Part shown: one piece after another, positions 1 through 64,000 of the stretch
Numbering within the stretch: the first letter of the stretch is position 1
How the letters are laid out: every line of letters starts with the position of its first letter
Sequence record: OR352956.1
From: Escherichia phage AV126
DNA: 64,000 nt
Direction: 5' to 3' (one strand)
Made by a program: the position numbers and the translations under genes
The notes under the pieces: model-generated
Databases searched by the model: none
Told to the model about the DNA's origin: nothing
What the model saw: only the letters and a program-made list of their open reading frames with translations

Positions 1-2
1 CA

Positions 3-548
3 GGTGGTATTGGAGCTATTGTAGGGACAACTGGCAAAGTTTATTACTTAGAGCCTAACCCTAGCCGAAACATTGATGGGATGCATTTCCCAACAGGGAA
101 GGAGTTTGACAAAGGGGATATGATAGTCAAAGCGGATAATACGTTCTTCCTTGTAACAACAAGTGGGGCATACATTCCAGATATCCCAGCTTTCGGTATT
201 CGAGCTACACAGGCAGGAGATACCTTCCTGACACAGAACTTGACTCCTAACGGGACAGCAACAAACGCTTCTTGGTTGTATCACTATCCTCTGTCAGCAG
301 GAACACGTATCCGTATTCCTGGTGCTGGTGTAGGTGGAGCAGATTTGGACACAGTTATTACTCGTGCACCTTATCAAGATAATGATACGTGGACTAACCC
401 AGTTAAAATAGACATTGCAGATCCAATTGTAACGCCTACGAGTGCTGGAGTTAGAATCAAAACCATACCTAACGATTCTAGTAATGTTTCTGTAGGTAAT
501 ACTGCGGTTATTCGCCCAACACCAGTGGTAGATGTGCCAACAACCTAA
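3..548 (+). CDS. structural/tail-associated protein, C-terminal part (5' end lies outside window)
   Basis: Frame open from window edge to stop at 546-548; Thr/Asn/Ser/Gly-rich sequence immediately upstream of fibre genes. Confidence 0.5.
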   Translation, partial: GGIGAIVGTTGKVYYLEPNPSRNIDGMHFPTGKEFDKGDMIVKADNTFFLVTTSGAYIPDIPAFGIRATQAGDTFLTQNLTPNGTATNASWLYHYPLSAGTRIRIPGAGVGGADLDTVITRAPYQDNDTWTNPVKIDIADPIVTPTSAGVRIKTIPNDSSNVSVGNTAVIRPTPVVDVPTT

Positions 549-556
549 TGGAAATA

Positions 557-585
557 GAGAGGGGGGATTCCCCCCTCTTCTTCCA
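557..585 (+). terminator. hairpin GAGGGGGG-att-CCCCCCTC followed by TCTTCC
   Basis: GC stem-loop just after stop codon; weak T tract. Confidence 0.45.
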
Positions 586-614
586 ATAGAATGGTCTAAT
601 AATAGGAGAGATAA

Positions 615-2639
615 ATGAATTTAACAAGACCTAATAGTGCGATAGCCGATCTGGTAGAAGCTACTTATCGAAAACGTCGCAGTTTTGAGGCAGGTTTTAC
701 ATTACGTAATTCCCGTGAAGTTTTGCTGTTAGCGGCAGAAGGGAATTATTACCAATGGAAAGGAACTTTTCCTAAAGTAGTTCCAGCAAACTCTACGCCA
801 GCCACCACAGGCGGTATTTCTTCCCTTGCATGGCAAAGTGTTGGGACCGCTGATGATATAGCAATTATCAATGCCAAGTTTACGGCAATGCAGCAACAGA
901 TTGATGATCTGTCGGAAACAATACCTGAAGCTGGTAAATCGGCTTATCAGATCGCACTTGATAATGGTTTTGTTGGAACAGAAGCACAATGGCTTGCTTC
1001 TTTGAAAGGGGATACTGGTGCTCAACTTAATATTAAAGGATCGTTAGCAAGCACTAGTGAACTACCATCTACAGGTAACGTTGCAGGGGATGGTTATATC
1101 GTAGGCGATGTGATTTACGCTTGGGACGGTTCTGTTTGGAAACTTATTTCTTCTCTTGGACCAGAAGGGAAATCAGCTTACGAGGTATGGTTGGCAGATG
1201 GTAATACAGGATCTGTTTATGACTTTCTTGCCTCTATAAAAGGTGATAAAGGAGACGTTGGTCCTACAGGTCCACAGGGTGCACCTGGTGTCAACGCTAA
1301 TGGTTTTGATTACCGTGGAGATTTGCCTTCTACAAGTAACTTACCACAACCTAACTCTGAAAACGTAAGCCAAGCTTATTCTATTAATGGTAATCTTTAT
1401 GTCTCTAATGGGACAGCTTGGGTCAACATGGGTAATATTGTTGGTCCTCAAGGTCCACAAGGTGAGGCAGGTAAAGACGGTCTAGATGGAACAGATGGAG
1501 ACGAAGGGAAATCTGCATATCAAAGTTGGCTGGACGCTGGTAATGAAGGGACAGAAGTAGATTTTATTGCCTCGCTTAAAGGTCCAAAAGGAGACAAGGG
1601 AGAGCAAGGAGAACGAGGACCACAAGGCGAATTAGGTCCACAAGGACCAGTGGGTGCAACAGGATCAGGTTTAGAGATTATCGGGGTTCTGAACAGCGAA
1701 GCTGAACTTCCTCCGACTGGAGAAGTAGGTGACGCATATAAAATTAATAATGATTTGTATGTTTGGGTTCAAGATGCTACGGAATGGATGAATGTTGGTA
1801 GTCTTGGAGGAACATCAATTACAGCTAAAGGTCATGTTCCGAACAGTGAAGCTCTACCTGTTTACAATAACTATGGTGATGCCTACTTAACTGAAGACAC
1901 TAGTAATCTTTACATCTATACCTACGATCAAGACACCAATTCCGCATCTTTTGTTGACATGGGAAGTATTAAAGGCGACAAAGGTGAAAAAGGGGATAAA
2001 GGAGATAAGGGTGATCCTGGAACAAACGGAACCAACGGTACTGATGGGACCAACGGTAAGGACGGCGCACAGTGGTTTGTAGCAACAACTAATCCAGTCG
2101 CAGGAGACGGTGTTATCAATGATTACGCCTTCAATACTACCACTGGAGCAGTGTTTAAGAAAACAGATTCTTCTACGTGGACACTTATAGGAACTCTTCC
2201 TAGTATACCAGAAGCCCCTCAAGACGGCTTGACGTATGGTCGTTCTGATGGAAACTGGATCGAAATATCAGGATCAGATCCTACGGAAGCTATAACACCA
2301 ACTAGAGTTACAGCAGGTTTCATGGAACTTGAAACAACTACTACCAACTCTGGAGCATCTTGGACTCCTTCTGGAACTTCCAATATGTATGTTGTTACAG
2401 TAACTGACGCTCTGACAGTTGGAGCATGGCCTGGTGTCACTGGCTCTACAAAACCTAAAGCGTTTTCAGCAATGATTTATTTGATTCAAGATACAACGGG
2501 ACACACGGTTACACTAGATGCGTCTTATGGAGCACTAAATGATACAGAAATAGCAACTACTGCTAACGCAGTAACAATTTTGCAATTAACGTATCCTGGT
2601 GTGGGTGATATCGTGGACATGGTTGTTGTAACACGATAA
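615..2639 (+). CDS. tail fibre protein with collagen-like Gly-X-Y repeats
   Basis: 674 aa; runs such as GDKGDVGPTGPQGAPG and GDKGEKGDKGDKGDPGTNGTNGTDGTNGKDG; four internal ~60-aa repeats; RBS AGGAGAG before ATG. Confidence 0.75.
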   Translation: MNLTRPNSAIADLVEATYRKRRSFEAGFTLRNSREVLLLAAEGNYYQWKGTFPKVVPANSTPATTGGISSLAWQSVGTADDIAIINAKFTAMQQQIDDLSETIPEAGKSAYQIALDNGFVGTEAQWLASLKGDTGAQLNIKGSLASTSELPSTGNVAGDGYIVGDVIYAWDGSVWKLISSLGPEGKSAYEVWLADGNTGSVYDFLASIKGDKGDVGPTGPQGAPGVNANGFDYRGDLPSTSNLPQPNSENVSQAYSINGNLYVSNGTAWVNMGNIVGPQGPQGEAGKDGLDGTDGDEGKSAYQSWLDAGNEGTEVDFIASLKGPKGDKGEQGERGPQGELGPQGPVGATGSGLEIIGVLNSEAELPPTGEVGDAYKINNDLYVWVQDATEWMNVGSLGGTSITAKGHVPNSEALPVYNNYGDAYLTEDTSNLYIYTYDQDTNSASFVDMGSIKGDKGEKGDKGDKGDPGTNGTNGTDGTNGKDGAQWFVATTNPVAGDGVINDYAFNTTTGAVFKKTDSSTWTLIGTLPSIPEAPQDGLTYGRSDGNWIEISGSDPTEAITPTRVTAGFMELETTTTNSGASWTPSGTSNMYVVTVTDALTVGAWPGVTGSTKPKAFSAMIYLIQDTTGHTVTLDASYGALNDTEIATTANAVTILQLTYPGVGDIVDMVVVTR

Positions 2640-2641
2640 CA

Positions 2642-2668
2642 GAAGCCCCGAAAGGGGCTTTCTTTTTA
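2642..2668 (+). terminator. rho-independent terminator between the two fibre genes
   Basis: GAAGCCCC-gaaa-GGGGCTT followed by TCTTTTTAT. Confidence 0.7.
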
Positions 2669-2680
2669 TGGAGGGTTTAA

Positions 2681-5353
2681 ATGTTTCCAATTCCAATATT
2701 TACTATTATGACCAGCACTGGTGTCGTTCCTCTGCCAGCAGGTATTGTTAAAAAAGTAATCACTTTAGATTACCCAGATAATGCTGGTAATTCTAATAGC
2801 AGTTTAGCAATTTTGCTTAATGATGGCAGATTGTTTACTCAAGGCGCAAACCTTTTTGGTGAGATTGCAGATGGAACTCGTAGTGCACGATTCAATAATT
2901 TCCACTTAGCTTCTACTGTAGTAGCGGATGTGTTTACCGCAGATCGTTGTTTTGTTATTAAAACTAACAGTGGGGGATGGCAATATTCAGGATTGACAGC
3001 AGGGTTAGTAGGATCTATAGCAGCAGGTGGGACGGATGCATGTGTAACTACTTGGACCAGCTTTCCATCTGTAATAACAGGGACTATCTCTTTAGCCAAT
3101 CTTAAAGAGGTTAAGGGAGGATATAACAACACTCTCTGGTTAATGAATAGTGGTGTTCTTTATGGATCGGGTCAAAACACAGTAGGCAGTTTAGGTGCAA
3201 GTACTACTAACGAAGTTTCTACTCCTCGTCAGATAACAAGTGCAGCAGTTGCTTTTGATGCAGGTTACAACCAATGCTCTTATGTCAACAATGTGGGAAC
3301 CTTGCGTGTTTGTGGAGCCAGCAAAGGTTTAGCAGGTAACAATAACACAACAAAAGCTTTTGTAAATGCTACGATATCCACTACTGAAACAGTGTATGTC
3401 AAAGATTACATCAATACCGTTTCCCAGACAATAGTTGTAGGAGATACCTCCGGCGGCACGGGTACAGTAAACTACTTATATGTTAGGTCTAATACAGAAA
3501 CAACCTACACTAAACTGGATACCTTTGCAGCAGGTTTCTCAACATGGAAGTTTCCACCAAGCCGCCACTCTTTTTTCGTTGGGATCAATAATTCCTTGTG
3601 GGCTATTGGTAAGAACTACACTGCAAACTTAGGTTTGGGGTATGATTCTGCGAGCGGAGATCCACTTCAAGTGGGAAAACCAGTTAAACCTGAAGGAGTG
3701 GGTTCCTGGGATATAAACAAGCTCACAAGCGTTCATACGCTGAATATGGATGTTACTAACCAATTAGGTTATCAAGGAACCTTTTTCGTTTATAATGGAG
3801 ATATGTATTATTCCGGTATTTGGAAAGATGGGAAAGCCTCGTATCTGTTCAATAGTGGTCTAAACTATAATAAATTCACACCAATAGCAAGCTCCGTGAT
3901 TACGGGTGATATTCTGGCAACTGGCTTAACTACAGATTCTTTAGGAATTTGTATTGTAGGTGGAACTAAACAGTTGACACATTCTGTTAGCCCAGAAGGA
4001 GGTAAACTTTTCAATATTAAATACACTTCTTCTGCCCCTGCAAACATGACAATATCATCTACTGGTTTAATGACTTTCCATGCAGAAGGTGGTTTTGATG
4101 CAGGTATGACAGCCTTAAACGCTGAAGGAACAACTTTATCAGATACCTCTGGAGGATATGCTTCAACATTGAGTGTTTACACCCCTAGCTTATCTGCGAT
4201 GGATGTAGGAACAACACAAACAATGGTAGCAGAAATAACGCCAACAGGAGCAGCAAGCTTACCTGGTATGGTTGTTGAGTATACAACTACAGATCCTAAT
4301 GTTGCTACAGTAGATCCTACAACTGGTGTAATAACTGGTGTTGGTGATGGTGGTTGTAGAATTGGTTGCACAGCTACGTATCAAGGTGTTGTTACCGCTT
4401 CTGATAGTTCTTATTTAACGGTGAACGCTGTTGCGGGAAAGGAGTTAGCTCCATCTCCGAGTAGTAGTCTAACGGTTCTAAACGGATATTTCAACCACTC
4501 GGCAGATGGGGCAATTACGTTCCCAATTTTATCGGGTACTGTCACACCAGCTAACTTTGTAGTTAAGGTGGATGACGTTGTAATACCTTCAAATAAAGTA
4601 ATATTTAGAAATAAAGCTTTCTCTACAGTGGATAGTTATCCAGCAGGAGAATATAGACTGGCTATTGAATTTGCAAGTGCTTCAGTAGTGAATAGTGTTG
4701 ATGTGTCTATGGAAGCAAATCCAGATCTTTTAGAATTATGGGGCGGCAACAGAATTGGTTATTCTACAAGCCCAGCCTCACAATTCTTAAAAGGTTGTGC
4801 TAACTTAAGACGAATAACTTCTGATTGTTTTAGTAACACATCTTACACCGGAACATCTATAAGTGGTATCTTCTCTGGCTGTACAAGTTTGACAGCTATC
4901 CCTGAAGGATTATTCAGTGATGCTTTATTTCCTTCAATGACAACAATGTCAAGCACGTTTGAAGGTTGTACATCTTTAACATCTATTCCTTCAGATTTAT
5001 TTAAGAATCTATCAAAAGTTACAAGATATTCTTACACCTTTAAAGATTGCACCTCTCTTGCAGAAGTTCCAGCAGGAATGTTTGATAATATTCCAACGAA
5101 AGTGACCTCTTTAACAGCTACATTCCAAGGTTGTTTAGGACTTACAGATTTTAATAAGATCTTTAATGACAACCCAGGGTTAACTGTTTGTGGTAAACGT
5201 GGAGCATTATCTTCTTTCTTTAGTGGATGCACAAATCTTACAGGAACAGGAACAACATTAACAAATACATTAGGCGGAGTAGCTAATAGTTACCTATTCA
5301 GGTATTGCACAAAACTTTCGGATTATAACAACATTCCTTCCGGTTATAAATAA
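2681..5353 (+). CDS. tail fibre/spike protein with Ig-like (Big_2-like) domain and C-terminal BspA-type leucine-rich repeats
   Basis: 890 aa; Ig-like segment PTGAASLPGMVVEYTTTDPNVATVDPTTGVITGVGDGG; repeated FxGCTSLTxIP units near C-terminus. Confidence 0.7.
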   Translation: MFPIPIFTIMTSTGVVPLPAGIVKKVITLDYPDNAGNSNSSLAILLNDGRLFTQGANLFGEIADGTRSARFNNFHLASTVVADVFTADRCFVIKTNSGGWQYSGLTAGLVGSIAAGGTDACVTTWTSFPSVITGTISLANLKEVKGGYNNTLWLMNSGVLYGSGQNTVGSLGASTTNEVSTPRQITSAAVAFDAGYNQCSYVNNVGTLRVCGASKGLAGNNNTTKAFVNATISTTETVYVKDYINTVSQTIVVGDTSGGTGTVNYLYVRSNTETTYTKLDTFAAGFSTWKFPPSRHSFFVGINNSLWAIGKNYTANLGLGYDSASGDPLQVGKPVKPEGVGSWDINKLTSVHTLNMDVTNQLGYQGTFFVYNGDMYYSGIWKDGKASYLFNSGLNYNKFTPIASSVITGDILATGLTTDSLGICIVGGTKQLTHSVSPEGGKLFNIKYTSSAPANMTISSTGLMTFHAEGGFDAGMTALNAEGTTLSDTSGGYASTLSVYTPSLSAMDVGTTQTMVAEITPTGAASLPGMVVEYTTTDPNVATVDPTTGVITGVGDGGCRIGCTATYQGVVTASDSSYLTVNAVAGKELAPSPSSSLTVLNGYFNHSADGAITFPILSGTVTPANFVVKVDDVVIPSNKVIFRNKAFSTVDSYPAGEYRLAIEFASASVVNSVDVSMEANPDLLELWGGNRIGYSTSPASQFLKGCANLRRITSDCFSNTSYTGTSISGIFSGCTSLTAIPEGLFSDALFPSMTTMSSTFEGCTSLTSIPSDLFKNLSKVTRYSYTFKDCTSLAEVPAGMFDNIPTKVTSLTATFQGCLGLTDFNKIFNDNPGLTVCGKRGALSSFFSGCTNLTGTGTTLTNTLGGVANSYLFRYCTKLSDYNNIPSGYK

Positions 5354-5384
5354 GAAAAGGAGCCATTTGGCTCCTTTCTTTTAT
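5354..5384. terminator. bidirectional terminator between convergent genes
   Basis: AAGGAGCC-attt-GGCTCCTT flanked by A run on one side and T run on the other. Confidence 0.7.
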
Positions 5385-5409
5385 AAAAACTCTTTATAAA
5401 TCAATAAGA

Positions 5410-6297
5410 TCAGAACGGAATATCATCATCGAAGTCCATCGGAGGTTCTTCTTGATTACTTGGAGTTGGTTCTGGTTGTGGTTCAGGCTTTTTAACTTCT
5501 TTCTTCTCTTCTTTCTTAGGTTGTTCTGCGGAACCACGAATGGCAGCAGCAACTTTATCAGACAGAGCTAGAACTTTACGAGCAGAATCAATCAGATCTT
5601 CTACAGATACAGTCTTAATGGTATGGTCTTTACAAGCATTGAGGATAGCGTGACCAACAGATGCCCCAAGATCATAATCATTAATATCAACGCCACGAGA
5701 TTCAGCAATTTCAGATTTCAGCGTGACAGTTGCAGATTGAACAACCCCAGCGATATCGAAAGCATCGCCTTTAACACCATTACGAATCAGTTCCAGTGCA
5801 CCATTTACTGCGTGACCAGTTTCCAGACCTACAGTATCACGTTTTTTATAGGACTGTTTAGGAGCAGCATCGTTGGAACCTTTATTGCCAGAAGATTTGT
5901 TAGACTTCTGAACACCATCGGTAGACAATACTGTAATACGAGATTTTTTAGTATTGTAGTAAGTTTTACCGCCTTTATTATCAACGCGATCAATATCAAT
6001 ACTTACTTCTACACCTTTTTCAATAGTGATCCAGTTATCACCTTCTTTAACTTGCAGGTTTTCATAACCTTCTTTCAGTTCAATGTCACCAAGAGAAATC
6101 CAAACACCTTTCTCATCTGGTTTAGCACCTTTCTCTTTCAGAACAAGAGAAGCTCGGTGAGTTGAAACAATCGTTTTTCCTTCCCAATGAAAAGTTTTAG
6201 GTTCAGCGAATTTATCCAGTTTAACGTAGTCTACGATACCAGTTGCATAAGTTACGGTTTTGCCTTTACGATCAGTTTCAGTATTAATTACGGACAT
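5410..6297 (-). CDS. ssb: single-stranded DNA-binding-like protein with bacterial SSB C-terminal tail
   Basis: 295 aa ending EEPPMDFDDDIPF, matching the E. coli SSB C-terminal tip; Lys-rich linker; adjacent to replication genes. Confidence 0.6.
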   Translation of the reverse strand: MSVINTETDRKGKTVTYATGIVDYVKLDKFAEPKTFHWEGKTIVSTHRASLVLKEKGAKPDEKGVWISLGDIELKEGYENLQVKEGDNWITIEKGVEVSIDIDRVDNKGGKTYYNTKKSRITVLSTDGVQKSNKSSGNKGSNDAAPKQSYKKRDTVGLETGHAVNGALELIRNGVKGDAFDIAGVVQSATVTLKSEIAESRGVDINDYDLGASVGHAILNACKDHTIKTVSVEDLIDSARKVLALSDKVAAAIRGSAEQPKKEEKKEVKKPEPQPEPTPSNQEEPPMDFDDDIPF

Positions 6298-6313
6298 TAT
6301 TATCTCCTCTACA

Positions 6314-6706
6314 TTACATTAATTTTGCACAGAAAGAGCGGAGTCTTTCCATATCATCTTGCTCTAACAGGTATTTACCTTTACCTATTCCAACTCCAAT
6401 TTCACCATTAGGAAAATGAACTATTTGCACTGGGAAACCTCCGAGTTTAATTGTGGCAGCTTTGCCTTCTTCGTCTATAACGTTTCGGATTGTATCTTGC
6501 AGTGAAATGAATTCTTTGTTTGTAACAGTGGTTTCAATTATTTCAGATGTTTCAACACGAGCAGTTAGCTTCTTGTTTCCACCTTGAATAACCAAAATTT
6601 GAAAATAAAAAGAGTTGTCAAGACCTACAACATTTTTCTCAACTAGTGTTAAACTGGTATAATTTCCATAAACAGTTTCAACAGCTATCTTAGAACGTTC
6701 AGTCAT
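6314..6706 (-). CDS. hypothetical protein
   Basis: 130-aa ORF packed in minus-strand operon. Confidence 0.45.
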   Translation of the reverse strand: MTERSKIAVETVYGNYTSLTLVEKNVVGLDNSFYFQILVIQGGNKKLTARVETSEIIETTVTNKEFISLQDTIRNVIDEEGKAATIKLGGFPVQIVHFPNGEIGVGIGKGKYLLEQDDMERLRSFCAKLM

Positions 6707-6751
6707 TGAATGCTATCCTATCATAAAATGTTTAATATTGTCAAGCTTTAA

Positions 6752-7348
6752 TTACCAAGGAATATCATCTTCTTCTTCCGATTTGGTATCTACTTGAGGC
6801 GGACGTGGAACATTAACCTCTTTAACAAAGCGAAGATATGGGAAACGCGTAGCGATTTTAATAACATGTTTGGCATCTTCTCTAACATCTTTGTGCAAGA
6901 AGCAGATCCCTGTTTCCAAAGTTGTTTCAAAATCTTTAGAGTAATAACAATCCTTTCCATCAAATGCAGCCTGGCAGATGGACAGATCAAACTCATTCAG
7001 AAAGGTTGTCATTACATTTGGGTCCATAATCATAAGGTTGCAAAGCTGACCATCACGTTCAAATTCAAAAACGTGTTTAAGACCAGTAACACCCTCGTAG
7101 TTATCCGAAGCCTCTTTGTTTCCTAGTTTACGAATATTAGTTCCCATCAAAGCAGATGCAATCAAGTCTTGTATTTGCTCTTCTGATCGATGTGCAGGAA
7201 GAGACGTGTAAAAATCCAGATCACGTCCAGCAATATCAAGAATACGCCAATCACGAACAGCACCGCCAGCCAAGACAGAATTAGGATCAGCGATCTTTAA
7301 TACGGTAAGAATTTCTTTGGCAATATTGATTTGTTTTGATTTAGTCAT
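6752..7348 (-). CDS. nucleotidyltransferase-fold protein with SSB-tail-like C-terminus
   Basis: 198 aa; GGAVRD...LDIAGRDLDF resembles Pol-beta superfamily GS/DxD head; C-terminus EEEDDIPW. Confidence 0.5.
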   Translation of the reverse strand: MTKSKQINIAKEILTVLKIADPNSVLAGGAVRDWRILDIAGRDLDFYTSLPAHRSEEQIQDLIASALMGTNIRKLGNKEASDNYEGVTGLKHVFEFERDGQLCNLMIMDPNVMTTFLNEFDLSICQAAFDGKDCYYSKDFETTLETGICFLHKDVREDAKHVIKIATRFPYLRFVKEVNVPRPPQVDTKSEEEDDIPW

Positions 7349-7559
7349 TGATACGCTCCACAGTTACTTTAACAATATCGTCCATATTAATCTCATCTCC
7401 CAAGACTTCAATAACACCTTCCTCATAAAGTCGAGCACATTCTTCCCATACTTCTGCTTCCGTCATTCCACCTTCAATCTTATTTGCAAGACCTTTAATA
7501 ACATCTTCATTTTGTTCATCAATAAGAATTGAAACATTAAAGCTCACTAGTTTACGCAT
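7341..7559 (-). CDS. hypothetical protein
   Basis: 72-aa ORF, overlaps upstream stop by 8 nt. Confidence 0.4.
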   Translation of the reverse strand: MRKLVSFNVSILIDEQNEDVIKGLANKIEGGMTEAEVWEECARLYEEGVIEVLGDEINMDDIVKVTVERIND

Positions 7560-7569
7560 TGTTTTCTCC

Positions 7570-7737
7570 TTATACCTCTAAATGGAAAGTTTCTTTAGAT
7601 ACAAAATCGTATCCACCTTTTTCAAGCCAGTCATTGTAAACCTCATCGGCTTGAGACTCTATCATAAAATACCGAGTGGTAACTTCGTCTCCGACAATAC
7701 GCACAATTTTATAGCAAATCATGATACCATTTCCCAT
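7570..7737 (-). CDS. hypothetical small protein
   Basis: 55-aa ORF not in track; ATG shares one base with upstream TAA (TAATG). Confidence 0.3.
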   Translation of the reverse strand: MGNGIMICYKIVRIVGDEVTTRYFMIESQADEVYNDWLEKGGYDFVSKETFHLEV

Positions 7738-7928
7738 TAATCTTCCTCCAGATCAATTTCATTATAGCAATGTATGCAGTAGCCATCGTTGTGCATATGC
7801 TGTTCATAAGACATATCTTTACCACAAGACCAACAACGAATATCACCATCGTCCCATTCACGTTCTTCTTCGCCTTCAAATGCATCTGGTAGGTAAGGCA
7901 TACCAAGACAATGTAAATCGTAATGCAT
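7737..7928 (-). CDS. small zinc-ribbon protein
   Basis: Start re-set to ATG after RBS AGGAGGAG; CWSC...CIHC four-Cys pattern; track ORF extended into polymerase 3' end. Confidence 0.45.
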   Translation of the reverse strand: MHYDLHCLGMPYLPDAFEGEEEREWDDGDIRCWSCGKDMSYEQHMHNDGYCIHCYNEIDLEED

Positions 7929-7935
7929 ATCTCCT

Positions 7936-7960
7936 CCTATAAAGGGGCAGAAGCCCCTTA
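7936..7960 (-). terminator. hairpin after polymerase gene
   Basis: AAGGGGC-agaa-GCCCCTT then TTTAT on minus strand. Confidence 0.5.
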
Positions 7961-7977
7961 TAAAACAATATGTTAGA

Positions 7978-10900
7978 TCAATGACAGGATGCCCAGGAAT
8001 TACCCACGTCATATCCGGCAGTAAGCTGAACATTAAGATTGTAAAATTCTCCAGCCTTAGTAACAGCTAAAGCAGCAAGTTCACCTGCCCGACTATAGGC
8101 TGTAAACCATCCACCTTTGGGAGATTCATGAATGTTAGCCCAAATTTGCCCTGTCTCTTTTTCCTTATTATGCTTCCATTCTTCAACTTTAGCAAGGCAT
8201 TCTTTATCAATTTTCTTTTGTTCTTCAGGATCGTCTACTTTCTTCCAACCTAATGATTCAGGTGAAAACCATTTAAATTCTACAAGGCTACGAGAAACTT
8301 CAAGCTGGGCTTCATCGTGATATGCAATCATTTGTTGCACGAAGTCTTTATTCTTCCAGTCATCTTTAAAGAAGTCAACACTTAGCCCTTCTTCTTCGAT
8401 CATGTCGTCATAAATAACCATTGCACGTTTAGCACAGATAACCCCACCACTTTGGAACAGAGAGTTAAGAATCGCGTGAGCAGAACGAGTAGGAACCTTA
8501 CGACCGTCAATACCCAAAACATACTGTTTACCAGTCTTAACCCAGAAATCGTTTAAACGTTCTTTAAGACGCGCCAGTGGGAATGCAGCTTCCCAGAAAG
8601 CATCGAACACCAGTTGCCCTGTGTATTTATCGCTACCAATTGTTTTAGCAACCTTGTCTGCTTGAGCGCCGTACGTGCAGTTACCTGTCAACGTGATAAA
8701 ACCATTCTGACGCATAACAAAAGATTCATTCTTGGTTGAGATACAGAATACATCTGTTACTCGTGAAAAAGCTTTTGTCAACCTCTGTCCTGAAATAGTT
8801 TGTCCGTTATTGATTGCCAACGTTAACATGCCATCTTTTTGAACAGAACCATACGCAATATTACCTGTCATATTGATAGCCAAAGAAACAGCGTCGCTAA
8901 TCTTACCTTTCTTTTGACGGATAACAAGACTGCCGTTTGGACGCTTATGACCATCTGCCATCCAGAATGCCTCTAAGAATGCTTCCAACACAGCTTGACC
9001 TTGATTAGCAATTAATGTAGACCAGTCCACTTCGTGCTTATTTTGACCCACTTCAACGCCACATTTAGTCAAAAATTCCCTAAACTGACTCTTATTAGGA
9101 CGTAATGAATGCATCGTTCCAGATACATACTCGTCAAATGTGAAGATATCTCCCACAGCCTCACGTGCTTCTTCTAAGAATTTTTTCTCATCTTGATCTA
9201 CCGTGACTGTAATACCCATTACTTTATTTCTGGCTTTGCTAGACCACTTATAGTAGCCATCCGAAAGAAGCCAGCCTAAGAAACGACCTTCTTCCACTGT
9301 TAGAGTAGACACCACACCAGATCGCCCTGCTGCAATTATGTTTGACTCCGAGTTTAAATCCTCTGTAGATCTACGCTCCACTTGCATATACTTAACATTG
9401 TTACCATCTGATCGCATAGTTTTTCTCTGTGCGTTAATCCACATATGATCGTTAGTAACTTCTACTTTGAACCACTTGTTACCGAGAGAGACAACTTCTG
9501 CATCGTTATAGTCCCACAGCTTAAGAATAGGGGTATATTCGTAAAGAGCGGTGTGAGTATTATAAGATAAAACTTCATCCCCTACAAAAAGATCTTTACG
9601 TTTCTTCCAACCCGTTCTTGTTAACACTTCCGTATTATCTACAGGTACACAACCGTATTTAACGCTCTTAGCAGGACCACGTTCAAACTTACGTCCAATA
9701 ATATCAGTAATATGTTTTGCCATCATAGTATGCACATCGTTTGGTTTTTCTAACAGAAGTGCATTACAGTAAGCATGATCAGGATTATCATATCTCCACG
9801 TATAATGCGACTCAATCTTCGCCTCTAATGAATCAAAGTCATAACCAATCTGGAAGTATTTAGGAACCTCTACACCAAACAGGTTACGCATCTGCCATCC
9901 AAACAAAGAGGTAACACGAGGAATATTGGCTACAGACCTATGCTTCATACGAGAGGTTGCTGCATCGCATGTAGCCGCTGGCGTAGGTATACGTCCATCT
10001 GCACGAACTGCTGCCAAGAAACCTTTGTTGTATTCTTGATCTTCTTCGTCTTCTTCCCAATCAGCACCGCCACCTAAAATAGAGTTCCTACGATGCTTAT
10101 ACGTTAAGTATTCTACAATCTGTGTAGCATAAGGAAACTTCTCACCCAAAGCTTGCAGGTTAGGACAAATTTCTTTTTCCTGACCTTTGGTAAAACATGG
10201 GTTAGTCAATACTTTAAGACCGCGACCTTTACCTTTTGCTATACGCTCTTGAATCTTCCTTTCCAAGGTTTCCGGTGTGCACTCCAGATGATCACAACGG
10301 TCCTGACAAAAATTAGAAGATAGAGTTTGCTCAACGTAAGCTCGAATACCTTTCTGAAGTTCTTCCTCACTCTTTTTAATCTTGGTGCCAGATTTAAGAG
10401 TCAAATCTTTATCTTTATATTCCGATGGTACCCAACCTAATCCTACAAGCCAGTTTTTAATATGGGTTGTATCGTTTAATGTTGCAGGGATGTGAGGATC
10501 ACATAAAGGCTCATCTGCTGCAACTGGCAGTTTCCACTCTTTCCCCAACATAACTAACCACCAATCTCCATCCCTCTCTTCCAAATGACCATCATGTTTC
10601 TTAGCAAAATTGATCATATGGTTAGTTGGCTCTAAGTTCTTTTTAATTTGCAACTTAGGTGGAATAAAAGCCTTAAGATAGCCTTTTGTTGCTGGTTTAG
10701 GTGGCAAAATAGGCTCAACGAGTAAACGAAGACGCTCCATTTCTGCATCCAAAAAAGCAAGGTTCTCTTCTGCTTGCTTCATGTTAAAAGCAAACCCACG
10801 GTGTTCCTGGCGCGTGATAATGTCTGCTACACGTTGTTCAAGTTCAAATGGACCTTCCCATTTATCATAATCCCCCCATTCTTCCATGAGGTAATTATAT

Positions 10901-11547
10901 ACACTTGTGTTGGCTTTGTTATCATAGATACAGTAATAAAGCATATCCGCAGCAAAAGTCTTAAATCGATCTTCTTCTGGAATCTCTTTACGGAAATCTA
11001 TTTTTACATCCCCACCTGCCTTTCGAGAAAGTGCTGCCAAACTATGTCCTGATTTGCCCTCAATCTTTCGATCTGGGTTTAACACTTTACTCAAAATCAA
11101 GGAGTCAATAAGTTTTACCTTATTTTTGCCCCACGTATTATATTTAACACTGTAATCTAATCCATAAAACAGTTTTGTAGCCAACCAGTCGTAGTTGATA
11201 CCGTTGTGAGCCACAGCCATTTCAACCAGATATTCAGGCTTGTCTTTAAAATAACCTTCATGATTAATAAAGTCTGGGAAATCTTTTAGTTGAAAATGCG
11301 TGTAATCTTGCGCCACATACTCTTTAAGAACATATGTGTATTTACCATCTGACTCTTCATAAGGACGCCCATCAAAGATGTATTTAGGGCCATCGTGGAA
11401 AGCTACTATTTCTCCTGTTTCATGGTTCTCTAAGACAATACAGTGCATTTGAAATGTGTCTTTGAGACGATAAGGACTAGCTAAATAATCAATAGTGTCA
11501 TTATTCAACAATCCGTTTGCTTCAATATCCCATGTAAACTTACTCAC
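7978..11547 (-). CDS. family A DNA polymerase (T7 gp5-like, 3'-5' exonuclease domain) interrupted by an intein
   Basis: 1189 aa; N-terminal DIEANGL and VAHNGINYD exo motifs like T7; motif B RGPAKSVKYG/CTYGAQ split by a 324-aa insertion. Confidence 0.9.
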   Translation of the reverse strand: MSKFTWDIEANGLLNNDTIDYLASPYRLKDTFQMHCIVLENHETGEIVAFHDGPKYIFDGRPYEESDGKYTYVLKEYVAQDYTHFQLKDFPDFINHEGYFKDKPEYLVEMAVAHNGINYDWLATKLFYGLDYSVKYNTWGKNKVKLIDSLILSKVLNPDRKIEGKSGHSLAALSRKAGGDVKIDFRKEIPEEDRFKTFAADMLYYCIYDNKANTSVYNYLMEEWGDYDKWEGPFELEQRVADIITRQEHRGFAFNMKQAEENLAFLDAEMERLRLLVEPILPPKPATKGYLKAFIPPKLQIKKNLEPTNHMINFAKKHDGHLEERDGDWWLVMLGKEWKLPVAADEPLCDPHIPATLNDTTHIKNWLVGLGWVPSEYKDKDLTLKSGTKIKKSEEELQKGIRAYVEQTLSSNFCQDRCDHLECTPETLERKIQERIAKGKGRGLKVLTNPCFTKGQEKEICPNLQALGEKFPYATQIVEYLTYKHRRNSILGGGADWEEDEEDQEYNKGFLAAVRADGRIPTPAATCDAATSRMKHRSVANIPRVTSLFGWQMRNLFGVEVPKYFQIGYDFDSLEAKIESHYTWRYDNPDHAYCNALLLEKPNDVHTMMAKHITDIIGRKFERGPAKSVKYGCVPVDNTEVLTRTGWKKRKDLFVGDEVLSYNTHTALYEYTPILKLWDYNDAEVVSLGNKWFKVEVTNDHMWINAQRKTMRSDGNNVKYMQVERRSTEDLNSESNIIAAGRSGVVSTLTVEEGRFLGWLLSDGYYKWSSKARNKVMGITVTVDQDEKKFLEEAREAVGDIFTFDEYVSGTMHSLRPNKSQFREFLTKCGVEVGQNKHEVDWSTLIANQGQAVLEAFLEAFWMADGHKRPNGSLVIRQKKGKISDAVSLAINMTGNIAYGSVQKDGMLTLAINNGQTISGQRLTKAFSRVTDVFCISTKNESFVMRQNGFITLTGNCTYGAQADKVAKTIGSDKYTGQLVFDAFWEAAFPLARLKERLNDFWVKTGKQYVLGIDGRKVPTRSAHAILNSLFQSGGVICAKRAMVIYDDMIEEEGLSVDFFKDDWKNKDFVQQMIAYHDEAQLEVSRSLVEFKWFSPESLGWKKVDDPEEQKKIDKECLAKVEEWKHNKEKETGQIWANIHESPKGGWFTAYSRAGELAALAVTKAGEFYNLNVQLTAGYDVGNSWASCH
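8680..9651 (-). mobile_element. intein with LAGLIDADG homing endonuclease, inserted in polymerase motif B
   Basis: Begins CVPVDNTEV (block A), TNDH (block B), LGWLLSDGY and LEAFWMADGH (LAGLIDADG pair), ends NGFITLTGN with +1 Cys. Confidence 0.8.
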
Positions 11548-12341
11548 TATTCCTCCTTTCTAATGTTCTCCAGAACCCACTGAAGTTCTTTTAAACTTAA
11601 ACTTCTTACTCCCGCAGTTTTACTAGCTTCAGTTTTAAGTAACGGGTAAGCCTCAATGATACGTGTTTTAAGATCAGAAGTCAAGGCTTTTAAAAAATAG
11701 GTAGATGCTTCAGATAAAGAATCTTCTTCTGTTAGCACTTTACCTGCGCTTGCTCCGGCTCTCCTAACGGCTATGTCGTAGTCTTTGCTGTTACCTAATA
11801 CGAACAGTCGATTCTCTCCTAAAACAACGGGAGAACGCTTCTGGCTGCGTTTAATCCATATCTGGAATACACAAGGAACATCCCAAGGTTCTCCATGAAG
11901 AATAAAAGATCCTTTGGGACACTCTTCTTCGTGAAGAAGATGCATATAAGGATTTAGTTTGTGTGCAAAAAAGATTTTTTGAAATGTGCGAGGCAAGATA
12001 AAACAAATACCACCTTCGTTATCCAACATTTCAGCACAATGGTTAAAGAACTTAATGGCAAGACTAGCATTTTTTCCAAATGGAGGATTACCGACAAAAG
12101 CAGTTACACTACCAACAGACTCAACAGATTGAGCTAAAAAATCTGCCTCAATACAATCTTCAAACTTAGGGTCAATATCAAAAGAAGTTATGTTTTTAAA
12201 ACAAGAAGAGAAAGCTCCTTCTCCCGCAGATGGTTCTACGTAGTTAGCTTCCTCTCCAAAAATTTCTTTGATCTTATCACATAAGAACCCCGCATAAGCG
12301 GGGTTAGTGTAATATTGATCAAGTGTGTTCAACTTGCTCAA
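11547..12341 (-). CDS. DNA N6-adenine methyltransferase (putative)
   Basis: 264 aa; EPSAGEGAF (SAM-binding) and VGNPPFGK (NPPF catalytic motif). Confidence 0.6.
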   Translation of the reverse strand: MSKLNTLDQYYTNPAYAGFLCDKIKEIFGEEANYVEPSAGEGAFSSCFKNITSFDIDPKFEDCIEADFLAQSVESVGSVTAFVGNPPFGKNASLAIKFFNHCAEMLDNEGGICFILPRTFQKIFFAHKLNPYMHLLHEEECPKGSFILHGEPWDVPCVFQIWIKRSQKRSPVVLGENRLFVLGNSKDYDIAVRRAGASAGKVLTEEDSLSEASTYFLKALTSDLKTRIIEAYPLLKTEASKTAGVRSLSLKELQWVLENIRKEE

Positions 12342-12350
12342 TAGTCCTCC

Positions 12351-12782
12351 TTAGTTGTTAGCGAACTCAATAGTGAGGTCAACTTTACCATCATCAGAAA
12401 TAACCATGTTTTTGGTATTTTTAAAGATGATATCTACTTTACCTTCGCTTACACGACAGAATGCAACACCATCTGCAACTTTATCAATATAATATTTGTA
12501 AGAAAGAATACCCACTTTACTACGACCAGCACCTTTTGTGAAAGAAGGGCTTACATCGAAACGGAAACCTTTAGAAGAAACAACACGGTAAGAACGTCCA
12601 GTTGGGATATGTTCAATAACAGAGACATTGTTCTCAACAACTTTTACAGCAAACTCTTCAGGATGATCCTCAACAATCATGTGTGGGATGGCAAATGCCA
12701 ACGCTTGTTTGTGTTTAATAACACCAGCACCCAGAGCACCAGCAGCTTTAACTTTTGCATTCAGATCGATTGTCATACGCAT
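12351..12782 (-). CDS. hypothetical protein
   Basis: 143-aa ORF with RBS AGAGGAGAAG; own promoter upstream. Confidence 0.5.
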   Translation of the reverse strand: MRMTIDLNAKVKAAGALGAGVIKHKQALAFAIPHMIVEDHPEEFAVKVVENNVSVIEHIPTGRSYRVVSSKGFRFDVSPSFTKGAGRSKVGILSYKYYIDKVADGVAFCRVSEGKVDIIFKNTKNMVISDDGKVDLTIEFANN

Positions 12783-12815
12783 TTTTACTTCTCCTCTTGT
12801 TTGGTTGATGAGACA

Positions 12816-12844
12816 AGTATAAGTCCCTTCCGTAAAGTTGTCAA
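12816..12844 (-). promoter_or_regulatory. sigma70-type promoter
   Basis: TTGACA, 17-nt spacer, TATACT on minus strand just downstream of terminator. Confidence 0.5.
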
Positions 12845-12851
12845 CAGGTAT

Positions 12852-12876
12852 TTTTAATAAAAGGGCCGAAGCCCTT
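12852..12876 (-). terminator. rho-independent terminator after primase-helicase
   Basis: AAGGGC-ttcg-GCCCTT then TTTATTAAAAA on minus strand. Confidence 0.65.
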
Positions 12877-14653
12877 AATAGTTGCTATCCGTAGGCAAAT
12901 TAGCAGGATTGTTGAAATACTGCTCTTTGTCATGCAGAGTTGCAGTTCTAATGTCATAGTAAAACTGCCCTGCCGGACCAGTTTCCGAGAACTCACGGTT
13001 TTTTAGGATAAAGCAATGAGTCGTATTGCGTTCTACAGGGTCTTCAGCGGCTTTATCTCGTTCCAAAGCCAAGGTAATACCAGCACCTTTAGCCAAGAAA
13101 CTACTACCCATTGCATCGTCCTCTGTTAAGTGTTCATTGCCACCATTAGCCGACTTCTTAACGTGTGAGATGACGATAATGGTTATAGCATACTCTTTCA
13201 TGATGCGCTTCAACCATGTTGCTAACTCTTCCTGGGCTTGAACATCCATACCAGAAAGCAAATCAGAATAAGGGTCGATAACAAGAATTGTTACTCCAAA
13301 ATAGATGATCATCTCCAAAACTTTTTCTTTGATAGACTCCACATCTGCTCCACGATCATCACACACATAAAAACGTGGTGATCCATCTTCTCTTTCGTAA
13401 AAATCTAGGATTTTTTCTTTATTCTCTTCCAAGATTTGAAATTTCTCTTCCGGTGTTTTCCTGTGTAGAGGAATATGCAGGAACGAGGACAACAGGTTAC
13501 GAGAATATTTCTTATAAGTTGCTTCCAAGGACAGAATACCTAGGGTATGTTCTGGGTGCGCAACAATAATATGTTTGGTGATCTCGTTCACCATCAAAGT
13601 TTTACCGATACTGGTCTTTGCCAGGATAACTGTAATCTCTTCCTCTACTAAACCACCACCCAGCATATTTGCAGCAACACGCATAAAAGGAGGCAAGGTA
13701 ATCATCTTGGATTCCAAGCATTCTAATGCAGCTTCATACAAGACATTAGAAGCATAAACACCTGCTGGGGTGTATAGACGAGCACTCCAAAAAGCTTTTA
13801 CGAAATCTTTTGCACGACCTTCTTCCAGATACTGATTGGCATCCTTAAGATCCATCTGCATACGGTAGACTTTGTTACGAGGCAGCACCTTAACAATATT
13901 TTCAAATGCCTCGTTACCTGCTTTGTCGTTATCCATGCAAACAATAATCTTCTTAAATTTTTCAAAGAAAGGATATTGTGCCTGAACTTGTTTATACATA
14001 CTGGTTTCACCAGTTGTGCCACTTACTACGGCTGGAAGCTCATATTTACTGTCCAAGTTTTCAGATAGCATTTGATAAGCTGCCAGAGCATCGTGTTCAC
14101 CACCTGTAATTACAACAGTATGAGAACGATCTGCAAAACGAATTTGTCCAAAAAGATCTACATCTTTACCTACTTGACCAATAGGTTTACTGAAATCTTT
14201 AGGATGAATACGACGCTTAAAACCAACCAATTCTTTACCGATGGTAGTTGGATATAAACAACTTTCTACTACCATCTGATCTCCTTCCTGACGGTATTCA
14301 TAACGAACACCATAGAAAGATGAAACTTTTTCTTTAATGCCTCGATAACCACGTGGGTTGGTTGATGTTTCTTGAACAATTTTACGATGAATCTGTTTAT
14401 TAAATTCCGAACCCACAATCTCCTCCTCTTCTTCTAAAACTTCACCATTTTCTCGTAACCATTCTACGCTAGGAATAGTGTATTCACACGCAAAGCACTT
14501 AGCACCTTTATGCTCTCCATTAGAATCTAATCCATAAACCATCAGGTTATTACGAGAGCGATCCTTGCCATTTTTCATGCAGCGCGGACAACCTGTATGT
14601 CCTTCCTTGCTAAGATCAACATCAAATCCATATTTAGTTATAATGTGCGACAC
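12875..14653 (-). CDS. bifunctional DNA primase-helicase (T7 gp4-like)
   Basis: 592 aa; N-terminal Cys4 zinc ribbon (CPRC...CFAC), TOPRIM-like GGEHD and DNDKAG, helicase Walker A TSIGKT. Confidence 0.85.
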   Translation of the reverse strand: MSHIITKYGFDVDLSKEGHTGCPRCMKNGKDRSRNNLMVYGLDSNGEHKGAKCFACEYTIPSVEWLRENGEVLEEEEEIVGSEFNKQIHRKIVQETSTNPRGYRGIKEKVSSFYGVRYEYRQEGDQMVVESCLYPTTIGKELVGFKRRIHPKDFSKPIGQVGKDVDLFGQIRFADRSHTVVITGGEHDALAAYQMLSENLDSKYELPAVVSGTTGETSMYKQVQAQYPFFEKFKKIIVCMDNDKAGNEAFENIVKVLPRNKVYRMQMDLKDANQYLEEGRAKDFVKAFWSARLYTPAGVYASNVLYEAALECLESKMITLPPFMRVAANMLGGGLVEEEITVILAKTSIGKTLMVNEITKHIIVAHPEHTLGILSLEATYKKYSRNLLSSFLHIPLHRKTPEEKFQILEENKEKILDFYEREDGSPRFYVCDDRGADVESIKEKVLEMIIYFGVTILVIDPYSDLLSGMDVQAQEELATWLKRIMKEYAITIIVISHVKKSANGGNEHLTEDDAMGSSFLAKGAGITLALERDKAAEDPVERNTTHCFILKNREFSETGPAGQFYYDIRTATLHDKEQYFNNPANLPTDSNY

Positions 14654-14665
14654 TTTGTTCTCCTG

Positions 14666-14944
14666 TTAAAATGGTTCGTTAGTCTCCATCATATATTCTG
14701 CTTCTAGTTCTTCCATGTGCTTTCTAAATTGGAAAGCAATTTCTGCTACAGTTACATTTAAATCTTTTTCAAAAACTTCTGTAGATCCTTCATAAAAACG
14801 AATACCGTCAATTAAAAGCCCTCCGTGGTAATCCCAATCGCTTTCACGAGAAAGTGGATTAGGTTCTTCATAATAGTAATCCACCTCCACGACCAAGGCT
14901 TTCCCGTTACGAGCGGTGTATTCAAAATCAAAAGTGTTAATCAT
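14666..14944 (-). CDS. hypothetical protein
   Basis: 92-aa ORF in operon. Confidence 0.45.
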   Translation of the reverse strand: MINTFDFEYTARNGKALVVEVDYYYEEPNPLSRESDWDYHGGLLIDGIRFYEGSTEVFEKDLNVTVAEIAFQFRKHMEELEAEYMMETNEPF

Positions 14945-15888
14945 TATAACTCCTCAAATAAAAGCCTACGACGCTCATTCAACACATCAATGTGATAATG
15001 AGTCCTGACATACTTAGCTAATGCTAATCCTTTCTCCATGCAAACATCGGGAGCACTTAATAAGTATTCCGTAATATCTTTCCACTCGGAAGGTGTTTCA
15101 GCAAAGAATAACAAATCTTTAAACTCTTGTGTATGATAATTCTCACGAGGAGAGCAGATTAAAGGTAAACCCTTAGCACCTGCCTCAAGAATTTTAAGAT
15201 TGCTTTTTGCATTATTAAACACGTTATCGATCAATGGTGCAAGACTGATTTGATGACCATCGTAAGATTCCATGTAGTTGGCATATGGTCTTACACCTTC
15301 ATAAACACAAGTTGGTGCTACATTTTCCCTGATTAAAGACCATTCACGACTACTTAAAACTTCAGAATCCCTACGAAAACCACATATTGTAAGATCTTTA
15401 CCAAAATCGGGCAAGATAGCCAAATCTTGTTTATGTGTTTCACTTCCAGCCCAGACTAATGGAGTTTTGGAGTAGCGATCACGGGTCAACACAAATTGAC
15501 CTTCATCGTAAGGAAGTCCATTAGGGATTATGTGCACATTATCATTGTATTGTGAAAGTTCAACTTGCAAGGCAGGTGTCGTAGTTGTAACAAGATCACT
15601 GTGCTCTAAAAACCATTTTAAATGTTCACGAATACCTGATTCAAAAATACCTTCTAACATGTGTCCTTTTGGAATAACTAAAGAGTCATCCAAATCCATA
15701 ACCATTTTAAAGCCTAGGTTTTTAAGGGCTAAAAAGCCCTCTTTACCTTTTGTTGGCACTCCGTTAAAAACGAAAACGTTGTGTTTAGGTTGTGAAGAGA
15801 ACTGCCTTGAGTAAGGCAGCACTACCCTATGGAAATCGCAGACACTATAATTGATTCCGTTACGATTGTCAAGAATTATTTGTCCCAT
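14944..15888 (-). CDS. glycosyltransferase, GT-B fold (group 1-like)
   Basis: 314 aa; C-terminal SNLKILEAGAKGLPLICS resembles GT1/GT4 donor-binding motif; paralog of next gene. Confidence 0.5.
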   Translation of the reverse strand: MGQIILDNRNGINYSVCDFHRVVLPYSRQFSSQPKHNVFVFNGVPTKGKEGFLALKNLGFKMVMDLDDSLVIPKGHMLEGIFESGIREHLKWFLEHSDLVTTTTPALQVELSQYNDNVHIIPNGLPYDEGQFVLTRDRYSKTPLVWAGSETHKQDLAILPDFGKDLTICGFRRDSEVLSSREWSLIRENVAPTCVYEGVRPYANYMESYDGHQISLAPLIDNVFNNAKSNLKILEAGAKGLPLICSPRENYHTQEFKDLLFFAETPSEWKDITEYLLSAPDVCMEKGLALAKYVRTHYHIDVLNERRRLLFEEL

Positions 15889-15895
15889 ACTTCAC

Positions 15896-16843
15896 CTACA
15901 AACTTTCAATAACCTGGCGTCGCAACTCGTTTGCATCTGCCAGATTATAATGTGTTCGAACATGTTCAGCCAAGAACAAGCCACGATCTTCCCGATAATT
16001 TGGATTGCGAAGAAGCTTAACAATTTCGTAATGCCATTCTGCTTTATTCTCTGCGTAAGCAACAGCGCGAGCATCTACAGGGTTAAAATAAGGTAATACC
16101 TTAGAACAAACAATTGGAATACCTTTTGCTCCAGCTTCCAGGATTTTGAGATTGCTTTTACAATTATTAAAATCATTATCTACCAAAGGAGCTATAGCAA
16201 TAGCATGACTTTCGTAAACACTCATGTAATTATCTAAATCTTTTACAGCGGCTTTATATTTGGCATTTGGTAAATTTCTGCGAATCTTAATCCACTCTTG
16301 TCCCGTGATGCTTTGTGATGCTTCATATCCCGCAATAGTAAGAAGTTCATCATCGAAAGTATTAGAGACTAGTCGTAAGTCTGGTTCGTGACTAGCACCG
16401 CCAGCCCATACAACAGGGGTACCGGATGAACGATCATTTGACAAAGTGAATTGTCCGCTATCAAAAGGAAGTGCATTTCGGATCACAACAACATTCCTAT
16501 TTAAGTGACGGATCTTATATGCCAAATATTCCGTAGTCACAATAACCACATCAGCAAGCTTAACCATAGCTACAATAGCATGAGTGTTTGACTCGTATAG
16601 ACTTGCTAAATAATGTTCTGGATTAAGTTGGTAAAAATCATCTAAGTCTACAACAACCTTAACACCTTGACGTTTCAAAGATAAAACGTATTCTGCACCT
16701 TTAGAGTGGATACGGTTAAACACAACAACATCTTTCTTAGGTTGAATATTATTGTTGTTAAATGGTATAACAATACGATGATAGTCACAACCGCTGTGAG
16801 GTTTTGCATCAATTTTTAGTTTAGACCATTTTTTATTTGACAT
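15896..16843 (-). CDS. glycosyltransferase, GT-B fold, paralog
   Basis: 315 aa; SNLKILEAGAKGIPIVCS; collinear similarity to 14944-15888. Confidence 0.5.
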   Translation of the reverse strand: MSNKKWSKLKIDAKPHSGCDYHRIVIPFNNNNIQPKKDVVVFNRIHSKGAEYVLSLKRQGVKVVVDLDDFYQLNPEHYLASLYESNTHAIVAMVKLADVVIVTTEYLAYKIRHLNRNVVVIRNALPFDSGQFTLSNDRSSGTPVVWAGGASHEPDLRLVSNTFDDELLTIAGYEASQSITGQEWIKIRRNLPNAKYKAAVKDLDNYMSVYESHAIAIAPLVDNDFNNCKSNLKILEAGAKGIPIVCSKVLPYFNPVDARAVAYAENKAEWHYEIVKLLRNPNYREDRGLFLAEHVRTHYNLADANELRRQVIESL

Positions 16844-17516
16844 GTGCTAGTGCCTCCTCATAGGAAATTCGGATTTTCCCATTTTTAATATCCTCTAAAG
16901 ATGCTTTATATTCTTCCCAGTTAATCCCAATAGCAGCCTCTTTCTCTTCTTTTGTCAGGTTAGCAAAAGGCATAGGATTGTTTCCAAAAACATCGTCTGG
17001 GTGGATATAAGCCATGATACGAAGTGGACAAGGTGTTGCCTGAATACCATGATTCAAACCAGCAGCTTGCAAACGGTGTCCCCATTCAGCATCTTCAAAA
17101 CCATAACCGTGAGTGTAAGGACGGAAATAACCCATCTTCTCAACAACGGAACGAGAATACATTGCAAATTGACACATTGCAAGTTCCCAGAGAATAACTT
17201 CTCCTTTGCTTCCAACAACTTTATCTTTGAAATACTCCGGCATACCAAAGAAATCCCATCCTCCAGAGACAGCTTGATCTACAAAGTATGTTTCCCATCC
17301 CTCCATGACTGGGTAGCAATCATCGTCAAAAATAAACCAATAATCATAACCTTCTTCATAAAACTGGTGCATAAGTTCATTCCTGGCATAAGCTACACCT
17401 TTACGATCTGGATCGTTGAATACTCGAAAATCTGCACGTGGATCTGTTACAAGGTAGTCTTTAAGTGGACGGACACCTACAGTGATAACACCCACTCCGA
17501 TTTTAATATTTTCCAT
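16833..17516 (-). CDS. glycosyltransferase, GT-A fold (family 2-like)
   Basis: 227 aa; DxD-type FIFDDDCYP and GYGFEDAEWGHRL resembling GT2 motif. Confidence 0.55.
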   Translation of the reverse strand: MENIKIGVGVITVGVRPLKDYLVTDPRADFRVFNDPDRKGVAYARNELMHQFYEEGYDYWFIFDDDCYPVMEGWETYFVDQAVSGGWDFFGMPEYFKDKVVGSKGEVILWELAMCQFAMYSRSVVEKMGYFRPYTHGYGFEDAEWGHRLQAAGLNHGIQATPCPLRIMAYIHPDDVFGNNPMPFANLTKEEKEAAIGINWEEYKASLEDIKNGKIRISYEEALAHVK

Positions 17517-17524
17517 TTTCTCTC

Positions 17525-18088
17525 CTAAATAGTTTTACTGTGATCGTGACAGTGTAATAAATGATGTATAGACCGTTGAGGATTTGTTTGACCTAATCTG
17601 TAAATGTGAAACAGATACATTCCCCGCATCAATCCTAACCTCTTTCCTTTTTCATGTAAAGTGCGAGAGAAAATTAAGTCGAATTGGATAGATTTTTCTT
17701 CGAAAGGAATTTCGTTCCACAACGATTTTCTAAAAAGCAAAAAGAAACCTGCCAGAGGTGTTCCGAAAGGAACTTCTTCAACACTCACTTTATGATATTC
17801 TCTTGCAATCTTAGCATATTCTATATGGTTTAGAATATCTGGATCATCGTTAATTTGGTTAGAGAAAAGCTGATAACCACTACCTAACCTGTTACAAGTT
17901 GCACCTATTACATCAAAAGGTGGGTTTGAAATAACAAGCTCTTCAAGCATAGATGGTTGATCAGGCAGGAGGAACATTGTATCGGTATCTCTTAAGCACA
18001 CCCAACTATCATCTGGAAGAACGGCAATAGCTTCATTGATAGCCTTGCCGATATTTCCTGTCAGATAGGGAGTAATATAATAAATCAT
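17525..18088 (-). CDS. putative GT-A-like glycosyltransferase
   Basis: 187 aa; CLRDTDTMF DxD-like motif; adjacent to GT cluster. Confidence 0.35.
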   Translation of the reverse strand: MIYYITPYLTGNIGKAINEAIAVLPDDSWVCLRDTDTMFLLPDQPSMLEELVISNPPFDVIGATCNRLGSGYQLFSNQINDDPDILNHIEYAKIAREYHKVSVEEVPFGTPLAGFFLLFRKSLWNEIPFEEKSIQFDLIFSRTLHEKGKRLGLMRGMYLFHIYRLGQTNPQRSIHHLLHCHDHSKTI

Positions 18089-18104
18089 TCTCCCCTCCGT
18101 TATA

Positions 18105-18296
18105 TTAACTGTCAGCTACAATCCCACGTTTAATCATTTCTTGTTGGATTTGGATGACACGATCTCGTGCTTCCATATATTCTTTAAAAGATTCTTGGAG
18201 ATGGTCACGAGCTACATCCCGTAGTTTAATCAGTTTGTCGTTTGTCACTTCTTGAAGAGAGATTTCGCCAGTTTCATTGGTCCCAAGCGTTTTCAT
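18105..18296 (-). CDS. hypothetical small protein
   Basis: 63-aa ORF. Confidence 0.4.
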   Translation of the reverse strand: MKTLGTNETGEISLQEVTNDKLIKLRDVARDHLQESFKEYMEARDRVIQIQQEMIKRGIVADS

Positions 18297-18504
18297 TTAC
18301 AACCTCCTTAATAGCTACTGCACAGTTCTTACAAATACATTGACCTTTGTTCTTAGAAATTTCAATGTAAGGTTCATTTTCGTTTTCTCTGCGTCGTGAA
18401 TCGTATATTACAGTATTGAAGCAGACAACGCAAATGTTTTTAATAACGACATATTTTTGCACTTTTTGCTTAGTGCGAAAATTGACTTCAATGACTTCTC
18501 CCAT
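18274..18504 (-). CDS. small zinc-ribbon protein
   Basis: Start re-set to ATG after RBS GGGGAG (ATGA overlap with upstream stop); CVVC...CKNC. Confidence 0.4.
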   Translation of the reverse strand: MGEVIEVNFRTKQKVQKYVVIKNICVVCFNTVIYDSRRRENENEPYIEISKNKGQCICKNCAVAIKEVVNENAWDQ

Positions 18505-18788
18505 CAGTGAATCTCCCCTAAAATGTTGTTTTGAGACATTACTGCGGAGCATTCTACAGCATCATGAGTCCTTGCAAAACGCTCCCACAGCACAGCATCT
18601 ACTTTAAGAACCATACAAGGATAAATACTGTCGTTGATCATATCAATGCTATATTTATCTACATCCTTTTCATCTTCCATAAACAAAGTAGCGTATGCTT
18701 CCAAATGTTTACGGGTGTAGTATACGTCCTCTTCGGTAAGACCGACAACCAGGTAACTTGCTACAACAACAGTATTATCTTCTTGCAT
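18504..18788 (-). CDS. hypothetical protein
   Basis: Start re-set to ATG after RBS AGGGGAG, one base downstream of SleB-like stop. Confidence 0.4.
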   Translation of the reverse strand: MQEDNTVVVASYLVVGLTEEDVYYTRKHLEAYATLFMEDEKDVDKYSIDMINDSIYPCMVLKVDAVLWERFARTHDAVECSAVMSQNNILGEIH

Positions 18789-18789
18789 T

Positions 18790-19311
18790 TTAACTCCCCT
18801 TTGGTAGATAGAAACCATGCACTTTATCTCGATAAACAAGACGCATATCACGCTCCCAGTGTGTCCTTATATTCCGTTTCTTGAAGTATAGAGCACCTTT
18901 AGTAACATCTAAAACAGACCGCAATTCAGGAAAATGTTTCTCTAAATAAAGTAAACGTTCCGCTATTGCTTTTGCTTCCTGCCACTTATCTTTTTCTGTT
19001 ACGTTAAAAGTTTTCGCATATGAGAATTGCCCTTTCTGGAACAAGACTCCTCTGACTGTGTTAGGGAAGTATGTATCATTTCTTCTGTTGATTACTACAT
19101 TCCCAACGGCATTCATTCCTTTTTTACCCAGACCTCGACCTTCTGCGTAAATTGCACAAGCTAATAGAATTTTATCATTATATTGCTTTGTACATTTGTG
19201 AACTACTTTAGCAGTTTTTACGTTTGCAGCTTCGGCTTTCGCCACAACAGGTGTAAATGTAAAAGCAGTTAAGGATAGTAACGCAACTGTTACAAAGTTT
19301 TTTATCAGCAA
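18790..19311 (-). CDS. secreted cell-wall hydrolase, SleB/Hydrolase_2-like
   Basis: 173 aa; N-terminal signal peptide; AIYAEGRG...GMNAVGNVVINR motif; TTG start with RBS AAAAGGAGG. Confidence 0.6.
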   Translation of the reverse strand: MLIKNFVTVALLSLTAFTFTPVVAKAEAANVKTAKVVHKCTKQYNDKILLACAIYAEGRGLGKKGMNAVGNVVINRRNDTYFPNTVRGVLFQKGQFSYAKTFNVTEKDKWQEAKAIAERLLYLEKHFPELRSVLDVTKGALYFKKRNIRTHWERDMRLVYRDKVHGFYLPKGS

Positions 19312-19363
19312 ATTTTGCCTCCTTTTTAAGTTAACGAACTTCTAGTATAACACGATAGAGGCT

Positions 19364-19383
19364 TTATTGCAAGAGGGGGATTT
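19364..19383 (-). terminator. terminator-like hairpin after terD
   Basis: GAGGGGGA-gaaa-TCCCCCTC; no strong U tract. Confidence 0.35.
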
Positions 19384-19410
19384 CTCCCCCTCAAAATCAT
19401 TTGTTAATTA

Positions 19411-20013
19411 TTATGGACATTCATACCATTCTTTTTTACCACCGAAGGCCATCACCACATCGCAAATATCCAGACCAGCTTTACCTACACCATATGCTTT
19501 CAGTTTCCATTCCCCATCTTCACGAACCAAGGAAGCCACGTGGCAGATTGTGTTGCCAGCTACTTCAGGAGCTAGGAAGTCAAAATCCAGAATTTCCACA
19601 TTGCGCTCGGAGTCGAAGATTTTAAGCATACCTTCAGAAGCATGACCAAAACGTTTCAGACCTGTATCATCATCAATGGTCAGAACAAAGGCAATCTCTT
19701 GTGCATCAGGAGAGATTTTAGCCAGAGTAATATCAATCTGCTCCATGCTGCCAGTCCCATCACGAACATCGTCACCAGCGAAGGTAGAACGTTCAGGATC
19801 AAACTTGTTAGCATAGCAAACCAGATGACGTGCAGACAGCATTTCAGGATTGCCAGCGGCATTGTGACGACAAACCAGTGCACTTACATCCAGATCCAGT
19901 TTAGAATCAGATTTCCAAGAGAATTCCAGGCGCAGTTCTTTCAGAGCCGGAGCAACTTTCTTCAGGGAAATTTTTTCGCTAGAGCCTTTTTTCAGGGAAA
20001 TTTTATCATTCAT
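19411..20013 (-). CDS. terD: TerD-family stress protein
   Basis: 200 aa; DLDVSAL, GDDVRDGTGS, IDITL, EIAFVLTI, DGEWKLKAYG track E. coli TerD. Confidence 0.8.
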   Translation of the reverse strand: MNDKISLKKGSSEKISLKKVAPALKELRLEFSWKSDSKLDLDVSALVCRHNAAGNPEMLSARHLVCYANKFDPERSTFAGDDVRDGTGSMEQIDITLAKISPDAQEIAFVLTIDDDTGLKRFGHASEGMLKIFDSERNVEILDFDFLAPEVAGNTICHVASLVREDGEWKLKAYGVGKAGLDICDVVMAFGGKKEWYECP

Positions 20014-20028
20014 CTTTTGTCTCCTCTA

Positions 20029-20298
20029 TTATTTAAGTGTAATACCAGTTACAGTCAATTCTACTTCCAAAAGCTTAGATGTGTTTTGGATTGCTACTAA
20101 TTGTGCATGATGGTTTAGTTCTACAGCAGAATAATCATTTTCCCCATCATCTACTTTTAAATAAACAATAACTTCACTAAGGTCTAAACCATTTTCGTCA
20201 AATGCATTTTCATAGACGAAAGTATCTCCTACATCCAAATCTTTAATGGTAAGGCATCGTTTATTTACTTTTTGCTCATCAATTTCGAAGTTTAACAC
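20029..20298 (-). CDS. hypothetical protein, paralog family A
   Basis: 89 aa; LDVGDTFVY...TVTGITLK similar to 21320-21598 product. Confidence 0.45.
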   Translation of the reverse strand: MLNFEIDEQKVNKRCLTIKDLDVGDTFVYENAFDENGLDLSEVIVYLKVDDGENDYSAVELNHHAQLVAIQNTSKLLEVELTVTGITLK

Positions 20299-20527
20299 TT
20301 CTTCCTCCTAATGTTATCTCCGGTTTGTATATACGAAGAATTATAGCATTTTCATTTTCTTTGTCAACCCATTCTTCATAATCGGGCCATACATGAATCT
20401 CTACTCTACTTACAATATTTTCCATCCGCACAGTCCCAATGAAATATTCTTTGAGACTGCGCATAATGAAAGCTTCTCTCTCGCGCCAATAATTTTCTAC
20501 GACTTGAGAGGCAAGCTCGTCGATCAT
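20279..20527 (-). CDS. hypothetical protein
   Basis: 82-aa ORF, ATGA-type overlap with upstream gene. Confidence 0.4.
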   Translation of the reverse strand: MIDELASQVVENYWREREAFIMRSLKEYFIGTVRMENIVSRVEIHVWPDYEEWVDKENENAIILRIYKPEITLGGRSVKLRN

Positions 20528-21318
20528 TTTTTAGCACCTACCTTAACAACCCACTCTCCGAACTCTTCAGATAAGAGTTTGTCATAAAGCTCTGAATCTG
20601 TCAAGTCTAAATCTTTAATGCCAATAAAACCAACATTGTCATAAGCATTTGCCAGTTCTTTCAGGAAGCTGAACTTCTCATTACCAACGCCAACCATGAA
20701 CCAATAGATAGGCTTATTCTTATTCTCTTCAATAAGACGACGAACAGCACTAGGATCACCATTCTCACCATCTGTCTGGAAGAATACAACACCAGGAGTA
20801 ACGTCAGCACCTGGTTCAGATACAGCTACAACTTTTTCACGCTCTACAGATACTGTTTCAGTTTTACCCAGCAGACGATTAAAGAAGCCTTTCTTTGGAG
20901 CCTCCTCTTGTACCACTTGTTTAGTGGTAACATATTTGGTAACAGTGCCAAAATACTCATCGTAGATATCTGCCATTACAGGGGCGTAATTTGTTCCACC
21001 TCCGATACGAACATTACGCATACATTTACCAACATAGTCATCGTAAACGTCTGCTGTTGCTGGAGTAAGCTCTTGAGAACTCGTATTGAAGGCCCACATG
21101 TCAATTTGTTCATTATCGTCGAACAGCATACCAAAAGGAAGCAGTTTGCCTACAAAATCACTCACTACCCCACGAGTATATAGACCATGCATACTACCAG
21201 AAATATCTAGAGCACATGCTACACGAAGAACAATCTTACCTTCATTCAGGTTCTTATTCTTTTTCAGAGAGAAAGCAAGGTTTTCTTGACGTTTTTTCAG
21301 GCTGATTTTCTCGGACAT
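20524..21318 (-). CDS. von Willebrand factor A domain protein (TerY-like)
   Basis: 264 aa; MIDAS DISGSM, GGGTNYAP, TDGENGD; N-terminal ISLKK like TerD. Confidence 0.65.
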   Translation of the reverse strand: MSEKISLKKRQENLAFSLKKNKNLNEGKIVLRVACALDISGSMHGLYTRGVVSDFVGKLLPFGMLFDDNEQIDMWAFNTSSQELTPATADVYDDYVGKCMRNVRIGGGTNYAPVMADIYDEYFGTVTKYVTTKQVVQEEAPKKGFFNRLLGKTETVSVEREKVVAVSEPGADVTPGVVFFQTDGENGDPSAVRRLIEENKNKPIYWFMVGVGNEKFSFLKELANAYDNVGFIGIKDLDLTDSELYDKLLSEEFGEWVVKVGAKK

Positions 21319-21319
21319 A

Positions 21320-21598
21320 TTATTTCTCCTTCTTAAGTGTAATATTGGTAACTTCTAAATCTACTTCCACCATATTTGTATCTGGTGGGATGCAATGAGT
21401 ATAGCCTCGTTGTGCTAGTGATCCATTAATACAGATCGCACTGTTTGTGGAATTTTTAATGAACACCAAGTTACGGTAGGTATCCAACCCTGCGTCTTCA
21501 TAGGCATCATAATACATGAATGTGTCCCCTATGCCAAGGTCTTCGAAAGCAATAGGTAAATCCTGACACTTTTCTTCTTGAATATTGAATCTAAACAC
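21320..21598 (-). CDS. hypothetical protein, paralog family A
   Basis: Probable GTG start after RBS GAGGAGG; LGIGDTFMY...EVTNITLK; track ORF extended to 21664. Confidence 0.4.
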   Translation of the reverse strand: MFRFNIQEEKCQDLPIAFEDLGIGDTFMYYDAYEDAGLDTYRNLVFIKNSTNSAICINGSLAQRGYTHCIPPDTNMVEVDLEVTNITLKKEK

Positions 21599-22154
21599 GC
21601 ATACCTCCTCTACCAATTTTGAAGCCCAAATCGTAAGCTTCCTTAGTGATCTTTTGTAACTCACTTATAGGAAGTGTTACAAGAGGATCATCTTCTTCAA
21701 TTTCCATCTTGTCATCTTCTGTTTCAATGAGAGTATTATGCACTTTGTGATAAGGGTTGTCAACACGTTTAAACTTATTCTTTTCTGTGCTGAAAAAACA
21801 ATCTGGATCTTCTTCACCATCACCCCAACCTTGGTTAGGATCTCCGTCAGATTGTTCTGTAGGGATTTCACCTGTAAAATACTCTTCCAGCACCATAGCG
21901 ATACCGTCCCTTGGATTCGAGGAATGCATTAAATCACAAACCTTACCCCAATCCATAGCCCATTCGAACCGTTCACGAACGCCATTTTCATTCTCCTTTC
22001 CAGAGAAAACACAACCATAACTATCATAGTTGCCATACATCTCTTCAATAACAACACCATCCTTCAAAAGAAAGAGATAGCAAGGTGATCCGTCGAAAGA
22101 AGTAGAAAGGGCAGCTTTGCCCGATTCCTTACACAAAAAGCTAAAACAACCCAT
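21591..22154 (-). CDS. hypothetical protein
   Basis: 187-aa ORF, acidic C-terminal half. Confidence 0.45.
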   Translation of the reverse strand: MGCFSFLCKESGKAALSTSFDGSPCYLFLLKDGVVIEEMYGNYDSYGCVFSGKENENGVRERFEWAMDWGKVCDLMHSSNPRDGIAMVLEEYFTGEIPTEQSDGDPNQGWGDGEEDPDCFFSTEKNKFKRVDNPYHKVHNTLIETEDDKMEIEEDDPLVTLPISELQKITKEAYDLGFKIGRGGMRV

Positions 22155-22351
22155 TACAAACCCTCCTTCAGATTATCAAGAGCTACAGTGGTTTCACAAA
22201 ATTCTCCATATGCTTTATGATGTTCTAGAAAAGCTTCAGGTCCACCCCAATCATTATCGTGTGTATTCCAACCATCAATAAAAGCATCTTCAATGATTGT
22301 GATCAGTTCCTGTCGAGTCAACGTAATGGTATCAGGTTTTGGATTATGCAT
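22154..22351 (-). CDS. hypothetical small protein
   Basis: 65-aa ORF. Confidence 0.4.
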   Translation of the reverse strand: MHNPKPDTITLTRQELITIIEDAFIDGWNTHDNDWGGPEAFLEHHKAYGEFCETTVALDNLKEGL

Positions 22352-22517
22352 CTTCTTTCTCCTCTAAAATATGAAACCCATAGCTACAATAGTCCTGAAA
22401 GGTTTCGTGTGCAAGATCTTCTATATCCTCTTGAGACATATCATCTTCAATTTCGATATCCACAACCTCATTGCATCCACACCAAGCAGTTTCAATATTC
22501 ACTCGTAAAGTTTTCAT
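22344..22517 (-). CDS. hypothetical small protein
   Basis: 57-aa ORF not in track; ATGA overlap with upstream stop. Confidence 0.3.
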   Translation of the reverse strand: MKTLRVNIETAWCGCNEVVDIEIEDDMSQEDIEDLAHETFQDYCSYGFHILEEKEDA

Positions 22518-22720
22518 TCTTCTTCCTCATTAAATTCCACATCAGAAATAACTTTAAATCTACCAAAGTTACGACAACCTTCATAGATATATCCATCACG
22601 ACAAGCTGCAAAAATATCTGGAGTTTGTAGCTGGGTCATTGGGGCAAAGCGTTTCTCTTCGTCATAACGAACACCTATTTCTCCAGCTTGTTCGTCAAGC
22701 ATGTATACACGGATTCTCAT
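22514..22720 (-). CDS. hypothetical small protein
   Basis: 68-aa ORF. Confidence 0.4.
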   Translation of the reverse strand: MRIRVYMLDEQAGEIGVRYDEEKRFAPMTQLQTPDIFAACRDGYIYEGCRNFGRFKVISDVEFNEEEE

Positions 22721-23829
22721 TTACCCAACCCCTTCTTAACAGCGTCAACCATCCCATCTTCGAGAGATTGAACTTCATTGATGTAATCAACACGGGCAGC
22801 ACGGGCTTCCGTATTGATGCGGTTAGTTTCTTCCAACATTTTAACCAAGTTTTCCTGATCGTGACGCAGAGTTTCAATATCCAACACTTGACGGTTAGCC
22901 AGTGCTGCTGCTTCGATCTGATTCTGTGTGGCAAGATCGCTACCCAGTTTAATTGCCAGGTTAAATTCATCAAGAACGTTATTCTGTGTCTCTGCGGCTT
23001 TCATTTGACGTAAGCTTTCAATATACATTGAGAAGTTAGCAGAGTAAGCAGGAATAACATTATTTACTATGTTACGCGCAGATCGCATTAAGCTTGCAGA
23101 AACTTTTTGCATACCTTGCACACGTGGTCCCATTTGGACACACAGTAGGCGCAATGCTTTTAAATCCGCAATACGAATCTCCAGAAGATCCAAGGTATCT
23201 CGGATCGCTTGTCGCTGTTCTACCGCATCTTCTGGAAGAGCAGCCAAAGCTTGTTCTTCTTTTTCATAGGTCGCTGTTAGAAGCTGCATATCTCGGTTCA
23301 AACTTGCAGCATATTGTCCAATAGCTTGATGTAGCTTTTCAAGGTATACCAAAGAATCTTCTTCTTTGCGAATATCCATTTGAAGGTTCTTTACCAACTC
23401 TTCAATACGGTTATTAACATTATCAAACTCCCCAAACAGGTCTTCTTTCATACCCATAACTTTTTTAATGAGTTTAGTAATACCCTTGCTTTGTTTAATA
23501 GAGTTTGGATCAAGTTGTTTTGCCTGTTTAATCAAAGCTGTGAGTCGTTCACTCATCTGATCGCCTTGATTACTACGTTGATGTTTTAATACCTCAGCAT
23601 TCAAGGAACGCAAGGTTGTTCCTGCCTCTGCCCCAATCTCTTCGATCTCTTGTCGGGTCATAGAAGGCAAAACTGGAACTTCTTGCGGTGCCGCTGGTGC
23701 ATAAACAGGACTGGCATCTAACACGCTTGGAGCGAATACAGATTTACTTGCATCTGTTGTTGCAGCGAATACACTCATTTCAGACTTCTTCTGACCACCA
23801 GTAGCTGCTTTTAAAAATGGACTTGTCAT
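22717..23829 (-). CDS. TelA-like (toxic anion resistance family) protein, putative
   Basis: 370 aa, mostly helical/coiled-coil; assignment rests on size and Ter neighbourhood, not a verified motif. Confidence 0.4.
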   Translation of the reverse strand: MTSPFLKAATGGQKKSEMSVFAATTDASKSVFAPSVLDASPVYAPAAPQEVPVLPSMTRQEIEEIGAEAGTTLRSLNAEVLKHQRSNQGDQMSERLTALIKQAKQLDPNSIKQSKGITKLIKKVMGMKEDLFGEFDNVNNRIEELVKNLQMDIRKEEDSLVYLEKLHQAIGQYAASLNRDMQLLTATYEKEEQALAALPEDAVEQRQAIRDTLDLLEIRIADLKALRLLCVQMGPRVQGMQKVSASLMRSARNIVNNVIPAYSANFSMYIESLRQMKAAETQNNVLDEFNLAIKLGSDLATQNQIEAAALANRQVLDIETLRHDQENLVKMLEETNRINTEARAARVDYINEVQSLEDGMVDAVKKGLGK

Positions 23830-24416
23830 TCTTCATTCTCCTCTTCTGCATCTCTTATATATGGTGAAACACCGTACTCTTTAGCTACTTTAACCCAATC
23901 ATCCCATTTATATAACCATAATTTTCCTTCAGTTCCTTCTTTATCTGATTTCAACCACATGTTAGGTTGCTTGCCTGGGTACATGCGATTAGGTTTACGA
24001 TTATAACCTCTAACACATCTTGTCGCAAACCTATCTACCAGAACAAGAACATATTTATATTCGTGGTTCAACGGCTCTTTGGAAGTGGCTTTAGGATTAG
24101 CCCCTAATTCTGCTGCCAGTTTTTGCCAATGAGCACCGTGCCTACTAAACTTACCCATACAACCATCAATAGCATGAGCAATTTCGTGCTTCATTGTATC
24201 CACGATCATATCTCTTGTGGAGTTCTTATGCAAGTGCCAATTTACAACAACAATTTTATCTCGGTAGTTGCACCAACCGAAAGAGTTATTCACTTTGTTT
24301 CTAACACAAGCTTTATATCCTGCTTCACGTAACATGTTGTAGTAAACAGGAAAATCTTCTTTTATTTCCTGCATCACTTCCCACCACAAGAGTTGCAAGT
24401 CTCTCTCGGTATGCAT
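23826..24416 (-). CDS. SprT-like zinc metalloprotease
   Basis: 196 aa; HEIAH (HExxH) preceded by WCNYRDKIVVVNW. Confidence 0.5.
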   Translation of the reverse strand: MHTERDLQLLWWEVMQEIKEDFPVYYNMLREAGYKACVRNKVNNSFGWCNYRDKIVVVNWHLHKNSTRDMIVDTMKHEIAHAIDGCMGKFSRHGAHWQKLAAELGANPKATSKEPLNHEYKYVLVLVDRFATRCVRGYNRKPNRMYPGKQPNMWLKSDKEGTEGKLWLYKWDDWVKVAKEYGVSPYIRDAEEENEE

Positions 24417-24419
24417 AAC

Positions 24420-25013
24420 TTACACCTTAAAAGCGAAATGCGTGGTCGTGGCTTCAAAATCAGGGCCAGATAAACTTGCACTGAAATCTGAAATATTTGT
24501 AATTAAAAAGCTTTTATGCATACCTAACACAGCCACGCTTTCAATATCTTCTACTAACATTTCAATCATGTTAGAAACATGGCTGAACGTATAGTTTTGT
24601 TTTTTGATGGTGTAGAAAGAAAGACTCCCACCTGCTGTATAAGATACCTCTTCAAAATCTTTAATCGTATATTGTGTGCCATCAGTAAAGAAAATGGTAG
24701 CTTTATTAGTAGCACGTTTCTTGTTTTTTGGTCCTTTTTTACGTTTACTGCGAGTAGGCAAACCGTTTGGAAATACCGTAGCTACAAATTCTTCAGGAGA
24801 AACCTCCTTACCGAAATCATAACCGTAAGAAACAGCGTCTATAAACTCGTCGTCTTCATTTTTAAAATAATGAAAATAGGGCCAATTTGAGAGATTATCG
24901 AGCATCTTATGCTCATCCACAGCAGAGAACGTATCCCTCAAAGCACGTGTGATTTGCAAAGCATTAGGCAAACTTTTAACACCTGTAATGGAAGTACGAA
25001 TAGAAATTGTCAT
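24420..25013 (-). CDS. hypothetical protein
   Basis: 197-aa ORF. Confidence 0.45.
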   Translation of the reverse strand: MTISIRTSITGVKSLPNALQITRALRDTFSAVDEHKMLDNLSNWPYFHYFKNEDDEFIDAVSYGYDFGKEVSPEEFVATVFPNGLPTRSKRKKGPKNKKRATNKATIFFTDGTQYTIKDFEEVSYTAGGSLSFYTIKKQNYTFSHVSNMIEMLVEDIESVAVLGMHKSFLITNISDFSASLSGPDFEATTTHFAFKV

Positions 25014-25027
25014 TGTTTTTCTCCTTA

Positions 25028-25465
25028 TTAACGTCGCTTGCTACGAGATGAACTCTTTTTACTTAAAGGGCTATTGTAAGATTTACGAGTTGTATAGCTA
25101 CTATTTGTTTTAAAAGTTTGTCTCGGCTTTTCATAAGTTTTTATCTCTTGTTTAGGCTTACCATAAAAATTAGTTTTCGGCTTAGGTGTATTATAATGCT
25201 TATTAATAATCGTTCTGTTATCGTTATAATCTCCACTGCTACGATTACTACCGCCACTCATCATATGCCCTAACAACATACCTGTAGCAAACTCACCAAC
25301 ACCGCTACTACTAGAACCGCCACCATTGTTGATAATAGTTGTATCTCCGTCAGATCCTTGTTGAGCGTATTGTTGAGGAGGTTGTTGGTATTGTGCAGGA
25401 TTTGTTTCATCCTCGCAAGCTGTTAAAAAGATACAACCAATTAAAATCAGGGCTAGTTTTTTCAT
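25028..25465 (-). CDS. lipoprotein
   Basis: Start re-set to MKKLALILIGCIFLTAC (lipobox LTAC) after RBS GAGGAAAG; Gln/Pro/Gly-rich mature part. Confidence 0.55.
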   Translation of the reverse strand: MKKLALILIGCIFLTACEDETNPAQYQQPPQQYAQQGSDGDTTIINNGGGSSSSGVGEFATGMLLGHMMSGGSNRSSGDYNDNRTIINKHYNTPKPKTNFYGKPKQEIKTYEKPRQTFKTNSSYTTRKSYNSPLSKKSSSRSKRR

Positions 25466-25652
25466 ATTTGCTTTCCTCGTTTTGGCTATTAATACATCTG
25501 TGTTTGAAATCTCCAGAGAAGCAATAAAGTTGCTCTCCATCTCGGTATAAACTCACTTTACTGCCGTTGATTACGCTTGTCAATACAAAAATTACAACAA
25601 ACAACCCTATTGCAAAACAGATATTTTCAAACACAACCAACAAGTATTTCAT
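25407..25652 (-). CDS. small membrane protein
   Basis: 81 aa, hydrophobic N-terminal helix; ATGA overlap with upstream stop. Confidence 0.4.
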   Translation of the reverse strand: MKYLLVVFENICFAIGLFVVIFVLTSVINGSKVSLYRDGEQLYCFSGDFKHRCINSQNEESKYEKTSPDFNWLYLFNSLRG

Positions 25653-25999
25653 TTTAAAAATACCTCATCATCAGTTTCATTATCCCAGAAGAACAAATCC
25701 CAACCATTTGGATCGTTCCATTTGGCTGCTGGAGAAGTCCATATTTGTTCGATATCAATATTCAAAACTTCACCGTTTCGTTTTGAAACAGCTTTAGTTA
25801 ATTCCCAACGAGATACAGGCTCTACTTCTCCTGAACCACTTCCACAACAAGCTACAACATTAGGAGGCAAATTAATTGGATCTTTGGTCACAATCATAAC
25901 GCTTACCCCAGGGTAAACTTTTGAAAGATAGTCTGAAATGTAATCCACATCACCAGATAAATCCCAAACAAGTTCTTGAATTTCATCAAAATTATTCAT
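25649..25999 (-). CDS. hypothetical protein
   Basis: 116-aa ORF, RBS AGGAGAG. Confidence 0.5.
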   Translation of the reverse strand: MNNFDEIQELVWDLSGDVDYISDYLSKVYPGVSVMIVTKDPINLPPNVVACCGSGSGEVEPVSRWELTKAVSKRNGEVLNIDIEQIWTSPAAKWNDPNGWDLFFWDNETDDEVFLK

Positions 26000-26010
26000 A
26001 AGTCTCTCCT

Positions 26011-26035
26011 ATAAAATAGCCTCCCGAAGGAGGCT
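26011..26035 (-). terminator. hairpin after terC
   Basis: AGCCTCC-ttcg-GGAGGCT then ATTTTAT on minus strand. Confidence 0.5.
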
Positions 26036-26041
26036 CATCTA

Positions 26042-27016
26042 TTAAACAGCAGCTTCTTCTTTTTCAGGGAAGATAAAGCTTGCAATAACACCAAGAGCTA
26101 ATGTGCCTAGAACAATCATCAGACTTACGTTAGGGGAAATATCATGCGGGAGGAATGACCATTTGGCATGAAGTGTTTCACCGAACGGGTGATACATAAG
26201 TTTAGCACCAACAAACACCAGAACCACAGCAACAGCTTTCTCTAAGTGAACCAGATATTTCACAGCTACACTTAACACAAAGAAAAGTGCACGTAAACCA
26301 AGAACAGCCATCAGCATTGCAGAATAAACTAGCAGAGGTTCTTGTGTCACCCCGATCACAGCCGGAACTGAATCAAAAGAGAAGACAATATCTGTAAGCT
26401 CAATAACAAACACACAAAGAAGAGCAGGAGTTGCATATTTAATACCATTCTTAATGGTAATGAACTTTTCACCATCCAGTGCATTGTGCACAGGCAGAAC
26501 TTTACCTACTAAACGAACAGCCCAATGCTTAGAGTAATCAATATCCTCTTCTTCGTCACCACCTTTGATGATAGCCACGGCAGACCAGGCTACAATCAAA
26601 CCGAACAACACTTGGACCGACCAATGAAGGTTAAACAAAGCGGTGCCTGCTGCAACAAAAATACCTCGGAAGACAATGGCTCCTGCAATCCCCCAAAGTA
26701 AAATCTTATGTTGGAGATGTGTGCTCTTAATTCCAAAGCTTGCAAAAATTGCCATGAACACCATCAGGTTATCTACAGAAAGACTCTTTTCCAACACATA
26801 ACCACTTAGGAAAAGCGCGGCAAACTCTTTACCATGTTCTACCCAAATGAATGCGTAATATCCTAAAGCTAAAGCAATCCAAAAAACAGACCAAAGCAAA
26901 GCAGATTTAATTCCAATTTCTTTATTCTCTTTATGACCAAAGAAATCGATACCAATAGACAATGCCAAAATACCAACTAAAACAACTACATCAATAATTG
27001 GGAAACCGAGTTGCAT
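26042..27016 (-). CDS. terC: TerC-family integral membrane protein
   Basis: 324 aa, multi-pass; EKSLSVDNLMVF and SFDSVPAVIGVT motifs. Confidence 0.8.
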   Translation of the reverse strand: MQLGFPIIDVVVLVGILALSIGIDFFGHKENKEIGIKSALLWSVFWIALALGYYAFIWVEHGKEFAALFLSGYVLEKSLSVDNLMVFMAIFASFGIKSTHLQHKILLWGIAGAIVFRGIFVAAGTALFNLHWSVQVLFGLIVAWSAVAIIKGGDEEEDIDYSKHWAVRLVGKVLPVHNALDGEKFITIKNGIKYATPALLCVFVIELTDIVFSFDSVPAVIGVTQEPLLVYSAMLMAVLGLRALFFVLSVAVKYLVHLEKAVAVVLVFVGAKLMYHPFGETLHAKWSFLPHDISPNVSLMIVLGTLALGVIASFIFPEKEEAAV

Positions 27017-27033
27017 TCTTTTCTCCTCTCTTT

Positions 27034-27092
27034 GCGGGGAACTATTCCCCGCTTCATGTGATATATCTTACTCTTTTTAAGAACTATGTCAA
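27034..27092 (-). promoter_or_regulatory. promoter plus 5' hairpin cassette driving terC
   Basis: Minus strand TTGACA, 16 nt, TAAGAT, then GCGGGGAA-tag-TTCCCCGC and RBS; same design as island cassettes. Confidence 0.6.
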
Positions 27093-27095
27093 CAC

Positions 27096-27317
27096 TTATT
27101 TTGTTGAATGAGAGGAAAAGATTCCTCGTAATACAGCCAGAATAAACGAAACACAAACCACGGTCCAGAAGGTTACTGGGACAGTGATATCTGCATGACC
27201 CATAACTTCAGCAACATAGTTGTAAGCCAGCAACAGTAACCAAGCTGGAATCAAACTAAGCATAAAAGCAATAACAAAAAAGCTTACCACTGCAACAATA
27301 CCTGCAAAAACACCCAT
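27096..27317 (-). CDS. small membrane protein
   Basis: 73 aa, two hydrophobic helices. Confidence 0.45.
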   Translation of the reverse strand: MGVFAGIVAVVSFFVIAFMLSLIPAWLLLLAYNYVAEVMGHADITVPVTFWTVVCVSFILAVLRGIFSSHSTK

Positions 27318-27329
27318 ACTAATCTCCTC

Positions 27330-27815
27330 TTAAAGTTTATAAATAGTCACATCGTGACCAGCTTTTACTAAAGTTTCTTTGATCATGACTTCAATGATAG
27401 CCCAATTACCTCCAGCATGACCTGCACCTATCATAGGTAGACCAATCTTATGTGCTGGCTGATCTCCTTTATCGTAATTGTGTAAGTCCATTGCCATAGC
27501 TGCAAGAGCATCATACAGCGCATCATAATCTAGTTGACGACCTTTACTATTGTATCCATAACGATACTGTCCATAAAGGTTGTATACCATAGGGTTAGGA
27601 TAATCTTCTGGTTCCCCTAAACTAAAAGAACCAAGCTTTTTCTGGTTTCCTGCTCCTGTAGCTAAATCTGCTTCGTATGCATATGGAAACGCATATTTTA
27701 TTTGTGGGGCAATGCCTGCCCCCATATTACACATACAGTTGCAACAATGAGCAATAACAGTTACTTCACCTGCTTTAGCGGCATCAATAAGATTACCTGT
27801 TTTCATTTTAAGCAT
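27330..27815 (-). CDS. macro-domain protein (ADP-ribose binding/hydrolase)
   Basis: Start re-set to ATG after RBS AAGGAG; VIAHCCNCMCNMGAGIA resembles macro VNAAN...GGGV motif. Confidence 0.7.
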   Translation of the reverse strand: MLKMKTGNLIDAAKAGEVTVIAHCCNCMCNMGAGIAPQIKYAFPYAYEADLATGAGNQKKLGSFSLGEPEDYPNPMVYNLYGQYRYGYNSKGRQLDYDALYDALAAMAMDLHNYDKGDQPAHKIGLPMIGAGHAGGNWAIIEVMIKETLVKAGHDVTIYKL

Positions 27816-27828
27816 TTTTAGCTCCTTA

Positions 27829-28656
27829 TTACAGAATGTGTTGTTTTGTGTAACGATCCAAGAATTCAAAGTTTTCAGCATACTTTGCAATCCGATTGTA
27901 GCCTTCAGCTAAACAGCCGAAGAAAAGTTGTTCCACATAGTAGTGTGGCAATTGGCTAAGAATGATTTTGAAGTCTTCATGATTTTGGCCCATAAGATAC
28001 TTAATAGGACGAACAAGGCACTGTGCATCACGTTCTTCATTAATCATTTTAACAAACGCTTCTGGTGTATTAATGTAGTTAAAATTCAGTTTAGCTTCAG
28101 TATCTGCTTGATTACCTTCGTATTTTGCAAAATACAAGAAGTAAACATCATTTTTAACTTGATTTTCATCAAGAATCTCAATCAGTTTGTCTTCATGCGT
28201 TCCGGTGATATTTACATCATCAATGAACACCAACTTCTTATCACCCCAGAATTCTTTGTTGCAGTAGAATGTATCCCCATCAATAAGTTTCTTACGACTA
28301 GCTTTATCCAAGAAGCCATAATCGTTAATATAACTAACTTTACGATGAATAATATCCAGTTCTGCTGAACGACCTTGATCATATTGTGCTTGCAACATAT
28401 TAAAGTAATTAATAAAATGATCTGTCATCATTGTTGCAGCATTATGCACATGGTTATAAGGAGAAGGAATGATAACAAATTGTTCCCCAATATGTTTCAT
28501 TGCCACTTGAGCAAAAAACTGAAGTGCCAATTCTTTACCCATACGACGCGCAGCTTGGTTACTGCCAAATTTCAATTTTGAATAATCTTTGATATCAAAA
28601 GTAGCAGTTTCCAGGTCATCAAATTTATTTGCAAAAATTTGAGTTTGATTACGCAT
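27829..28656 (-). CDS. phosphoribosyltransferase-domain protein
   Basis: 275 aa; KKLVFIDDVNITGTHE matches type I PRTase PRPP-binding motif. Confidence 0.55.
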   Translation of the reverse strand: MRNQTQIFANKFDDLETATFDIKDYSKLKFGSNQAARRMGKELALQFFAQVAMKHIGEQFVIIPSPYNHVHNAATMMTDHFINYFNMLQAQYDQGRSAELDIIHRKVSYINDYGFLDKASRKKLIDGDTFYCNKEFWGDKKLVFIDDVNITGTHEDKLIEILDENQVKNDVYFLYFAKYEGNQADTEAKLNFNYINTPEAFVKMINEERDAQCLVRPIKYLMGQNHEDFKIILSQLPHYYVEQLFFGCLAEGYNRIAKYAENFEFLDRYTKQHIL

Positions 28657-29305
28657 TTACAATTTCTCCTCTTTTAAGTTTCTCTAGTAAGTCGTTAGGG
28701 TTCTTAATATGACAGAAGTTAATCCCTATGTCAACACATTTTCCATCAAATTCTTCGCTGTCCCCAACATGTAAAATCTCTTCAGCCTTCAAAGGAATGC
28801 TTGAATATGTGGCGGTCCTAACAAAGAATCTAGGATCTGGTTTACACAACAGATGTTCGTCTGAAAAATGCATAAATTCAAAACAATTCCAACTGTCAAA
28901 CATACAAGCACGACGCAAAATATCCCCAGATATAAAATTAGTATTGCTTTTAATACTAAGATCATATTTACCAGACAAGTATAGCAAACAAACTGGCAAA
29001 TCTAAAGCAATATGTGGAGGAAATTTAAGAAACCATTGCTCACACTCAAAACGCATTTGTGCAGATTCTACAGGGGTTAAACCTATCTTTCTTCCCAACA
29101 TATTCCATGCATATGCTACACCTTCTGCACACCCATTTAGTGCAGCATTATCCATAATTTCTTTGGCATCTTTATAGGCTTCTTTTGCGGCACGTTCAGA
29201 CATTCTACCATATGTGGCAATAGTGTGCGTACGTGCATCTGCATAGTTTTGATTGGCAGAAATAAGAGTATTCCATACATCAAAAGAGATATGTTTTATT
29301 GTCAT
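28649..29305 (-). CDS. HAD-superfamily hydrolase (putative)
   Basis: Start re-set to MTIKHISFDVWNTL (HAD motif I-like); C-terminal HVGDSEEFD (motif IV-like). Confidence 0.5.
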   Translation of the reverse strand: MTIKHISFDVWNTLISANQNYADARTHTIATYGRMSERAAKEAYKDAKEIMDNAALNGCAEGVAYAWNMLGRKIGLTPVESAQMRFECEQWFLKFPPHIALDLPVCLLYLSGKYDLSIKSNTNFISGDILRRACMFDSWNCFEFMHFSDEHLLCKPDPRFFVRTATYSSIPLKAEEILHVGDSEEFDGKCVDIGINFCHIKNPNDLLEKLKRGEIVNA

Positions 29306-29306
29306 A

Positions 29307-29912
29307 TTAGGCCCACCATGCATCAAGATTTAAGTTACTATCTACCACAACTTGTTCTATGTGGTAGCCTTTTATCTGTATCCCACTGTTTAAGAGCATA
29401 TCATATGCTTCATTGAAACGCAACTTATCTTCTGCGGAATATAAGCGAGCATTATAAAATCGGTAATCAATTTCTTCAACATTAGAAGAAATACGGAAGA
29501 AGTTTGTTTCTACTTCAGGATCACTTGCTGAAGTCTTAATGTGAACTTCTCCATAATTTTCTTTACTTAGATCCATGAAAAGAACACAGGCAACATGTTT
29601 AAACATTCGTTCCAGTTTGTAACGAACAACATTGAAACCTGCATTCTCAAGTTTCTCTACACATTGCAACATTAACGTAGTGTCGAGATCGCTTTGATAC
29701 TTTGTTAACATACGATCACGTTGAGACTTTGTATCCCGATGTAAATCAATTGTTGTGCATTTGGCACCAATGATCTTAGCTGCTTTCATCAACTCTTCAG
29801 AACTAACGTTAGATAAAGTAAGATGAAAATGGGCTTTCCACACTTTTTTAGCAGGAATGCCAAAAGATTTATCCCCGCTATTTGGCATGTTAACTACTAC
29901 ACTATGTTGCAT
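29307..29912 (-). CDS. hypothetical protein
   Basis: 201-aa ORF; HFHLTL is a possible H-x-T-x motif, unverified. Confidence 0.45.
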   Translation of the reverse strand: MQHSVVVNMPNSGDKSFGIPAKKVWKAHFHLTLSNVSSEELMKAAKIIGAKCTTIDLHRDTKSQRDRMLTKYQSDLDTTLMLQCVEKLENAGFNVVRYKLERMFKHVACVLFMDLSKENYGEVHIKTSASDPEVETNFFRISSNVEEIDYRFYNARLYSAEDKLRFNEAYDMLLNSGIQIKGYHIEQVVVDSNLNLDAWWA

Positions 29913-29927
29913 TACTTATCTCCTCAC

Positions 29928-30119
29928 TTAAAATGGAAGTCTTTGAAGTTCATCTCCTCCGATATCAAGTAATTTAGCAACATCTCGATCAGAAAGCAAC
30001 TCTTTTCTTTGTAAAATATCTACAAGGGTTGCAAGAATATCCTTAACGTCCCGATCACTGTTCTTCAAAAGTTCTCCTGCCGTCCCTACCCTATCTCCTA
30101 CAGCAAAATATGTAACCAT
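29928..30119 (-). CDS. hypothetical small protein downstream of nrdG
   Basis: Start re-set to ATG after RBS AGGAGG; 63 aa. Confidence 0.4.
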   Translation of the reverse strand: MVTYFAVGDRVGTAGELLKNSDRDVKDILATLVDILQRKELLSDRDVAKLLDIGGDELQRLPF

Positions 30120-30132
30120 AAAACCTCCTAAG

Positions 30133-30603
30133 TTAATCTGATTGCCAACCACTTGCCGTTTTGGTCCATAATCTTTGATTATCTGACCCTCTGAAAGGTT
30201 TTGTAGTTGGATTGTTTATTTCATACTTTCCGTCTACAATAATGTCAACAAGATTTTTAATATACAAAGGCACTTCCTCAAAAGTATATCCTGTATACAC
30301 CATTATATCTTTGCTTGACCCATAAACGTCTCTAACCTTTTCTATAAGGTTTTTAACATTGTAAATATTCTGCGGATCTAATGGCTCTCCTCCTAAAATT
30401 GTTAAACCTTTTACAAACGGTCTTGACAAATCTTTTAAAACTTGCTCTACATTTTCGTGAGTGAACGGTTTCCCATAAGAATAAGACCAGGCTTTTTGGT
30501 TAAAACAGCCACGACAACCGTGGCTACAACCACTAACCCAGAGGGAGCACCTAACTCCCTCACCATTAATAAGATCTACAGGTTCATATCCTGCAAAATT
30601 CAA
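30133..30603 (-). CDS. nrdG: anaerobic ribonucleotide reductase activating protein (radical SAM)
   Basis: 156 aa; CSHGCRGC; N-terminus collinear with E. coli NrdG. Confidence 0.9.
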   Translation of the reverse strand: MNFAGYEPVDLINGEGVRCSLWVSGCSHGCRGCFNQKAWSYSYGKPFTHENVEQVLKDLSRPFVKGLTILGGEPLDPQNIYNVKNLIEKVRDVYGSSKDIMVYTGYTFEEVPLYIKNLVDIIVDGKYEINNPTTKPFRGSDNQRLWTKTASGWQSD

Positions 30604-32414
30604 AGATGTTTCTCCCTTTGCAAAACTTCCTGCATTTTACCTTTGTTGTAAGGCCGTGAATTAGGGGCAGAAAGATACCCTGATACACGTCTAACTACAG
30701 AAATAGTTTCTTCTTCATGGTTGCCACAATCAGGACACTCAAACCCTTTAGCCGTTGCCTTAAATTCTCCATGAAAACCACACTTAAAGCATTGATCCAC
30801 GGGCTGATTAATACCAAAATAGTGAATATGTTCATAAGCGTAGTCTACTAAAGTCTCCAAAGCTTCTAAGTTATTCTTTAAGTTTGGTGTTTCGACATAA
30901 CTTATGTTACCACCATTGCTAATCTGTGCAAAACCTGCTTCATAATCCCATTTTTCAAAAGGATTTGTTACCAACCAAACAGGTTGATGAAAAGAGTTAG
31001 TAAGATAGTCTCTTTCTACCAAACCTGGGTATTTTTCATTTAAAGCTGTTGCAAACTTATAGCACAAAGATTCTGCTGGAGTTCCATAGAGACTAAACGC
31101 CAGGTTAGATCGTTCTTTAAACACAGCACACACATCTTTCATATGTTGCAGAATGTTTTTACCAAGTTCCTTTTTATCTTTTTCTTCTGGATAAAGGATT
31201 TCCAAAGCTTCGGCAAGACCTACATAACCAATACTAATAGAAGCATAACCACCTTCAAACAAAACACCAATTTCATCATTGGCATTTAAACGCGCTAAAG
31301 CCCCTTCCATGAAAAGAATAGGGTTTTCAGATGCTTTGGTATGTCTGATACGGTTTACACGTAGCATGTGAGCATCGTAGGCTATCTCCATATGTTTATT
31401 AAGAAGATCGGTGAAAGATTCTCCTTTACTTCTCGCTTCCGCAGCAATCAGTGGCAAATTGATAGAAACTACTCCAAGGTTGAATCGTCCATCATATTTT
31501 TCTCCTTGTTCGGTGGCATAGTACGACAAAAAGGAACGACAACCCATACTCGTAACAGTACCATCTGCTGATCCCGTAACTTCTTTGTTCAAAGGAACAG
31601 AAATAAAGTCTGGATAAATACGATCAGCACAACATGCCAAAGCTTGTTGCTTAAGGTCATAGTTAGGATCACTAGGTTTCATGTTAACACCTTCTTGTAA
31701 AAAGAAAATAACTTTAGGGAATACAGGCGTTACATGATCTTTGCCTAGACCATTACTATGCACTTTAAGATAGTTAGCTGTGATCATTCTGCCAAAAACA
31801 GAGGTATCCAGACCCATACTGATTGTAATAAAAGGAGATTGTCCATTTACACTCATTAAAGTATTAACCTGATACAAGAGAGTTTGCATAGCATCATATA
31901 CATCTTGTTCGGTCATTTCCAGGGCTTCTTTCCTTGCATAACAGCCGTAGCGACGTTTGGTTATCTCCATGTTTTTAAGGAAACTAGCTTCAACATAAGG
32001 ACTAAGACCTTTATCAATGTGCGCACACGTTTGACCTCCATACTGACTGGAGGCAACAGCTTGAATGATTTGAGTTAGCACTGTAGTAGCTACCCCAATA
32101 GATTTTGGTTTTTCTATCTGTGCGGCTCCGATCTTAAAACCATTCTCTAACATATCTTGATAATTAACAAGACAACAGTTTGTAAGAGGAGAGAGCAGAT
32201 AATCCAAGTCGTGAATATGCCCAAAACCTTCTGTATGCCATTCTGACAAGTTTTTTGGCAGTATCTGTGTCATTGCCATATGTTTGCTTAAAATCCCCGC
32301 CAAGAGATCCCTATGCGTGTTAACGAGGTGGGAAGGTTTGTTTGCATTCTCTCTAGTGTATGTTTCTGAAGTGCGATCTAAAAAAGAAAAAACATCTTGG
32401 TACAAATCTTTCAT
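30600..32414 (-). CDS. nrdD: anaerobic ribonucleoside-triphosphate reductase
   Basis: 604 aa; C-terminal Zn ribbon CFKC...CPDC and glycyl-radical RVSGYL; ATGA overlap with nrdG. Confidence 0.9.
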   Translation of the reverse strand: MKDLYQDVFSFLDRTSETYTRENANKPSHLVNTHRDLLAGILSKHMAMTQILPKNLSEWHTEGFGHIHDLDYLLSPLTNCCLVNYQDMLENGFKIGAAQIEKPKSIGVATTVLTQIIQAVASSQYGGQTCAHIDKGLSPYVEASFLKNMEITKRRYGCYARKEALEMTEQDVYDAMQTLLYQVNTLMSVNGQSPFITISMGLDTSVFGRMITANYLKVHSNGLGKDHVTPVFPKVIFFLQEGVNMKPSDPNYDLKQQALACCADRIYPDFISVPLNKEVTGSADGTVTSMGCRSFLSYYATEQGEKYDGRFNLGVVSINLPLIAAEARSKGESFTDLLNKHMEIAYDAHMLRVNRIRHTKASENPILFMEGALARLNANDEIGVLFEGGYASISIGYVGLAEALEILYPEEKDKKELGKNILQHMKDVCAVFKERSNLAFSLYGTPAESLCYKFATALNEKYPGLVERDYLTNSFHQPVWLVTNPFEKWDYEAGFAQISNGGNISYVETPNLKNNLEALETLVDYAYEHIHYFGINQPVDQCFKCGFHGEFKATAKGFECPDCGNHEEETISVVRRVSGYLSAPNSRPYNKGKMQEVLQREKHL

Positions 32415-32479
32415 TATTAATCCTTATTTTGTGAGTAGAACTATTATTCTACCTCTTCCAACCGAAAAAAGCTTTGAGG

Positions 32480-32512
32480 AAAATCAAAAAAGGCGCAAAG
32501 TGCGCCTTTAAG
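32480..32512 (-). terminator. rho-independent terminator
   Basis: AAAGGCGCA-ctt-TGCGCCTTT then TTTTTGATTTT on minus strand. Confidence 0.7.
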
Positions 32513-32514
32513 TT

Positions 32515-33864
32515 TTATCGTTTGGAGAGGAATTGTCTTCCCATGATCTTACCGTTCTTTACAGCGGTCCCATCATGTCCATTATAATCCCAAGTTCCAT
32601 CGATATTACGCAAGAAGCTATCACGAACAGTGTAGGCTTTACCGTTCTCTACTTTACTTTCTTCCACAATGATCGCCATAACAAGCTTATTTTCAATTTC
32701 GGTAGTAACCGATTCTTTGATACCTTCTGTAACTTCACGATCATATTGGATATAAACTCGCTCCTCAGTCACTTGCACGTCTACCACATTTTTAAATGTG
32801 TAGGTCTGTTGTGTAGTGTAGAGGACACGAACGACACTCTTCTTACCTACTGGCGGCTTCTGACGACGCTTGCGGTAACGTGGAGACGGGTTAAGTTTAA
32901 TATAGCCTACAATATCTGATCCATCCCCAGAGTGGCTCCAATAAAGTGTCTCTGCCAACAAACCTTTTCCTTGGTCCCCATTTCGAAAAAGAACATCAAC
33001 AGGACCATCACAAGGGCGTTTACCTCCAATGTGGGCTTGGTATTTTGCTGTTCTTGGGAGAACAAAATATTCTTCAATCTGCCATTCACTATCGTATTTC
33101 TCCCATTCAAAGTGGTTGGCTTTGCATACTTCTAAAACACCATTTTTGTAACGGACTTGAACAAAGTCCTCACAAGGTTGAATACCTGTATTAGGAATAT
33201 AGGTAGGCTCTGTGTCTTCTGGTTCAAAAGTCTCTTTTTGTTGTTCCACATCTTCCACTTTTCTTACATGTTTAGTATAAAACATATCTTTAAACTCCTG
33301 TGCTTCAACCTCGACTGCAAATTCATGTTCTCTGACAGCCGGAGGCACAAGGCTTCCACACTCAAGATGTAGAGCATCCAGACCTGCCATTTTATCGTAA
33401 AAGATAACTTTTCGATACTTCTTACCGTCTTCTGGAATAGCAGGGTCTACTCGTTTAAGACGGGAAGCATCGCTTTTAGTCCAAAAACTCTTCCCTGTTG
33501 TATTATTGAAAGTAGTAATCATTTCTCCAATTTCTTCTTCAGAAAGGTTACTAGTGTCTGTGTAAACATCTTCAATTTTTAGCATTTTAGTTTTCTTAAA
33601 AATTAAATCTAGCATTGCATCTCCTGTAAAACGTAGTTCATTATCTCCTACTGTCGGCTCTCCAGTAAATTCATCGGTCCCGACTGTGTGACAGACGTAT
33701 GGAAAATTTGTGCAACCGTGTAAAAGAGCATATTGTCCTGTAAGTTTAGGATCTGTCTCTTTAGTCCAACCATATGCAATCTCAATAGCTTTGCAAAGCT
33801 TATCGAACAAGCCCCGATTGTTTGCCGCTGTTACCAAATCTTGCTTATGTGCATATACATTCAT
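32515..33864 (-). CDS. hypothetical protein
   Basis: 449-aa ORF, no motif recognised. Confidence 0.5.
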   Translation of the reverse strand: MNVYAHKQDLVTAANNRGLFDKLCKAIEIAYGWTKETDPKLTGQYALLHGCTNFPYVCHTVGTDEFTGEPTVGDNELRFTGDAMLDLIFKKTKMLKIEDVYTDTSNLSEEEIGEMITTFNNTTGKSFWTKSDASRLKRVDPAIPEDGKKYRKVIFYDKMAGLDALHLECGSLVPPAVREHEFAVEVEAQEFKDMFYTKHVRKVEDVEQQKETFEPEDTEPTYIPNTGIQPCEDFVQVRYKNGVLEVCKANHFEWEKYDSEWQIEEYFVLPRTAKYQAHIGGKRPCDGPVDVLFRNGDQGKGLLAETLYWSHSGDGSDIVGYIKLNPSPRYRKRRQKPPVGKKSVVRVLYTTQQTYTFKNVVDVQVTEERVYIQYDREVTEGIKESVTTEIENKLVMAIIVEESKVENGKAYTVRDSFLRNIDGTWDYNGHDGTAVKNGKIMGRQFLSKR

Positions 33865-34415
33865 AATAACCCTCCTCGTTTTATTGCAATAGATGCCCTA
33901 GGCTCTGCGATACCAGTGGCGTATAAATATGGATGACCTTGTGGAGAAGTTCTCATCCCAAACGAACCTAATTCTAACCCATACATATCCTCCACGTCAA
34001 GACCAATATCTGTCTCTATGATTTGAGTTTGAACTTTGTAATACGTCCAAAAGAAATAGCGCATAGTTTCGGCATATTCTTTGACGGACGCTCCTGGATA
34101 AAACTCAATAATTTCCAACTTTAAGAAAATGTTAAAGTGAGCATCATCCAACTCTTCTTCTGTTCGGTAGCAAGGTGTTAGAGCCATATAAGGATGATCT
34201 GTTGAAAATTCAAACCCATCTTTCTCCATCTGGAGGAAAGACTGCTCTGCACTGGCTACGTAGAACTTACCATTAGGATGCCCCAAGGGGCGATCCTCTT
34301 TACCTTCTGGTAATGTATATGCAAGGATATCCGCATCTACAAGATAAGGGACTTCCAACATCTCCGCAAATCGCCCGTAGTAATCAATAGCTTGAGCAAT
34401 AACAGCTACGTTCAT
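33861..34415 (-). CDS. hypothetical protein
   Basis: 184-aa ORF, ATGA-type overlap. Confidence 0.5.
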   Translation of the reverse strand: MNVAVIAQAIDYYGRFAEMLEVPYLVDADILAYTLPEGKEDRPLGHPNGKFYVASAEQSFLQMEKDGFEFSTDHPYMALTPCYRTEEELDDAHFNIFLKLEIIEFYPGASVKEYAETMRYFFWTYYKVQTQIIETDIGLDVEDMYGLELGSFGMRTSPQGHPYLYATGIAEPRASIAIKRGGLL

Positions 34416-34663
34416 GATCTTCCTCCTGTGCGGAAAGCGCGTTTAGTAATGTTGGACATAATGATTAAATCTTGTAAAGTCATATCTGGGAACTGTTGTT
34501 CTAAAACTCCCTCAACAGCCCCTATAATATCTGATAATTCCACAAGTTGCATTATTTTGCAATCCTGTTCAACAGCATCAAAAAGTTCTTCTACTTCCTC
34601 TTTAATCTTTTCTATGCTGCCATAAGGTTGTTTCTTAATGTCTGTTATGTGATACCCCGCCAT
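34412..34663 (-). CDS. hypothetical small protein (possibly MazG-like NTP pyrophosphatase fold)
   Basis: 83 aa, Glu-rich helical; tentative. Confidence 0.35.
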   Translation of the reverse strand: MAGYHITDIKKQPYGSIEKIKEEVEELFDAVEQDCKIMQLVELSDIIGAVEGVLEQQFPDMTLQDLIIMSNITKRAFRTGGRS

Positions 34664-36256
34664 TTAACGATCCTCTCTGATTTGATTAATCTTACGAGCA
34701 AGGGCAGCTATAAGCTTATCTTCTTCAGATACAGGAGCCGTGCTCTTACCTAAACGATGCATGTCTAAAATCTCTTGAACAGTCCGGTTCCATTGCAGAC
34801 ATTTAATACAACGTGTATGTGCAACATACAGAAGATTTCGTTCTGATTCTTCAAGACCTACCCACTCACCCTTCTTATCATAATTAGAAGGGAAGTCATT
34901 TGCAACAATAACCTGATCCCATTCCAAACCTTTTGATTTGTGGGCTGTAGTTAAAGTAACTTTAGCCGTTGGAGAGTTACGGTGCATACGTAAAGTGTAT
35001 GCAATATTATTAGCTTTACCAGAAACAACGATGTTTAAAAGTCGTTTTGCATCAGGATCTGATTCTGCACACTCTACAAATTCTTCCCAAGAAGTGTAAG
35101 GGAGAACTGTCTCATGCTTAACTTTGTCCAAATCACCTCTACGTAAAGCATTAACACTATCAACCATAGAAATGAAATCTTTGGTATCTACGTTAATAAT
35201 AATCTCTTCTCCGTTAGCGATTCGGTCCATAGCTTCGAGCAACAAAGTCAAATTCTTACGGAAAATAATAGTGTAAGGTTTACTATAATCTACCACATCA
35301 GAATGAAAACTTCCAGTGACAGTATCATAACCTTTGCCTACCAACGGATGCTTCAGAGGTGAGCGATCAGAAAGGATCGCATTAGCAATGTCCGCAACTT
35401 TAGGACCAAAGCGAAAACAAGCTGTCAGAGGCAACTCAACCCCATATGTAGCTGTTTGCTTCATCATGTTCTGGCTTCCACGGAACTGATAAATACTCTG
35501 AAATTCATCACCCACAACAACAATACGTTTAGCCGATTTAGCATTGCGAAGGATAGACAGGAATGCAGGGTTAACATCCTGGAATTCATCTCCAAAAATA
35601 ATATCGTATCCTAAGTCTTCTTTGCTCAATTCAAAGAGTTTCACATAGGTGTCATGAGTCATAATGGTTTCTGATTTAGGATCAATACGCTCACGCCAAA
35701 GTTGCTTCGCATATTTAACAACTTCATTAATAAGTTTTTGTTCGTTGATGTTTTTACGTTTTAAGTCTGACATGTGCACTTTAGGAAAATGTTTATGTCC
35801 GATATGTTCATCGTCAGAAAACTCATATTTAGCTAAAGTTTGTTTTACCATTAACCCGATCATTGCACGAGTCAGTAGCACTTTACCATTCTTATCGATC
35901 AAGTTCTGAATCTTGAATTTCTTGGCAATCTCACTACCAGTGCCAGCTACGTTAACATATTGACCTTCTGGACGAGATAATTTGTGTCGAAGGTTTTGTG
36001 GAAGACGCTGGTAACAGATAGAATGTAGCGTTCGGCACATAACATTGGGCGGCATTTTACGTCGAGCTTCCTCTGCCATACTTTTGTTAAATGCTAAGTA
36101 TAGAATACTATCATTTGTGCCATTAGCCAACATATACAGCGTTGACGTTTTACCTGATCCAGATTTAGCTTGAATTGTAACGAAACGATTTTCTTGATAC
36201 CCACTTTCAATAGCGTATTGTTCATCGGTAGGTGTAAAACTCAATTGTGTAGACAC
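34664..36256 (-). CDS. superfamily 1 DNA helicase (UvrD/Dda-like)
   Basis: 530 aa; Walker A AKSGSGKT; TLHSICYQ; C-terminal TTAHKSKGLEWD. Confidence 0.75.
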   Translation of the reverse strand: MSTQLSFTPTDEQYAIESGYQENRFVTIQAKSGSGKTSTLYMLANGTNDSILYLAFNKSMAEEARRKMPPNVMCRTLHSICYQRLPQNLRHKLSRPEGQYVNVAGTGSEIAKKFKIQNLIDKNGKVLLTRAMIGLMVKQTLAKYEFSDDEHIGHKHFPKVHMSDLKRKNINEQKLINEVVKYAKQLWRERIDPKSETIMTHDTYVKLFELSKEDLGYDIIFGDEFQDVNPAFLSILRNAKSAKRIVVVGDEFQSIYQFRGSQNMMKQTATYGVELPLTACFRFGPKVADIANAILSDRSPLKHPLVGKGYDTVTGSFHSDVVDYSKPYTIIFRKNLTLLLEAMDRIANGEEIIINVDTKDFISMVDSVNALRRGDLDKVKHETVLPYTSWEEFVECAESDPDAKRLLNIVVSGKANNIAYTLRMHRNSPTAKVTLTTAHKSKGLEWDQVIVANDFPSNYDKKGEWVGLEESERNLLYVAHTRCIKCLQWNRTVQEILDMHRLGKSTAPVSEEDKLIAALARKINQIREDR

Positions 36257-36270
36257 GTATTTCTCCTCTC

Positions 36271-36786
36271 TTAATAAAAACTCTTGACAATCCTCATCAT
36301 TTCCTTAGCTCTGCTGGCGTAAGGTTCTTTTAGATTAGGTGGCAAATGTGCATTAATGTATCCCATTTGTTTTTCCCATGTCCACTTATCTTTAAATCTT
36401 GGCATGGTGTCTCCTGCTAAACTGTTTTCTTTTCGTGTTTGAATAATCCAATTACATGGAAAATGCACACCACCTTTACGGAAGGGAATATAATGTCCCA
36501 ATGTGAATGCCTTATTGTTCTTTAAACGTCCAGCTAAATTAAGATTAACAATAAGACTACGAAACACGTAGTATTGATAAAGATTGTCAACAGTATATAC
36601 AGAGTAGTATGCTCTAAGTGCATTATCTCTACTAAGATTACCAACATCCAAACTGCACCAGTTTAAATTACTTGGATCGTAGTTGTGATTATCAATCCAT
36701 TCTTCTCTTTCCTCAAATTCTGCATTAACAGCAGACTGCCCTGCTGTAGATACAAAAAGAGAATTTGCATCAAAGAACATACTCAC
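36271..36786 (-). CDS. hypothetical protein
   Basis: 171-aa ORF. Confidence 0.5.
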   Translation of the reverse strand: MSMFFDANSLFVSTAGQSAVNAEFEEREEWIDNHNYDPSNLNWCSLDVGNLSRDNALRAYYSVYTVDNLYQYYVFRSLIVNLNLAGRLKNNKAFTLGHYIPFRKGGVHFPCNWIIQTRKENSLAGDTMPRFKDKWTWEKQMGYINAHLPPNLKEPYASRAKEMMRIVKSFY

Positions 36787-36793
36787 TCCCCCT

Positions 36794-37147
36794 TTAGTTT
36801 ACATCGTTTAGAGCATTACCAATCTTTAAGATAATAACATCGTTAAGAGCTTCTTCTCCATTAAGGCCAGAGAAAGCAGGAGTAACGAAAGTTACCATAT
36901 AATAATGGTCTTCTTGTAGGATTGCGATAACGCCGTCTAGTTTAACATCTCCTGTGAAACGAAAAACTTTCAACTTTTGTTCTAAAGGAAGATCTCCTTC
37001 AACATTTAAAACCATATCTCCGACACCAAACTTTTCTGCCCCGATGTAGATGTAAGCTTGGTCCTCTTTTTTATGATAATACAATGTTGCTTGTTTGTCT
37101 TGTAGTGTTGTGATACCAAACACATCTACATCAATAATATTTTTCAA
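36794..37147 (-). CDS. hypothetical protein
   Basis: 117-aa ORF. Confidence 0.5.
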   Translation of the reverse strand: MKNIIDVDVFGITTLQDKQATLYYHKKEDQAYIYIGAEKFGVGDMVLNVEGDLPLEQKLKVFRFTGDVKLDGVIAILQEDHYYMVTFVTPAFSGLNGEEALNDVIILKIGNALNDVN

Positions 37148-37260
37148 AAAATTCTCCTCTTATTTTGTGTTGACCTTATTTCACATTAACCTGTGGGATA
37201 CAGAGTTGCGAGATCTGTTTAGAACCTTACCAATCCCTGCATGACTACACCCTTCACTAT

Positions 37261-37623
37261 TTAACCTAAACACATACGTGCGATCAGACCCTGGATGAGT
37301 TTATCTGCTTCTTCACGATCATAGTCGGTATCTTCTATACCACCATCTTCGTCACGATAAACTTTACCTTCCAGGTACCCAGCATCGATCAAACCAATAA
37401 TCAAATCAAACTGCCAGCAAGAGTTACCGAAAGGGCGTTTTCCACTGAAACTGTCTTCTTCTTCCCAAAGTGTAGAGAGCAGTCGTCTGAAATATTCACG
37501 CACAGTAACAGTTCCAAGATCATCGTCTTCAAAAACAACATCTAAAGCATCTGGTTCAGCTTTCTCTACAACAGGCACATAACGTTGACCATTAATAACA
37601 ACATCTACAATCGTTTCTCTCAT
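37261..37623 (-). CDS. hypothetical protein
   Basis: 120-aa ORF. Confidence 0.5.
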   Translation of the reverse strand: MRETIVDVVINGQRYVPVVEKAEPDALDVVFEDDDLGTVTVREYFRRLLSTLWEEEDSFSGKRPFGNSCWQFDLIIGLIDAGYLEGKVYRDEDGGIEDTDYDREEADKLIQGLIARMCLG

Positions 37624-37982
37624 TTTTCCTCCTTCTTGTATTCTAAGAACATGTCAACTTCATAAGCTGTCCGTTCATCAAATTTGCTAGGATCTACTAA
37701 AATAAAAAGTTGTTTATTTATATCTTGAAACTCTTTTACTACAATGTAAAGGTGTTTCTTACAAGAGAAGCCTGTTGCTTGATAAGCATCACCCCAATCA
37801 TCCACACCTTTTAATGTTTCTACATACTTACATTTTATTTTATCTTTACCGTCTTGGTAAAGTGCTTCACCTCCGAACCATGTGAAGAATTTAGTGCGAT
37901 CTGCCCCAACCTTAAAGCCGTCACGAGCAAAAACACCAGCAGAGGCTAATAACAGCAAGGCAAACAGCACTTTTCTCATCAC
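37620..37982 (-). CDS. secreted hypothetical protein
   Basis: 120 aa with N-terminal signal peptide MMRKVLFALLLLASAGVFA. Confidence 0.5.
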   Translation of the reverse strand: MMRKVLFALLLLASAGVFARDGFKVGADRTKFFTWFGGEALYQDGKDKIKCKYVETLKGVDDWGDAYQATGFSCKKHLYIVVKEFQDINKQLFILVDPSKFDERTAYEVDMFLEYKKEEK

Positions 37983-38287
37983 ATCTCCTCGTCGGACTTC
38001 AAGGCTTTAGAGAATACTACATTAAACATTTCACCGCAACCATTATTAACATAATACATGATGTAATTATCATCTTCGTCTACAGGCGCACGATACTCCA
38101 GTTCATAACTATACAAATTAGAATTACTTGTGCAACCTTGTGGATACCAAAAGTAAAGTTCACCACAAGATTCTACCCATTTAAGACCAGTCCGATCTTC
38201 AAATACTAATGTAGATGGATTTTCTGAATCTTTTACAGCTTCTTCGTAATACTGGTGCACCGTAACTGCTAATGATAATGTACTCAT
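37979..38287 (-). CDS. hypothetical protein
   Basis: Start re-set to ATG (TGATG overlap with upstream stop). Confidence 0.45.
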   Translation of the reverse strand: MSTLSLAVTVHQYYEEAVKDSENPSTLVFEDRTGLKWVESCGELYFWYPQGCTSNSNLYSYELEYRAPVDEDDNYIMYYVNNGCGEMFNVVFSKALKSDEEM

Positions 38288-38460
38288 CACGCCTCCAAAT
38301 AGTGTTTACAAATGACAAAACGCCATGTTTGTTTGTAGTAGTCTCTTTTTTCAAGAGCCTCTTTGTAAGAGGGTATACGTTGCGACAGAAGCGTCCATTC
38401 ACAATCTGCACCCATTCTTCCATAAAGCGCGTAACGGATGTTACTTTGTTTATCTCCCAT
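38287..38460 (-). CDS. hypothetical small protein
   Basis: 57-aa ORF not in track; strong RBS AAGGAGG 5 nt before ATG. Confidence 0.45.
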   Translation of the reverse strand: MGDKQSNIRYALYGRMGADCEWTLLSQRIPSYKEALEKRDYYKQTWRFVICKHYLEA

Positions 38461-38503
38461 AAATGCCTCCTTAATCTTGTTTACAAGTATACCCTCTAAT
38501 TAG

Positions 38504-38701
38504 TTACACTTTTTCCCAAGTACCAAAAGCACAGGAAGGGTAGATTCCAACTTGAGGGTTTCCGTTATCATCTTTGAAAGTAAAACTGTTGTTGTCTTTA
38601 TCAAGAACTGTAGAATAAATCTTACCAACAGTAACGCAGTTGGAAGCTTGACCCAGTTCAGTGAGAGTAAGACATTTCATTTTCTGTTTCTTTGTAGCCA
38701 T
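38504..38701 (-). CDS. hypothetical small protein
   Basis: 65-aa ORF. Confidence 0.45.
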   Translation of the reverse strand: MATKKQKMKCLTLTELGQASNCVTVGKIYSTVLDKDNNSFTFKDDNGNPQVGIYPSCAFGTWEKV

Positions 38702-38783
38702 TTATAAAATCTCCTTAGTAAGTGAATCTTTATTCTACACAAAGAGCTTTGCACATGTCAAGTAACTCTTTGTCAGATTAGTC

Positions 38784-39053
38784 TTAATGATTAGTGATGT
38801 TGATGACAATCTTAGTTTCAACCTTAGCCCAACAGTAGTCTGCTTCATTAAAACGACTAGTCACAATGTATTCTCCTGCACGAGAACCTGTTAAGCACAC
38901 TGCACCTGTATCTGTAGCTAAGTAGTAGTCCCGTTCTTGTTCACTTACTTCTGAATCGTAGTAGTAGAAAACAGACATAGGTTCAATTTCATCTAAACGA
39001 TATAATTTTGGAACAGGGGATTTCTCGATAAACTCGATAGAAGTCTTACTCAT
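38784..39053 (-). CDS. hypothetical protein
   Basis: 89-aa ORF. Confidence 0.45.
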   Translation of the reverse strand: MSKTSIEFIEKSPVPKLYRLDEIEPMSVFYYYDSEVSEQERDYYLATDTGAVCLTGSRAGEYIVTSRFNEADYCWAKVETKIVINITNH

Positions 39054-39286
39054 TTGTTTTCTCCTAGATCTAAACTAATTAAGAAGTCACGAAGGATGAT
39101 CATTTGTTCTGTAGATAATGATAATACACCTTCTCCATAAATATCACCAGACCATTCAGCAGTTAGATCTAGTGTACCAGTACCAGGAAACCAATCAACA
39201 GTGATCTGATTACCATTAGAGTCAGGTAGTATTTCACTGACTAACATAACACACTCTCCTATTATTGTTCTTGATCTTACGATCAT
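39050..39286 (-). CDS. hypothetical protein
   Basis: 78-aa ORF; inverted repeat spans its start region. Confidence 0.45.
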   Translation of the reverse strand: MIVRSRTIIGECVMLVSEILPDSNGNQITVDWFPGTGTLDLTAEWSGDIYGEGVLSLSTEQMIILRDFLISLDLGENK

Positions 39287-39417
39287 CTACCGATAAGAAC
39301 AAGTACTTAAATCTCTGTTCTTCGAACATCTAACGATAGAGATTAATCTATTACATAATCTATACTCGCTATCGCTCGACCCTTCGGGGTTAGGGTAGCA
39401 TATTTTTTGAAAAAAAG

Positions 39418-39741
39418 TCAACACTTATTTTTGGTAAGTAGAGAAATCAATTGTTCACCTGCTTCTGGTGCATATAGTGCTTTAGTATCGAAGTCAAAGA
39501 AGTGAGTGACCCCTGTTACTTTGGATGCCTGAATAGATAATCGTGCAAGCTTAAGCAGATTATCCATTTCCGCAATCTTTGCACGAAATACTGCACGTGT
39601 AGCGTCAAAAGCTGCATGTGGCATGTATTTACGATTTAGACTACTACGTTTAAATTTACGATAATCTGCAATGATCTTGTTACGTTCTTTGTTCAAGTGC
39701 TTTACCAGTGCAGTGTATACATGTGGTTCTTTGTTAGCCAT
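39418..39741 (-). CDS. hypothetical protein
   Basis: Start re-set to MANKEPH after RBS GAGGAG. Confidence 0.45.
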   Translation of the reverse strand: MANKEPHVYTALVKHLNKERNKIIADYRKFKRSSLNRKYMPHAAFDATRAVFRAKIAEMDNLLKLARLSIQASKVTGVTHFFDFDTKALYAPEAGEQLISLLTKNKC

Positions 39742-39946
39742 TGTTAATCTCCTCTTCATATGTTGGTAGTGCATGGTATGCGATCACAGGTGCCAAGTCA
39801 AAATAAAAATGACCATTGATAACAGCTATCGTGCCATTGCGTGTTTTGTTAACTTCACAGAATCCTTTCTTGCCGTTTGCCATGATTACAAGCCACTCTC
39901 CGATAGGAACATCCTCGGTACCAGATACTTTAATCCATCCACTCAC
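39734..39946 (-). CDS. hypothetical small protein
   Basis: 70-aa ORF. Confidence 0.45.
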   Translation of the reverse strand: MSGWIKVSGTEDVPIGEWLVIMANGKKGFCEVNKTRNGTIAVINGHFYFDLAPVIAYHALPTYEEEINNG

Positions 39947-40200
39947 TTTACTTCCCCTTTGTAATCGGACACTATACCAGGTCTTACTTTTGCCTTAAGA
40001 TGTTTCAACTCTGCCATAGGAGTTGCCACTTGTATAGGGTTAACTTCAACCTCGTAGATAGTATACTCATAACCCGCATACTTCCCGATGGAATGCAGGT
40101 ATTTGATAGCATGTTCAGGTGAATCTGCTTCAACATACCCCAAATCTTTTGTAGTGCGGCCTTCACAGTCGCCTTCTGTAGTTACGTGATAAAGTGTCAT
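39943..40200 (-). CDS. hypothetical protein
   Basis: 85-aa ORF. Confidence 0.45.
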   Translation of the reverse strand: MTLYHVTTEGDCEGRTTKDLGYVEADSPEHAIKYLHSIGKYAGYEYTIYEVEVNPIQVATPMAELKHLKAKVRPGIVSDYKGEVK

Positions 40201-40520
40201 AAAACCTCCTTCTTGTTGGCTGCTTCAATCATAGCGTTAAGAGTCTCCATACCGCTTTCAACTGCTTGAGCAATCTCTTGGAACACAGACTTCTTAAAGA
40301 TGTATAAAGACCCTGCCTGTAAGCGTTGCACACAACATAAGATCGCTTGGTGATCCATCAGGAAGTCGCCGTAGGCTGAATCAATCTTACCTGTAATTGG
40401 GTTGTCTCGTGAGCGAGGATCGTATTCTAATGTGATATGCGTTACACCAGGTAAAGTAACAAACTGACAACGGATGTTGACACGTGGTGTAATTGACACG
40501 CTAAACAGGCTGTTTGACAT
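40197..40520 (-). CDS. hypothetical protein
   Basis: 107-aa ORF, RBS GAGGAGG. Confidence 0.45.
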   Translation of the reverse strand: MSNSLFSVSITPRVNIRCQFVTLPGVTHITLEYDPRSRDNPITGKIDSAYGDFLMDHQAILCCVQRLQAGSLYIFKKSVFQEIAQAVESGMETLNAMIEAANKKEVL

Positions 40521-40667
40521 TTAAACCTCCTCGTAGTAAGGTAAAGCTTTAATCAATTGTTCTGAAGCGCCATTCTCTATCCATGTAGCCCCGTTGTCAA
40601 GAGAAACATACCCTTTCTTATCGATAAATTTACGGAGACAACCAGTGAACTTGTTTTTGTAGATCAT
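40521..40667 (-). CDS. hypothetical small protein
   Basis: 48-aa ORF not in track; ATGA overlap with upstream stop. Confidence 0.35.
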   Translation of the reverse strand: MIYKNKFTGCLRKFIDKKGYVSLDNGATWIENGASEQLIKALPYYEEV

Positions 40668-41107
40668 TTCTTCTTTCCTTTCTTTAATTTGTTGTGACCT
40701 TTACCCTTATAAAGCTTGTGATTACGAGCAGACGGGTTATTTTGGTTATCCAGTCGGCTAATAGGTGTCTTCCAAAGATTCCCTGCTACAAAAGAGGCTG
40801 CCACAAGTTCTTCCAGGTATACAAAATCCAAAGCAGGTATCTTTGTTTCCCTTATCTCGCGTTCTACATTAGACAACACGCCTTCTTCCTTACTGTCTTC
40901 TTTTTCAATTACAGACCAACCCTCTTCCTGCCAAGCTTCCCCTCTGAACCAAGTTTCCATGTTATAACCTTGTTCGTCGAGAATAACACCATCTCGCATC
41001 TCAAACCATTCGCCACCACAAAAATGGCGGTGCTCAACACGTCTACCTTCCTTCATTGCTTCTTTAGCTTCGGGCCAAGTCAGTTTGATGTTTTGGATGT
41101 TTTGCAT
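40664..41107 (-). CDS. hypothetical protein
   Basis: 147 aa, Lys-rich C-terminus; first gene after divergent promoter. Confidence 0.5.
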   Translation of the reverse strand: MQNIQNIKLTWPEAKEAMKEGRRVEHRHFCGGEWFEMRDGVILDEQGYNMETWFRGEAWQEEGWSVIEKEDSKEEGVLSNVEREIRETKIPALDFVYLEELVAASFVAGNLWKTPISRLDNQNNPSARNHKLYKGKGHNKLKKGKKK

Positions 41108-41137
41108 TTGTTTTCTCCTTTTGTTTGGTAGGAGTTG

Positions 41138-41165
41138 ATCTTAACAAGATTAAAAAGTATGTCAA
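41138..41165 (-). promoter_or_regulatory. sigma70-type promoter for minus-strand block
   Basis: TTGACA, 16 nt, TAAGAT on minus strand. Confidence 0.55.
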
Positions 41166-41168
41166 TAC

Positions 41169-41196
41169 TTGATCTGAAATTATTTTCAGGTATCAT
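41169..41196 (+). promoter_or_regulatory. sigma70-type promoter for plus-strand block
   Basis: TTGATC, 16 nt, TATCAT; back-to-back with minus promoter. Confidence 0.45.
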
Positions 41197-41221
41197 GTAT
41201 GAACATTAACAAGAGAGGTAG

Positions 41222-41515
41222 ATGATGAACATTACTTTAGCAACTAAGAATATTTCTGAAACAATTAACGGTTTTGGTGTTATTGTAGCCTTGCACGGTA
41301 ACAACGAGAAATGGTTGGCTTCTTTTGAAGAGGATCGTCAACACAACATCATTTTAGACGCTCCTATAAAAGTTATGCATATACTTGGTGAAAACAAAGT
41401 GCTCACTTCCTCCCGTTCAAAGGAACAAATTACAAACGAATTAGTAAAACTGCTTGACAATGTTCTTAACATGTTTGATAATGCACCCATCGATACAAAA
41501 CGTGTCTTAATGTGA
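41222..41515 (+). CDS. hypothetical protein
   Basis: 97-aa ORF. Confidence 0.5.
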   Translation: MMNITLATKNISETINGFGVIVALHGNNEKWLASFEEDRQHNIILDAPIKVMHILGENKVLTSSRSKEQITNELVKLLDNVLNMFDNAPIDTKRVLM

Positions 41516-41527
41516 GAGGAGAACAAA

Positions 41528-41815
41528 ATGTACTATTCACAAGACGAAGCAGCAAACATTAAACTGGCAGTGGGCGATCTTATTGTGTCACCTAACTACC
41601 ATTGGGATAACACAGACTTGGTTGAAGTAGTAACCCATGTTGGAGTTGAAGGTATTGTGCTCTACACACTAGGTGGAGGTGTTGTTGGGGAAATGGAACG
41701 TTATACAACGACCAAGAAACTGGTAAGCTCTTATCGCATGTTTTTACACCAAGGTTCTGAAGAGTATACAGCTTTCTTGTCGAAATTAGATGCAGATCGG
41801 GAGAATGCACGATGA
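41528..41815 (+). CDS. hypothetical protein
   Basis: 95-aa ORF, RBS GAGGAG. Confidence 0.5.
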   Translation: MYYSQDEAANIKLAVGDLIVSPNYHWDNTDLVEVVTHVGVEGIVLYTLGGGVVGEMERYTTTKKLVSSYRMFLHQGSEEYTAFLSKLDADRENAR

Positions 41816-42168
41816 AAATTGTACACGATGAAATTCAAATAGAAGAAAGTGACCTGATGGATTTGGATGCAGCTTTGGGGAAGGTAATCTATGCAGGAAT
41901 TAAAGCCTTCCGTGAGAAGGCAAACAATAGCACGTTTGTCATGATCCCCACTAAACTGATGCGTGTTTTGTATCCAAATAGAAGTGCGCCGTATACAGAT
42001 GAAGAAGAGGAGACAGGTAGAAGAGAGTGGTTAAATATTTTAGAAAAGATGGAGAATGCTTTTATTGATAGTGGTAATCCAGAAATCGTGTATGCTGAAG
42101 ATCAAAGGAAGGCACGGTTAGAGGGCCGTCTTTTATTCGCTAGTTATTTTGATAATCTTTGGAGCTAA
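41812..42168 (+). CDS. hypothetical protein
   Basis: 118-aa ORF, ATGA overlap. Confidence 0.5.
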   Translation: MKIVHDEIQIEESDLMDLDAALGKVIYAGIKAFREKANNSTFVMIPTKLMRVLYPNRSAPYTDEEEETGRREWLNILEKMENAFIDSGNPEIVYAEDQRKARLEGRLLFASYFDNLWS

Positions 42169-42170
42169 AT

Positions 42171-42347
42171 ATGTCTGAATTCTTCACAATGGCTTTCTTA
42201 GGGATCTATCTGATTATTAGTGCTGTTGGCTTAATCATGTCTCTAATAGAGGAAATGGGAATTAAGTGGAATTGTGCATTCGGTATAGCTCTTATGCTCA
42301 CTCCAGTTTGGATTTACATTTGCAAATCGGTTGAACTAATTGGTTAA
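42171..42347 (+). CDS. small membrane protein
   Basis: Start re-set to MSEFFTMAF; hydrophobic. Confidence 0.45.
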   Translation: MSEFFTMAFLGIYLIISAVGLIMSLIEEMGIKWNCAFGIALMLTPVWIYICKSVELIG

Positions 42348-42357
42348 TGGAGGTAAT

Positions 42358-42696
42358 ATGTTTAGTAAAGAAATGAGAGAGGTGATCGCTACTCTGGTAG
42401 TTGATCATGGTGTTGAAGTTGAGCGTCACGTTTGGAAAGATGAGCCTCCTTTCTTTGATTTGGCATCACGGGCTAAAAGTCACATGTATCTCCTTGAAGA
42501 TGATAAGGATTTTATTCTGCGTATGCGTTATGATCGAGAGTTTAGAATTCCTCTTGACACAGATCCTGATGATGTAGTATTGTGGTTGGCAGAGCATTTC
42601 GCATTTAACGCTCTACATGGAAGAAGTTTTGGTAATGAACGTTGGGATACCATTTGTCGTAAACATAATATTGAACCAGAATACGGGAGTATGTAA
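42358..42696 (+). CDS. hypothetical protein
   Basis: Start re-set to MFSKEMREV after RBS GGAGG. Confidence 0.5.
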   Translation: MFSKEMREVIATLVVDHGVEVERHVWKDEPPFFDLASRAKSHMYLLEDDKDFILRMRYDREFRIPLDTDPDDVVLWLAEHFAFNALHGRSFGNERWDTICRKHNIEPEYGSM

Positions 42697-42947
42697 TGTT
42701 AAGCGTTAAGCCTAAGATGATCAGTGAAGACCAGAAAGATTTCATTTACAAGTGTGGACGAATCTGGAGAGAGTATACCAAGGGTAACGAGGTCGTGGTG
42801 GTTACTGAACACCAGATTGAAATCTCTGATCTTTTCGGTGATTATTTGCAAGTGATCAAATTAGGCATTGACAGAGGTTTGGTGCAGGTGTTAACATTAT
42901 CCCAAGTTGAAGCAGAACACTTAGACAAAATCATTGTCGAGTTCTAA
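42696..42947 (+). CDS. hypothetical protein
   Basis: 83-aa ORF. Confidence 0.5.
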   Translation: MLSVKPKMISEDQKDFIYKCGRIWREYTKGNEVVVVTEHQIEISDLFGDYLQVIKLGIDRGLVQVLTLSQVEAEHLDKIIVEF

Positions 42948-42960
42948 GAGGAGAAAGAAT

Positions 42961-43125
42961 ATGATCTCTTTAGAATCAATAGCTTTTAAGAAGGGGTATA
43001 CCGCAGGGTTCAAGTTTGGTATGTTTAATAAAGTAAATCCATATTGTCCAATGACACACAAAAAGGAATTCGAAGAATGGGAAGATGGATTTTCTAAAGG
43101 CTATCAGGCAAAAGGTTGGTTGTAA
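42961..43125 (+). CDS. hypothetical small protein
   Basis: Start re-set to MISLESIAF after RBS AGAGGAG. Confidence 0.45.
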   Translation: MISLESIAFKKGYTAGFKFGMFNKVNPYCPMTHKKEFEEWEDGFSKGYQAKGWL

Positions 43126-43134
43126 GGAGAGAAT

Positions 43135-43299
43135 ATGATTTTAAACTTCATCATCAACTTGTGTTTGACATTGGGATTACTCTGTGCAATAGTATCCCCT
43201 CTGGTTGGTGAATATTGTTCTGAACTGGCGATGTTTATAGTTCTTGGTGCGGCTATTGCTAATATGTTTGTCGCTGCGATTTGTATGTTGTGGGAATAG
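43135..43299 (+). CDS. small membrane protein
   Basis: 54-aa ORF not in track; RBS AAGGAGAG; two hydrophobic helices. Confidence 0.35.
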   Translation: MILNFIINLCLTLGLLCAIVSPLVGEYCSELAMFIVLGAAIANMFVAAICMLWE

Positions 43300-43310
43300 G
43301 AGGGAAGTTT

Positions 43311-43667
43311 ATGAAAAAATTAATCTTAGCCACATTGCTGGCTACCGTAAGCTTCACCACTTACGCTCAAAAATTTGTAGCAGTTAAAACGGATATTGGT
43401 AAAGATGTTGTGATCACAGGCAACAAGTTTTACTATACACCTGGGAATGGTGTTCTAGAAGAGTGCAAAGATGTTGAGGCATATACAGGAAAAGAAGATA
43501 ACACGGAACGTCCTTTTTATTCGATTATAGCTACTTGCAAAAATGAAATAGTAGCTATTAAACAATACAAAGATGCCCCTGGAGGAGAATACTTATTAGT
43601 CAAGAATATTAAGAGTGAAAAAACTGCAAAGTTTACAGTAATTATTTTAAAAGGAGAAACGTTCTAA
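43311..43667 (+). CDS. secreted hypothetical protein
   Basis: Start re-set to MKKLILATLLATVSFTTYA signal peptide. Confidence 0.5.
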   Translation: MKKLILATLLATVSFTTYAQKFVAVKTDIGKDVVITGNKFYYTPGNGVLEECKDVEAYTGKEDNTERPFYSIIATCKNEIVAIKQYKDAPGGEYLLVKNIKSEKTAKFTVIILKGETF

Positions 43668-44806
43668 TGAAATACACTATTTTTGGAGATGTAGCGGTTG
43701 TAAATAAGGAATATGGCGTTGAAGCTAATAAACTTCCTGCTGGAGTTTGGGTTGTCAACTGCGATCCGCACGGTAACTACTCTTTAGTGCGTGGCGAAAG
43801 TTTCTCTCTTCCGAACACTCTTTATGGGGAAACTAAAGACCGCGCCGCACATGTTATTAAAACATTTGCTCGTCGTAGTAAAGAAGGTAAAAATACTGGG
43901 GTGTTACTGACAGGGACAAAAGGCAGTGGTAAGACGATGTTAGCTAAACTGATTAGCATGTCTCTAATGTCCACAGAAGGTTTAGGTATTCCAACCATTT
44001 TGGTTACACAGCCTTACACAGATGCTGGCTTCTTAGAATTTATGAGTAAAATTACAGATCGTGCTGTTGTTTTATTTGACGAATTTGATAAAGTGTACGC
44101 TAAGAAAGAAGATCAGGAAGCACTGTTGACCTTGTTGGATGGAACAGGAAGTGGGAATAAACTTTACATCCTCACTAAAAATAGTGGTTATATCTCGGAA
44201 TATTTTGTAAACCGTCCTAGTCGTATCTACTACAGTTTCAATTACGATAAACTGTCTAGTGAAACTATGTTAGATTACTTGGATAAGAACTTGGTAAATA
44301 AAAAGCACGTAGATAACTTCCAACGTTTATGGGATGTTAGCACAGAGTTGTCTTTCGATGTTATTCAAGGCATTGTAGAAGAATTGAATTTCTATCCAAA
44401 AATGACTTTTAAAGAATGTCTTGAAATGATGGGTATTTCTTTAGGGAACGATGCTAAATGGAATGTGGCTTCTATCGTAGCTAATGGCAAAACCTTGAAG
44501 GTGAATTGGATCAATAACTGGCACGACTTCACCCCTACTAAGTTTTTGTCGGGTGCTTGTTCCCTGAACATCTATCTACAAAGTTTGAAAGATGATGAAG
44601 TGGAAGCAATGGAAACCAACAGTTATGTTATCCTGGATGAAGATGGTGATCCACATATTGATCTATGTGCAACGGCTGATGGTCTAACTTGTGATCTGAT
44701 TGAAGGTGGTAAGATTCTGGTTATGAGCACTACACCAGGAAACACTTTGCGAGTGGTGCTGGAGCCTGTAACACAACGTTCCACTACACTTGGTAGCGTG
44801 TTCTAA
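43667..44806 (+). CDS. AAA-type ATPase
   Basis: 379 aa; Walker A GTKGSGKT, Walker B VVLFDEFD. Confidence 0.6.
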   Translation: MKYTIFGDVAVVNKEYGVEANKLPAGVWVVNCDPHGNYSLVRGESFSLPNTLYGETKDRAAHVIKTFARRSKEGKNTGVLLTGTKGSGKTMLAKLISMSLMSTEGLGIPTILVTQPYTDAGFLEFMSKITDRAVVLFDEFDKVYAKKEDQEALLTLLDGTGSGNKLYILTKNSGYISEYFVNRPSRIYYSFNYDKLSSETMLDYLDKNLVNKKHVDNFQRLWDVSTELSFDVIQGIVEELNFYPKMTFKECLEMMGISLGNDAKWNVASIVANGKTLKVNWINNWHDFTPTKFLSGACSLNIYLQSLKDDEVEAMETNSYVILDEDGDPHIDLCATADGLTCDLIEGGKILVMSTTPGNTLRVVLEPVTQRSTTLGSVF

Positions 44807-44809
44807 TAA

Positions 44810-44835
44810 AGATGCCCCGCAAGGGGCATTTGTTA
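44810..44835 (+). terminator. rho-independent terminator
   Basis: ATGCCCC-gcaa-GGGGCAT then TTGTTAT. Confidence 0.55.
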
Positions 44836-44894
44836 TGGAGGGATTTTAGTTATTCTTTTGTTGTAGGCTCGCACTAATAGCTAAAGGGGGAGGT

Positions 44895-46355
44895 GTGCCA
44901 AAAATAGTCACTTGGGAACAATATAAAACAGATATAAAACAAGCTTATCAAGGTAAGTCTTGGACTGTTGTAGATTATATTGAGCCGTGGAACGGCAATA
45001 AAACTAAACTTAGATGCATCTGTGCTCTGCATGGAGAATGGAAAACAACAAGCATAAATACCGCTAAACTAGGGAGGGGTTGTCCAGAATGCGGTAGGGA
45101 GATTATAAGTAAAGCAGTATCTATAAACAAATCAAAAACCTGGGAGCAATATAAAGAAGAAGTGCAAACCGCTTACAATCAGGCAGGTAAGTTTTGGACT
45201 GTTACAGGATGGCACGGAGAATGGAAAGGATGGAATACTAAACTGGTTTGTTGTTGTGCTTTACATGGGGAGTGGAGGTCTACTTCTATATCTTCTGCGA
45301 AAAACGGGAGTGGATGCAGGAAGTGTATGGGAGAAGCAAACAGAGAAAGAACATCGATTGCATGGGAGAAACATAAAGAAGAAGTAGAAGAAGCTTATAA
45401 AGAAAAACCCTGGATTGTTAGAGGCTATGTGGAACCGTGGAACGGTTCCCGCACTAAGTTGATTTGTGAGTGTAAGGTTCATGGTCAATGGTGCACTACC
45501 ACTGTAAACAGTGCTAAACAAGGGACTGGATGCTACAGTTGTCAAAGAGAAATGACGAAACAAAGGAATACAATGGAGGATAAACAACATGTTGAAGATT
45601 TTATAAAAGCTTGTCCTGATAATGTAGAGCGTAAATATTATCGTAGCGATAGAGTAGATAGATTAGGTCGTCAGGTTTACTGGATTGTAGAATGTCCTAT
45701 ATGTGCAGAGGATGATTATTGTAAAGAAGGCTTATGCGATAATAAATTTGAGATGAAGATGAGTCATTTGAAAAGGGGTGGCCTTCCTTGCCGTTGTTCT
45801 AAATATTATCATTACACTCCTGAACAATGGGCCTACCGTATGACCAAAGCTTGCCAGGAACGAGGGGATCAATTTATAGGATTCATTGATAAGGTAAGCA
45901 ATAACAGCAAGTTTAAATATCTATGTAGGGAGCATGGAGAGCAAACGATCACACCTACCGATTATCTCAATGGGAAAGGTTGTCCAGGCTGTAAGAACAG
46001 AAATATGCAAGAATTTTACATCAATATTATTCTTGATGAGTACGGAGAAGACACGGGAGCTTACAAGTTGGGGATTGCAAAGGACAGTGATATCAGGATC
46101 AAAGGGCAGAATGCAAACAACAATTACTTTATGCGCCGTATAGCATTGTTCGATCTGCCGTCCTACCAAGCTTGCAGGGCGTTAGAGAGTAAGCTAAAGT
46201 CTAAGACTGATCAGATTCTACCGTCTATTGGCTGTGTAGAACGCTTGCACATGAAAGATGGTCATAGTGAAACCTTCCTGCGCGAGGATTTGGCTATCGT
46301 CTTAAGTGCTATCAACCAAGCAGGTGGAATAATGAGAGAGGAGGAAACATGTTAG
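44895..46355 (+). CDS. zinc-ribbon repeat protein
   Basis: 486 aa; three tandem ~70-aa units each with C-x-C...HGxW...SAK-x-G-x-GC-x2-C; probable GTG start. Confidence 0.55.
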   Translation: MPKIVTWEQYKTDIKQAYQGKSWTVVDYIEPWNGNKTKLRCICALHGEWKTTSINTAKLGRGCPECGREIISKAVSINKSKTWEQYKEEVQTAYNQAGKFWTVTGWHGEWKGWNTKLVCCCALHGEWRSTSISSAKNGSGCRKCMGEANRERTSIAWEKHKEEVEEAYKEKPWIVRGYVEPWNGSRTKLICECKVHGQWCTTTVNSAKQGTGCYSCQREMTKQRNTMEDKQHVEDFIKACPDNVERKYYRSDRVDRLGRQVYWIVECPICAEDDYCKEGLCDNKFEMKMSHLKRGGLPCRCSKYYHYTPEQWAYRMTKACQERGDQFIGFIDKVSNNSKFKYLCREHGEQTITPTDYLNGKGCPGCKNRNMQEFYINIILDEYGEDTGAYKLGIAKDSDIRIKGQNANNNYFMRRIALFDLPSYQACRALESKLKSKTDQILPSIGCVERLHMKDGHSETFLREDLAIVLSAINQAGGIMREEETC

Positions 46356-46714
46356 TTGACGTTCAAATTATGCGCAACGAAAGAATGGACTTCTTTGAAG
46401 CAGTAGAGAAACATCTGATCCGATGGGACTATGAATTTGTTCCTGCTGGATGTGGACCAGTAGAGCATTTAGCGGAAGACGACGATGTATACATGATCAT
46501 TCGTCAAGTGTACCAGACAGACCAGTGTGAAGAAACTCCCGAACTGATTTTGTTTGAGTGTAAAGATCTTGCAAAATATTTTGACTATGGCGGAAAAGAG
46601 GGTCATAATCTCTCCAGATACAATAAACGTCTACTTATCTTAGACTACATGCGGAACAACAAACACAAACTCATCGACGCAGACGCAGTTTATGGCTACT
46701 GGTGGATGGACTAA
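46349..46714 (+). CDS. hypothetical protein
   Basis: 121-aa ORF. Confidence 0.5.
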   Translation: MLVDVQIMRNERMDFFEAVEKHLIRWDYEFVPAGCGPVEHLAEDDDVYMIIRQVYQTDQCEETPELILFECKDLAKYFDYGGKEGHNLSRYNKRLLILDYMRNNKHKLIDADAVYGYWWMD

Positions 46715-46727
46715 CAAAGGAGAAACT

Positions 46728-46907
46728 ATGGCACGTTTAGCAGATCATGAAATCTTTAAACCTATTCTGAACCACTATGATGAACTTAAAGCAGTGTTGG
46801 ATTGTTATAGAGAGGATGAAGAACGTTTGGAAGTCAATCTTAAGATAGTTCTGATGAAAGCTTTTCAAGACGGGCAAGCTAAAGTTTTAGAAGGCATGAA
46901 AAAATGA
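46728..46907 (+). CDS. hypothetical small protein
   Basis: Start re-set to MARLADHEIF after RBS AAGGAGA. Confidence 0.5.
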   Translation: MARLADHEIFKPILNHYDELKAVLDCYREDEERLEVNLKIVLMKAFQDGQAKVLEGMKK

Positions 46908-47446
46908 GAATAACTGATGAATATGTATTCTTCTTTTCACATAAAGATGTGTTTAGTAATTGGTATATTGCACCCTTTACAGAAACTGAACTAGGTTACA
47001 ATGAGACTTTCTGTTGTGTTGAGCAATATATGATGTGGCGTAAGGCTTTGCTGTTCAAGGATCATGCGATTGCAGCAGCTATCCTTGATCACTCAACTAT
47101 ACGTGACAACGAGAGGAAACAAGCATACTACAAACGTATGGGTCGAGCGGTATCTGGTTTTAATAATGATATGTGGGAAGAGAACCGTGAGCGTATTGTT
47201 ATGCGAGGCTTATGCTTGAAATATGTACAGAATCCAGATTTGTATGCAGACTTACACCTTTACCAATACAAAACGTTTGTTGAAGCAAGCCCCTACGATA
47301 AGGTTTACGGAATTGGAATGGGGATGTATGAACCAGGGGTGCTAAACCCTGCTACCTGGAAAGGGCAGAATCTTTTAGGCAAATATCATAATAAACTGAT
47401 CGAAATACTTTTCCCAGACAAAATACCGCAAAGACGATATTTGTGA
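46904..47446 (+). CDS. NADAR-domain protein (YbiA-like)
   Basis: 180 aa; FSNW, VEQYMMWRKALLF, KRMGRAVSGF, VEASPYDKVYGIGMG collinear with E. coli YbiA. Confidence 0.75.
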   Translation: MRITDEYVFFFSHKDVFSNWYIAPFTETELGYNETFCCVEQYMMWRKALLFKDHAIAAAILDHSTIRDNERKQAYYKRMGRAVSGFNNDMWEENRERIVMRGLCLKYVQNPDLYADLHLYQYKTFVEASPYDKVYGIGMGMYEPGVLNPATWKGQNLLGKYHNKLIEILFPDKIPQRRYL

Positions 47447-47502
47447 TATTTTAACTTTTTTCATTTTTAGAACAAAGGTGTCACTTTGTAGCACAGAAAT
47501 AA

Positions 47503-47536
47503 GGCTCCTACAGCACCGTAGAGAGCCTGTTATTTT
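47503..47536 (+). terminator. rho-independent terminator ending plus-strand block
   Basis: GGCTCCTAC-agcacc-GTAGAGAGCC then TGTTATTTTG. Confidence 0.6.
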
Positions 47537-47685
47537 GTCCTATACAAACCCTTGTCTTTTTCAGTTTGCATCACTAGGATTCGATCTGAGTGGGTTCCTG
47601 AAGGTCTGCCAATAAGATTAAAGGTTATCTCAAATTCCCACTACCTATTATCTCAAAAATCCCTCAAATTATTTAAACTTTTTAA

Positions 47686-47870
47686 GAATTTACAAAAGTG
47701 AAAGTTGAAAACCAAAATTTAAAGTTTAGGAAAAATTATCTTAGAATGTTAGATACAAACAAAACTCAAAAGTCAAGGAAAATTTTAAAAATTTTGCGCG
47801 CCCACAGTATTTAAAGTTTTTTTGCTTTTACAAAAATGAAAGTACAAAAGCAAAATTTAAAGTTTACAAA
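47686..47870. repeat. two imperfect ~45-bp direct repeats
   Basis: TTTACAAAAGTGAAAGTTGAAAACCAAAATTTAAAGTTTA (47686) vs TTTACAAAAATGAAAGTACAAAAGCAAAATTTAAAGTTTA (47818). Confidence 0.6.
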
Positions 47871-47914
47871 AATTTATGCAGGTGGGAATGAGAAGAGTTC
47901 TCATGTGGAAATGC

Positions 47915-47993
47915 AAATGATAATGATTCGCATTTAAGTTTATAAACGAGATTGATTCTTATTCAATAAGGTAAATGATAATCATTCTCATTT
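47915..47993. promoter_or_regulatory. two Fur-box-like motifs
   Basis: AAATGATAATGATTCGCATTT (47915-47935) and AAATGATAATCATTCTCATTT (47973-47993) vs consensus GATAATGATAATCATTATC. Confidence 0.4.
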
Positions 47994-48251
47994 AGAGAAT
48001 GACGCGCAGGGGCGGTGTTTGTCTCGCGCTCCCGTGTCCCCTCGCCATGTAATAAGAATAACAGATCCAACCAGGAAAGCAAGCGATTATTTTATCTTTA
48101 CATTTCTTTACAAATATATAGCGCCCAGCCTACCGGCGATCAACCTTCCAACCAGCGCCCCTGGTATGTTAGCCCCGCCTTTACGCCGTGGGGTGGCGCT
48201 TCCTCTTCTGTATGTAAAACAGTATAAGCCCGATCCCTGGGCTTGTCAAGA

Positions 48252-48518
48252 TTATTTTTTGTTTTCTTGCCAGGATAGGACACCTAACCAAAAATGCATA
48301 TCGCCCCGCGCCGCTGGCGGGATCTTGCTTTCCCCGCCGCCACTGCAAGCCCATAAATAACCATCAGCAAACGGATCAAAATGTTCTATCTCTTCCACTT
48401 TATGATCGCCCAGGTTGAGAACGGTTTCAACCTTTAAGCCCGTTGCGCTTGCTACCTGGTGCACCGTGCCGCCTTGCCAGCCCAATGAGTGCATAAGGTG
48501 TAATGTAGTATTTGTCAT
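48252..48518 (-). CDS. hypothetical protein (uncertain)
   Basis: 88-aa ORF in GC-rich non-coding-looking stretch; weak RBS. Confidence 0.25.
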   Translation of the reverse strand: MTNTTLHLMHSLGWQGGTVHQVASATGLKVETVLNLGDHKVEEIEHFDPFADGYLWACSGGGESKIPPAARGDMHFWLGVLSWQENKK

Positions 48519-48626
48519 GGTATCGCCCTTTCTTTGATGTGCGCCCTGGTTGGCGCGGTAGAAAGATAATAGCCCTTTTCTTTATATATAGCAAGCAAAA
48601 AGAAAATAAAAAAGATTGAAAAATGG

Positions 48627-48683
48627 TTGACGTTAACCAGGCGGCGGCGTAGTATTCATCTTATAGGGCGGCAATGGTGCCGC
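48627..48683 (+). promoter_or_regulatory. promoter-hairpin cassette 1
   Basis: TTGACG, 17 nt, TAGTAT, then GGCGGCA-atgg-TGCCGC. Confidence 0.6.
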
Positions 48684-48704
48684 TCACTATTTGGAGTTAA
48701 GATC

Positions 48705-48902
48705 ATGGCAACATTGCACATTGTGGCGAAAGCTGGACAAATCAACGTAGTGGTAAACGGTTTTACTGAGTTCAGTCACCCCCAGGATGATCATGAAACG
48801 GTTTTATCTTTCATTGATTCCCTGTTAGAAATGGGAGTCATTACAGAAGACCAGCACGCTACAAAATGCAAGCGCGTTAATCAAATTGCAGGAATAGAAT
48901 AA
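48705..48902 (+). CDS. hypothetical small protein
   Basis: 65 aa from ATG after RBS GGAG; track ORF begins at the TTG of the -35 box. Confidence 0.55.
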   Translation: MATLHIVAKAGQINVVVNGFTEFSHPQDDHETVLSFIDSLLEMGVITEDQHATKCKRVNQIAGIE

Positions 48903-48908
48903 AAACTA

Positions 48909-48968
48909 TTGACAACAAACAACAACCTGATAAGATGTATCACATAGGGCGGGAAGTGGTTTCCCGCT
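48909..48968 (+). promoter_or_regulatory. promoter-hairpin cassette 2
   Basis: TTGACA, 16 nt, TAAGAT, then GGCGGGAA-gtggt-TTCCCGC. Confidence 0.65.
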
Positions 48969-48992
48969 CGTAACAGAAGAGAGATTATCATC

Positions 48993-49265
48993 ATGGCATC
49001 ATATAGCGCAACAATGATCGTAGCTGGCACAACTGGTAAACCTATGAGCGGTGGCGGATCTTTCGCTAATATCAATATTGACGGGCGTTTATCCCTGGAC
49101 GCAGCGATCGCTATTGCACGGGAAACATTTAAGAAAGAATGTAATTTCAACAAGCAAGATTATCTCGGTTTCGCTATTGAAAAAACCGCGCGCTTTGTTG
49201 ATTATAAAAGCCCGAAAATGGTTGATACTACACTAAAAGCGCAAGATGTAGCGTTTTTGCTTTAA
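48993..49265 (+). CDS. hypothetical small protein
   Basis: 90 aa; RBS AGAAGAGAG. Confidence 0.55.
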   Translation: MASYSATMIVAGTTGKPMSGGGSFANINIDGRLSLDAAIAIARETFKKECNFNKQDYLGFAIEKTARFVDYKSPKMVDTTLKAQDVAFLL

Positions 49266-49268
49266 GGC

Positions 49269-49323
49269 TTGACATTAACGAATAATTTGTTAATATGTTA
49301 CATAAAGCGGGAATAGTTCCCGC
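49269..49323 (+). promoter_or_regulatory. promoter-hairpin cassette 3
   Basis: TTGACA, 16 nt, TAATAT, then GCGGGAA-tag-TTCCCGC. Confidence 0.65.
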
Positions 49324-49341
49324 TATTTGTAAGGTGGTAGA

Positions 49342-49599
49342 ATGTTTTACATCAAATTAAAAGGTCACGTGATCGCGTTCAAAGATAACGCTTTTTACAG
49401 ATTAGCAAAATATGCGTTAATACATCCCCACTATGTTTATATAAGGGGGCGTGATGAAATAAATATCTTTGATCAAACAACATGCGAGAACATCGAGATC
49501 CGCAAGGTTGGCGTACGTGATTATCGTACATCTTTCTACCCTTGCAAGGATTCAGCAAGTCTTTTTAAAGTATGCCAATTGTTGAAAAAAGGTGGTTAA
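49342..49599 (+). CDS. hypothetical small protein
   Basis: 85 aa; RBS AAGGTGG. Confidence 0.55.
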   Translation: MFYIKLKGHVIAFKDNAFYRLAKYALIHPHYVYIRGRDEINIFDQTTCENIEIRKVGVRDYRTSFYPCKDSASLFKVCQLLKKGG

Positions 49600-49600
49600 T

Positions 49601-50158
49601 ATGGGCCGCGAATATGTGATCCAGTCTTGGGTAAAACATGAAGCAGATGATCCGCGCATCATTCCCGATCATCTTATCGATGAATCCACGGGATATAGCG
49701 GTGAGCAAATAGGTAACAGATTAGCACGTAGTAACGGCAACGTAAAAGCGCGTTATGTGCGCCCTGGCTGGCTGGCAAATGGTAACGCTGATTTATCCAG
49801 TGCGGAAGATGCAAGCGACGGCGCGAAAGATAATCCTTTGTACAAAATTGATCCGGCTTTTCGTGTCCTGGATGAATACCCCAGCAAGATAGCGGCGCTT
49901 GATGAAGCATTGGAAAGTAAGCGCATCACCTGGACCGCTTACAACATGGCAAAAAACGTACTTGATGGTAAATTGATTCAAGCTGAAAGAAAATTAGCCA
50001 AAATTGCAGCCATAGCCCAGGAGGAAGACGAGGAGACAACGGAAGAGGAAGAGTACGAAGAGATCCCGCCGTTGTTGTGTATTGATGCTTTTCCTGATTA
50101 TCAGCCGACAGAGGAAGAAAAAAGGATCGCACTAGAAAACTTTGAAAATAGTCTTTGA
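49601..50158 (+). CDS. hypothetical protein with acidic C-terminal region
   Basis: Start re-set to MGREYVIQ after RBS AAAGGTGG; EEDEETTEEEEYEE. Confidence 0.5.
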   Translation: MGREYVIQSWVKHEADDPRIIPDHLIDESTGYSGEQIGNRLARSNGNVKARYVRPGWLANGNADLSSAEDASDGAKDNPLYKIDPAFRVLDEYPSKIAALDEALESKRITWTAYNMAKNVLDGKLIQAERKLAKIAAIAQEEDEETTEEEEYEEIPPLLCIDAFPDYQPTEEEKRIALENFENSL

Positions 50159-50211
50159 CATATCGCCGCCACTGGCATAATATTTACCACGTAGGGCGGC
50201 AATGGTGCCGC
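50155..50211 (+). promoter_or_regulatory. promoter-hairpin cassette 4
   Basis: TTGACA, 17 nt, TAATAT, then GGCGGCA-atgg-TGCCGC. Confidence 0.65.
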
Positions 50212-50240
50212 TCATAGTGAAATTATACAGGAGGTTTACA

Positions 50241-50336
50241 ATGATTAATAAAGAAAATAGCTTGACGGTTGGAACGATTAACGCTATCATTTTCGCCGTT
50301 CCATTTTGGGTTGTAGTAGCGGCTATTATTTTCTAA
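50241..50336 (+). CDS. small hydrophobic peptide
   Basis: 31-aa ORF not in track; RBS AGGAGG. Confidence 0.4.
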   Translation: MINKENSLTVGTINAIIFAVPFWVVVAAIIF

Positions 50337-50345
50337 AAAATATTC

Positions 50346-50406
50346 TTGACAACGTTTTTTAATCTGATAAGATGTATCACATAGGGCGGCGGAATACTTC
50401 CCCGCC
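50346..50406 (+). promoter_or_regulatory. promoter-hairpin cassette 5
   Basis: TTGACA, 16 nt, TAAGAT, then GGCGGCGGAA-tac-TTCCCCGCC (imperfect). Confidence 0.6.
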
Positions 50407-50427
50407 AAAACAAAAAAGGGTAACACA

Positions 50428-50790
50428 ATGAGCAAGCAAATCAATACTATCATGTTTAATCTGGTATCTTTCCGCGATGATATGAAAAATTTACCACGTG
50501 AAACGGTTGATATTCATGTTTCAGCTTATCGCGCCCTTATTGATATGTTACCGCTAAAACGTGATCAACATGCCGCTAATATGATGCTTAATGCTATGCT
50601 TAAAAAGATGATTCAAACGGATCTTACTCTGGCATATGAGTATCAAGGGCGCTTATATGCTACTTACAACAAAGCGGTACCTGGTCTGGGAAGTACCGAA
50701 GAGTTGCACGGCTTAAACCTGGATCAGAACACTTGGGATAGTATGCGCCGCGTTATGGTATGGGCCGAAAGCGGTAAAATTTACGAATAA
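50428..50790 (+). CDS. hypothetical protein
   Basis: 120-aa ORF. Confidence 0.55.
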   Translation: MSKQINTIMFNLVSFRDDMKNLPRETVDIHVSAYRALIDMLPLKRDQHAANMMLNAMLKKMIQTDLTLAYEYQGRLYATYNKAVPGLGSTEELHGLNLDQNTWDSMRRVMVWAESGKIYE

Positions 50791-50796
50791 AAACGG

Positions 50797-50856
50797 TTGA
50801 CACTGTTTAAAATGCTGGTATAGTTTATCACATAGGGCGGGAAGTGGTTTCCCGCC
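50797..50856 (+). promoter_or_regulatory. promoter-hairpin cassette 6
   Basis: TTGACA, 16 nt, TATAGT, then GGCGGGAA-gtggt-TTCCCGCC. Confidence 0.65.
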
Positions 50857-50878
50857 AACAATGAAAAAGGTTATCATC

Positions 50879-51244
50879 ATGGCTATTAATATTAATGTTT
50901 CCGCTTATGCTACCCTGGCTAACACGGCTAAAATTGAATTATCCAGCATTGAGGCGGTGCATATTAGCGCCCGTCGCTGGTTTCAACAGTCCTACGGTAA
51001 CACGTATTTTTCTTTAATGGTTGACGTTGAGATCGGCGGTAAACTGATCGAGGTGGTTAACGTTCCGTTTCAATATGGCTATGGTGATCATTTTGATACC
51101 GTCGCCCTGGAAGAATTTAGCAAGGTTATCAACCTTGAGGGCAAGGAATTTTCACGCGGCGCGTATCTTTCCCGTTTTTGCCGTGACAATGGGATCACTG
51201 TATACAGTCATGCAAGCGATGTTAAACGTAAAAAAGATCTATAA
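50879..51244 (+). CDS. hypothetical protein
   Basis: Start re-set to MAININVSAY by analogy with sibling cassettes. Confidence 0.5.
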   Translation: MAININVSAYATLANTAKIELSSIEAVHISARRWFQQSYGNTYFSLMVDVEIGGKLIEVVNVPFQYGYGDHFDTVALEEFSKVINLEGKEFSRGAYLSRFCRDNGITVYSHASDVKRKKDL

Positions 51245-51250
51245 AAAGCA

Positions 51251-51309
51251 TTGACAGCACGAATAAAAAGAGTAAACTGTATTACATAGAGAGCGGGAAC
51301 ACTTCCCGC
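51251..51309 (+). promoter_or_regulatory. promoter-hairpin cassette 7
   Basis: TTGACA, 16 nt, TAAACT, then GCGGGAA-cac-TTCCCGC. Confidence 0.65.
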
Positions 51310-51333
51310 CTCACTGAAAAAGAGAGAAAAATC

Positions 51334-51573
51334 ATGGCTAAATCTAAAATGTACAACGGTCACAAAAACAAAACTCATTGGAATGTAAGCCTGTGGATTA
51401 ATAACGATGAGGGATTGTATCGGTTTGCATTGGGATTGATCAATGAGTGCGGTAATAAAGATCAGGCGGCTGATTTAATGTGCTACCGTTTGAAACAGGA
51501 TGGAATCACTACAACGCCAGACGGCTTTAAGTATAGTAAAACTGCAATCCGCGCCGCTATGGTTGGAATGTAA
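51334..51573 (+). CDS. hypothetical small protein
   Basis: 79 aa; RBS AAAGAGAGA. Confidence 0.55.
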   Translation: MAKSKMYNGHKNKTHWNVSLWINNDEGLYRFALGLINECGNKDQAADLMCYRLKQDGITTTPDGFKYSKTAIRAAMVGM

Positions 51574-51582
51574 TAAAAACAG

Positions 51583-51642
51583 TTGACAACGTTTAAAATT
51601 AGTGTAAGATGTATCACATAGGGCGGGAAGTGGTTTCCCGCC
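51583..51642 (+). promoter_or_regulatory. promoter-hairpin cassette 8
   Basis: TTGACA, 16 nt, TAAGAT, then GGCGGGAA-gtggt-TTCCCGCC. Confidence 0.65.
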
Positions 51643-51664
51643 AACAACAGAGAGATTAAAGATT

Positions 51665-51892
51665 ATGGCTATCAATATTGTTCGTGTATCCGGCACCGTT
51701 GGCAGTTCCCAGGTTGTAGCAGTTGTAACAAACAAAAAGATTAATGATGTATGTGAGATCTTGAATAAGTGGGCTATTGCTAATTTTGGGGAATATGCAA
51801 GCGTTGAGTACATCGAATCCTACCAGGTGCCGACCATCAGCCTAACCGATCTCAACGTTGATCGCCTGTTATGCCTGGATGAATTAATCTGA
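51665..51892 (+). CDS. hypothetical small protein
   Basis: 75 aa; N-terminus MAINIV resembles 50879 gene. Confidence 0.55.
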   Translation: MAINIVRVSGTVGSSQVVAVVTNKKINDVCEILNKWAIANFGEYASVEYIESYQVPTISLTDLNVDRLLCLDELI

Positions 51893-51901
51893 AAAAGATT
51901 G

Positions 51902-51957
51902 TTGACACGGGAAAGAAAAAGAGTAAACTGTATTACGTAGGGCGGCAATAGTGCCGC
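51902..51957 (+). promoter_or_regulatory. promoter-hairpin cassette 9
   Basis: TTGACA, 16 nt, TAAACT, then GGCGGCA-ata-GTGCCGC. Confidence 0.65.
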
Positions 51958-51982
51958 TCACAACAGAAGAGAGATTATCACG

Positions 51983-52198
51983 ATGGCTAATATCCGTACA
52001 CTGTTAAAAAATGCAAGTCAAGTTTTATTTTCAGATGACGAGTATTTCAACAAAGACATTACAGGCGTGAAAAATTTAAAAGACGTGAAGGATGTTATCG
52101 GTATCCGTGGATCTTTACGTAAAGGTGATATATACGGTAACAAGGTGCAATATAAACTGTCAAAAGATTATGATTTTACTTTGACAATTATTTCATAA
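51983..52198 (+). CDS. hypothetical small protein
   Basis: 71-aa ORF. Confidence 0.55.
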   Translation: MANIRTLLKNASQVLFSDDEYFNKDITGVKNLKDVKDVIGIRGSLRKGDIYGNKVQYKLSKDYDFTLTIIS

Positions 52199-52204
52199 AA
52201 CCGC

Positions 52205-52266
52205 TTGCAATCTTAATAAAATAAAGTAAACTGTATTACATCAAGGCGGCGGAATGGTCCACCGCC
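52205..52266 (+). promoter_or_regulatory. promoter-hairpin cassette 10
   Basis: TTGCAA, 16 nt, TAAACT, then GGCGGCGGA-atgg-TCCACCGCC. Confidence 0.6.
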
Positions 52267-52290
52267 TAACAAAGAGAAGAGGAAAATATT

Positions 52291-52458
52291 ATGATCACTT
52301 TCGCTACCCGTGAAGCCGCTCGCAACGTTGCCCGTAAAGTTAACGCCGCCAACCTGGGCGCTACACTTAAAGCCCCGGTAAAAGATGCATCAGGCGCGTG
52401 GATCTTCCCTGGTCTGCGTCACGCTGATAAGCTAGGCACTTTAAGCCTTAAAAAATAA
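52291..52458 (+). CDS. hypothetical small basic protein
   Basis: 55-aa ORF not in track; RBS AGAGGA. Confidence 0.45.
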   Translation: MITFATREAARNVARKVNAANLGATLKAPVKDASGAWIFPGLRHADKLGTLSLKK

Positions 52459-52461
52459 TCG

Positions 52462-52500
52462 TTGACTTTTCGTTATAGCGCCTTATAATGGGCGCTATAG
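52462..52500 (+). promoter_or_regulatory. promoter with palindrome over the -10 box
   Basis: TTGACT, 16 nt, TATAAT lying in the loop of ATAGCGCC-N8-GGCGCTAT. Confidence 0.55.
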
Positions 52501-52532
52501 AGAAGAGAAACCACTACTAACAAGGAAACATC

Positions 52533-52754
52533 ATGATCACTTTCGCTATTGTCGCCGTTGTCGCTGGTCAGGTTTACGTAAACGAGACATTTACTACAGA
52601 AGACAAGGCCGCAGGAGATATAACCGCCGTTTACAACGAGTGCAAGGCAGTAGAAAGGATGTTAGCGCCTTGTATGCTAATGAGTGAACGCCAGGACGGG
52701 ATAACAGTATTTACTAACATTGAAACAGGGTACCAAATGGTAGTAACAAAATAA
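52533..52754 (+). CDS. hypothetical small protein
   Basis: 73-aa ORF. Confidence 0.55.
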   Translation: MITFAIVAVVAGQVYVNETFTTEDKAAGDITAVYNECKAVERMLAPCMLMSERQDGITVFTNIETGYQMVVTK

Positions 52755-52757
52755 AGC

Positions 52758-52814
52758 TTGACACGGATTTAATTTTCAGTAAACTGTTACACGTAGGGCG
52801 GGAATAGTTCCCGC
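52758..52814 (+). promoter_or_regulatory. promoter-hairpin cassette 11
   Basis: TTGACA, 16 nt, TAAACT, then GCGGGAA-tag-TTCCCGC. Confidence 0.65.
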
Positions 52815-52833
52815 TCAAAAAGAGAGAAAGACT

Positions 52834-53187
52834 ATGAAAGCACAAAATGCAATTAAAGAGTACATCCTTGCCGCTATCGATTTTAATGATTACGGTATTA
52901 CAACCGAAAAAGAGAAGATCGCGGAATTGATGCGCCGTTTTAATTCCGAGTACTGGTACCCTGATAACCAATCACGTTTTAATTATAGTATTGTTAAAGC
53001 ACTTGCATCATGGTTACAAGGTTTGCCATCAGATATCAATATCGCTTTCGAATATTGGGAAATTGATCGCCTGTTAACATCCTGGGGATACATTAAAGAG
53101 AATAGCCGCGATGATAAAATCCAACGAGAAAGGGAAAATTATTGGCTTTATATTGCAGGCGTGATCCTTGCTTGCTCTTATGAATGA
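52834..53187 (+). CDS. hypothetical protein
   Basis: 117-aa ORF. Confidence 0.55.
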   Translation: MKAQNAIKEYILAAIDFNDYGITTEKEKIAELMRRFNSEYWYPDNQSRFNYSIVKALASWLQGLPSDINIAFEYWEIDRLLTSWGYIKENSRDDKIQRERENYWLYIAGVILACSYE

Positions 53188-53193
53188 TAAACC

Positions 53194-53246
53194 TTGACAA
53201 TTTTACAAAACAGTTTAAATTAACAATATAGCGGCAATGGTGCCGC
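53194..53246 (+). promoter_or_regulatory. promoter-hairpin cassette 12
   Basis: TTGACA, 16 nt, TAAATT, then GCGGCA-atgg-TGCCGC. Confidence 0.6.
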
Positions 53247-53266
53247 TCATATGAAGAGGAAACAAA

Positions 53267-53413
53267 ATGAATACATCTAATCGCGCAGAAAAAATTCAAT
53301 CTTCCAAGATCCGCAAGGCCTGGAACGAGGAAGTGATCCGCAAAGGCGACAAGCGTAATAAAACAAAGCGCGGGAAGAGTGACAAATATAATTGGATGGA
53401 TTTAGAGGATTAA
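53267..53413 (+). CDS. small basic protein
   Basis: 48-aa Lys/Arg-rich ORF not in track; RBS GAGGAAAC. Confidence 0.4.
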   Translation: MNTSNRAEKIQSSKIRKAWNEEVIRKGDKRNKTKRGKSDKYNWMDLED

Positions 53414-53419
53414 CATAAC

Positions 53420-53447
53420 AAGGGCGCACCAAGCGCCCTTTCTTTTT
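53420..53447 (+). terminator. rho-independent terminator
   Basis: AAGGGCGC-acca-AGCGCCCTT then TCTTTTT. Confidence 0.7.
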
Positions 53448-53468
53448 ACATGTAGAGGATAAACAAAA

Positions 53469-53654
53469 ATGACTTTAAACGAGCTTAAAACAGCGTACAG
53501 CGCAACATTAAAAATAGCCGTGCGTTACCGTGACGAATACGGTTTTATTGCGCAGGGCGTGATCCTGGGCTTTTCTGACGATGGTTTGATCTATGTTGAT
53601 GCACATTATAACAAGGTTAAACCGGAAAACGTTATTAGCATAAAATATCTTTAA
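53469..53654 (+). CDS. hypothetical small protein
   Basis: 61 aa; RBS GAGGA. Confidence 0.5.
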   Translation: MTLNELKTAYSATLKIAVRYRDEYGFIAQGVILGFSDDGLIYVDAHYNKVKPENVISIKYL

Positions 53655-53660
53655 AAACGG

Positions 53661-53720
53661 TTGACACCATAACCGGACCTGTTAAACTGTATTACATCAG
53701 GCGGGGAATAGTTCCCCACC
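53661..53720 (+). promoter_or_regulatory. promoter-hairpin cassette 13
   Basis: TTGACA, 16 nt, TAAACT, then GGCGGGGAA-tag-TTCCCCACC. Confidence 0.6.
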
Positions 53721-53739
53721 ATACAAAAAGGTAAATATT

Positions 53740-53946
53740 ATGATCACCGCAAAACAAGAAAAAATCATTATCGACGTTGCAGCCGTTGCCGCTATCGCTA
53801 TTATTGGATCTTATTATGATACCCGTTTCCCGTCGGCTATGCATGAGGTCGCCGCCGTTGCATCAGTTGGCGTACTGTTTTACGTTGGTAAACGCTATTT
53901 ATCACCAATGATTAACAAGCTGACACCGTGGAAAAATAAAGGTTGA
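53740..53946 (+). CDS. small membrane protein
   Basis: 68 aa, hydrophobic core AAVAAIAIIG. Confidence 0.5.
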   Translation: MITAKQEKIIIDVAAVAAIAIIGSYYDTRFPSAMHEVAAVASVGVLFYVGKRYLSPMINKLTPWKNKG

Positions 53947-53997
53947 TCCTGTTTTACATTGTGTTATAGTTATCGTGTAGGGCGGCAATGGTGCCGC
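53943..53997 (+). promoter_or_regulatory. promoter-hairpin cassette 14
   Basis: TTGATC, 16 nt, TATAGT, then GGCGGCA-atgg-TGCCGC. Confidence 0.6.
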
Positions 53998-54017
53998 GCC
54001 CCTTTGAGGATGCAATC

Positions 54018-54302
54018 ATGAGTAAAGCTAACACCGTGCTAATGTTTTCCCTGATTAATGATCTCGCTTACTTGTCCAACATGACGCAGGAGGGTAACAC
54101 ATTAACGGCAACATTCACCAATAAGCTTGACCGAGTGATCATCGTCTCACTGAAAACAGTTAGTAAAGGCTTTTACTCGTTAGCTTATCATTGTATCACT
54201 GACACCGACGAGACAAGCCAGGACTATAGCGCCCCTTTCCCTGAATCAATGGCACGGGAGATCATCGCCGCCGTTGTAAATGATGGTTTGTTTACTGCAT
54301 AA
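54018..54302 (+). CDS. hypothetical small protein
   Basis: Start re-set to MSKANTVL; track start is the ATG inside the hairpin loop. Confidence 0.5.
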   Translation: MSKANTVLMFSLINDLAYLSNMTQEGNTLTATFTNKLDRVIIVSLKTVSKGFYSLAYHCITDTDETSQDYSAPFPESMAREIIAAVVNDGLFTA

Positions 54303-54319
54303 ATAATTTAGAAAAAGGC

Positions 54320-54376
54320 TTGCAATCATTTTGAGATAGTGTATATTTAATTCATAGGGCGGCGGGAATAGTTCCC
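54320..54376 (+). promoter_or_regulatory. promoter-hairpin cassette 15
   Basis: TTGCAA, 16 nt, TATATT, then GGGCGGCGGGAA-tag-TTCCC. Confidence 0.55.
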
Positions 54377-54399
54377 AAAGCAAACGAGAGGATTACACG

Positions 54400-54519
54400 A
54401 TGAGCAAGTACACAGTAGAATACACGGTAGAGAATCCGGCAGTATCCGAAGGTAAAAAGATGACATTTGCCATCAGTATAATCGCTTTCGTTGTCACTAT
54501 CTTATCAATCATCTTATAA
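54400..54519 (+). CDS. small membrane peptide
   Basis: 39-aa ORF not in track; RBS GAGAGGA; C-terminal hydrophobic helix. Confidence 0.4.
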   Translation: MSKYTVEYTVENPAVSEGKKMTFAISIIAFVVTILSIIL

Positions 54520-54529
54520 GGTACACACC

Positions 54530-54691
54530 ATGAAAATAGCAGACATTATCAAAGAGATCGCCCTTGCCACTGGTATCGAGATCGAGGAAGTGATCGCGCT
54601 CAATCTTACAGAAAACGATTTGCGCAACTATGAAGCGGAAAGCGTGAAAGCAAGTGGCGCGGTCCTGGCATATAATCCGGCTAACAAATAG
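54530..54691 (+). CDS. hypothetical small protein
   Basis: Start re-set to MKIADIIKE; 53 aa. Confidence 0.4.
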   Translation: MKIADIIKEIALATGIEIEEVIALNLTENDLRNYEAESVKASGAVLAYNPANK

Positions 54692-54692
54692 T

Positions 54693-54750
54693 TTGACAAG
54701 CTGAATCAACCTGATAAGATGTATGACATAGGGGCGACAAGCGCCCCGCC
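54693..54750 (+). promoter_or_regulatory. promoter-hairpin cassette 16
   Basis: TTGACA, 16 nt, TAAGAT, then GGGGCG-acaa-GCGCCCC. Confidence 0.65.
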
Positions 54751-54771
54751 TAACAGAAGAGAGAAAAAATC

Positions 54772-55050
54772 ATGACCATCACCAAATTATCTACCGAAGA
54801 GATCACCAACATTCTGACTACTAATCTGCAAGATTGGAAGCGTGAAGCCGATTTGCAAGCGGTTTGCAAGCTGAATGTAGAGTTAACAGAAAGCGACATT
54901 GACGCCATTATTAACCCTGATTTCTATGATGCTATTCATGATGATTCTATTATCCTTGAAACACTATTAGATAATACTTGGATCAATCCCGATTTGGCAG
55001 CTTATGACCGTAGCGCCTTTATCACTATCCACAATATCTATAACCGTTAA
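54772..55050 (+). CDS. hypothetical small protein
   Basis: 92-aa ORF. Confidence 0.55.
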   Translation: MTITKLSTEEITNILTTNLQDWKREADLQAVCKLNVELTESDIDAIINPDFYDAIHDDSIILETLLDNTWINPDLAAYDRSAFITIHNIYNR

Positions 55051-55060
55051 GGGGCGTAGC

Positions 55061-55171
55061 ATGAATCCGAGAGATATGCAATCATGGAAAGGGTGCGACG
55101 ATCTAAGCGCCTTGCGCAATAAGTCAAGCCGTAACCTTAGACGGTTGGAAGCAAAGAAAAAGAAAAAATAG
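55061..55171 (+). CDS. small basic peptide (uncertain)
   Basis: 36-aa ORF not in track; Lys-rich tail. Confidence 0.3.
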   Translation: MNPRDMQSWKGCDDLSALRNKSSRNLRRLEAKKKKK

Positions 55172-55172
55172 T

Positions 55173-55228
55173 TTGACAAGTCGGCTTAGTCTGGTAATAT
55201 GTATCTTGTAGGGCGGCAATGGTGCCGC
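55173..55228 (+). promoter_or_regulatory. promoter-hairpin cassette 17
   Basis: TTGACA, 16 nt, TAATAT, then GGCGGCA-atgg-TGCCGC. Confidence 0.65.
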
Positions 55229-55249
55229 TCACAAGAAGAGAGAAAAATC

Positions 55250-55534
55250 ATGGAAATCACAAAAAGCCTAACTAATTATGCAGCACGTCGCGGATTATGT
55301 TTAACCGTTGAAAACTTAGGGAAAGAAGACTTTTTGTGTTTTTGGGAGCTTGAAAATGATTGCGAGTGGATGTTTTCCTATTCTATCTGCGAAGATCAAA
55401 ACGGTTGTTTGTTAACCTGGCGCGGTAATATCTATTTACCGGAAGAAATTAAAGAAGAGTTACCAGGTACAATCATGACAGAGAGACAGCTTAAGGAAGT
55501 GATCAATTTTGTAGGGCAAAACATTAAAAAATAA
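55250..55534 (+). CDS. hypothetical small protein
   Basis: Start re-set to MEITKSL; 94 aa, Cys/Trp-rich. Confidence 0.5.
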   Translation: MEITKSLTNYAARRGLCLTVENLGKEDFLCFWELENDCEWMFSYSICEDQNGCLLTWRGNIYLPEEIKEELPGTIMTERQLKEVINFVGQNIKK

Positions 55535-55535
55535 T

Positions 55536-55597
55536 TTGACAGCACGCAAACAACGTAGTAAAGTTTACCACATAGGGCGGCGGAATGGTCCACCGCT
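55536..55597 (+). promoter_or_regulatory. promoter-hairpin cassette 18
   Basis: TTGACA, 17 nt, TAAAGT, then GGCGGCGGA-atgg-TCCACCGC. Confidence 0.6.
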
Positions 55598-55619
55598 CAC
55601 AACAGAAGAGAAACAAATC

Positions 55620-55790
55620 ATGATCCCGACTATGTTTTATGTATCGCGCAAAGGTCACAATATTTTTTGGTCTGAAGATTTAAATGAAGCCATGACGTTT
55701 GCCCGTGATCGTGTTGCTATCGGTGGCGTTAACATCACCGTAACCGATGAAAATGGCATTGAATACTATAACGGCGACGATGAAGAGTAA
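55620..55790 (+). CDS. hypothetical small protein
   Basis: Start re-set to MIPTMFYVSRKG; 56 aa. Confidence 0.5.
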   Translation: MIPTMFYVSRKGHNIFWSEDLNEAMTFARDRVAIGGVNITVTDENGIEYYNGDDEE

Positions 55791-55856
55791 TTAATAAGGC
55801 GGGGAATACTTCCCGCCACGCAGTGAATTTTCCGTTTGGGAAGTAAAAAATAAATC

Positions 55857-55918
55857 TTGACGATAATTTGTTATCTGATAGAATGTATTTCGTAGGGCGG
55901 GGCAATAAGGCAACGCCC
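55857..55918 (+). promoter_or_regulatory. promoter-hairpin cassette 19
   Basis: TTGACG, 16 nt, TAGAAT, then imperfect GC hairpin GGGCGGGGCAATAAGGCAACGCCC. Confidence 0.5.
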
Positions 55919-55936
55919 ATTAATGAGGGTAGAATC

Positions 55937-56041
55937 ATGTTAGAGAAAATTTTCACGGTTGCAGTAGTTGGCCTGGCGTTATCGGTTGGAGTGGTTGCAA
56001 CTATGGCTAATATGATCCTATCTTCCCACGGTATCGGCTAA
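55937..56041 (+). CDS. small membrane peptide
   Basis: 34-aa ORF not in track; RBS GAGGG; hydrophobic. Confidence 0.4.
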   Translation: MLEKIFTVAVVGLALSVGVVATMANMILSSHGIG

Positions 56042-56051
56042 GGTGAAACAA

Positions 56052-56267
56052 ATGATCACGAATAAGACAGGTAAAACGGAATTTTTACGCGGCTTGCAAG
56101 TTGGTAAACCTGAGATCTGGCATTGTACTAAATCCGCGCATAATGAAATGAAAGATTTTACCGCTACTTTACAACGTGTTAAAATATCTATCACACAGAA
56201 AAAAGCCTTGTTAGTAGTAGAAAACGAGATCCCGCAAACTATTATTATTGTCGAGCGTACAGCATGA
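56052..56267 (+). CDS. hypothetical small protein
   Basis: Start re-set to ATG after RBS AAGGTG. Confidence 0.5.
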   Translation: MITNKTGKTEFLRGLQVGKPEIWHCTKSAHNEMKDFTATLQRVKISITQKKALLVVENEIPQTIIIVERTA

Positions 56268-56650
56268 AAACAGAAATCATTATTGAAATCATCAACGGTT
56301 ATAAAGAAGCCTTTATTTTTGCTGAATCAGCAAGGGATCATGAAGGTAATTTTATTGAAAACTTAGACGATTATGATTTTTCTCCTAGCGCGGACGAACG
56401 GATCGCCCAGGATGTAACAGCCTTTATTAATGCTAATCTTGCCGCTATCTCTGAGGCAATGAGCGACGGCGCAACAGCCAACCAGATCGGGAATGATTTA
56501 CATTTTACCCGTAACGGTCACGGCGTAGGCTTTTGGGATCGCCCTGAAATATACACCACTAACACGGCGAACCGCCTAACCAATGCAGCTAAGTTTATGC
56601 CGAACGTGTCGGCTTACATTGGTGAAGATAATTTGATTTATATTGAATAA
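56264..56650 (+). CDS. hypothetical protein
   Basis: 128 aa; ATGA overlap with upstream gene. Confidence 0.55.
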   Translation: MKTEIIIEIINGYKEAFIFAESARDHEGNFIENLDDYDFSPSADERIAQDVTAFINANLAAISEAMSDGATANQIGNDLHFTRNGHGVGFWDRPEIYTTNTANRLTNAAKFMPNVSAYIGEDNLIYIE

Positions 56651-56656
56651 AAAGTA

Positions 56657-56713
56657 TTGACACAGATCGCCAGTGTGCTAATATTTACCACGTAGGGCGG
56701 CAATGGTGCCGCC
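56657..56713 (+). promoter_or_regulatory. promoter-hairpin cassette 20
   Basis: TTGACA, 16 nt, TAATAT, then GGCGGCA-atgg-TGCCGCC. Confidence 0.65.
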
Positions 56714-56731
56714 GATAATGAGGAAAGTAAA

Positions 56732-57031
56732 ATGGAAACTATCGCTATTGTTACCGTAGAAAAACTGGTTGTTGGTGATGTATTCGCGTTAATGGTGCCT
56801 AACAGCAGCAAGCTGGGCGCTTATGAAGTAATGGATCATAAAAATGAATCATTTGGCGACGGTTGCACAATGGCGGTAAAATCTTTAAAGGATGGAATCA
56901 TCCGCCAGGCTAACTGGCACAAAGGGAATCAAGTCGGTTTAATATCAGCTAATTTCTTGCCAGAAGAGCAAACGTTAGACCAACTATCAGGCGGTAAGAC
57001 GTTAGCCGAACTACTGGAAACAGCGATCTAA
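56732..57031 (+). CDS. hypothetical protein
   Basis: 99-aa ORF; RBS GAGGAAAG. Confidence 0.55.
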   Translation: METIAIVTVEKLVVGDVFALMVPNSSKLGAYEVMDHKNESFGDGCTMAVKSLKDGIIRQANWHKGNQVGLISANFLPEEQTLDQLSGGKTLAELLETAI

Positions 57032-57075
57032 TCAACAAAGGGGCGGCAACGCCCCACATCAGAAAGGAAAAGATT

Positions 57076-57312
57076 ATGAGTATTGCAACAGTATTAAACG
57101 CCGTTAAAACCGCTGAATCATCCGGCTTGCATGTTGAGCTTATAGATCAACCAGGTGGCGATCTCCTTGTCCAGGTTTACCCGCCGAAAGTAGGGGATGA
57201 TTATTATTGGGCTTATTCTGATACGTTCGAACAAGTAGACACGAAAGCGATCACGGCTTTTATTTTAAAAGCTATTGAAGAAAATAACTTTCATCATAAC
57301 ATCAATCAATAA
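57076..57312 (+). CDS. hypothetical small protein
   Basis: 78 aa; preceded by promoterless hairpin GGGGCG-gcaa-CGCCCC. Confidence 0.55.
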   Translation: MSIATVLNAVKTAESSGLHVELIDQPGGDLLVQVYPPKVGDDYYWAYSDTFEQVDTKAITAFILKAIEENNFHHNINQ

Positions 57313-57366
57313 ACCATAAGCGGGGCGGTAACGCCCCATTAAACGCAATAGGAAGAGGATAGACGC

Positions 57367-57657
57367 ATGAAAAAGATGATCGCAGTAGTTGCCCTGGTTG
57401 TTGGTATTAACGCGCCTGTACTGGCTAATGAGTTGCCAGAATCCATCACGCTAACCGATATCAACGCAATAAACCGGATCGGCGTTAATTATCGCCTATG
57501 CCTTGCCGCTAAAACTTTCCAGGACGGCACGACAGAATACCACGGATTCGAGGGTATCCGCTGCGGTGAGCTTGCACGCGACCTTAAGGAAGATCCAGAC
57601 CTTGAGGCCATACCGATGACCGTAAACGGTAAAGCTTACGTAAACCGCCAACAATGA
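57367..57657 (+). CDS. secreted small protein
   Basis: 96 aa; signal peptide MKKMIAVVALVVGINAPVLA. Confidence 0.55.
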   Translation: MKKMIAVVALVVGINAPVLANELPESITLTDINAINRIGVNYRLCLAAKTFQDGTTEYHGFEGIRCGELARDLKEDPDLEAIPMTVNGKAYVNRQQ

Positions 57658-57788
57658 GAAAGATAATCATCACAATGGGGATCGTAGTAGCAACGCTGGC
57701 GCTTATCCCCTTCATGGTTGAACATGTGCTGATCAGTGTTGTCCTTGTAGTCAGTGACCTATTGGAAACGGTTGGCAACTGGTTTTAA
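57654..57788 (+). CDS. small membrane peptide
   Basis: 44-aa ORF not in track; ATGA overlap; hydrophobic. Confidence 0.4.
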   Translation: MRKIIITMGIVVATLALIPFMVEHVLISVVLVVSDLLETVGNWF

Positions 57789-57797
57789 GATAAATAA

Positions 57798-57825
57798 ACA
57801 GGGCTTGTTTTTGTCCTGTTTTTTG
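57798..57825 (+). terminator. rho-independent terminator
   Basis: ACAGGGC-ttgtttttgt-CCTGT then TTTTTTG. Confidence 0.65.
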
Positions 57826-57963
57826 TTATACTTATTGAACGGGCGGCACTTGGGAGCAGGTGAAGATAATCACCGGAAGATCCCGCTATATATCGATAGC
57901 TAATACCTATCAAACAACAAAACATCAAAGAGATAAACTATCAAATCTTTACAATCCTACCTA

Positions 57964-58024
57964 TTGACACCGGATCACGCTTACATTATTATTTATCACG
58001 TAGGGCGAGCAATACAGCAAGCCC
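57964..58024 (+). promoter_or_regulatory. promoter-hairpin cassette 21
   Basis: TTGACA, 17 nt, TATTAT, then GGGCGAGCAA-tac-AGCAAGCCC. Confidence 0.55.
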
Positions 58025-58041
58025 ACAAAGAGGAAAAGAAG

Positions 58042-58410
58042 ATGAGCAAATCAGCAATTAAAGCAGTTGAAAAAGCGCAAGAAGTGATCGCAACGTCAAC
58101 CACTGGCGCAAAGGTTAATCTCGTTGGTTATCTGACAGATGAAGCTATCCGTAAAAATTGGCGTAATGCTGATTTACTGGCTTGCTTATTGATTAATAGT
58201 GTCGCTAATGCTTTCCAGTGTGAAACAGCCGAGAGCCTGGAGGAAAACTTGTTTGATAATATGGATCAAGCCATTGAAACCTATATACAATCAAACCTGG
58301 ATAGCTGGAACAGTAAGACATGGCCTGACAGCTTACGCGATACAACTGATCAACTGATCCGCCTTGCCCTGATGGTTGAACGCGATAACGTTCACAACCG
58401 CACAAAGTAA
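58042..58410 (+). CDS. hypothetical protein
   Basis: Start re-set to MSKSAIKAV after RBS AGAGGAAAAG. Confidence 0.55.
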   Translation: MSKSAIKAVEKAQEVIATSTTGAKVNLVGYLTDEAIRKNWRNADLLACLLINSVANAFQCETAESLEENLFDNMDQAIETYIQSNLDSWNSKTWPDSLRDTTDQLIRLALMVERDNVHNRTK

Positions 58411-58468
58411 GATTATACAAGGGGCGCACTAAGCGCCCTTTAACGTAAAGAAATGTAAATAATGCGCT

Positions 58469-58505
58469 ATCCCCTATTGACAGGGGATCGGCGTTATATT
58501 ATATT
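58469..58505 (+). promoter_or_regulatory. promoter with palindrome over the -35 box
   Basis: ATCCCCT-attgac-AGGGGAT enclosing TTGACA; 17 nt; TATATT; no downstream GC hairpin. Confidence 0.5.
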
Positions 58506-58550
58506 TAACTCACTGGCAGCAAACAACGAAACGAAACAAAGGACAACACC

Positions 58551-58970
58551 ATGAACATTAAATCAAATAATCCAGCTTACTCCTTCGATAACGCTTTTTG
58601 TCACGGTAGCGCCGCCAAAGGCTTCGAAATCGATGGTAAATTGGTTATCGTGAACGTTGACGGGGAAGAGGTTGCAGTGTATCCGGTAAACGATGTTAAA
58701 AGCCGTTTACAATGCCGCATGGATGTTACCGCATATCAGCTTGATCCGGTCCGTGTAGTTGCCCTGGTATTAGAGGAAGAGATCAAAGCAATGCATCACA
58801 GTAATAAGTTTATTGGTGACGCGCAGGATAATATGAACGTTTGCCGCCATAAAGTTAATGAAGCATTGAAAGAATATGGTTTTAAGGATCTGATGATCAA
58901 ACGTGATGAAAAATTCCGCTTTCGTAATGACCTGGCAAACCGGATCTACTCAATCTATGAAGCGTTATAA
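58551..58970 (+). CDS. hypothetical protein
   Basis: 139-aa ORF. Confidence 0.55.
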   Translation: MNIKSNNPAYSFDNAFCHGSAAKGFEIDGKLVIVNVDGEEVAVYPVNDVKSRLQCRMDVTAYQLDPVRVVALVLEEEIKAMHHSNKFIGDAQDNMNVCRHKVNEALKEYGFKDLMIKRDEKFRFRNDLANRIYSIYEAL

Positions 58971-58984
58971 TCGACAACAAAACA

Positions 58985-59012
58985 AGGGGCGCACCAAGCG
59001 CCCTTTCTTTTT
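58985..59012 (+). terminator. rho-independent terminator closing the island
   Basis: AAGGGGCGC-acca-AGCGCCCTT then TCTTTTTG. Confidence 0.75.
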
Positions 59013-59217
59013 GCCTGAACAATGTTGATAGCTTTCGCCTATGAAAAACCGACACAGAACAAAACTGAATAAATCGCGGTATCGAGCTAATCAACCATCA
59101 AACGAATAACCATACATCCCAGGGCAACAGGCTGTTAGAGAGCTATTTAGAGCGGTTAAAATCGATCTACAACCAACAACAAACCATCAAAAACACCCTT
59201 TTACCTCCTTTCTAGTG

Positions 59218-59237
59218 CAATGATAACCATTATCATC
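59218..59237. promoter_or_regulatory. Fur-box-like motif
   Basis: CAATGATAACCATTATCATC; 14 of 15 core positions match ATGATAATCATTATC. Confidence 0.4.
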
Positions 59238-59989
59238 TACCCATGATTATCTATGCAATATAAGCGCATAATTATAATGTTGATAATAGTTCGCAACAAC
59301 TAACCAACAAACAACATAAAACAATAAGCAAACTAATCATAATCAAAGGAATAATAGCAAGATGATTGATAACGACAAACAATCAAACCATGATGAATAC
59401 TAAGCAAGATAACGATAACACGACAAAACAACCAACTAACGAACAATAACAAACGAAACCATTAAAAGATCAACTATTAGCAAAATAGTGTCTATTGCCA
59501 TAATAGTGACTGAATGAAATCATTACAAAACGAATCATTCCAAGGATCATCATTAGCACGCTACGCCGGACACGTAGCGAGCTAATAATAAGCCAACTAC
59601 ACCCCAACAATCATAACCATCGGTGACGGTTATTTCTTGTTACTGCGTAGCTTGCAATAATTGCAAGCGTAATGACGCTTACACTTATTGCGCTGGCTTA
59701 TTATTAGCATTATATGTAATTACCAAGATCATAACATTAGCGCAATAACAATAATCATTACAATAATTACATAAGGAAACAATTAGCATAGCAATAATTA
59801 TGGGGGCAATGGGAGGATGATTATCATCATTCCGATACATTGCACACTATGCACATAATAAGATAAAAAGCAATAATCTTGGGGGCGAAATGTTACCGCC
59901 ACAGGCGGGAATGTTGAGCATCTTCTCTTAAACGTAAATAAAATCAGAAAATTCTTGATTTATTTTAGTTTTTATGTTAATAAACGTTT

Positions 59990-60010
59990 AAATAATAATC
60001 ATTCTCATAT
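59990..60010. promoter_or_regulatory. Fur-box-like motif (weaker)
   Basis: AAATAATAATCATTCTCATAT shares ATAATCATTCTCAT with 47973 site. Confidence 0.3.
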
Positions 60011-60167
60011 AAATAATAGTCTGCTTGTCATGAGCGGGATTAGTTGACATTGTTCCGTCATATGATGAAGTTGCCAAGCCATTGATAAATAAGTGTTTGT
60101 GTGATTTATAATCAAGTGGCCCACCTTGTCGCTACGTTGGCATGAGCCTTGCATAAGTCATTGAATA

Positions 60168-60190
60168 CGAATGATAATTATTCTCATTCG
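60168..60190. promoter_or_regulatory. Fur-box-like motif
   Basis: GAATGATAATTATTCTCATTCGC. Confidence 0.35.
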
Positions 60191-60529
60191 CATGATATTT
60201 GGGAATTGTCGCTGCGTGGACCTGACGGCCCGAAAATTCGCGTTAAGCACTTCTTACGTATGCGCCATGATTTTTGCCATATCATATTGATTCTATTAGA
60301 TATTCTTGCCATGATTGCCATGAAACAGGGTGTCCCGAAATAATCTCTCCCCGTAGATATTTTGGGTTACTTTTTATACAAGAGTGGGGTGTCAAAAATA
60401 ATCGGTATATATGGGATAATTGATAGGAATCCCCTATGATAATTCGATTGTAATTCCCTAAGATTGATCGTATGATGTTGGTGATTGATGATTGCCATGA
60501 AAGATGGCTAACGATGAGAGGAGATTATC

Positions 60530-60898
60530 ATGCAAGAGAGTAAAAATATTCCGTTGAGCAGTGCAGCATTGATTCAATTCTACAAAGCATGGATGGCTGA
60601 TCACTACAGCATGGATCGCACGGAGAATGGACTGTGTTTATGTATTCATCATTTTGTGCGATCTCATCTTATGAAAGATGTGGAGAATCCCCGATGGTAT
60701 GCCGACATAATAGATAGCTTGTTGTTTGAGATGCGTGCTCAGTTCAAAGACGCTGGCATTGATACGTGCGCACCCTTCAACACTGGATATGCGGATTACT
60801 TGATTGAAGTGGAAGATAAAATGTGTCACCTGAATCCACTTCGCATTCAGTGGGTGAAAGATCGCATTGAAGATGCAAATAATGCTTGCATTGAATAA
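60530..60898 (+). CDS. hypothetical protein
   Basis: 122 aa; RBS GAGAGGAG. Confidence 0.55.
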   Translation: MQESKNIPLSSAALIQFYKAWMADHYSMDRTENGLCLCIHHFVRSHLMKDVENPRWYADIIDSLLFEMRAQFKDAGIDTCAPFNTGYADYLIEVEDKMCHLNPLRIQWVKDRIEDANNACIE

Positions 60899-60968
60899 AA
60901 ATGTCTGTATGATGTTTGTATAAGATATGCAATACCGCGCATAACAAACAGCTAATGAGGAGATTGGA

Positions 60969-61199
60969 ATGCATAGCATGAAACGCATGAAAATTCGTAT
61001 TGAGAATGATGGTGGTTATAAAGGATTGGCACATGCAAAATTTCCACTTGTGCTGGAAGCTACGGTGGAATACAGTGGGCTTGCTCATGTGCGATTCTCG
61101 AAGATGATGGAAGTGCAGGAATGGTTTTGGGACGAGATAGATGCACGAGAAGGAGAAGATTATGTTTTCTTTCCTCACGAATATGAAATTATCTATTAA
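60969..61199 (+). CDS. hypothetical small protein
   Basis: 76 aa; RBS AGGAGA. Confidence 0.5.
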   Translation: MHSMKRMKIRIENDGGYKGLAHAKFPLVLEATVEYSGLAHVRFSKMMEVQEWFWDEIDAREGEDYVFFPHEYEIIY

Positions 61200-61211
61200 G
61201 GGTTGTGTGCA

Positions 61212-61451
61212 ATGATCACACCACAACAGAATGAAGCAGCAATGGATCTTCTTGATAGTTTGTATTTCGATAATTGGTACTCTGAATGTGAATGGATGAA
61301 TGTGCAAACTCTGAAAGAGAAGACAAAAGCGTTGATTACAGTAGATCAATTTCTTGCAGAGACGGAAAGAATGAATTATGATATGGCATCTCGCGCACGA
61401 CGCGTTTCCATTTTCAATAAAATGTTAGCATTATGGGGAGGTAGAAAATGA
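61212..61451 (+). CDS. hypothetical small protein
   Basis: Start re-set from TTG to first ATG. Confidence 0.45.
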   Translation: MITPQQNEAAMDLLDSLYFDNWYSECEWMNVQTLKEKTKALITVDQFLAETERMNYDMASRARRVSIFNKMLALWGGRK

Positions 61452-61909
61452 GACAACCATCTATACTGGAAGCGCATGTGCAGTGTGTTGTAGATTATGT
61501 CAAAGAACACTCAAGTTTATTAAATGTAACCTGTGCAGTGCAAAATGATGTAGGTATTGTCTGTGTGCAACATATCTTATCTGAAACTCGTTATGAAGTG
61601 TTTCGTGCCACGTTGTTTGGATGTGATCGGGTGCATGTAAACTTCCTGGACTCCAATTATCGTTATGCTTTAGAAAATATTGATGACTATCTTCCTTGCT
61701 CTCCGACAGGATATGTAATGGTAACAGCAAACGAAGTAACACCGAGCAACAGTGAACGGGAAGCTTTGTTACGGAAGAAAATACGCCAACTGCAAGTGTT
61801 GAATGAAATGCAAGAAGAGATTGAAAAAGAACTAAAAGAAGATTTTGGTATACTTCCAAAAGACGCTTTGAAATGGTATGATGAACTAGGAGGAGAAAGT
61901 TATGAATAA
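61448..61909 (+). CDS. hypothetical protein
   Basis: 153 aa; ATGA overlap. Confidence 0.5.
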   Translation: MRQPSILEAHVQCVVDYVKEHSSLLNVTCAVQNDVGIVCVQHILSETRYEVFRATLFGCDRVHVNFLDSNYRYALENIDDYLPCSPTGYVMVTANEVTPSNSEREALLRKKIRQLQVLNEMQEEIEKELKEDFGILPKDALKWYDELGGESYE

Positions 61910-62096
61910 AGGAACCACTGTATATTTAGTGACTAAGAACACCCCATGTTGGAATCAGTGCACAACGACTCCATATAAAATCTGTGCAACACTGGAACTA
62001 GCACAACGTGCAGAAGCAGAAGTTGACGCTATGCATTACAGTTATGGGGAGATCATTCCTTTCACTCTGGAACAAGAAGGAGCATACAATGTTTAA
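61902..62096 (+). CDS. hypothetical small protein
   Basis: 64 aa; RBS GGAGGAG. Confidence 0.5.
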   Translation: MNKGTTVYLVTKNTPCWNQCTTTPYKICATLELAQRAEAEVDAMHYSYGEIIPFTLEQEGAYNV

Positions 62097-62547
62097 AGAA
62101 GGCCATGTCTACCGTTTCCAGGATGAGGATTATATGCGACTGTATTCTACCTTTGATAAAGGTATTGCGACTATCATTGGAGAGAATTTTTTCGAGGTGT
62201 TGAGCACTGATACGAATGGTAATATCTTGTCAATGGTTGTAATAGGTATGAGAGATGGTATTATCACTGCTGGTGATGGGGATCGTTACATAATCAATTC
62301 TGCTCATATAGATTATTTTGTTGACGGTGGTGTTCGTGGTGGTCGTGGAAAACCCCAAGAAGAACCTGTTGATACAACAAAAGAAGAGTGGTATGTTGTA
62401 ATGACTGATGACACATGTATTTCTGGATTTGAAAGTTATGAAGAAGCTTTGAAAGAAGCAGCAGAGCATAAAATGGCTAATCCTACAGAAGAGGTTGAAG
62501 TTTATAAACGTTTGGTTGTTGCTACCATCGGCGTATCTTTTGTTTAA
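62089..62547 (+). CDS. hypothetical protein
   Basis: Start re-set to MFKEGHVYRF after RBS AAGGAG. Confidence 0.5.
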   Translation: MFKEGHVYRFQDEDYMRLYSTFDKGIATIIGENFFEVLSTDTNGNILSMVVIGMRDGIITAGDGDRYIINSAHIDYFVDGGVRGGRGKPQEEPVDTTKEEWYVVMTDDTCISGFESYEEALKEAAEHKMANPTEEVEVYKRLVVATIGVSFV

Positions 62548-62559
62548 AAGGAGAATGTT

Positions 62560-62997
62560 ATGTTTAAAGTTAATGCTGTTTACTGTTTCAAAAGTAAAGC
62601 TGCATGTGAAGCTTTCTCTATGATCTCTGATGAAAATTTCAAAATGGCAGCTTTGATTGAAGGGTCTTGTTTCCGCGTCGAAGATGTTAGTGAATCAGGG
62701 TCTGTTTGCTCATTGACTTTATTGGACAGCGGGGATATTATTGAAGCTGGACAGTATCCGTTCAGAAGTTGGGAGATATTGTTAGCTCGCGGAGAGCGTA
62801 ACTTTTTTATGTGCGTGTCTGCGGGGGAAGTTGTGAAAGAAACTAAGGATGTTTCTGTTTACAATTCTGAATTTATAAGTTATAGTGAGTATCAACATCT
62901 GGAAGGCATTGTTGGTCACTTGTTATCTCTGATTGACATTGAATGTGACTTGCCTGAATCATTGAAAGAAGAGTTGAAAGCATTAGATCTGTTATAA
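62560..62997 (+). CDS. hypothetical protein
   Basis: 145 aa; RBS AAGGAGA. Confidence 0.55.
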   Translation: MFKVNAVYCFKSKAACEAFSMISDENFKMAALIEGSCFRVEDVSESGSVCSLTLLDSGDIIEAGQYPFRSWEILLARGERNFFMCVSAGEVVKETKDVSVYNSEFISYSEYQHLEGIVGHLLSLIDIECDLPESLKEELKALDLL

Positions 62998-63024
62998 TGT
63001 TTCGCACAACGAAAGGAGAATAAG

Positions 63025-63324
63025 ATGAATCTGACCGAACAGTTACGCCGTATTGCAAAAGAAGCTTCCTTCAACTTCCCTGTTGAAGAAGTGATCGAGA
63101 CATGTTTTGCTGAAGCACGAGCGGGAAACTCTTCAAGAAATTTCACGCCATCTGATTTTGGTCTGGATAACTCCCCTACCCACCCAGGGGAGATCTACAA
63201 TCAGGTGAAGTGGATGGATGAAGCAGTAGCAATTCTTCGTGAGCGTGGGCTTATTGTTTATAAAGAAATGGATCTGAACGGGGCATACGAGTGGATCACT
63301 ATTGATTGGTCGGAGGTGAAATAA
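63025..63324 (+). CDS. hypothetical protein
   Basis: 99 aa; RBS AAGGAGA. Confidence 0.55.
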   Translation: MNLTEQLRRIAKEASFNFPVEEVIETCFAEARAGNSSRNFTPSDFGLDNSPTHPGEIYNQVKWMDEAVAILRERGLIVYKEMDLNGAYEWITIDWSEVK

Positions 63325-63533
63325 TGGTTACTATCACATTGACAGTTACACAAGAGCAAGCAGAAGAATTACGTGATGCACTGGCATATATGGGACGCGC
63401 TTATTATATGCCTCATAAATCTCAAGATGTTTTTGCTACAGCCGTTGAGAAAGCTTTAAACAAATACCGAGAAACTCATGCCGTTCCTAAAGTATCAGCA
63501 GAAGAGTTTGGCACTTGGCACGAAGTTCACTGA
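63324..63533 (+). CDS. hypothetical small protein
   Basis: Start re-set to MVTITLTV after RBS GGAGGTG. Confidence 0.5.
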   Translation: MVTITLTVTQEQAEELRDALAYMGRAYYMPHKSQDVFATAVEKALNKYRETHAVPKVSAEEFGTWHEVH

Positions 63534-63543
63534 GGAGGTTTCG

Positions 63544-63777
63544 ATGAAAGGTAACAAGATGAAAGTTAGTCAAGTGCCGAGCGCATACACTTTGTGGCTT
63601 GCGCGAGCGTTACACCAGACGATCAAAAACCCTAAGAAGCCAATGAAGAGCGGGAAGAAGTTTATGTCTAAGGGCAAAACAACCTTTGGCTTCACTCGTA
63701 TGTCTGTTAAGATGAAAAGACTGGGATACAAGCCAAACTACGCTCGTTACCCTTCCGAATACAACTGGTTTGACTAA
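63544..63777 (+). CDS. small basic protein
   Basis: Start re-set to MKGNKMKV after RBS GAGGAGG. Confidence 0.5.
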   Translation: MKGNKMKVSQVPSAYTLWLARALHQTIKNPKKPMKSGKKFMSKGKTTFGFTRMSVKMKRLGYKPNYARYPSEYNWFD

Positions 63778-63790
63778 AAGGAGAAAGATT

Positions 63791-63967
63791 ATGGCTACTT
63801 TTCAACAATTGAAAGATGTTTCACGTTTAGTAAGAAAAATCCGAGAAGCAGACGCTGCTGTGCGGAATGCACTAACACCAGCAGAGCGTGAAGATCTTGA
63901 AGAGGAGGTGAAAACAGCCGAGAATGCTTTTGCTGCGTATCTTTCAACACTGTACACAGGAGGTTAA
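63791..63967 (+). CDS. hypothetical small protein
   Basis: Start re-set to MATFQQL after RBS AAGGAGAAAG. Confidence 0.5.
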   Translation: MATFQQLKDVSRLVRKIREADAAVRNALTPAEREDLEEEVKTAENAFAAYLSTLYTGG

Positions 63968-64000
63968 ATGTCAGAAGAACTTAAAGAATTTTATCAGGCA
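63968..64000 (+). CDS. hypothetical protein, N-terminal fragment (runs off window)
   Basis: ATG after RBS GGAGG; open to window end. Confidence 0.35.
   Translation, partial: MSEELKEFYQA

Follow-up and report, generated by a model that had tools for sequence, protein, structure and literature searches.

A conserved Ter-type gene cluster in Escherichia phage AV126 and its relatives

Genes of the cluster

The window analysed is a 64,000-nt stretch of Escherichia phage AV126 (OR352956.1), a Phapecoctavirus (phAPEC8-like E. coli myophage), with 97.7% identity to vB_EcoM_Schickermooser. Positions 19411–27016, running exactly from the stop codon of TerD to the start codon of TerC, hold a cluster of Ter-related genes, all on the minus strand, as the sequence-only reading had stated (Table 1). 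TerD, the TerF-like vWA protein, TelA, the SprT-like protein and TerC (five of five) score above the curated Pfam cut-offs against which family calls were judged, confirming the placement of the 200-aa and 324-aa proteins in the TerD and TerC families. TelA, previously considered the weakest link of the set, is among its strongest calls. The genes within these bounds stand, but the extent does not: upstream, the cluster reaches to about 29305 or 29912 and takes in a Macro domain, a PRTase_3, a HAD hydrolase and a 201-aa protein. It borders the anaerobic ribonucleotide reductase genes (nrdDG). Small ORFs without assigned function are scattered in number among the cluster genes.

Table 1. Features of the cluster and its flanks, in window positions
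Feature	Position	Strand	Evidence or remark
SleB-like (Hydrolase_2) cell-wall hydrolase	18790–19311	-	Pfam PF07486, 64 bits
TerD-domain protein, 200 aa	19411–20013	-	Pfam PF02342, 98.9 bits vs cut-off 25.3, E 3e-28
89-aa protein (o89)	20029–20298	-	phrog_11278; paralogue of o92
82-aa protein	20279–20527	-	phrog_22387
vWA, TerF C-terminal type, 264 aa	20524–21318	-	Pfam PF10138, 129.2 bits vs cut-off 29.4, E 3e-37
92-aa protein (o92)	21320–21598	-	phrog_11278; immediately upstream of vWA in 3/3 lineages
187-aa protein	21591–22154	-	phrog_14928; also in phi92, 76% identity
Three small ORFs, 65 (o65), 57 and 68 aa	22154–22720	-	
TelA, 370 aa	22717–23829	-	Pfam PF05816, 116.6 bits vs cut-off 30, E 1.7e-33
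SprT-like zinc metalloprotease	23826–24416	-	Pfam PF10263, 36.7 bits vs cut-off 25.6; H77EIAH
197-aa protein (o197)	24420–25013	-	phrog_27550
Predicted lipoprotein	25028–25465	-	Lipobox LTAC, read from sequence (MKKLALILIGCIFLTAC...)
81-aa single-pass membrane protein	25407–25652	-	
116-aa protein	25649–25999	-	
Terminator-like GC hairpin	26018–26035	-	AGCCTCCTTCGGGAGGCT, then ATTTTAT; 7 nt past terC stop codon
TerC, 324 aa	26042–27016	-	Pfam PF03741, 138.3 bits vs cut-off 27.8, E 3e-40
terC early-type promoter cassette	27017–27092	-	-35, -10, 5'-UTR hairpin, ribosome-binding site
73-aa two-pass membrane protein	27096–27317	-	phrog_16065; common to phi92
Macro domain, TARG1/DarG/SCO6735 type, 157 aa	27330–27803	-	PDB 5E3B, E 3e-12
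PRTase_3 (Pfam 'PRTase ComF-like')	27829–28656	-	Pfam PF15610, E 1.5e-41
HAD-superfamily hydrolase	28649–29305	-	Weak Pfam and NCBIfam HAD-IA matches
201-aa protein, tandem ferredoxin-like fold	29307–29912	-	Phapecoctavirus only

TerD matches the Klebsiella TerD structures (PDB 2KXT/2KXV, E 1.5e-15). Its D40-L-D-V-S motif is conserved, while the second Ca motif has partly degenerated (GDDVRDGTGSME versus GDNRTGEGDGDDE), with three acidic residues lost. A perfect 12/12 sigma70 consensus (TTGACA-16-TGnTATAAT) is located ahead of o89–TerD at 20367–20340. The MIDAS metal-binding motif by which the vWA protein had been recognized is intact (D38-x-S-x-S, GGGT109 and QTD183, giving T109 and D183). 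The TelA match spans profile positions 13–326 of 332, and homologues of this protein are found in 222 phage records. TerC scores 319 bits against a cut-off of 246 on NCBIfam TIGR03718 (TerC/Alx), which places it in the TerC/Alx 'metal homeostasis' subfamily. Hydropathy predicts about nine membrane-spanning segments; the paired acidic intramembrane motifs are retained, and E76, D82, N83, E206, D209 and D215 are invariant.

The earlier calls of a SprT-like protease and a lipoprotein also hold, the first by its Pfam score and its H77EIAH motif, the second by direct reading of the lipobox. The predicted lipoprotein is Gly/Ser/Asn-rich with a basic C-terminus. The SleB-like hydrolase carries an N-terminal Sec signal peptide (…VVAKA/EA), likewise read from the sequence. 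Only two database homologues of o197 were found.

Upstream of terC, the Macro domain is matched by DarG models (PADLOC 2e-9, NCBIfam 4e-8) and falls slightly below the cut-off of Pfam Macro; no PADLOC model matches the Ter proteins. The AF2 model of PRTase_3 (pLDDT 93) has a core closest to 6-oxopurine PRTases, ComF and PyrR. The HAD protein is translationally coupled to the PRTase and has an unusual motif I, FDVWNTL; D9, S117, K155, D182 and D187 do not vary, nor does W11, which occupies the Asp+2 position. Because the Asp+2 general acid/base is thus missing, it is uncertain whether this protein acts as the phosphatase completing a nucleoside. The HAD–PRTase_3 pair recurs in two other phage contigs; in one of them, from a jumbo phage, the PRTase_3 homologue adjoins HAD and TerD/TerC. 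Membership of the 201-aa protein in the module is uncertain.

The terC transcription unit

The cassette ahead of terC comprises a -35 element TTGACA (27092–27087), a 16-nt spacer, a -10 element TAAGAT (27070–27065) and a 5'-UTR hairpin GCGGGGAATAGTTCCCCGC (27052–27034), followed by the ribosome-binding site. Eighteen cassettes on the plus strand of a gene island at 48627–58037 (48.6–58.0 kb) are of the same family, and these matching copies bear out the proposal that terC and the island genes share one type of promoter-hairpin cassette. On this basis, terC is probably expressed early. The promoter and 5'-hairpin architecture is also present in phi92 and 05F01, with different stem sequences, and hairpins equivalent to the terminator-like hairpin lie 3' of phi92 terC and of the 05F01 DUF475 gene. 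In three of three lineages, the TerC-clan gene is accompanied by a consensus promoter and by hairpins on both sides, one in the 5' region and one of terminator-like form.

Conservation among phages and relation to bacterial ter systems

Three Stephanstirmvirinae lineages were compared: Phapecoctavirus, phi92 and Klebsiella phage 05F01. All three keep the order TerC-clan protein, lipoprotein, o197 C-terminal domain, TelA, o65, o92, vWA, TerD and SleB-like hydrolase, with TelA identity down to 40%; o65 directly follows TelA, and the hydrolase lies directly downstream of TerD, in each of them. In 05F01, DUF475, a relative from the same clan, takes the place of TerC, an argument that the module needs a membrane partner of TerC type. 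SprT, Macro and the 201-aa protein vary in presence between lineages, SprT and Macro being inconstant partners of Ter clusters; the SprT-like gene is an accessory found in 05F01 and missing from phi92. An unrelated 350-kb phage contig also holds TelA, vWA-TerF, TerC/DUF475, HAD, PRTase_3 and TerD together.

The conserved phage Ter set is genuine, but earlier annotations and discussions already cover it, for AV126-type and for other phages. At least 80% of the interval 19000–30000 is spanned by 62 phage records, mostly at 90–98% identity, and Ter genes are named in dozens of GenBank records. The relatives in GenBank (phAPEC8, ESCO5/13, ZCKP1, SF1-1, phi92, 05F01) show no substantive difference. 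Their labels ('tellurite resistance', 'TelA-like', 'TerD family', 'TerC', 'VWA', 'orotate PRTase', 'phosphatase', 'macro domain') have gaps, and in none of those seen is the PRTase_3–HAD pair placed in the Ter module. The ZCKP1 paper remarks on four tellurite genes. Phage Ter systems are the subject of Iyer et al. 2021, who suggest superinfection exclusion as their role. Among the papers searched, none described an experiment on any phage Ter gene.

Clusters with the same TerC–TerD–TerF(vWA)–TelA set, for which the same superinfection-exclusion hypothesis was put forward, occur in Acinetobacter phage ME3, Caulobacter jumbo phages, PhiPsa374 (Otagovirus), PhiKp34 and the RaK2/121Q group (Iyer et al. 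2021; PMC8386662; PMC9796965). In ME3, PRTase and HAD enzymes for 'signal biosynthesis' accompany the cluster. TelA identity to these phages is 21–26%, indicating separate lineages. Unlike their clusters, the phapecoctavirus module has extra SprT, Macro, lipoprotein and SleB-like neighbours and an autonomous terC unit with its own promoter and terminator.

Ter families co-occur in bacterial neighbourhoods too. The IncHI2 R478-type ter region consists of terZABCDEF with upstream terWXY and biosynthetic genes, and comparison with it reveals shared TerC, TerD, TerF-type vWA and a phosphoribosyltransferase/hydrolase side-module, although the PRTase family differs. Phage TerC is 47.8% identical to IncHI2 TerC over its full length and 32.7% to E. 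coli Alx, the vWA protein is 27% identical to that of TerF, and TerD is 25% identical, best to the TerX-like copy. In contrast to the five or more TerD paralogues of IncHI2, the phage has one; it is without TerB (none in the window by tblastn), TerW, ATP-grasp, HpcH lyase and the TerY/PP2C/kinase triad. TelA is part of the phage module, whereas terZABCDEF does not include it, and the phage genes stand behind phage early-type promoters. The description of a near-complete set thus applies to the TerC–TerD–TelA–vWA hub and not beyond it. The Phapecoctavirus module is almost certainly a reduced form of the bacterial Ter stress system, encoded by the phage.

A compact chromosomal TerD, TerC and TelA hub, similar in gene content, is the Bacillus subtilis yceCDEFGH operon, which encodes three TerD proteins, TerC/MeeF, YceG and TelA/YceH. 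It differs from the phage module in its several TerD copies, in having neither vWA nor PRTase_3, and in belonging to a cell-envelope stress regulon instead of a set of early genes.

Possible roles of the module

We estimate a probability of roughly 45% that the cluster is an autonomous Ter module for envelope and ion homeostasis in which terC is expressed early, shielding the infected cell from superinfection, colicins and premature lysis. The general idea of a phage envelope or ion-stress module had been raised before and agrees with the view of Iyer et al. 2021; its host-Ter mimicry part is unlikely as a main role. The membrane part is TerC, an inner-membrane protein of cation-transporter type, and the cytoplasmic parts are TerD, the TerF-type vWA protein and TelA. 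The lipoprotein, two small membrane proteins and the secreted SleB-like hydrolase are small envelope parts. The upstream PRTase_3–HAD pair and Macro are of a type for which synthesis of a nucleoside-like Ter ligand has been proposed.

It is unlikely that the module chiefly serves metal supply, with TerC and the metal-binding TerD and vWA proteins re-routing Mn, Zn or Ca to phage metalloenzymes or to the metal loading of periplasm-exported proteins such as the SleB-like hydrolase. The subfamily of TerC and its conserved acidic transmembrane residues fit such a role, as does the annotation of E. coli Alx as a Mn exporter. He and colleagues are said to have found in 2023 that Bacillus TerC homologues load metal onto secreted enzymes. 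The signal-peptide hydrolase adjoins TerD in all three lineages, but we know of no metal requirement of SleB-type hydrolases; the nrdDG genes border the cluster, but this may be mere genome layout. Metal supply also leaves unexplained why TelA, vWA and PRTase/HAD travel with TerC, and a search upstream of terC for a metal-sensing riboswitch found none. In favour of metal supply, deletion of terC in K. pneumoniae lowers Zn and Mn resistance; it also enlarges plaques (PMC12054061), and both effects speak for the envelope and ion-homeostasis module as well.

Counter-defence appears less probable still. The module could interfere with host immunity by acting as a decoy for a host Ter system or by competing with it. 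Alternatively, PRTase_3, HAD and Macro might break down or mimic immune signals of nucleotide or ADP-ribose type and undo the ADP-ribosylation of DNA by DarT-type enzymes. In favour of this, Macro is of DarG/TARG1 type, Iyer et al. count Macro among the enzymes by which phages degrade such immune signals, and on another phage contig the HAD–PRTase_3 pair lies in a neighbourhood of RNA-repair, counter-defence type. However, Macro is missing from the Ter clusters of 05F01 and of the jumbo contig and may be an independent neighbour, and the functional motifs are retained, as expected of active Ter proteins and not of decoys. The terZABCDEF genes are present in 939–1024 of 5426 complete E. coli genomes (roughly 17–19%), a point for counter-defence, but absent from about 81%; in K-12, Alx is the only Ter relative seen, and at least 18 matching phage records give K-12 MG1655 as host. 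With so few hosts carrying ter, mimicking or neutralizing a host Ter response, as once suggested, is unlikely to be the main role.

Host-benefit cargo, that is, tellurite, xenobiotic or colicin resistance for a bacterium in a carrier or pseudolysogenic state, has been put forward by the authors of the ZCKP1 paper and by Iyer et al. We regard it as improbable: the ZCKP1 paper describes these phages as virulent myophages, the set has no TerB and none of the additional TerD paralogues that resistance operons carry, and the PhiPsa374 authors judged tellurium resistance unlikely for such partial sets. Chance neighbours without joint function would fit the interspersed small ORFs, the promoter and terminator of terC and the variable SprT, Macro and 201-aa genes, but are strongly disfavoured by four families kept together and in order across divergence to 40% identity and co-occurring in unrelated phages and in bacteria.

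For the envelope and ion-homeostasis module, the frequency of E. coli without ter, together with the K-12 hosts, implies that it must work without a host ter operon, and it would thus act alone, without host Ter proteins. For this reading speak the gene order kept in the three lineages, the DUF475 of 05F01, the set on the 350-kb contig and the retained TerC and vWA motifs; against it weigh the degenerate second Ca motif of TerD, the HAD without its general acid/base, the inconstant Macro and SprT partners and the lack of a matching PADLOC model. Its mechanistic steps are hypotheses borrowed from bacterial Ter. Host RNA polymerase would transcribe terC at once from the cassette shared with the early gene island. 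The module would then adjust the inner membrane of the infected cell and its balance of divalent cations: TerC would move Mn/Zn/Ca-type cations, and TelA, vWA and TerD would form a metal-dependent assembly beneath the membrane, which the PRTase/HAD product may gate.

The classical superinfection-exclusion proteins, T4 Imm/Sp and T5 Llp, are early-expressed envelope proteins, a lipoprotein among them, with the role proposed here; they are single small proteins and not a multi-component Ter-type module. Bacterial ter clusters are reported to confer phage inhibition and colicin resistance (Whelan 1995, as cited in later papers). The pay-off of the phage module would be the counterpart of these plasmid phenotypes, phage inhibition and resistance to pore-forming colicins: the infected cell may withstand both the DNA that other phages inject and the pores of colicins, and may avoid premature membrane depolarization or lysis until the phage itself is due to lyse it.

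Protein families of the Ter cluster

The cluster proposed in the sequence-only reading, 19411-27016, extends exactly from the TerD stop codon to the TerC start codon. In profile searches TerD, the vWA protein, TelA, the SprT-like protein and TerC each score above the Pfam curated cut-off, in agreement with their first assignment. TelA, regarded there as the weakest link, proves to be among the firmest calls, with a nearly full-length match at E 2e-33; a sequence search for a solved structure of TelA found none.

TerD matches the PDB TerD structure 2KXT with E 1.5e-15. Compared with the Ca2+-binding motifs of Klebsiella TerD, DLDxS and GDN(R/L)TGEGDGDDE, the first motif is kept (D40LDVS) and the second reads GDDVRDGTGSME, which retains G, D, D/N, G, G and E and replaces three Asp residues by T, S and M. 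TerC has about nine hydrophobic segments and two repeated acidic intramembrane motifs (E76, D82, N83 and E206, D209, D215), whose residues are invariant among the phage, plasmid, Alx and DUF475 sequences compared. The vWA protein carries the metal-binding MIDAS motif DxSxS...T...D (D38-I-S-G-S, T109, D183), and the SprT-like protein the HExxH zinc site (H77EIAH). The latter scores 21 against the NCBIfam SprT equivalog (cut-off 175) and is therefore SprT-like rather than E. coli SprT. The lipoprotein, read from the sequence, stands on its MKK...LTAC lipobox.

The start of the lipoprotein gene overlaps by 58 nt the gene of an 81-aa single-pass membrane protein, an arrangement that resembles overlapping spanin pairs. 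We rejected a spanin assignment, since a holin/lysis cassette is absent nearby and the sizes are atypical. A homologue search with the 197-aa protein returned two near-identical sequences, too few for a useful alignment or model, and a relaxed Pfam scan of the nine ORFs without assigned function gave nothing credible.

Features of the Ter region and of the loci compared (window positions unless a phage locus is named)
Feature	Position	Strand	Profile score or description
Glycosyltransferase genes (2-3)	16833-18088	-	Just downstream of the Ter cluster
SleB/Hydrolase_2 cell-wall hydrolase	18790-19311	-	Cleavable Sec-type signal peptide
TerD	stop 19411		PF02342, 98.9 bits (cut-off 25.3), E 3e-28; residues 5-179 on profile 3-177 of 187
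89-aa protein	20029-20298	-	phrog_11278; precedes TerD
sigma70 promoter	20367-20340	-	Perfect 12/12, TG-extended -10; inside 82-aa ORF
vWA-TerF-like			PF10138, 129.2 bits (cut-off 29.4), E 3e-37
92-aa protein	21320-21598	-	phrog_11278; precedes vWA
TelA			PF05816, 116.6 bits (cut-off 30); profile positions 13-326 of 332
SprT-like			PF10263, 36.7 bits (cut-off 25.6), E 4e-9
197-aa protein	24420-25013
145-aa lipoprotein	25028-25465	-
81-aa membrane protein	25407-25652	-
Terminator-like hairpin	26035-26018		3' of terC stop codon
TerC	start 27016		PF03741, 138.3 bits (cut-off 27.8), E 3e-40; NCBIfam TIGR03718 (TerC/Alx), 319 (cut-off 246)
terC cassette	27092-27017	-	TTGACA-16 nt-TAAGAT, 12 nt, hairpin GCGGGGAATAGTTCCCCGC, ribosome-binding site, ATG
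Macro domain	27330-27803	-	TARG1/DarG/SCO6735 type
PRTase_3 (Pfam 'PRTase ComF-like')			PF15610, 143 bits (cut-off 28.7), E 1.5e-41
HAD hydrolase	28649-29305	-	Superfamily member
201-aa protein	29307-29912	-	Two PADLOC 'AbiEi' models, near full length, E 8e-13 and 1e-11
Strand switch	~41100-41250		Divergent consensus promoters (41165-41138 on -; + genes from 41222)
Island cassettes (18, tandemly spaced)	48627-58037	+	sigma70 consensus TTGACA-16/17-TAnnnT, GC-rich hairpin, ribosome-binding site, small ORF
DUF475 gene, Klebsiella phage 05F01	L002 4531-5595		In TerC position
HAD relatives, other phage loci	L003 2455-3111; L004 7281-7994; L006 7345-8001
HAD-PRTase_3 pair, 198-kb contig	L006 7345-10562

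The autonomous terC unit and conserved gene order

The promoter-hairpin cassette of terC shares its build and a near-identical sequence with those of the early-gene island at 48.6-58.0 kb, as had been proposed. In a whole-window scan, the 18 cassettes of this kind other than that of terC all lie in the island, on the plus strand and each 5' of a small ORF, and the terC cassette is the sole copy outside it. The island hairpins begin ~10-12 nt past the -10 element, and their stems vary by paired changes (GCGGGAA/TTCCCGC, GCGGCA/TGCCGC, GGGGCG/CGCCCC); the island cassettes match no Rfam family. Framed by its cassette and by a terminator-like hairpin, terC therefore looks self-contained and read by the host sigma70 polymerase. 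In phi92 (Justusliebigvirus) terC, and in Klebsiella phage 05F01 the DUF475 gene, likewise stand between a consensus promoter with a 5' hairpin and a GC hairpin, with a different stem sequence; this recurrence argues that the arrangement is selected. Expression of terC is presumably early; a literature search for Stephanstirmvirinae transcriptomics gave nothing usable. The perfect sigma70 promoter near TerD is located 42 nt 5' of the GTG start of the 89-aa gene.

Every gene between ~6 kb and 41 kb of the window is on the minus strand, and the strand switch is at the same place as the minimum of cumulative GC skew.

By sequence, the source phage belongs to the genus Phapecoctavirus, subfamily Stephanstirmvirinae: over 11 kb, the cluster region shares 97.7% identity with Escherichia phage vB_EcoM_Schickermooser, and its identity to dozens of further phAPEC8-like myophages (~150 kb) is 95-97%. 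The window, phi92 and 05F01 share a fixed order of TerC-clan membrane protein, lipoprotein, 197-aa-type domain, TelA, 65-aa protein, 92-aa protein, vWA, TerD and secreted SleB-like hydrolase, with TelA 78% identical to that of the window in phi92 and 40% in 05F01. The 89-aa and 92-aa proteins are paralogues (33% identical), and the vWA-linked copy is kept in all three lineages, as is the adjacency of the SleB-like hydrolase to TerD. This hydrolase has no adjoining holin and is annotated as endolysin in some records. phi92 is without SprT. In 05F01 the place of TerC is taken by a DUF475 protein from the TerC clan, a like-for-like exchange within a conserved module.

A total of 222 phage records contain a TelA homologue. 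Those outside Stephanstirmvirinae, with 21-26% identity, include Caulobacter and Brevundimonas jumbo phages, PhiPsa374-like phages and the RaK2/121Q group. Four records with TelA 78-99% identical to that of the window (MG065650.1, MG065645.1, OP562383.1, OR584014.1) bear the names Campylobacter phage B15 and A145, Acinetobacter phage ABPW7 and Pseudomonas phage PsgM04F; their host labels look doubtful, because they group with E. coli phapecoctaviruses and justusliebigviruses. One of the glycosyltransferases downstream of the Ter cluster weakly matches a TET-associated glycosyltransferase family, and these enzymes may act in cell-surface or DNA modification.

Upstream genes and relation to bacterial Ter systems

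Judged by its gene content, the Ter cluster extends upstream of terC, beyond the boundary first reported. Directly upstream are a 73-aa membrane protein, a Macro domain, PRTase_3 and an overlapping HAD-superfamily hydrolase. The PRPP loop of PRTase_3, FIDDVNITGTHE, is invariant, and its AF2 model (pLDDT 93) shows a type I PRTase core with a C-terminal helical domain. The nearest folds are 6-oxopurine PRTases (HGXPRT), ComF and PyrR, at a TM of about 0.4 only, and the GenBank label 'orotate PRTase' is unsupported.

The HAD protein scores 19.5 bits against Pfam, under the cut-off of 26.4. Its nucleophile D9 and motifs II-IV (S117, K155, D182, D187) are invariant. Standard HAD phosphatases combine motifs II-IV with a motif I of the form DxDx(T/V), in which Asp+2 is the general acid/base; here motif I is FDVWNTL, with an invariant Trp at this position in four phage lineages of 29-48% identity. 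The protein may therefore not act as a simple phosphatase, and the invariant Trp suggests an atypical chemistry.

Iyer et al. (2021) assign PRTases and HAD phosphoesterases to the arm of Ter systems that makes the signal. A link of the PRTase_3/HAD pair to Ter is independently supported by gene order in a 350-kb phage contig, where a PRTase homologue (49% identical) occurs in the order TelA, vWA-TerF, ..., TerC/DUF475, HAD, PRTase_3, TerD. In a 198-kb metagenomic phage contig the pair occurs without Ter genes, in an RNA-repair type context with a DUF2828/DUF7788 protein, RNA ligase, 2H-type phosphoesterase, CCA-adding enzyme and Nudix protein, and is thus a unit able to serve more than one context. 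Phage 05F01 lacks the Macro-PRTase-HAD block at its Ter locus and encodes a PRTase_3 homologue outside the stretch examined of its 147-kb genome.

At 47.8% identity, phage TerC is closer to TerC of IncHI2 ter operons than to host Alx (32.7%), of which it is not a copy. Phage TerD best matches the TerX-like plasmid copy (25%), and the vWA protein matches the TerF C-terminus (27%). A tblastn search of the 64-kb window with IncHI2 Ter proteins found TerC, one TerD-domain gene and vWA only, and no TerB. The extra TerD paralogues, ATP-grasp, HpcH lyase and TerY-kinase-phosphatase triad of the plasmid region likewise have no counterpart in the window. The phage therefore has a TerC-TerD-TelA-vWA hub with a different, simpler enzyme pair. 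This hub, with or without enzymes of a nucleoside-like metabolite, is the association previously defined for Ter systems (Anantharaman, Iyer & Aravind 2012, as given in Iyer et al. 2021), and it is conserved here. The claim of a near-complete Ter set thus stands for the hub and falls for canonical terZABCDEF, in which TerB and several TerD paralogues (TerZ/A/D/E) accompany TerC. By this gene content, the phage cluster is not a tellurite-resistance operon.

terZABCDEF is present in ~17-19% of complete E. coli genomes (939-1024 of 5426), and K-12 MG1655 is the listed host in at least 18 matching phage records, which shows that the phage module is independent of a host ter operon. Mimicry of a host Ter response is unlikely to be its main role.

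Proposed role of the module during infection

The Ter interpretation of the cluster is reasonable in outline and not new. Phapecoctavirus GenBank records carry the labels 'tellurite resistance', 'TelA-like', 'TerD family protein', 'Integral membrane protein TerC', 'VWA domain-containing protein' and 'macro domain-containing protein', and the phi92 record has similar Ter labels. The paper on the phapecoctavirus ZCKP1 noted four tellurite-resistance genes and suggested colicin resistance and superinfection protection. The PhiKp34 and PhiPsa374 papers describe the same four-gene set and cite phage inhibition and pore-forming colicin resistance by ter clusters. In K. pneumoniae, plaques become larger and Zn and Mn resistance falls when terC is lost (PMC12054061). 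Acinetobacter phage ME3 has a full Ter set including PRTase and HAD, and phage Ter systems have been proposed to help in competing with superinfecting phages (Iyer et al. 2021). A literature search turned up no phage ter gene that had been studied by experiment.

From the families, motifs, synteny and autonomous terC unit we infer a membrane- and cation-stabilising mechanism, to which as a whole we give a probability of about 0.45. TerC would be placed in the inner membrane at once by the phage. A TelA-vWA-TerD assembly would then be built, perhaps tuned by the PRTase/HAD product, and the membrane and cation balance of the infected cell would be held stable against further phage injection, colicins and premature depolarisation. 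A more specific version is tentative and rather unlikely to hold in full: a self-sufficient minimal Ter system in ter-less K-12, with immediate-early terC, in which a nucleoside-like ligand made by PRTase_3 and the atypical HAD gates TelA-vWA-TerD assembly under the membrane and seals the infected cell against phage injection and pore-forming colicins.

A phage role in metal supply, or in the metalation of exported proteins, is improbable; neither a manganese riboswitch nor another known RNA was found 5' of terC (gathering threshold, whole window; E<=1, 18.5-30.5 kb). Counter-defence is less probable still. The nearest relatives of the Macro domain are Streptomyces SCO6735, DarG and TARG1-type ADP-ribosyl hydrolases. 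It could reverse DarT-type DNA ADP-ribosylation in a DarG-like role, and Phapecoctavirus and phi92 are the only phages in which it accompanies PRTase_3-HAD. In a search against PADLOC-DB 2.0 two proteins only have a match, the Macro domain with the DarG model (2e-9) and the 201-aa protein with an 'AbiEi' model; TerD, vWA, TelA, TerC, PRTase and HAD have none. The 201-aa protein has a confident AF2 model with a tandem ferredoxin-like fold, without a specific structural relative, and invariant H28, H30, T32, H124 and K126; it may serve in anti-defence, either as an antitoxin-like protein or as an enzyme.

Genes of the ter type reside on virulence plasmids and pathogenicity islands. Carriage as host-benefit cargo is very unlikely for the phage module. 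That the genes are chance neighbours is the least credible explanation.

A 2025 terC paper calls the function of the ter operon unclear. Since a virulent phage has retained the trimmed Ter set over a long divergence, the set must benefit it directly within one infection cycle. As the cluster has already been annotated and discussed, its value lies in follow-up experiments rather than in the observation. The Stephanstirmvirinae phages Bas60-62, members of the BASEL collection, grow on E. coli K-12, so deletion and expression experiments would be simple and could separate ion balance, membrane sealing and signalling. Because the module is compact and conserved and its phage group grows on K-12, Ter function could be tested directly. 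If the self-sufficient minimal system were confirmed, the phage would be the simplest tractable model for Ter function and would represent a new class of multi-component superinfection-exclusion machinery.

Follow-up and report, generated by a model that had tools for sequence, protein, structure and literature searches.

The terC gene of Escherichia phage AV126 (OR352956.1) lies in a long array of genes on the minus strand of the window, by which we mean the whole 64,000-nucleotide stretch of DNA analysed here. The segment from 25000 to 29000 is 98.5% identical to Escherichia phage vB_EcoM_Schickermooser, and about 60 further phAPEC8-like phages (Stephanstirmvirinae, Phapecoctavirus) match it at 90-97%. 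To judge from the predicted products of its members (Table 1), the same-strand array around terC forms a phage-borne Ter system. Such systems have been described in phages and a role against superinfecting phages has been proposed for them (Iyer et al. 2021, PMC7824862). Within the Ter array, terC alone carries the promoter-hairpin cassette described below. It is also followed by its own terminator, which is annotated as a terminator in relatives too, and it is reachable in addition by read-through from upstream promoters on its strand.

Table 1. Features of the terC locus and of the island cassettes in the window, with cassette-like loci in two related genomes where these are named
Feature	Position	Strand	Detail
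vWA-TerF-like gene	20524-21318	minus	
TelA gene	22717-23829	minus	
SprT-like gene	23826-24416	minus	
Intrinsic terminator of terC	26035-26018	minus	AGCCTCC-ttcg-GGAGGCT then ATTTTAT; terminator scan; 6 nt past the terC stop
terC ORF	26042-27016	minus	324 aa, ATG at 27016; TerC family PF03741, E=3e-40
terC Shine-Dalgarno sequence	27030-27023	minus	GAGAGGAG, preceded by AAA; 6 nt to ATG
terC hairpin	27052-27034	minus	GCGGGGAA-tag-TTCCCCGC; perfect, GC-rich, 8 bp + 3-nt loop
terC initial transcribed region	27064-27053	minus	ATATCACATGAA, 12 nt
terC -10 hexamer	27070-27065	minus	TAAGAT, 4/6 consensus
terC promoter spacer, -35 to -10		minus	16 nt
terC -35 hexamer	27092-27087	minus	TTGACA, 6/6 consensus; sequence read
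Stop codon of 73-aa ORF upstream of terC	27098-27096	minus	TAA; 3 nt to -35, within A-rich stretch
Macro-like gene	27330-27890	minus	
PRTase_3 gene	27829-28656	minus	
HAD-type hydrolase gene	28649-29326	minus	
Island cassettes, -35 starts, first 11	48627, 48909, 49269, 50155, 50346, 50797, 51251, 51583, 51902, 52205, 52758	plus	
Island cassettes, -35 starts, last 10	53194, 53661, about 53943, 54320, 54693, 55173, 55536, 55857, 56657, 57964	plus	
Cassette-like architecture, DIJ07P1 genome	124775	minus	stem differs from VEcB ortholog, fully paired
Cassette-like architecture, VEcB genome	125866	minus	ortholog of DIJ07P1 124775; stem differs, fully paired
Cassette-like architecture, VEcB genome, two further loci	128064, 131601	minus	

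Reading of the sequence and a pattern search agree on the element in front of terC, and the promoter, hairpin and ribosome-binding site that the earlier note had placed there are exact to the base. The exact composite pattern has a single match in the window (27034-27092, minus strand) and none in 100 dinucleotide-preserving shuffles. By themselves, sigma-70-like hexamer pairs are no commoner than chance predicts in the 10 kb around the element (25 observed, 29 expected), and the significance resides in the composite, not in the hexamer pairs. The window contains 21 strong Watson-Crick GC hairpins, nine of which are located 8-14 nt past a near-consensus promoter; eight of these belong to the island described below and the ninth is that of terC.

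The terC hairpin has a predicted stability of about -14.6 kcal/mol and is the single hairpin of a leader of about 40 nt, ending 17 nt before the AUG and 3 nt before the Shine-Dalgarno sequence. Sigma-70 promoters favour a start 7-8 nt past the -10 hexamer, at a purine with a pyrimidine before it, and transcription of terC is predicted to start at A27057, which lies 8 nt past the -10 and has a C before it. Given this predicted start, an unpaired 5' leader of 3-5 nt precedes the hairpin. In the predicted fold of the leader the hairpin occupies nucleotides 6-24, and the Shine-Dalgarno sequence is unpaired in the centroid structure. The AUG that would stand at the very 5' end of a transcript starting at 27057 is not conserved in Justusliebigvirus.

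About 21 cassettes of the same family came to light when we searched for repeats and scanned for promoters combined with hairpins; they lie on the plus strand between 48627 and 58032, in a stretch that we refer to as the island. Its first copy, at 48627, lies 21 kb from the terC copy, as the earlier note had stated. Every island cassette precedes a small ORF, and all ten island ORFs scanned against PHROGs fell into families of unknown function. The cassette opens with A-rich sequence, frequently ATAAAAAC, in which the previous gene has its stop codon. Next comes a promoter with the -35 hexamer TTGACA, a spacer of 16-17 nt and one of three -10 hexamers (TAAGAT, TAAACT or TAATAT), then GTATCAC(A/G)TAGGGCGG, the conserved initial transcribed region, and finally a 3' part made up of a GC hairpin, a purine-rich Shine-Dalgarno sequence and the ATG. 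Within the island, the element TAGGGCGG, where leader and stem meet, hardly varies, and neither do the first two stem pairs. From one hairpin class to another the stem sequence varies widely, and the classes include GGCGGGAAG-tgg-TTTCCCGCC, GGGCGGCA-atgg-TGCCGCTC, GGCGGcGGA-atgg-TCCaCCGCC and GGGGCG-acaag-CGCCCC as well as two-part stems. The loops mostly follow a U-R-G pattern (UAG, UGG, AUGG or AUAG). All cassettes fold, and their stems covary. One hairpin, at 55799, stands alone without a promoter.

We compared the terC copy with this family by building a profile HMM from 20 island copies only (48.6-58.0 kb, plus strand) and scanning with nhmmer. The terC copy (27092-27031, minus strand) matches the island-only profile with 27.3 bits (E=1.4e-7), a score that falls among those of the island copies themselves. 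With individual island copies it has in common the 16-nt spacer, the spacer end AAAAAGAGTAA, the hexamer TAAGAT, the motif ATCACAT in the initial transcribed region and the hairpin GCGGGGAAtagTTCCCC. Its spacer end AAAAAGAG-TAA is identical in the island copies at 51251 and 51902, and its hairpin is nearly identical to those at 53701 and 52797. The geometry also fits the island architecture, with the hairpin 12 nt past the -10 and the Shine-Dalgarno sequence 3 nt past the hairpin. A single family feature, TAGGGCGG, is lacking from the terC copy, which has TGAAGCGG in its place, and TAGGGCGG is missing from the terC orthologs as well. The claim that terC carries the island cassette holds as to membership of the family.

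The earlier note had further taken the cassette to be a genome-wide module, which motif searches with the cassette profile contradict: terC is the sole significant match outside the island in the window and in each of two complete related genomes. The 142,881-bp genome of Phapecoctavirus DIJ07P1 has 15 island copies (78.4-84.7 kb) and a terC copy (56677, minus strand) and nothing else, and the 148,885-bp genome of Justusliebigvirus VEcB has the island (81.7-89.8 kb) and a terC copy (57843, minus strand). Nothing in the first 50 kb of Schickermooser matched the profile. On the terC strand of the window, near-consensus intergenic promoters that are followed by a Shine-Dalgarno sequence and ATG lack the hairpin at 41165, 39801, 38761, 28734 and 12844. 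A generic scan of DIJ07P1 and VEcB found the same architecture with unrelated sequence at a few loci outside the window (Table 1). The design therefore recurs elsewhere, but the sequence family consists of the island and terC.

We extended the comparison to the terC genes of relatives. All sampled Stephanstirmvirinae encode TerC, with amino-acid identities of 71-100%, and more distant homologs exist in other phage families; in every sampled member of the subfamily the gene is preceded by a sigma-70 promoter, a hairpin 9-12 nt past the -10 and a Shine-Dalgarno sequence. Seven stem variants occur in this set. The stem-loop of the window, GCGGGGAA-tag-TTCCCCGC, is shared by Schickermooser and tuntematon; DIJ07P1 has GCGGGGGAA-tag-TTCCCCCGC, with a paired insertion, and phiWec181 and L009 have GCGGGGAG-tgg-TTCCCCGC, in which an A-U pair has become G.U. 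The Justusliebigvirus members VEcB, cardinal, PHB05 and L010 have GCGGAGGA-ttg-TCCTCCGC, with two double changes. Three Klebsiella-type orthologs, AAGAGGGGG-atagg-CTCCCTCTT in Klebsiella phi1_175008, AAGAGGGAG-atagg-CTCCCTCTT in L008 and AAGGGAGAG-atagg-CTCTCCCTT in L007, keep the loop AUAGG invariant while the stem covaries.

Across 19 distinct hairpins with 3-nt loops, 90.6% of cells are paired, compared with 74.7% in shuffles, none of 500 of which came as high; this figure is inflated by the use of equal-length segments centred on predicted hairpins, a bias of which the orthologous terC set is free. In the same 19 hairpins both sides have changed in seven of nine pairs, and sliding the partner columns reduces pairing to at most 62%. 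A leader specific to terC as a gene was considered and rejected: the terC genes of two unrelated Grimontviridae phages, GAP52 and BUCT695, are packed in operons with neither cassette nor leader, and the cassette thus belongs to this phage subfamily and not to terC as such. The terC cassette of the window is 88% identical to its phiWec181 ortholog, 73-77% to the best-matching island cassettes and 65-73% to the orthologs of other genera. This pattern would fit either a common constraint or occasional gene conversion, the sequences being too short to decide between them.

We consider it about as probable as not, at roughly 0.5, that the cassette is an early promoter for host RNA polymerase whose mRNA begins with a protective hairpin. 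That the terC cassette is an early promoter which host RNA polymerase recognises may reasonably be inferred, and the expression class shared by terC and the island genes that the earlier note proposed is plausible, although terC may also be transcribed by read-through. The terC leader is one copy of a composite cassette family that is otherwise confined to a hyperplastic island of small ORFs, each copy combining an A-rich stretch with the prior stop codon, a sigma-70 promoter, a GC hairpin 8-15 nt past the -10, and a Shine-Dalgarno sequence with start codon. Unmodified host RNA polymerase would start at the cassette soon after infection, and promoter geometry would place the transcript start about 3-5 nt before the hairpin. 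The stem-loop at the 5' end of the mRNA would then shield it from 5'-end-dependent decay (RppH/RNase E), and it may also hold the ribosome-binding site in a constant unpaired context, in RNA started at the cassette and in read-through RNA alike. With its own terminator directly after terC, the gene for the membrane protein would form a self-contained early transcription unit inside the Ter-system cluster. A search of the literature on transcription in Phapecoctavirus and phi92 gave nothing relevant, and no start-site, timing or half-life data for this phage group.

The proposed protective role has a model in the stabilising stem-loops of the E. coli ompA and papA mRNAs, which the cassette resembles in having a stable hairpin a few nucleotides from the predicted 5' end and then an accessible ribosome-binding site. 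An unpaired leader of 3-5 nt is at the upper edge of the protective range for ompA-type hairpins, and the predicted leader may be too long for full protection. A further difference is that the hairpins here form a repeated family of about 20 copies with extra sequence conservation. Stabilisation of the ompA and papA mRNAs by 5'-terminal stem-loops is covered in a review (PMC3997798), which cites Emory, Bouvet and Belasco 1992 for it. Shielding of the 5' end from RppH/RNase E-dependent decay is the role best documented for leaders of this sort in E. coli.

We asked what else the element might be. Rfam gave no match at gathering score in the whole window, which rejects a known RNA family or riboswitch leader. 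The yybP-ykoY and pH-responsive alx leaders are alike in placing a structured 5' leader before a TerC-family gene, but they differ from the phage leader, which has about 40 nt and one hairpin and is not recognised by Rfam. With a 1-nt gap, TAAGATGTATCACATAGGGCGG resembles the T7 promoter sequence, TAATACGACTCACTATAGGGAGA. None of the nine DIJ07P1 ORFs of at least 600 aa contains an RNA polymerase domain of the single-subunit type; a promoter for such a phage polymerase was rejected on this ground, and we treat the T7 likeness as coincidence. The sense strand forms the more stable hairpin in 22 of 30 distinct hairpins (p=0.035), a weak and mixed signal in that the copies are not independent and one hairpin class, with a C.A mismatch that is G.U on the antisense strand, points the opposite way. 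This strand asymmetry weakly supports action of the hairpin in RNA over action in DNA.

The hairpin is not a canonical intrinsic terminator. No T tract follows the terC hairpin on either strand, and the terminator scan, which flagged the genuine terminators with T tracts at 26018-26035 and 53420-53440 in the same window, did not report it. Across the family the hairpin starts 8-15 nt past the -10 and hence falls inside the predicted transcript of its own cassette, where a strong terminator would abort that transcript; a function in the leader is therefore more economical. By its predicted position, the hairpin is a leader element of its own transcript.

The closest parallel in architecture is provided by the PeSL (promoter-early stem-loop) cassettes of the T4-type phages RB49/phi1, T4/PST and KVP40/nt-1 (Arbiol et al. 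2010, PMC2839356; Comeau et al. 2014, PMC4122927). In a PeSL, AT-rich sequence holding the stop codon of the upstream gene is joined to an early sigma-70 promoter close to consensus, then to a stem-loop rich in G/C and lastly to a Shine-Dalgarno sequence with ATG (PMC2839356). PeSLs are concentrated in hyperplastic regions beside ORFans, at the boundaries of indels and replacements (PMC2839356, PMC4122927). The composite parts match, in that the AT-rich stretch with stop codon, the sigma-70 promoter and the G/C-rich stem-loop are all present in the terC cassette. The setting matches as well: the island is hyperplastic, consists of small genes of unknown function and has its boundaries at cassettes, and occasional copies stand beside accessory genes in conserved regions. 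Two island sites depart from the usual position in the manner of PeSL subclasses, the stem-loop surrounding the -10 at 52462 and the -35 at 58477. The likeness described here is one of architecture, and the lineage differs, being Stephanstirmvirinae and not T4-like. In addition, the hairpin here is almost fixed at 8-15 nt past the -10, within the predicted transcript, whereas PeSL stem-loops are mostly upstream of the promoter or overlap it and have been interpreted as terminators.

This parallel raises the possibility that the hairpin is a PeSL-type attenuator or terminator that damps transcription arriving from upstream, so that the cassette genes including terC are expressed mainly from their own promoters. 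A T4-type PeSL stem-loop cut lacZ expression about as much as rrnB T1 did (PMC2839356), insulation would be useful in an island so dense in promoters, and the GenBank record of phage ASO2A (MZ726793, PMC10612097) annotates a promoter before terC and the island genes and labels these hairpins 'rho-independent terminator predicted by WebGeSTer', automatically and without comment. However, the hairpin lacks a T/U tract on either strand, unlike the genuine terminators of the window, and an efficient terminator 8-15 nt past the -10 would kill the output of the cassette's own promoter. We regard attenuation as unlikely.

Sequence conservation in the cassettes exceeds what pairing demands, as seen in TAGGGCGG and the U-R-G loops. 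Conservation of this kind suggests a factor that reads the sequence, of which a passive stabiliser has no need. The hairpin could accordingly be an operator for an RNA- or DNA-binding protein of phage or host, making the island genes and terC a regulon subject, for example, to early shut-off or repression of translation. The first two stem pairs share in this excess of conservation, the AUAGG loop stays invariant while the stem covaries in the three Klebsiella-type orthologs, and the terC hairpin, 17 nt from the AUG and 3 nt from the Shine-Dalgarno sequence, is close enough for steric control of the ribosome. Against this, we found no candidate binding protein, the terC copy has TGAAGCGG and not TAGGGCGG, and the stems differ widely between classes; shared ancestry or gene conversion could also account for the conservation. 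We consider operator function rather improbable. The boxB/N element of lambda nut sites and the hairpin promoters of the phage N4 virion RNA polymerase are similar in having a short stem and a small purine-containing loop near the start site, and in some orthologs here the loop is likewise conserved alongside stem covariation. There is no boxA-like partner, though, and no gene for an N-like protein or an N4-type polymerase, the nine DIJ07P1 ORFs of at least 600 aa having shown no single-subunit polymerase domain, and we take this resemblance as a lead only.

A more elaborate version would make the hairpin loop and the junction the site of a dedicated factor, either a phage-encoded or hijacked RNA-binding protein or a nuclease, that imposes a common post-transcriptional fate (timed shut-off or protection) on the cassette mRNAs. 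TerC, the membrane component of the Ter system, would then be deliberately wired into the regulon of the hyperplastic early genes, and the cassettes would double as recombination linkers, which would carry the PeSL principle beyond T4-type phages. We hold this, too, to be rather improbable.

Exchange between phages bears on whether the cassette acts mainly at the DNA level. The island is covered to 62-100% in close relatives, in several pieces. Its block boundaries relative to DIJ07P1 (about 50880, 52530 and 54637) and to VEcB (48924, 50360, 50876, 51575, 52797, 55200 and 55870) fall at or adjoin cassettes, and the order of its modules differs from that in both phages. The island is hyperplastic and its cassettes lie at block boundaries. 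The situation at terC is different. Phage tuntematon has an island like that of the window (94% identity, 100% coverage), yet its TerC is only 73.5% identical. In a sliding comparison with tuntematon, identity is 98-100% across the cassette, itself 100% identical, and the first 60 nt of terC; it then drops in a block within the coding sequence (about 26950-26100), and the two phages are identical again at the 3' end of terC and in its terminator. Because the breakpoints are thus internal to the gene, we rejected the idea of terC as a mobile module bounded by cassettes; the mosaic patches of terC are ordinary and do not reflect cassette-bounded exchange, in which respect the terC copy differs from PeSLs. 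terC resembles a moron in sitting within a long same-strand array with a promoter (27092-27065) and a terminator (26035-26018) to itself, but it is not sporadic, occurring at this position among related Ter genes in all sampled Stephanstirmvirinae.

Taken at the DNA level, the cassette could be chiefly a recombination linker, acting through homology or as a cruciform to shuffle modules in the way proposed for PeSLs, where cassette-to-cassette recombination gives mini-circles, and the terC copy a relic of insertion. The island boundaries, module order and patchy coverage would all agree with such a role, as would the fact that the terC cassette is as close to its island paralogs (73-77%) as to the orthologs of other genera (65-73%). 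However, terC shows no cassette-bounded exchange in the tuntematon comparison, and its presence together with the cassette in all sampled Stephanstirmvirinae marks it as old and stable. A linker role is moreover compatible with a regulatory one. As the main function of the cassette we consider it quite improbable. A purely accidental likeness, in which a generic sigma-70 promoter happens to stand beside an unrelated hairpin, can be dismissed, for although sigma-70-like hexamer pairs alone are at chance level here, the profile match (E=1.4e-7), the 0 of 100 shuffles and the conservation of the orthologs with compensatory changes rule it out.

We found no paper describing such cassettes in Stephanstirmvirinae or rV5-like phages. 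The terC element adds a lineage-specific case to the promoter-stem-loop cassettes of PeSL type, one whose hairpin lies in the leader. In some respects the finding is modest, since one GenBank record already carries automatic annotations of its parts and the role of the hairpin is putative. It nevertheless means that the variable early region of phAPEC8/phi92-like phages, a group widely isolated for use in therapy, is likewise organised by composite promoter-stem-loop cassettes, whose description had until now been limited to T4-type phages. Among genes whose function can be recognised, exactly one uses the cassette, that for the TerC membrane protein of the phage-borne Ter system. terC thereby offers a handle on the cassette, with a conserved and stable position and natural compensatory variants of the hairpin. 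The preferred reading of the cassette as an early promoter suggests that TerC may be needed from the first minutes of infection, and an early need for TerC would fit the role in superinfection exclusion that has been proposed for phage Ter systems (PMC7824862).

The hairpin cassettes of the island, the plus-strand cluster of small ORFs, include variants of the usual promoter-then-hairpin order. At two island promoters, the inverted repeat surrounds a promoter hexamer instead of lying downstream of it. In the first (window 52462-52510), TATAGCGCC-TTATAATG-GGCGCTATA encloses the -10 hexamer, and in the second (58470-58500), ATCCCC-TATTGACA-GGGGAT encloses the -35 hexamer. Both placements correspond to subclass arrangements of PeSL, the promoter-early stem-loop cassettes of T4-type phages. 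A solo hairpin of the cassette type, GGCGGGGAATACTTCCCGCC (55799-55817), lies directly 3' of the stop codon of ORF 55536-55790 with no promoter preceding it, and may be a degraded half-cassette. The cassette hairpins differ from a family of near-identical intrinsic terminators, in which GGGCGCACCAAGCGCCC is followed by a T run.

The -10 hexamer and leader of island cassettes, TAAGATGTATCACATAGGGCGG (for example, at 51605-51627), resemble the T7 RNA polymerase promoter sequence, TAATACGACTCACTATAGGGAGA, when a 1-nt gap is allowed. In the related Phapecoctavirus DIJ07P1, none of the long ORFs (nine of 600 aa or more) has a recognised single-subunit RNA polymerase domain.

A cassette-like layout also precedes genes that lie beyond the window, in DIJ07P1 and in the Justusliebigvirus VEcB, where a promoter is followed after 0-12 nt by an 8-bp GC hairpin and then by a Shine-Dalgarno sequence and ATG. 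The sequences at these loci are unrelated to the island family. DIJ07P1 124775 and VEcB 125866 are an orthologous pair whose stems differ, each being fully paired.

Features in the window and in related phages (window coordinates unless a phage is named)
Feature	Position	Strand	Detail
Genes with cassette-like layout	DIJ07P1 124775; VEcB 125866, 128064, 131601	-	loci L006, L013
Intrinsic terminators	53420-53440, 58422-58452, 58987-59017		one family
486-aa ORF	44895-46355	+	internal repeats of ~75 aa
Direct repeat, 75 nt, AT-rich	47665-47739, 47803-47877		copies 81% identical
Leftward promoter	48249	-	TTGACA-17-TATACT; in GC-rich segment
88-aa ORF	48252-48518	-	in GC-rich segment
Low-identity patches versus tuntematon	29300-28750, 27700-27450, 26950-26100		
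Phage-borne Ter-system gene array	20524-29326	-	

Directly ahead of the island, 1.2 kb (47446-48627) carries no convincing plus-strand gene. This stretch includes a segment at 48.0-48.5 kb with 51% GC versus ~40%, and a weak Fur-box-like site (47971-47989) that matches at 16 of 19 positions, as good a match being obtained in 5 of 100 shuffles. Further upstream, DNA repeats inside the 486-aa ORF begin at 44913, 45141 and 45363 (spacings of 228 and 222 nt).

We also compared window 23000-30100 with phage tuntematon (L014). Sharply defined mosaic patches of 55-75% identity interrupt surroundings that are 96-100% identical, and the third patch listed falls within terC. On the minus strand, an AUG (27055-27057) opens at the predicted terC transcription start, A27057, in a frame different from that of terC. 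The same AUG is present in phiWec181; because it is absent from Justusliebigvirus, it is probably not meaningful.

The array to which terC belongs encodes vWA-TerF-like, TelA, SprT-like, TerC, Macro-like, PRTase_3 and HAD-type hydrolase proteins, and anaerobic ribonucleotide reductase genes adjoin it. Ter-system arrays of a similar kind have been reported from other phages (PMC7824862).

Follow-up and report, generated by a model that had tools for sequence, protein, structure and literature searches.

Proteins that join arrays of repeated CapR/DUF723 zinc fingers to a T5orf172 nuclease domain have been described (PMC8096241, PMC10448857). According to Barth, Dunham and Seed (2023), zinc-finger domains of the CapR, DUF723 or DUF4397 type (the 'DUF4397' of this count is DUF4379 elsewhere in that paper and in Pfam) occur in 87% of 229 T5orf172 HEGs, in many cases as several repeats arranged like 'beads on a string' (PMC10448857). 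Recombination between repeats alters their number, as in a 228-bp in-frame deletion in ICP1 gp174, and also shuffles modules between HEGs (PMC10448857). Netter et al. (2021) placed ICP1 Gp165 among the CapR-domain/T5orf172 putative homing endonucleases of that phage (PMC8096241), which also include its paralogues Gp174, Gp121, Gp53 and Gp130 (PMC8096241, PMC10448857). The same authors showed that the four conserved cysteines of CapR, the capsid repressor of the Vibrio cholerae phage satellite PLE, are needed for DNA binding (PMC8096241). The ICP1 T5orf172 protein Odn cleaves DNA, for which a conserved glutamate is needed (E180A; Barth et al. 2021, PMC8263062).

Here, we show that a gene of Escherichia phage AV126, a phAPEC8-like myovirus of Phapecoctavirus, is an ordinary member of this published and already annotated phage homing-type endonuclease family. 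It lies in a 64,000-nt stretch of record OR352956.1 (the window), and its open reading frame, reported as a gene in an earlier note on this DNA, is borne out both by a mechanical ORF list and by a CDS at the same coordinates in Klebsiella phage ZCKP1 (RefSeq NC_047994) that is labelled 'endonuclease'. Most GenBank submitters label the gene 'hypothetical protein', as against the 'endonuclease' of RefSeq. In 18 GenBank/RefSeq phage records (among them ZCKP1, ESCO13, nieznany and Schickermooser) the 1461-nt gene stretch recurs at 99.7-99.9% identity, and four further phage records have it at 98.2%. We regard the assignment of its domains, CapR zinc modules followed by a T5orf172/GIY-YIG nuclease, as secure with high confidence (Table 1). 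The gene product is probably a site-specific DNA endonuclease of the CapR-zinc-finger/T5orf172 type (GIY-YIG superfamily), free-standing and of homing type, and homing is a plausible and, on balance, likely biological role. We infer zinc binding, DNA binding and cleavage, as well as the target and actual homing. Directly 5′ of the gene lies a P-loop/AAA-type ATPase gene (43667-44806), in agreement with the earlier note; the NADAR gene (46904-47446; TIGR02464, E = 4e-33), which that note had placed next to it on the other side, is the third ORF downstream.

Table 1 Features of the endonuclease gene and its cassette in the AV126 window
Feature	Coordinates	Strand	Details
GC-rich hairpin	44812..44829	+	terminator-like, weak T tail, right after ATPase stop codon
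Exchangeable cassette	44810..46338	+	intergenic leader and nearly whole endonuclease ORF; blastn boundaries
Endonuclease ORF	44895..46355	+	486 aa; GTG start; stop TAG at 46353-46355
R1, CapR-type zinc module	44895..45137	+	aa 1-81; candidate ligands C41/C43(/H46) + C63/C66
R2, CapR-type zinc module	45138..45359	+	aa 82-155; candidate ligands C119-C121(/H124) + C141/C144
R3, CapR-type zinc module	45360..45584	+	aa 156-230; candidate ligands C191/C193(/H196) + C213/C216
M4, diverged CapR module	45585..45818	+	aa 231-308; CxxC...CxC order, C267/C270 + C299/C301
M5, CapR module	45819..46007	+	aa 309-371; C344/H347 + C363/C366
T5orf172-like GIY-YIG nuclease domain	46008..46352	+	aa 372-486, C-terminal
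Shared 3′ tail (…EEETC*)	46339..46355	+	GAGGAGGAAACATGTTAG; holds RBS and ATG (46349) of next gene

The protein as a whole matches the Pfam CapR homology domain (PF21817) in five stretches, with 100.2 bits against a gathering cutoff of 24.2, and PHROG 681 'endonuclease' over residues 5-483 (E = 8.5e-83); PF05265, which describes related zinc modules, is precomputed on all homologues. Relatives were found by tblastn in 388 phage records (Vibrio 144, Escherichia 124, Klebsiella 39), many of which carry the label 'putative homing endonuclease', and an exhaustive HMMER scan of the protein library returned 9004 cluster representatives at E ≤ 0.001, 1858 of them at ≤1e-10, with up to 10 matched stretches in one protein (P0056, for example). 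The size of the family, together with the published architecture, makes the architecture a common and already known one, and the protein, which had at first gone unrecognised, belongs to a described family by its Pfam and PHROG matches and by the literature (PMC8096241, PMC10448857). No NCBIfam model matches it and a search of solved structures found none resembling the zinc modules, as would be expected of a novel zinc-ribbon regulator or nuclease scaffold; against recognition by Pfam, PHROG and RefSeq, relatives in such numbers, a published description (PMC10448857) and homology to ICP1 Gp165, such novelty is already refuted and we give it next to no credence.

The 486 residues include 28 cysteines in regularly spaced pairs. 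Three tandem Cys-rich repeats, as first noticed from the sequence, occupy residues ~1-81, 82-155 and 156-230, each with a CxC and a CxxC pair, and are 44-52% identical in pairwise comparison (BLASTP E = 2.7e-27, 5.2e-30 and 3.6e-26, of the order of 1e-26 to 1e-30), far beyond chance. The motif first given for them holds in part: EPWNG is present in repeats 1 and 3 and is GEWKG in repeat 2, and SAK is TAK in repeat 1. Scored singly against Pfam CapR, R1 exceeds the cutoff (E = 8.1e-6, 26.4 bits) and adds faint matches to DUF723 and DUF4379 ('probable treble clef zinc finger'), and R2 and R3 fall just under it (E = 1e-4 for each, 22.9 and 22.8 bits).

As DNA, the repeats are old, with 58-60% nucleotide identity among R1-R3 and 38-52% at third codon positions, and TRF detected no ~225-nt tandem array at the repeat period. 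This divergence and the absence of such an array indicate that the conservation of the repeats at the protein level reflects selection rather than recent duplication. Single modules from other alleles are nearer to R2 (63-69% identity) than R1 and R3 are (48-54%), which points to module shuffling over simple duplication in place; with third positions near saturation as well, we disfavour in-place tandem duplication as the origin of R1-R3.

In an alignment of 24 homologues, C193, C213 and C216 of R3 are invariant and the fourth ligand of R-type modules is variable, being a cysteine at -2 or a histidine at +3 or +4. The AlphaFold2 model of R3 (pLDDT 90.9) is an alpha-beta-beta-beta-short alpha arrangement in which C191/C193 lie at a strand end and C213/C216 at the N terminus of helix 214-225. 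Metal binding, implied when the repeats were called zinc-ribbon-like, is probable, but a classical ribbon does not fit this placement of the second cysteine pair, and the modelled secondary structure suggests a treble-clef-like fold for the R-type module.

The remainder of the chain has more cysteine pairs, as the earlier note had it, and measures ~256 rather than ~200 residues, accommodating two further zinc modules and a nuclease domain. Each of these modules by itself passes the Pfam CapR cutoff (M4, E = 1.7e-10, 41.3 bits; M5, E = 1.6e-9, 38.2 bits), M5 resembles R1 (BLASTP E = 2.4e-7), and all four ligands of M4 and all four of M5 are invariant in the 24 homologues. The protein thus shows the CapR hallmark of two conserved ligand pairs 20-30 residues apart, in the order CxxC...CxC or a permutation of it. 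The ligand order of M4 is also that of PLE CapR, a member of the same zinc-module family (PF21817); CapR differs in being a 15.5-kDa single-domain protein without a nuclease, compared with the five modules and nuclease domain of the AV126 protein. Related zinc modules in long tandem arrays also occur in DUF723/DUF4379 'treble clef' repeat proteins: in two of them, P0027 and P0028, we count 7-8 R-type modules, and the C-terminal domain of P0027, on a reading of its sequence, looks like a Vsr/PD-(D/E)XK-type nuclease and not T5orf172.

ICP1 Gp165 is a closer parallel. An N-terminal CapR zinc-module array precedes a C-terminal T5orf172 domain in both proteins, which are 29% identical over 320 aa spanning R3-M4-M5-nuclease (E = 2e-29). 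Gp165 has four CapR domains, and its T5orf172 score is sub-threshold (18.0 bits), like that of the AV126 protein. The differences are that Gp165 comes from a Vibrio phage and the AV126 gene from a Phapecoctavirus, with Enterobacteria as hosts; that the Gp165 module preceding M4 has lost its cysteines, whereas the AV126 allele keeps three well-conserved N-terminal repeats with intact ligands; and that, unlike the ICP1 case, the AV126 slot lies in an accessory-gene region after the ATPase gene and not beside an essential module. I-TevI and the T4 Seg proteins are GIY-YIG homing endonucleases to which we found no significant sequence similarity. The domain order of I-TevI is the reverse, with its nuclease N-terminal and that of the AV126 protein C-terminal. 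The DNA-binding part of I-TevI consists of a Zn finger, a minor-groove helix and an HTH, unlike the array of five CapR modules found here.

Some 20 residues do not vary even in relatives with as little as 32% identity, and the nuclease domain has invariant Y375, K391, G393, R401, Q405, N406, E459 and T460. Y375 falls at the 'GIY' position, K391-x-G393 at the 'YIG' position and R401 in the first helix; R401 and E459, which are likely to be catalytic, are also kept in ICP1 Gp165. The domain is confidently predicted to adopt a GIY-YIG fold, a three-stranded sheet flanked by helices. Its match to Pfam T5orf172 (PF10544; 12.8 bits, E = 0.17, profile positions 3-86 of 101) lies under the gathering cutoff of 20, as do the scores of 15 of 17 relatives (best E = 0.0022). 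A PDB sequence search with the nuclease-domain profile returned no GIY-YIG protein, the sole match being a spurious one to CD4 (E = 1.2). An hhalign comparison of the family profile with an approximate sequence of the I-TevI catalytic domain covered 11 columns and was non-significant; it pairs G393...R401 with the YVG...R27 segment, and on that basis R401 and E459 would be putative equivalents of I-TevI R27 and E75.

Sub-threshold T5orf172 scores would also suit a protein in which the nuclease has decayed and only DNA binding is left, that is, a CapR-like transcriptional repressor. CapR is itself a repressor derived from the CapR/T5orf172 family (PMC8096241), and I-TevI autorepresses too (cited in PMC8263062). 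We nevertheless consider a nuclease-dead regulator highly improbable: the C-terminal domain is confidently modelled as GIY-YIG, CapR has no nuclease domain at all, and ~20 invariant residues, R401 and E459 among them, survive in alleles with no more than 32-39% identity, which speaks for catalysis being under purifying selection. Of the functions first suggested, a nucleic-acid-binding regulator or a nuclease scaffold, the nucleic-acid-binding and nuclease-related character probably stands, and the scaffold gives way to a protein with its own GIY-YIG-fold catalytic domain.

The gene occupies a sharply bounded, exchangeable slot. Homology by blastn to phAPEC8, UP17 and tuntematon stops at 44809-44811 and restarts at 46323-46339, within flanks that are 93-99.9% identical. 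The 5′ edge is three to five bases past the ATPase stop codon, and at the 3′ edge the end of the ORF runs into the RBS and ATG of the gene that follows, which explains the common ...EETC C terminus of otherwise unalignable alleles. UP17 illustrates the swap, with a downstream flank 99.9% and an ATPase gene 98.9% identical to those of AV126 and an unalignable cassette between them. The ATPase gene and the downstream genes occur in 64-70 phage records, at 97-99.8% and 88-99.9% nucleotide identity, respectively, whereas the AV126 endonuclease gene is matched by megablast in only 26 phage records. In others the slot is filled by a different 'endonuclease', as in phAPEC8 (394 aa), UP17 (400 aa), tuntematon (332 aa) and phiWec179 (337 aa), with 35-67% amino acid identity to the AV126 protein.

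Across ~30 genomes, the gap between the flanking genes falls into three classes, 1055-1073, 1244-1295 and 1543-1544 nt, which by a repeat HMM correspond to one, two and three R-type modules, respectively; M4, M5 and the nuclease domain come next in every case. The AV126 allele is the sole three-repeat form in the compared set, and one more may be encoded by phage ALITA, whose relative measures 460 aa. The variation in repeat number at this locus is like that of ICP1 gp174 (PMC10448857), and the slot behaves in line with the HEG turnover and domain shuffling reported there. Loss or disruption of the ORF in close relatives, which the earlier note would have counted against its reading, takes the form of divergent replacement alleles and of a deletion in one phage, EP57, as a mobile endonuclease would lead one to expect.

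Some allele sits in each of the complete phapecoctaviruses examined and no clean empty site turned up, so the classical presence/absence signature of active homing is missing. The only record without the gene is that of EP57 (Escherichia phage vB_EcoM_EP57, OR544956), which we rejected as an empty site because its deletion (44797-46336) is imprecise, takes the ATPase C terminus with it, shows only 2-nt microhomology and is accompanied by other deletions. In this 130.7-kb record, the cassette junction is at 1796/1797, a second deletion removes window positions 46840-47211, part of the NADAR region, and the annotation is broken into tiny CDSs, so that the record reflects either a deletion mutant or an assembly problem.

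Constant occupancy of the locus would be explained if the enzyme were a domesticated weapon nuclease, which, like ICP1 Odn, would cleave competitor phage, satellite or host DNA and diversify its array in an arms race. The locus is filled in every complete phapecoctavirus that we examined, its alleles are strongly diversified, the putative catalytic residues are conserved, and the re-use of T5orf172 nucleases against satellites has precedent (PMC8263062, PMC10448857). Set against this, the AV126 protein has only a generic CapR array without RepA_N or another target-mimicking domain, a known satellite or target is lacking, and sharp cassette swaps within near-identical flanks are what HEG turnover predicts; we therefore consider the weapon role unlikely, although less so than loss of nuclease function.

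For the preferred reading, that of a homing-type endonuclease, we propose that five independently folded Cys4 or Cys3His zinc modules would be strung along the DNA as beads on a string, each touching a few base pairs. The array, made up of the three paralogous N-terminal repeats and the two diverged modules kept in every allele, would read an extended target and place the C-terminal GIY-YIG-fold domain, with R401 and E459 as its likely catalytic residues, to cut nearby. During mixed infection, the enzyme would cut genomes with a different allele at the ATPase/orf slot, and recombinational repair would then copy the AV126-type cassette in; such cutting and copying would explain both the sharp cassette boundaries and the turnover of alleles. 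Gain, loss and shuffling of N-terminal modules, giving one, two or three copies, would yield a retargeted enzyme.

On a bolder proposal, the slot after the ATPase gene would be a genus-wide, always-occupied 'allelic arms-race' locus in which rival endonuclease alleles oust each other and in which whole modules (one, two or three copies) are gained, lost or swapped, each change resetting the target in modular and roughly additive fashion. We hold this to be speculative and rather doubtful; if true, it would constitute a natural programmable DNA-recognition array with a logic like that of C2H2 zinc fingers or TALEs, built on a structurally unsolved fold. To our knowledge, no solved structure or recognition code exists for CapR-type zinc modules. 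The value of the locus as a discovery is small, given a large described family and an existing RefSeq label; the analysis corrects the 'hypothetical protein' labels of most GenBank phapecoctavirus records and marks a hotspot of recombination and mosaicism in phages employed in therapy and biocontrol. Mild novelty lies only in the natural series of one-, two- and three-repeat alleles with sharp boundaries and near-identical flanks in Phapecoctavirus, which could be a convenient test bed for CapR-type DNA reading.

The leader within the cassette offers few regulatory signals. The GC-rich hairpin behind the ATPase gene was picked up by a terminator scan on the minus strand and is the sole stable element in the RNA fold centroid of the leader, and other alleles have a different hairpin, AAACCCGCTTCGGCGGGTTTT, in its position. 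The leader RNA is no more stable than its shuffles (z = -0.4), and a promoter scan upstream of the endonuclease gene found no sigma-70-like promoter.

Two further records show unusual copies. On a 22-kb metagenomic contig, a single 669-aa ORF (P0002) comprises two complete one-repeat endonucleases by fusion or read-through, residues 1-334 being of the AV126 clade and 335-669 of the phAPEC8 clade; some phages would thus carry tandem or fused alleles at such loci. In Escherichia phage WPEC1 (PV659873.1, 161 kb), seven matches to the endonuclease query and three to the ATPase query point to assembly duplication or rearrangement.

Elsewhere in the window, a tblastn search for paralogues of the cysteine repeats gave only a weak match at 30723-30854 (E = 0.026), which we rejected as a relative since it is the C-terminal zinc site of anaerobic ribonucleotide reductase NrdD; from their translations, we take the genes at 30133-32414 (minus strand) to be those of NrdD (604 aa) and its activase NrdG (156 aa). 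The divergence from ZCKP1 downstream of the endonuclease gene was considered as a breakpoint at the 3′ end of the gene and rejected, because the mismatches cluster within the NADAR gene at 47000-47400. There, 64 differences (mismatches and gap positions) fall in 400 nt, compared with 0-2 per 200 nt in the surroundings, forming a small mosaic patch within this NADAR/YbiA-like gene; a second sharp divergence or indel patch, with 114 differing or gapped positions in 200 nt, lies at 48600-48800. Between 47447 and 48166, ~700 nt hold only short mechanical ORFs, and the RefSeq relative has no annotated CDS there; ARAGORN found no tRNA and Rfam no family in this segment, around which GC is slightly raised (0.44 for 48-50 kb). 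At ~40000-42000, the GC skew turns from negative to positive, with plus-strand ORFs from about 41.8 kb onward, and, by analogy with the minus-strand genes annotated in the equivalent part of ZCKP1, transcription would seem to diverge here, ~3 kb upstream of the endonuclease gene.
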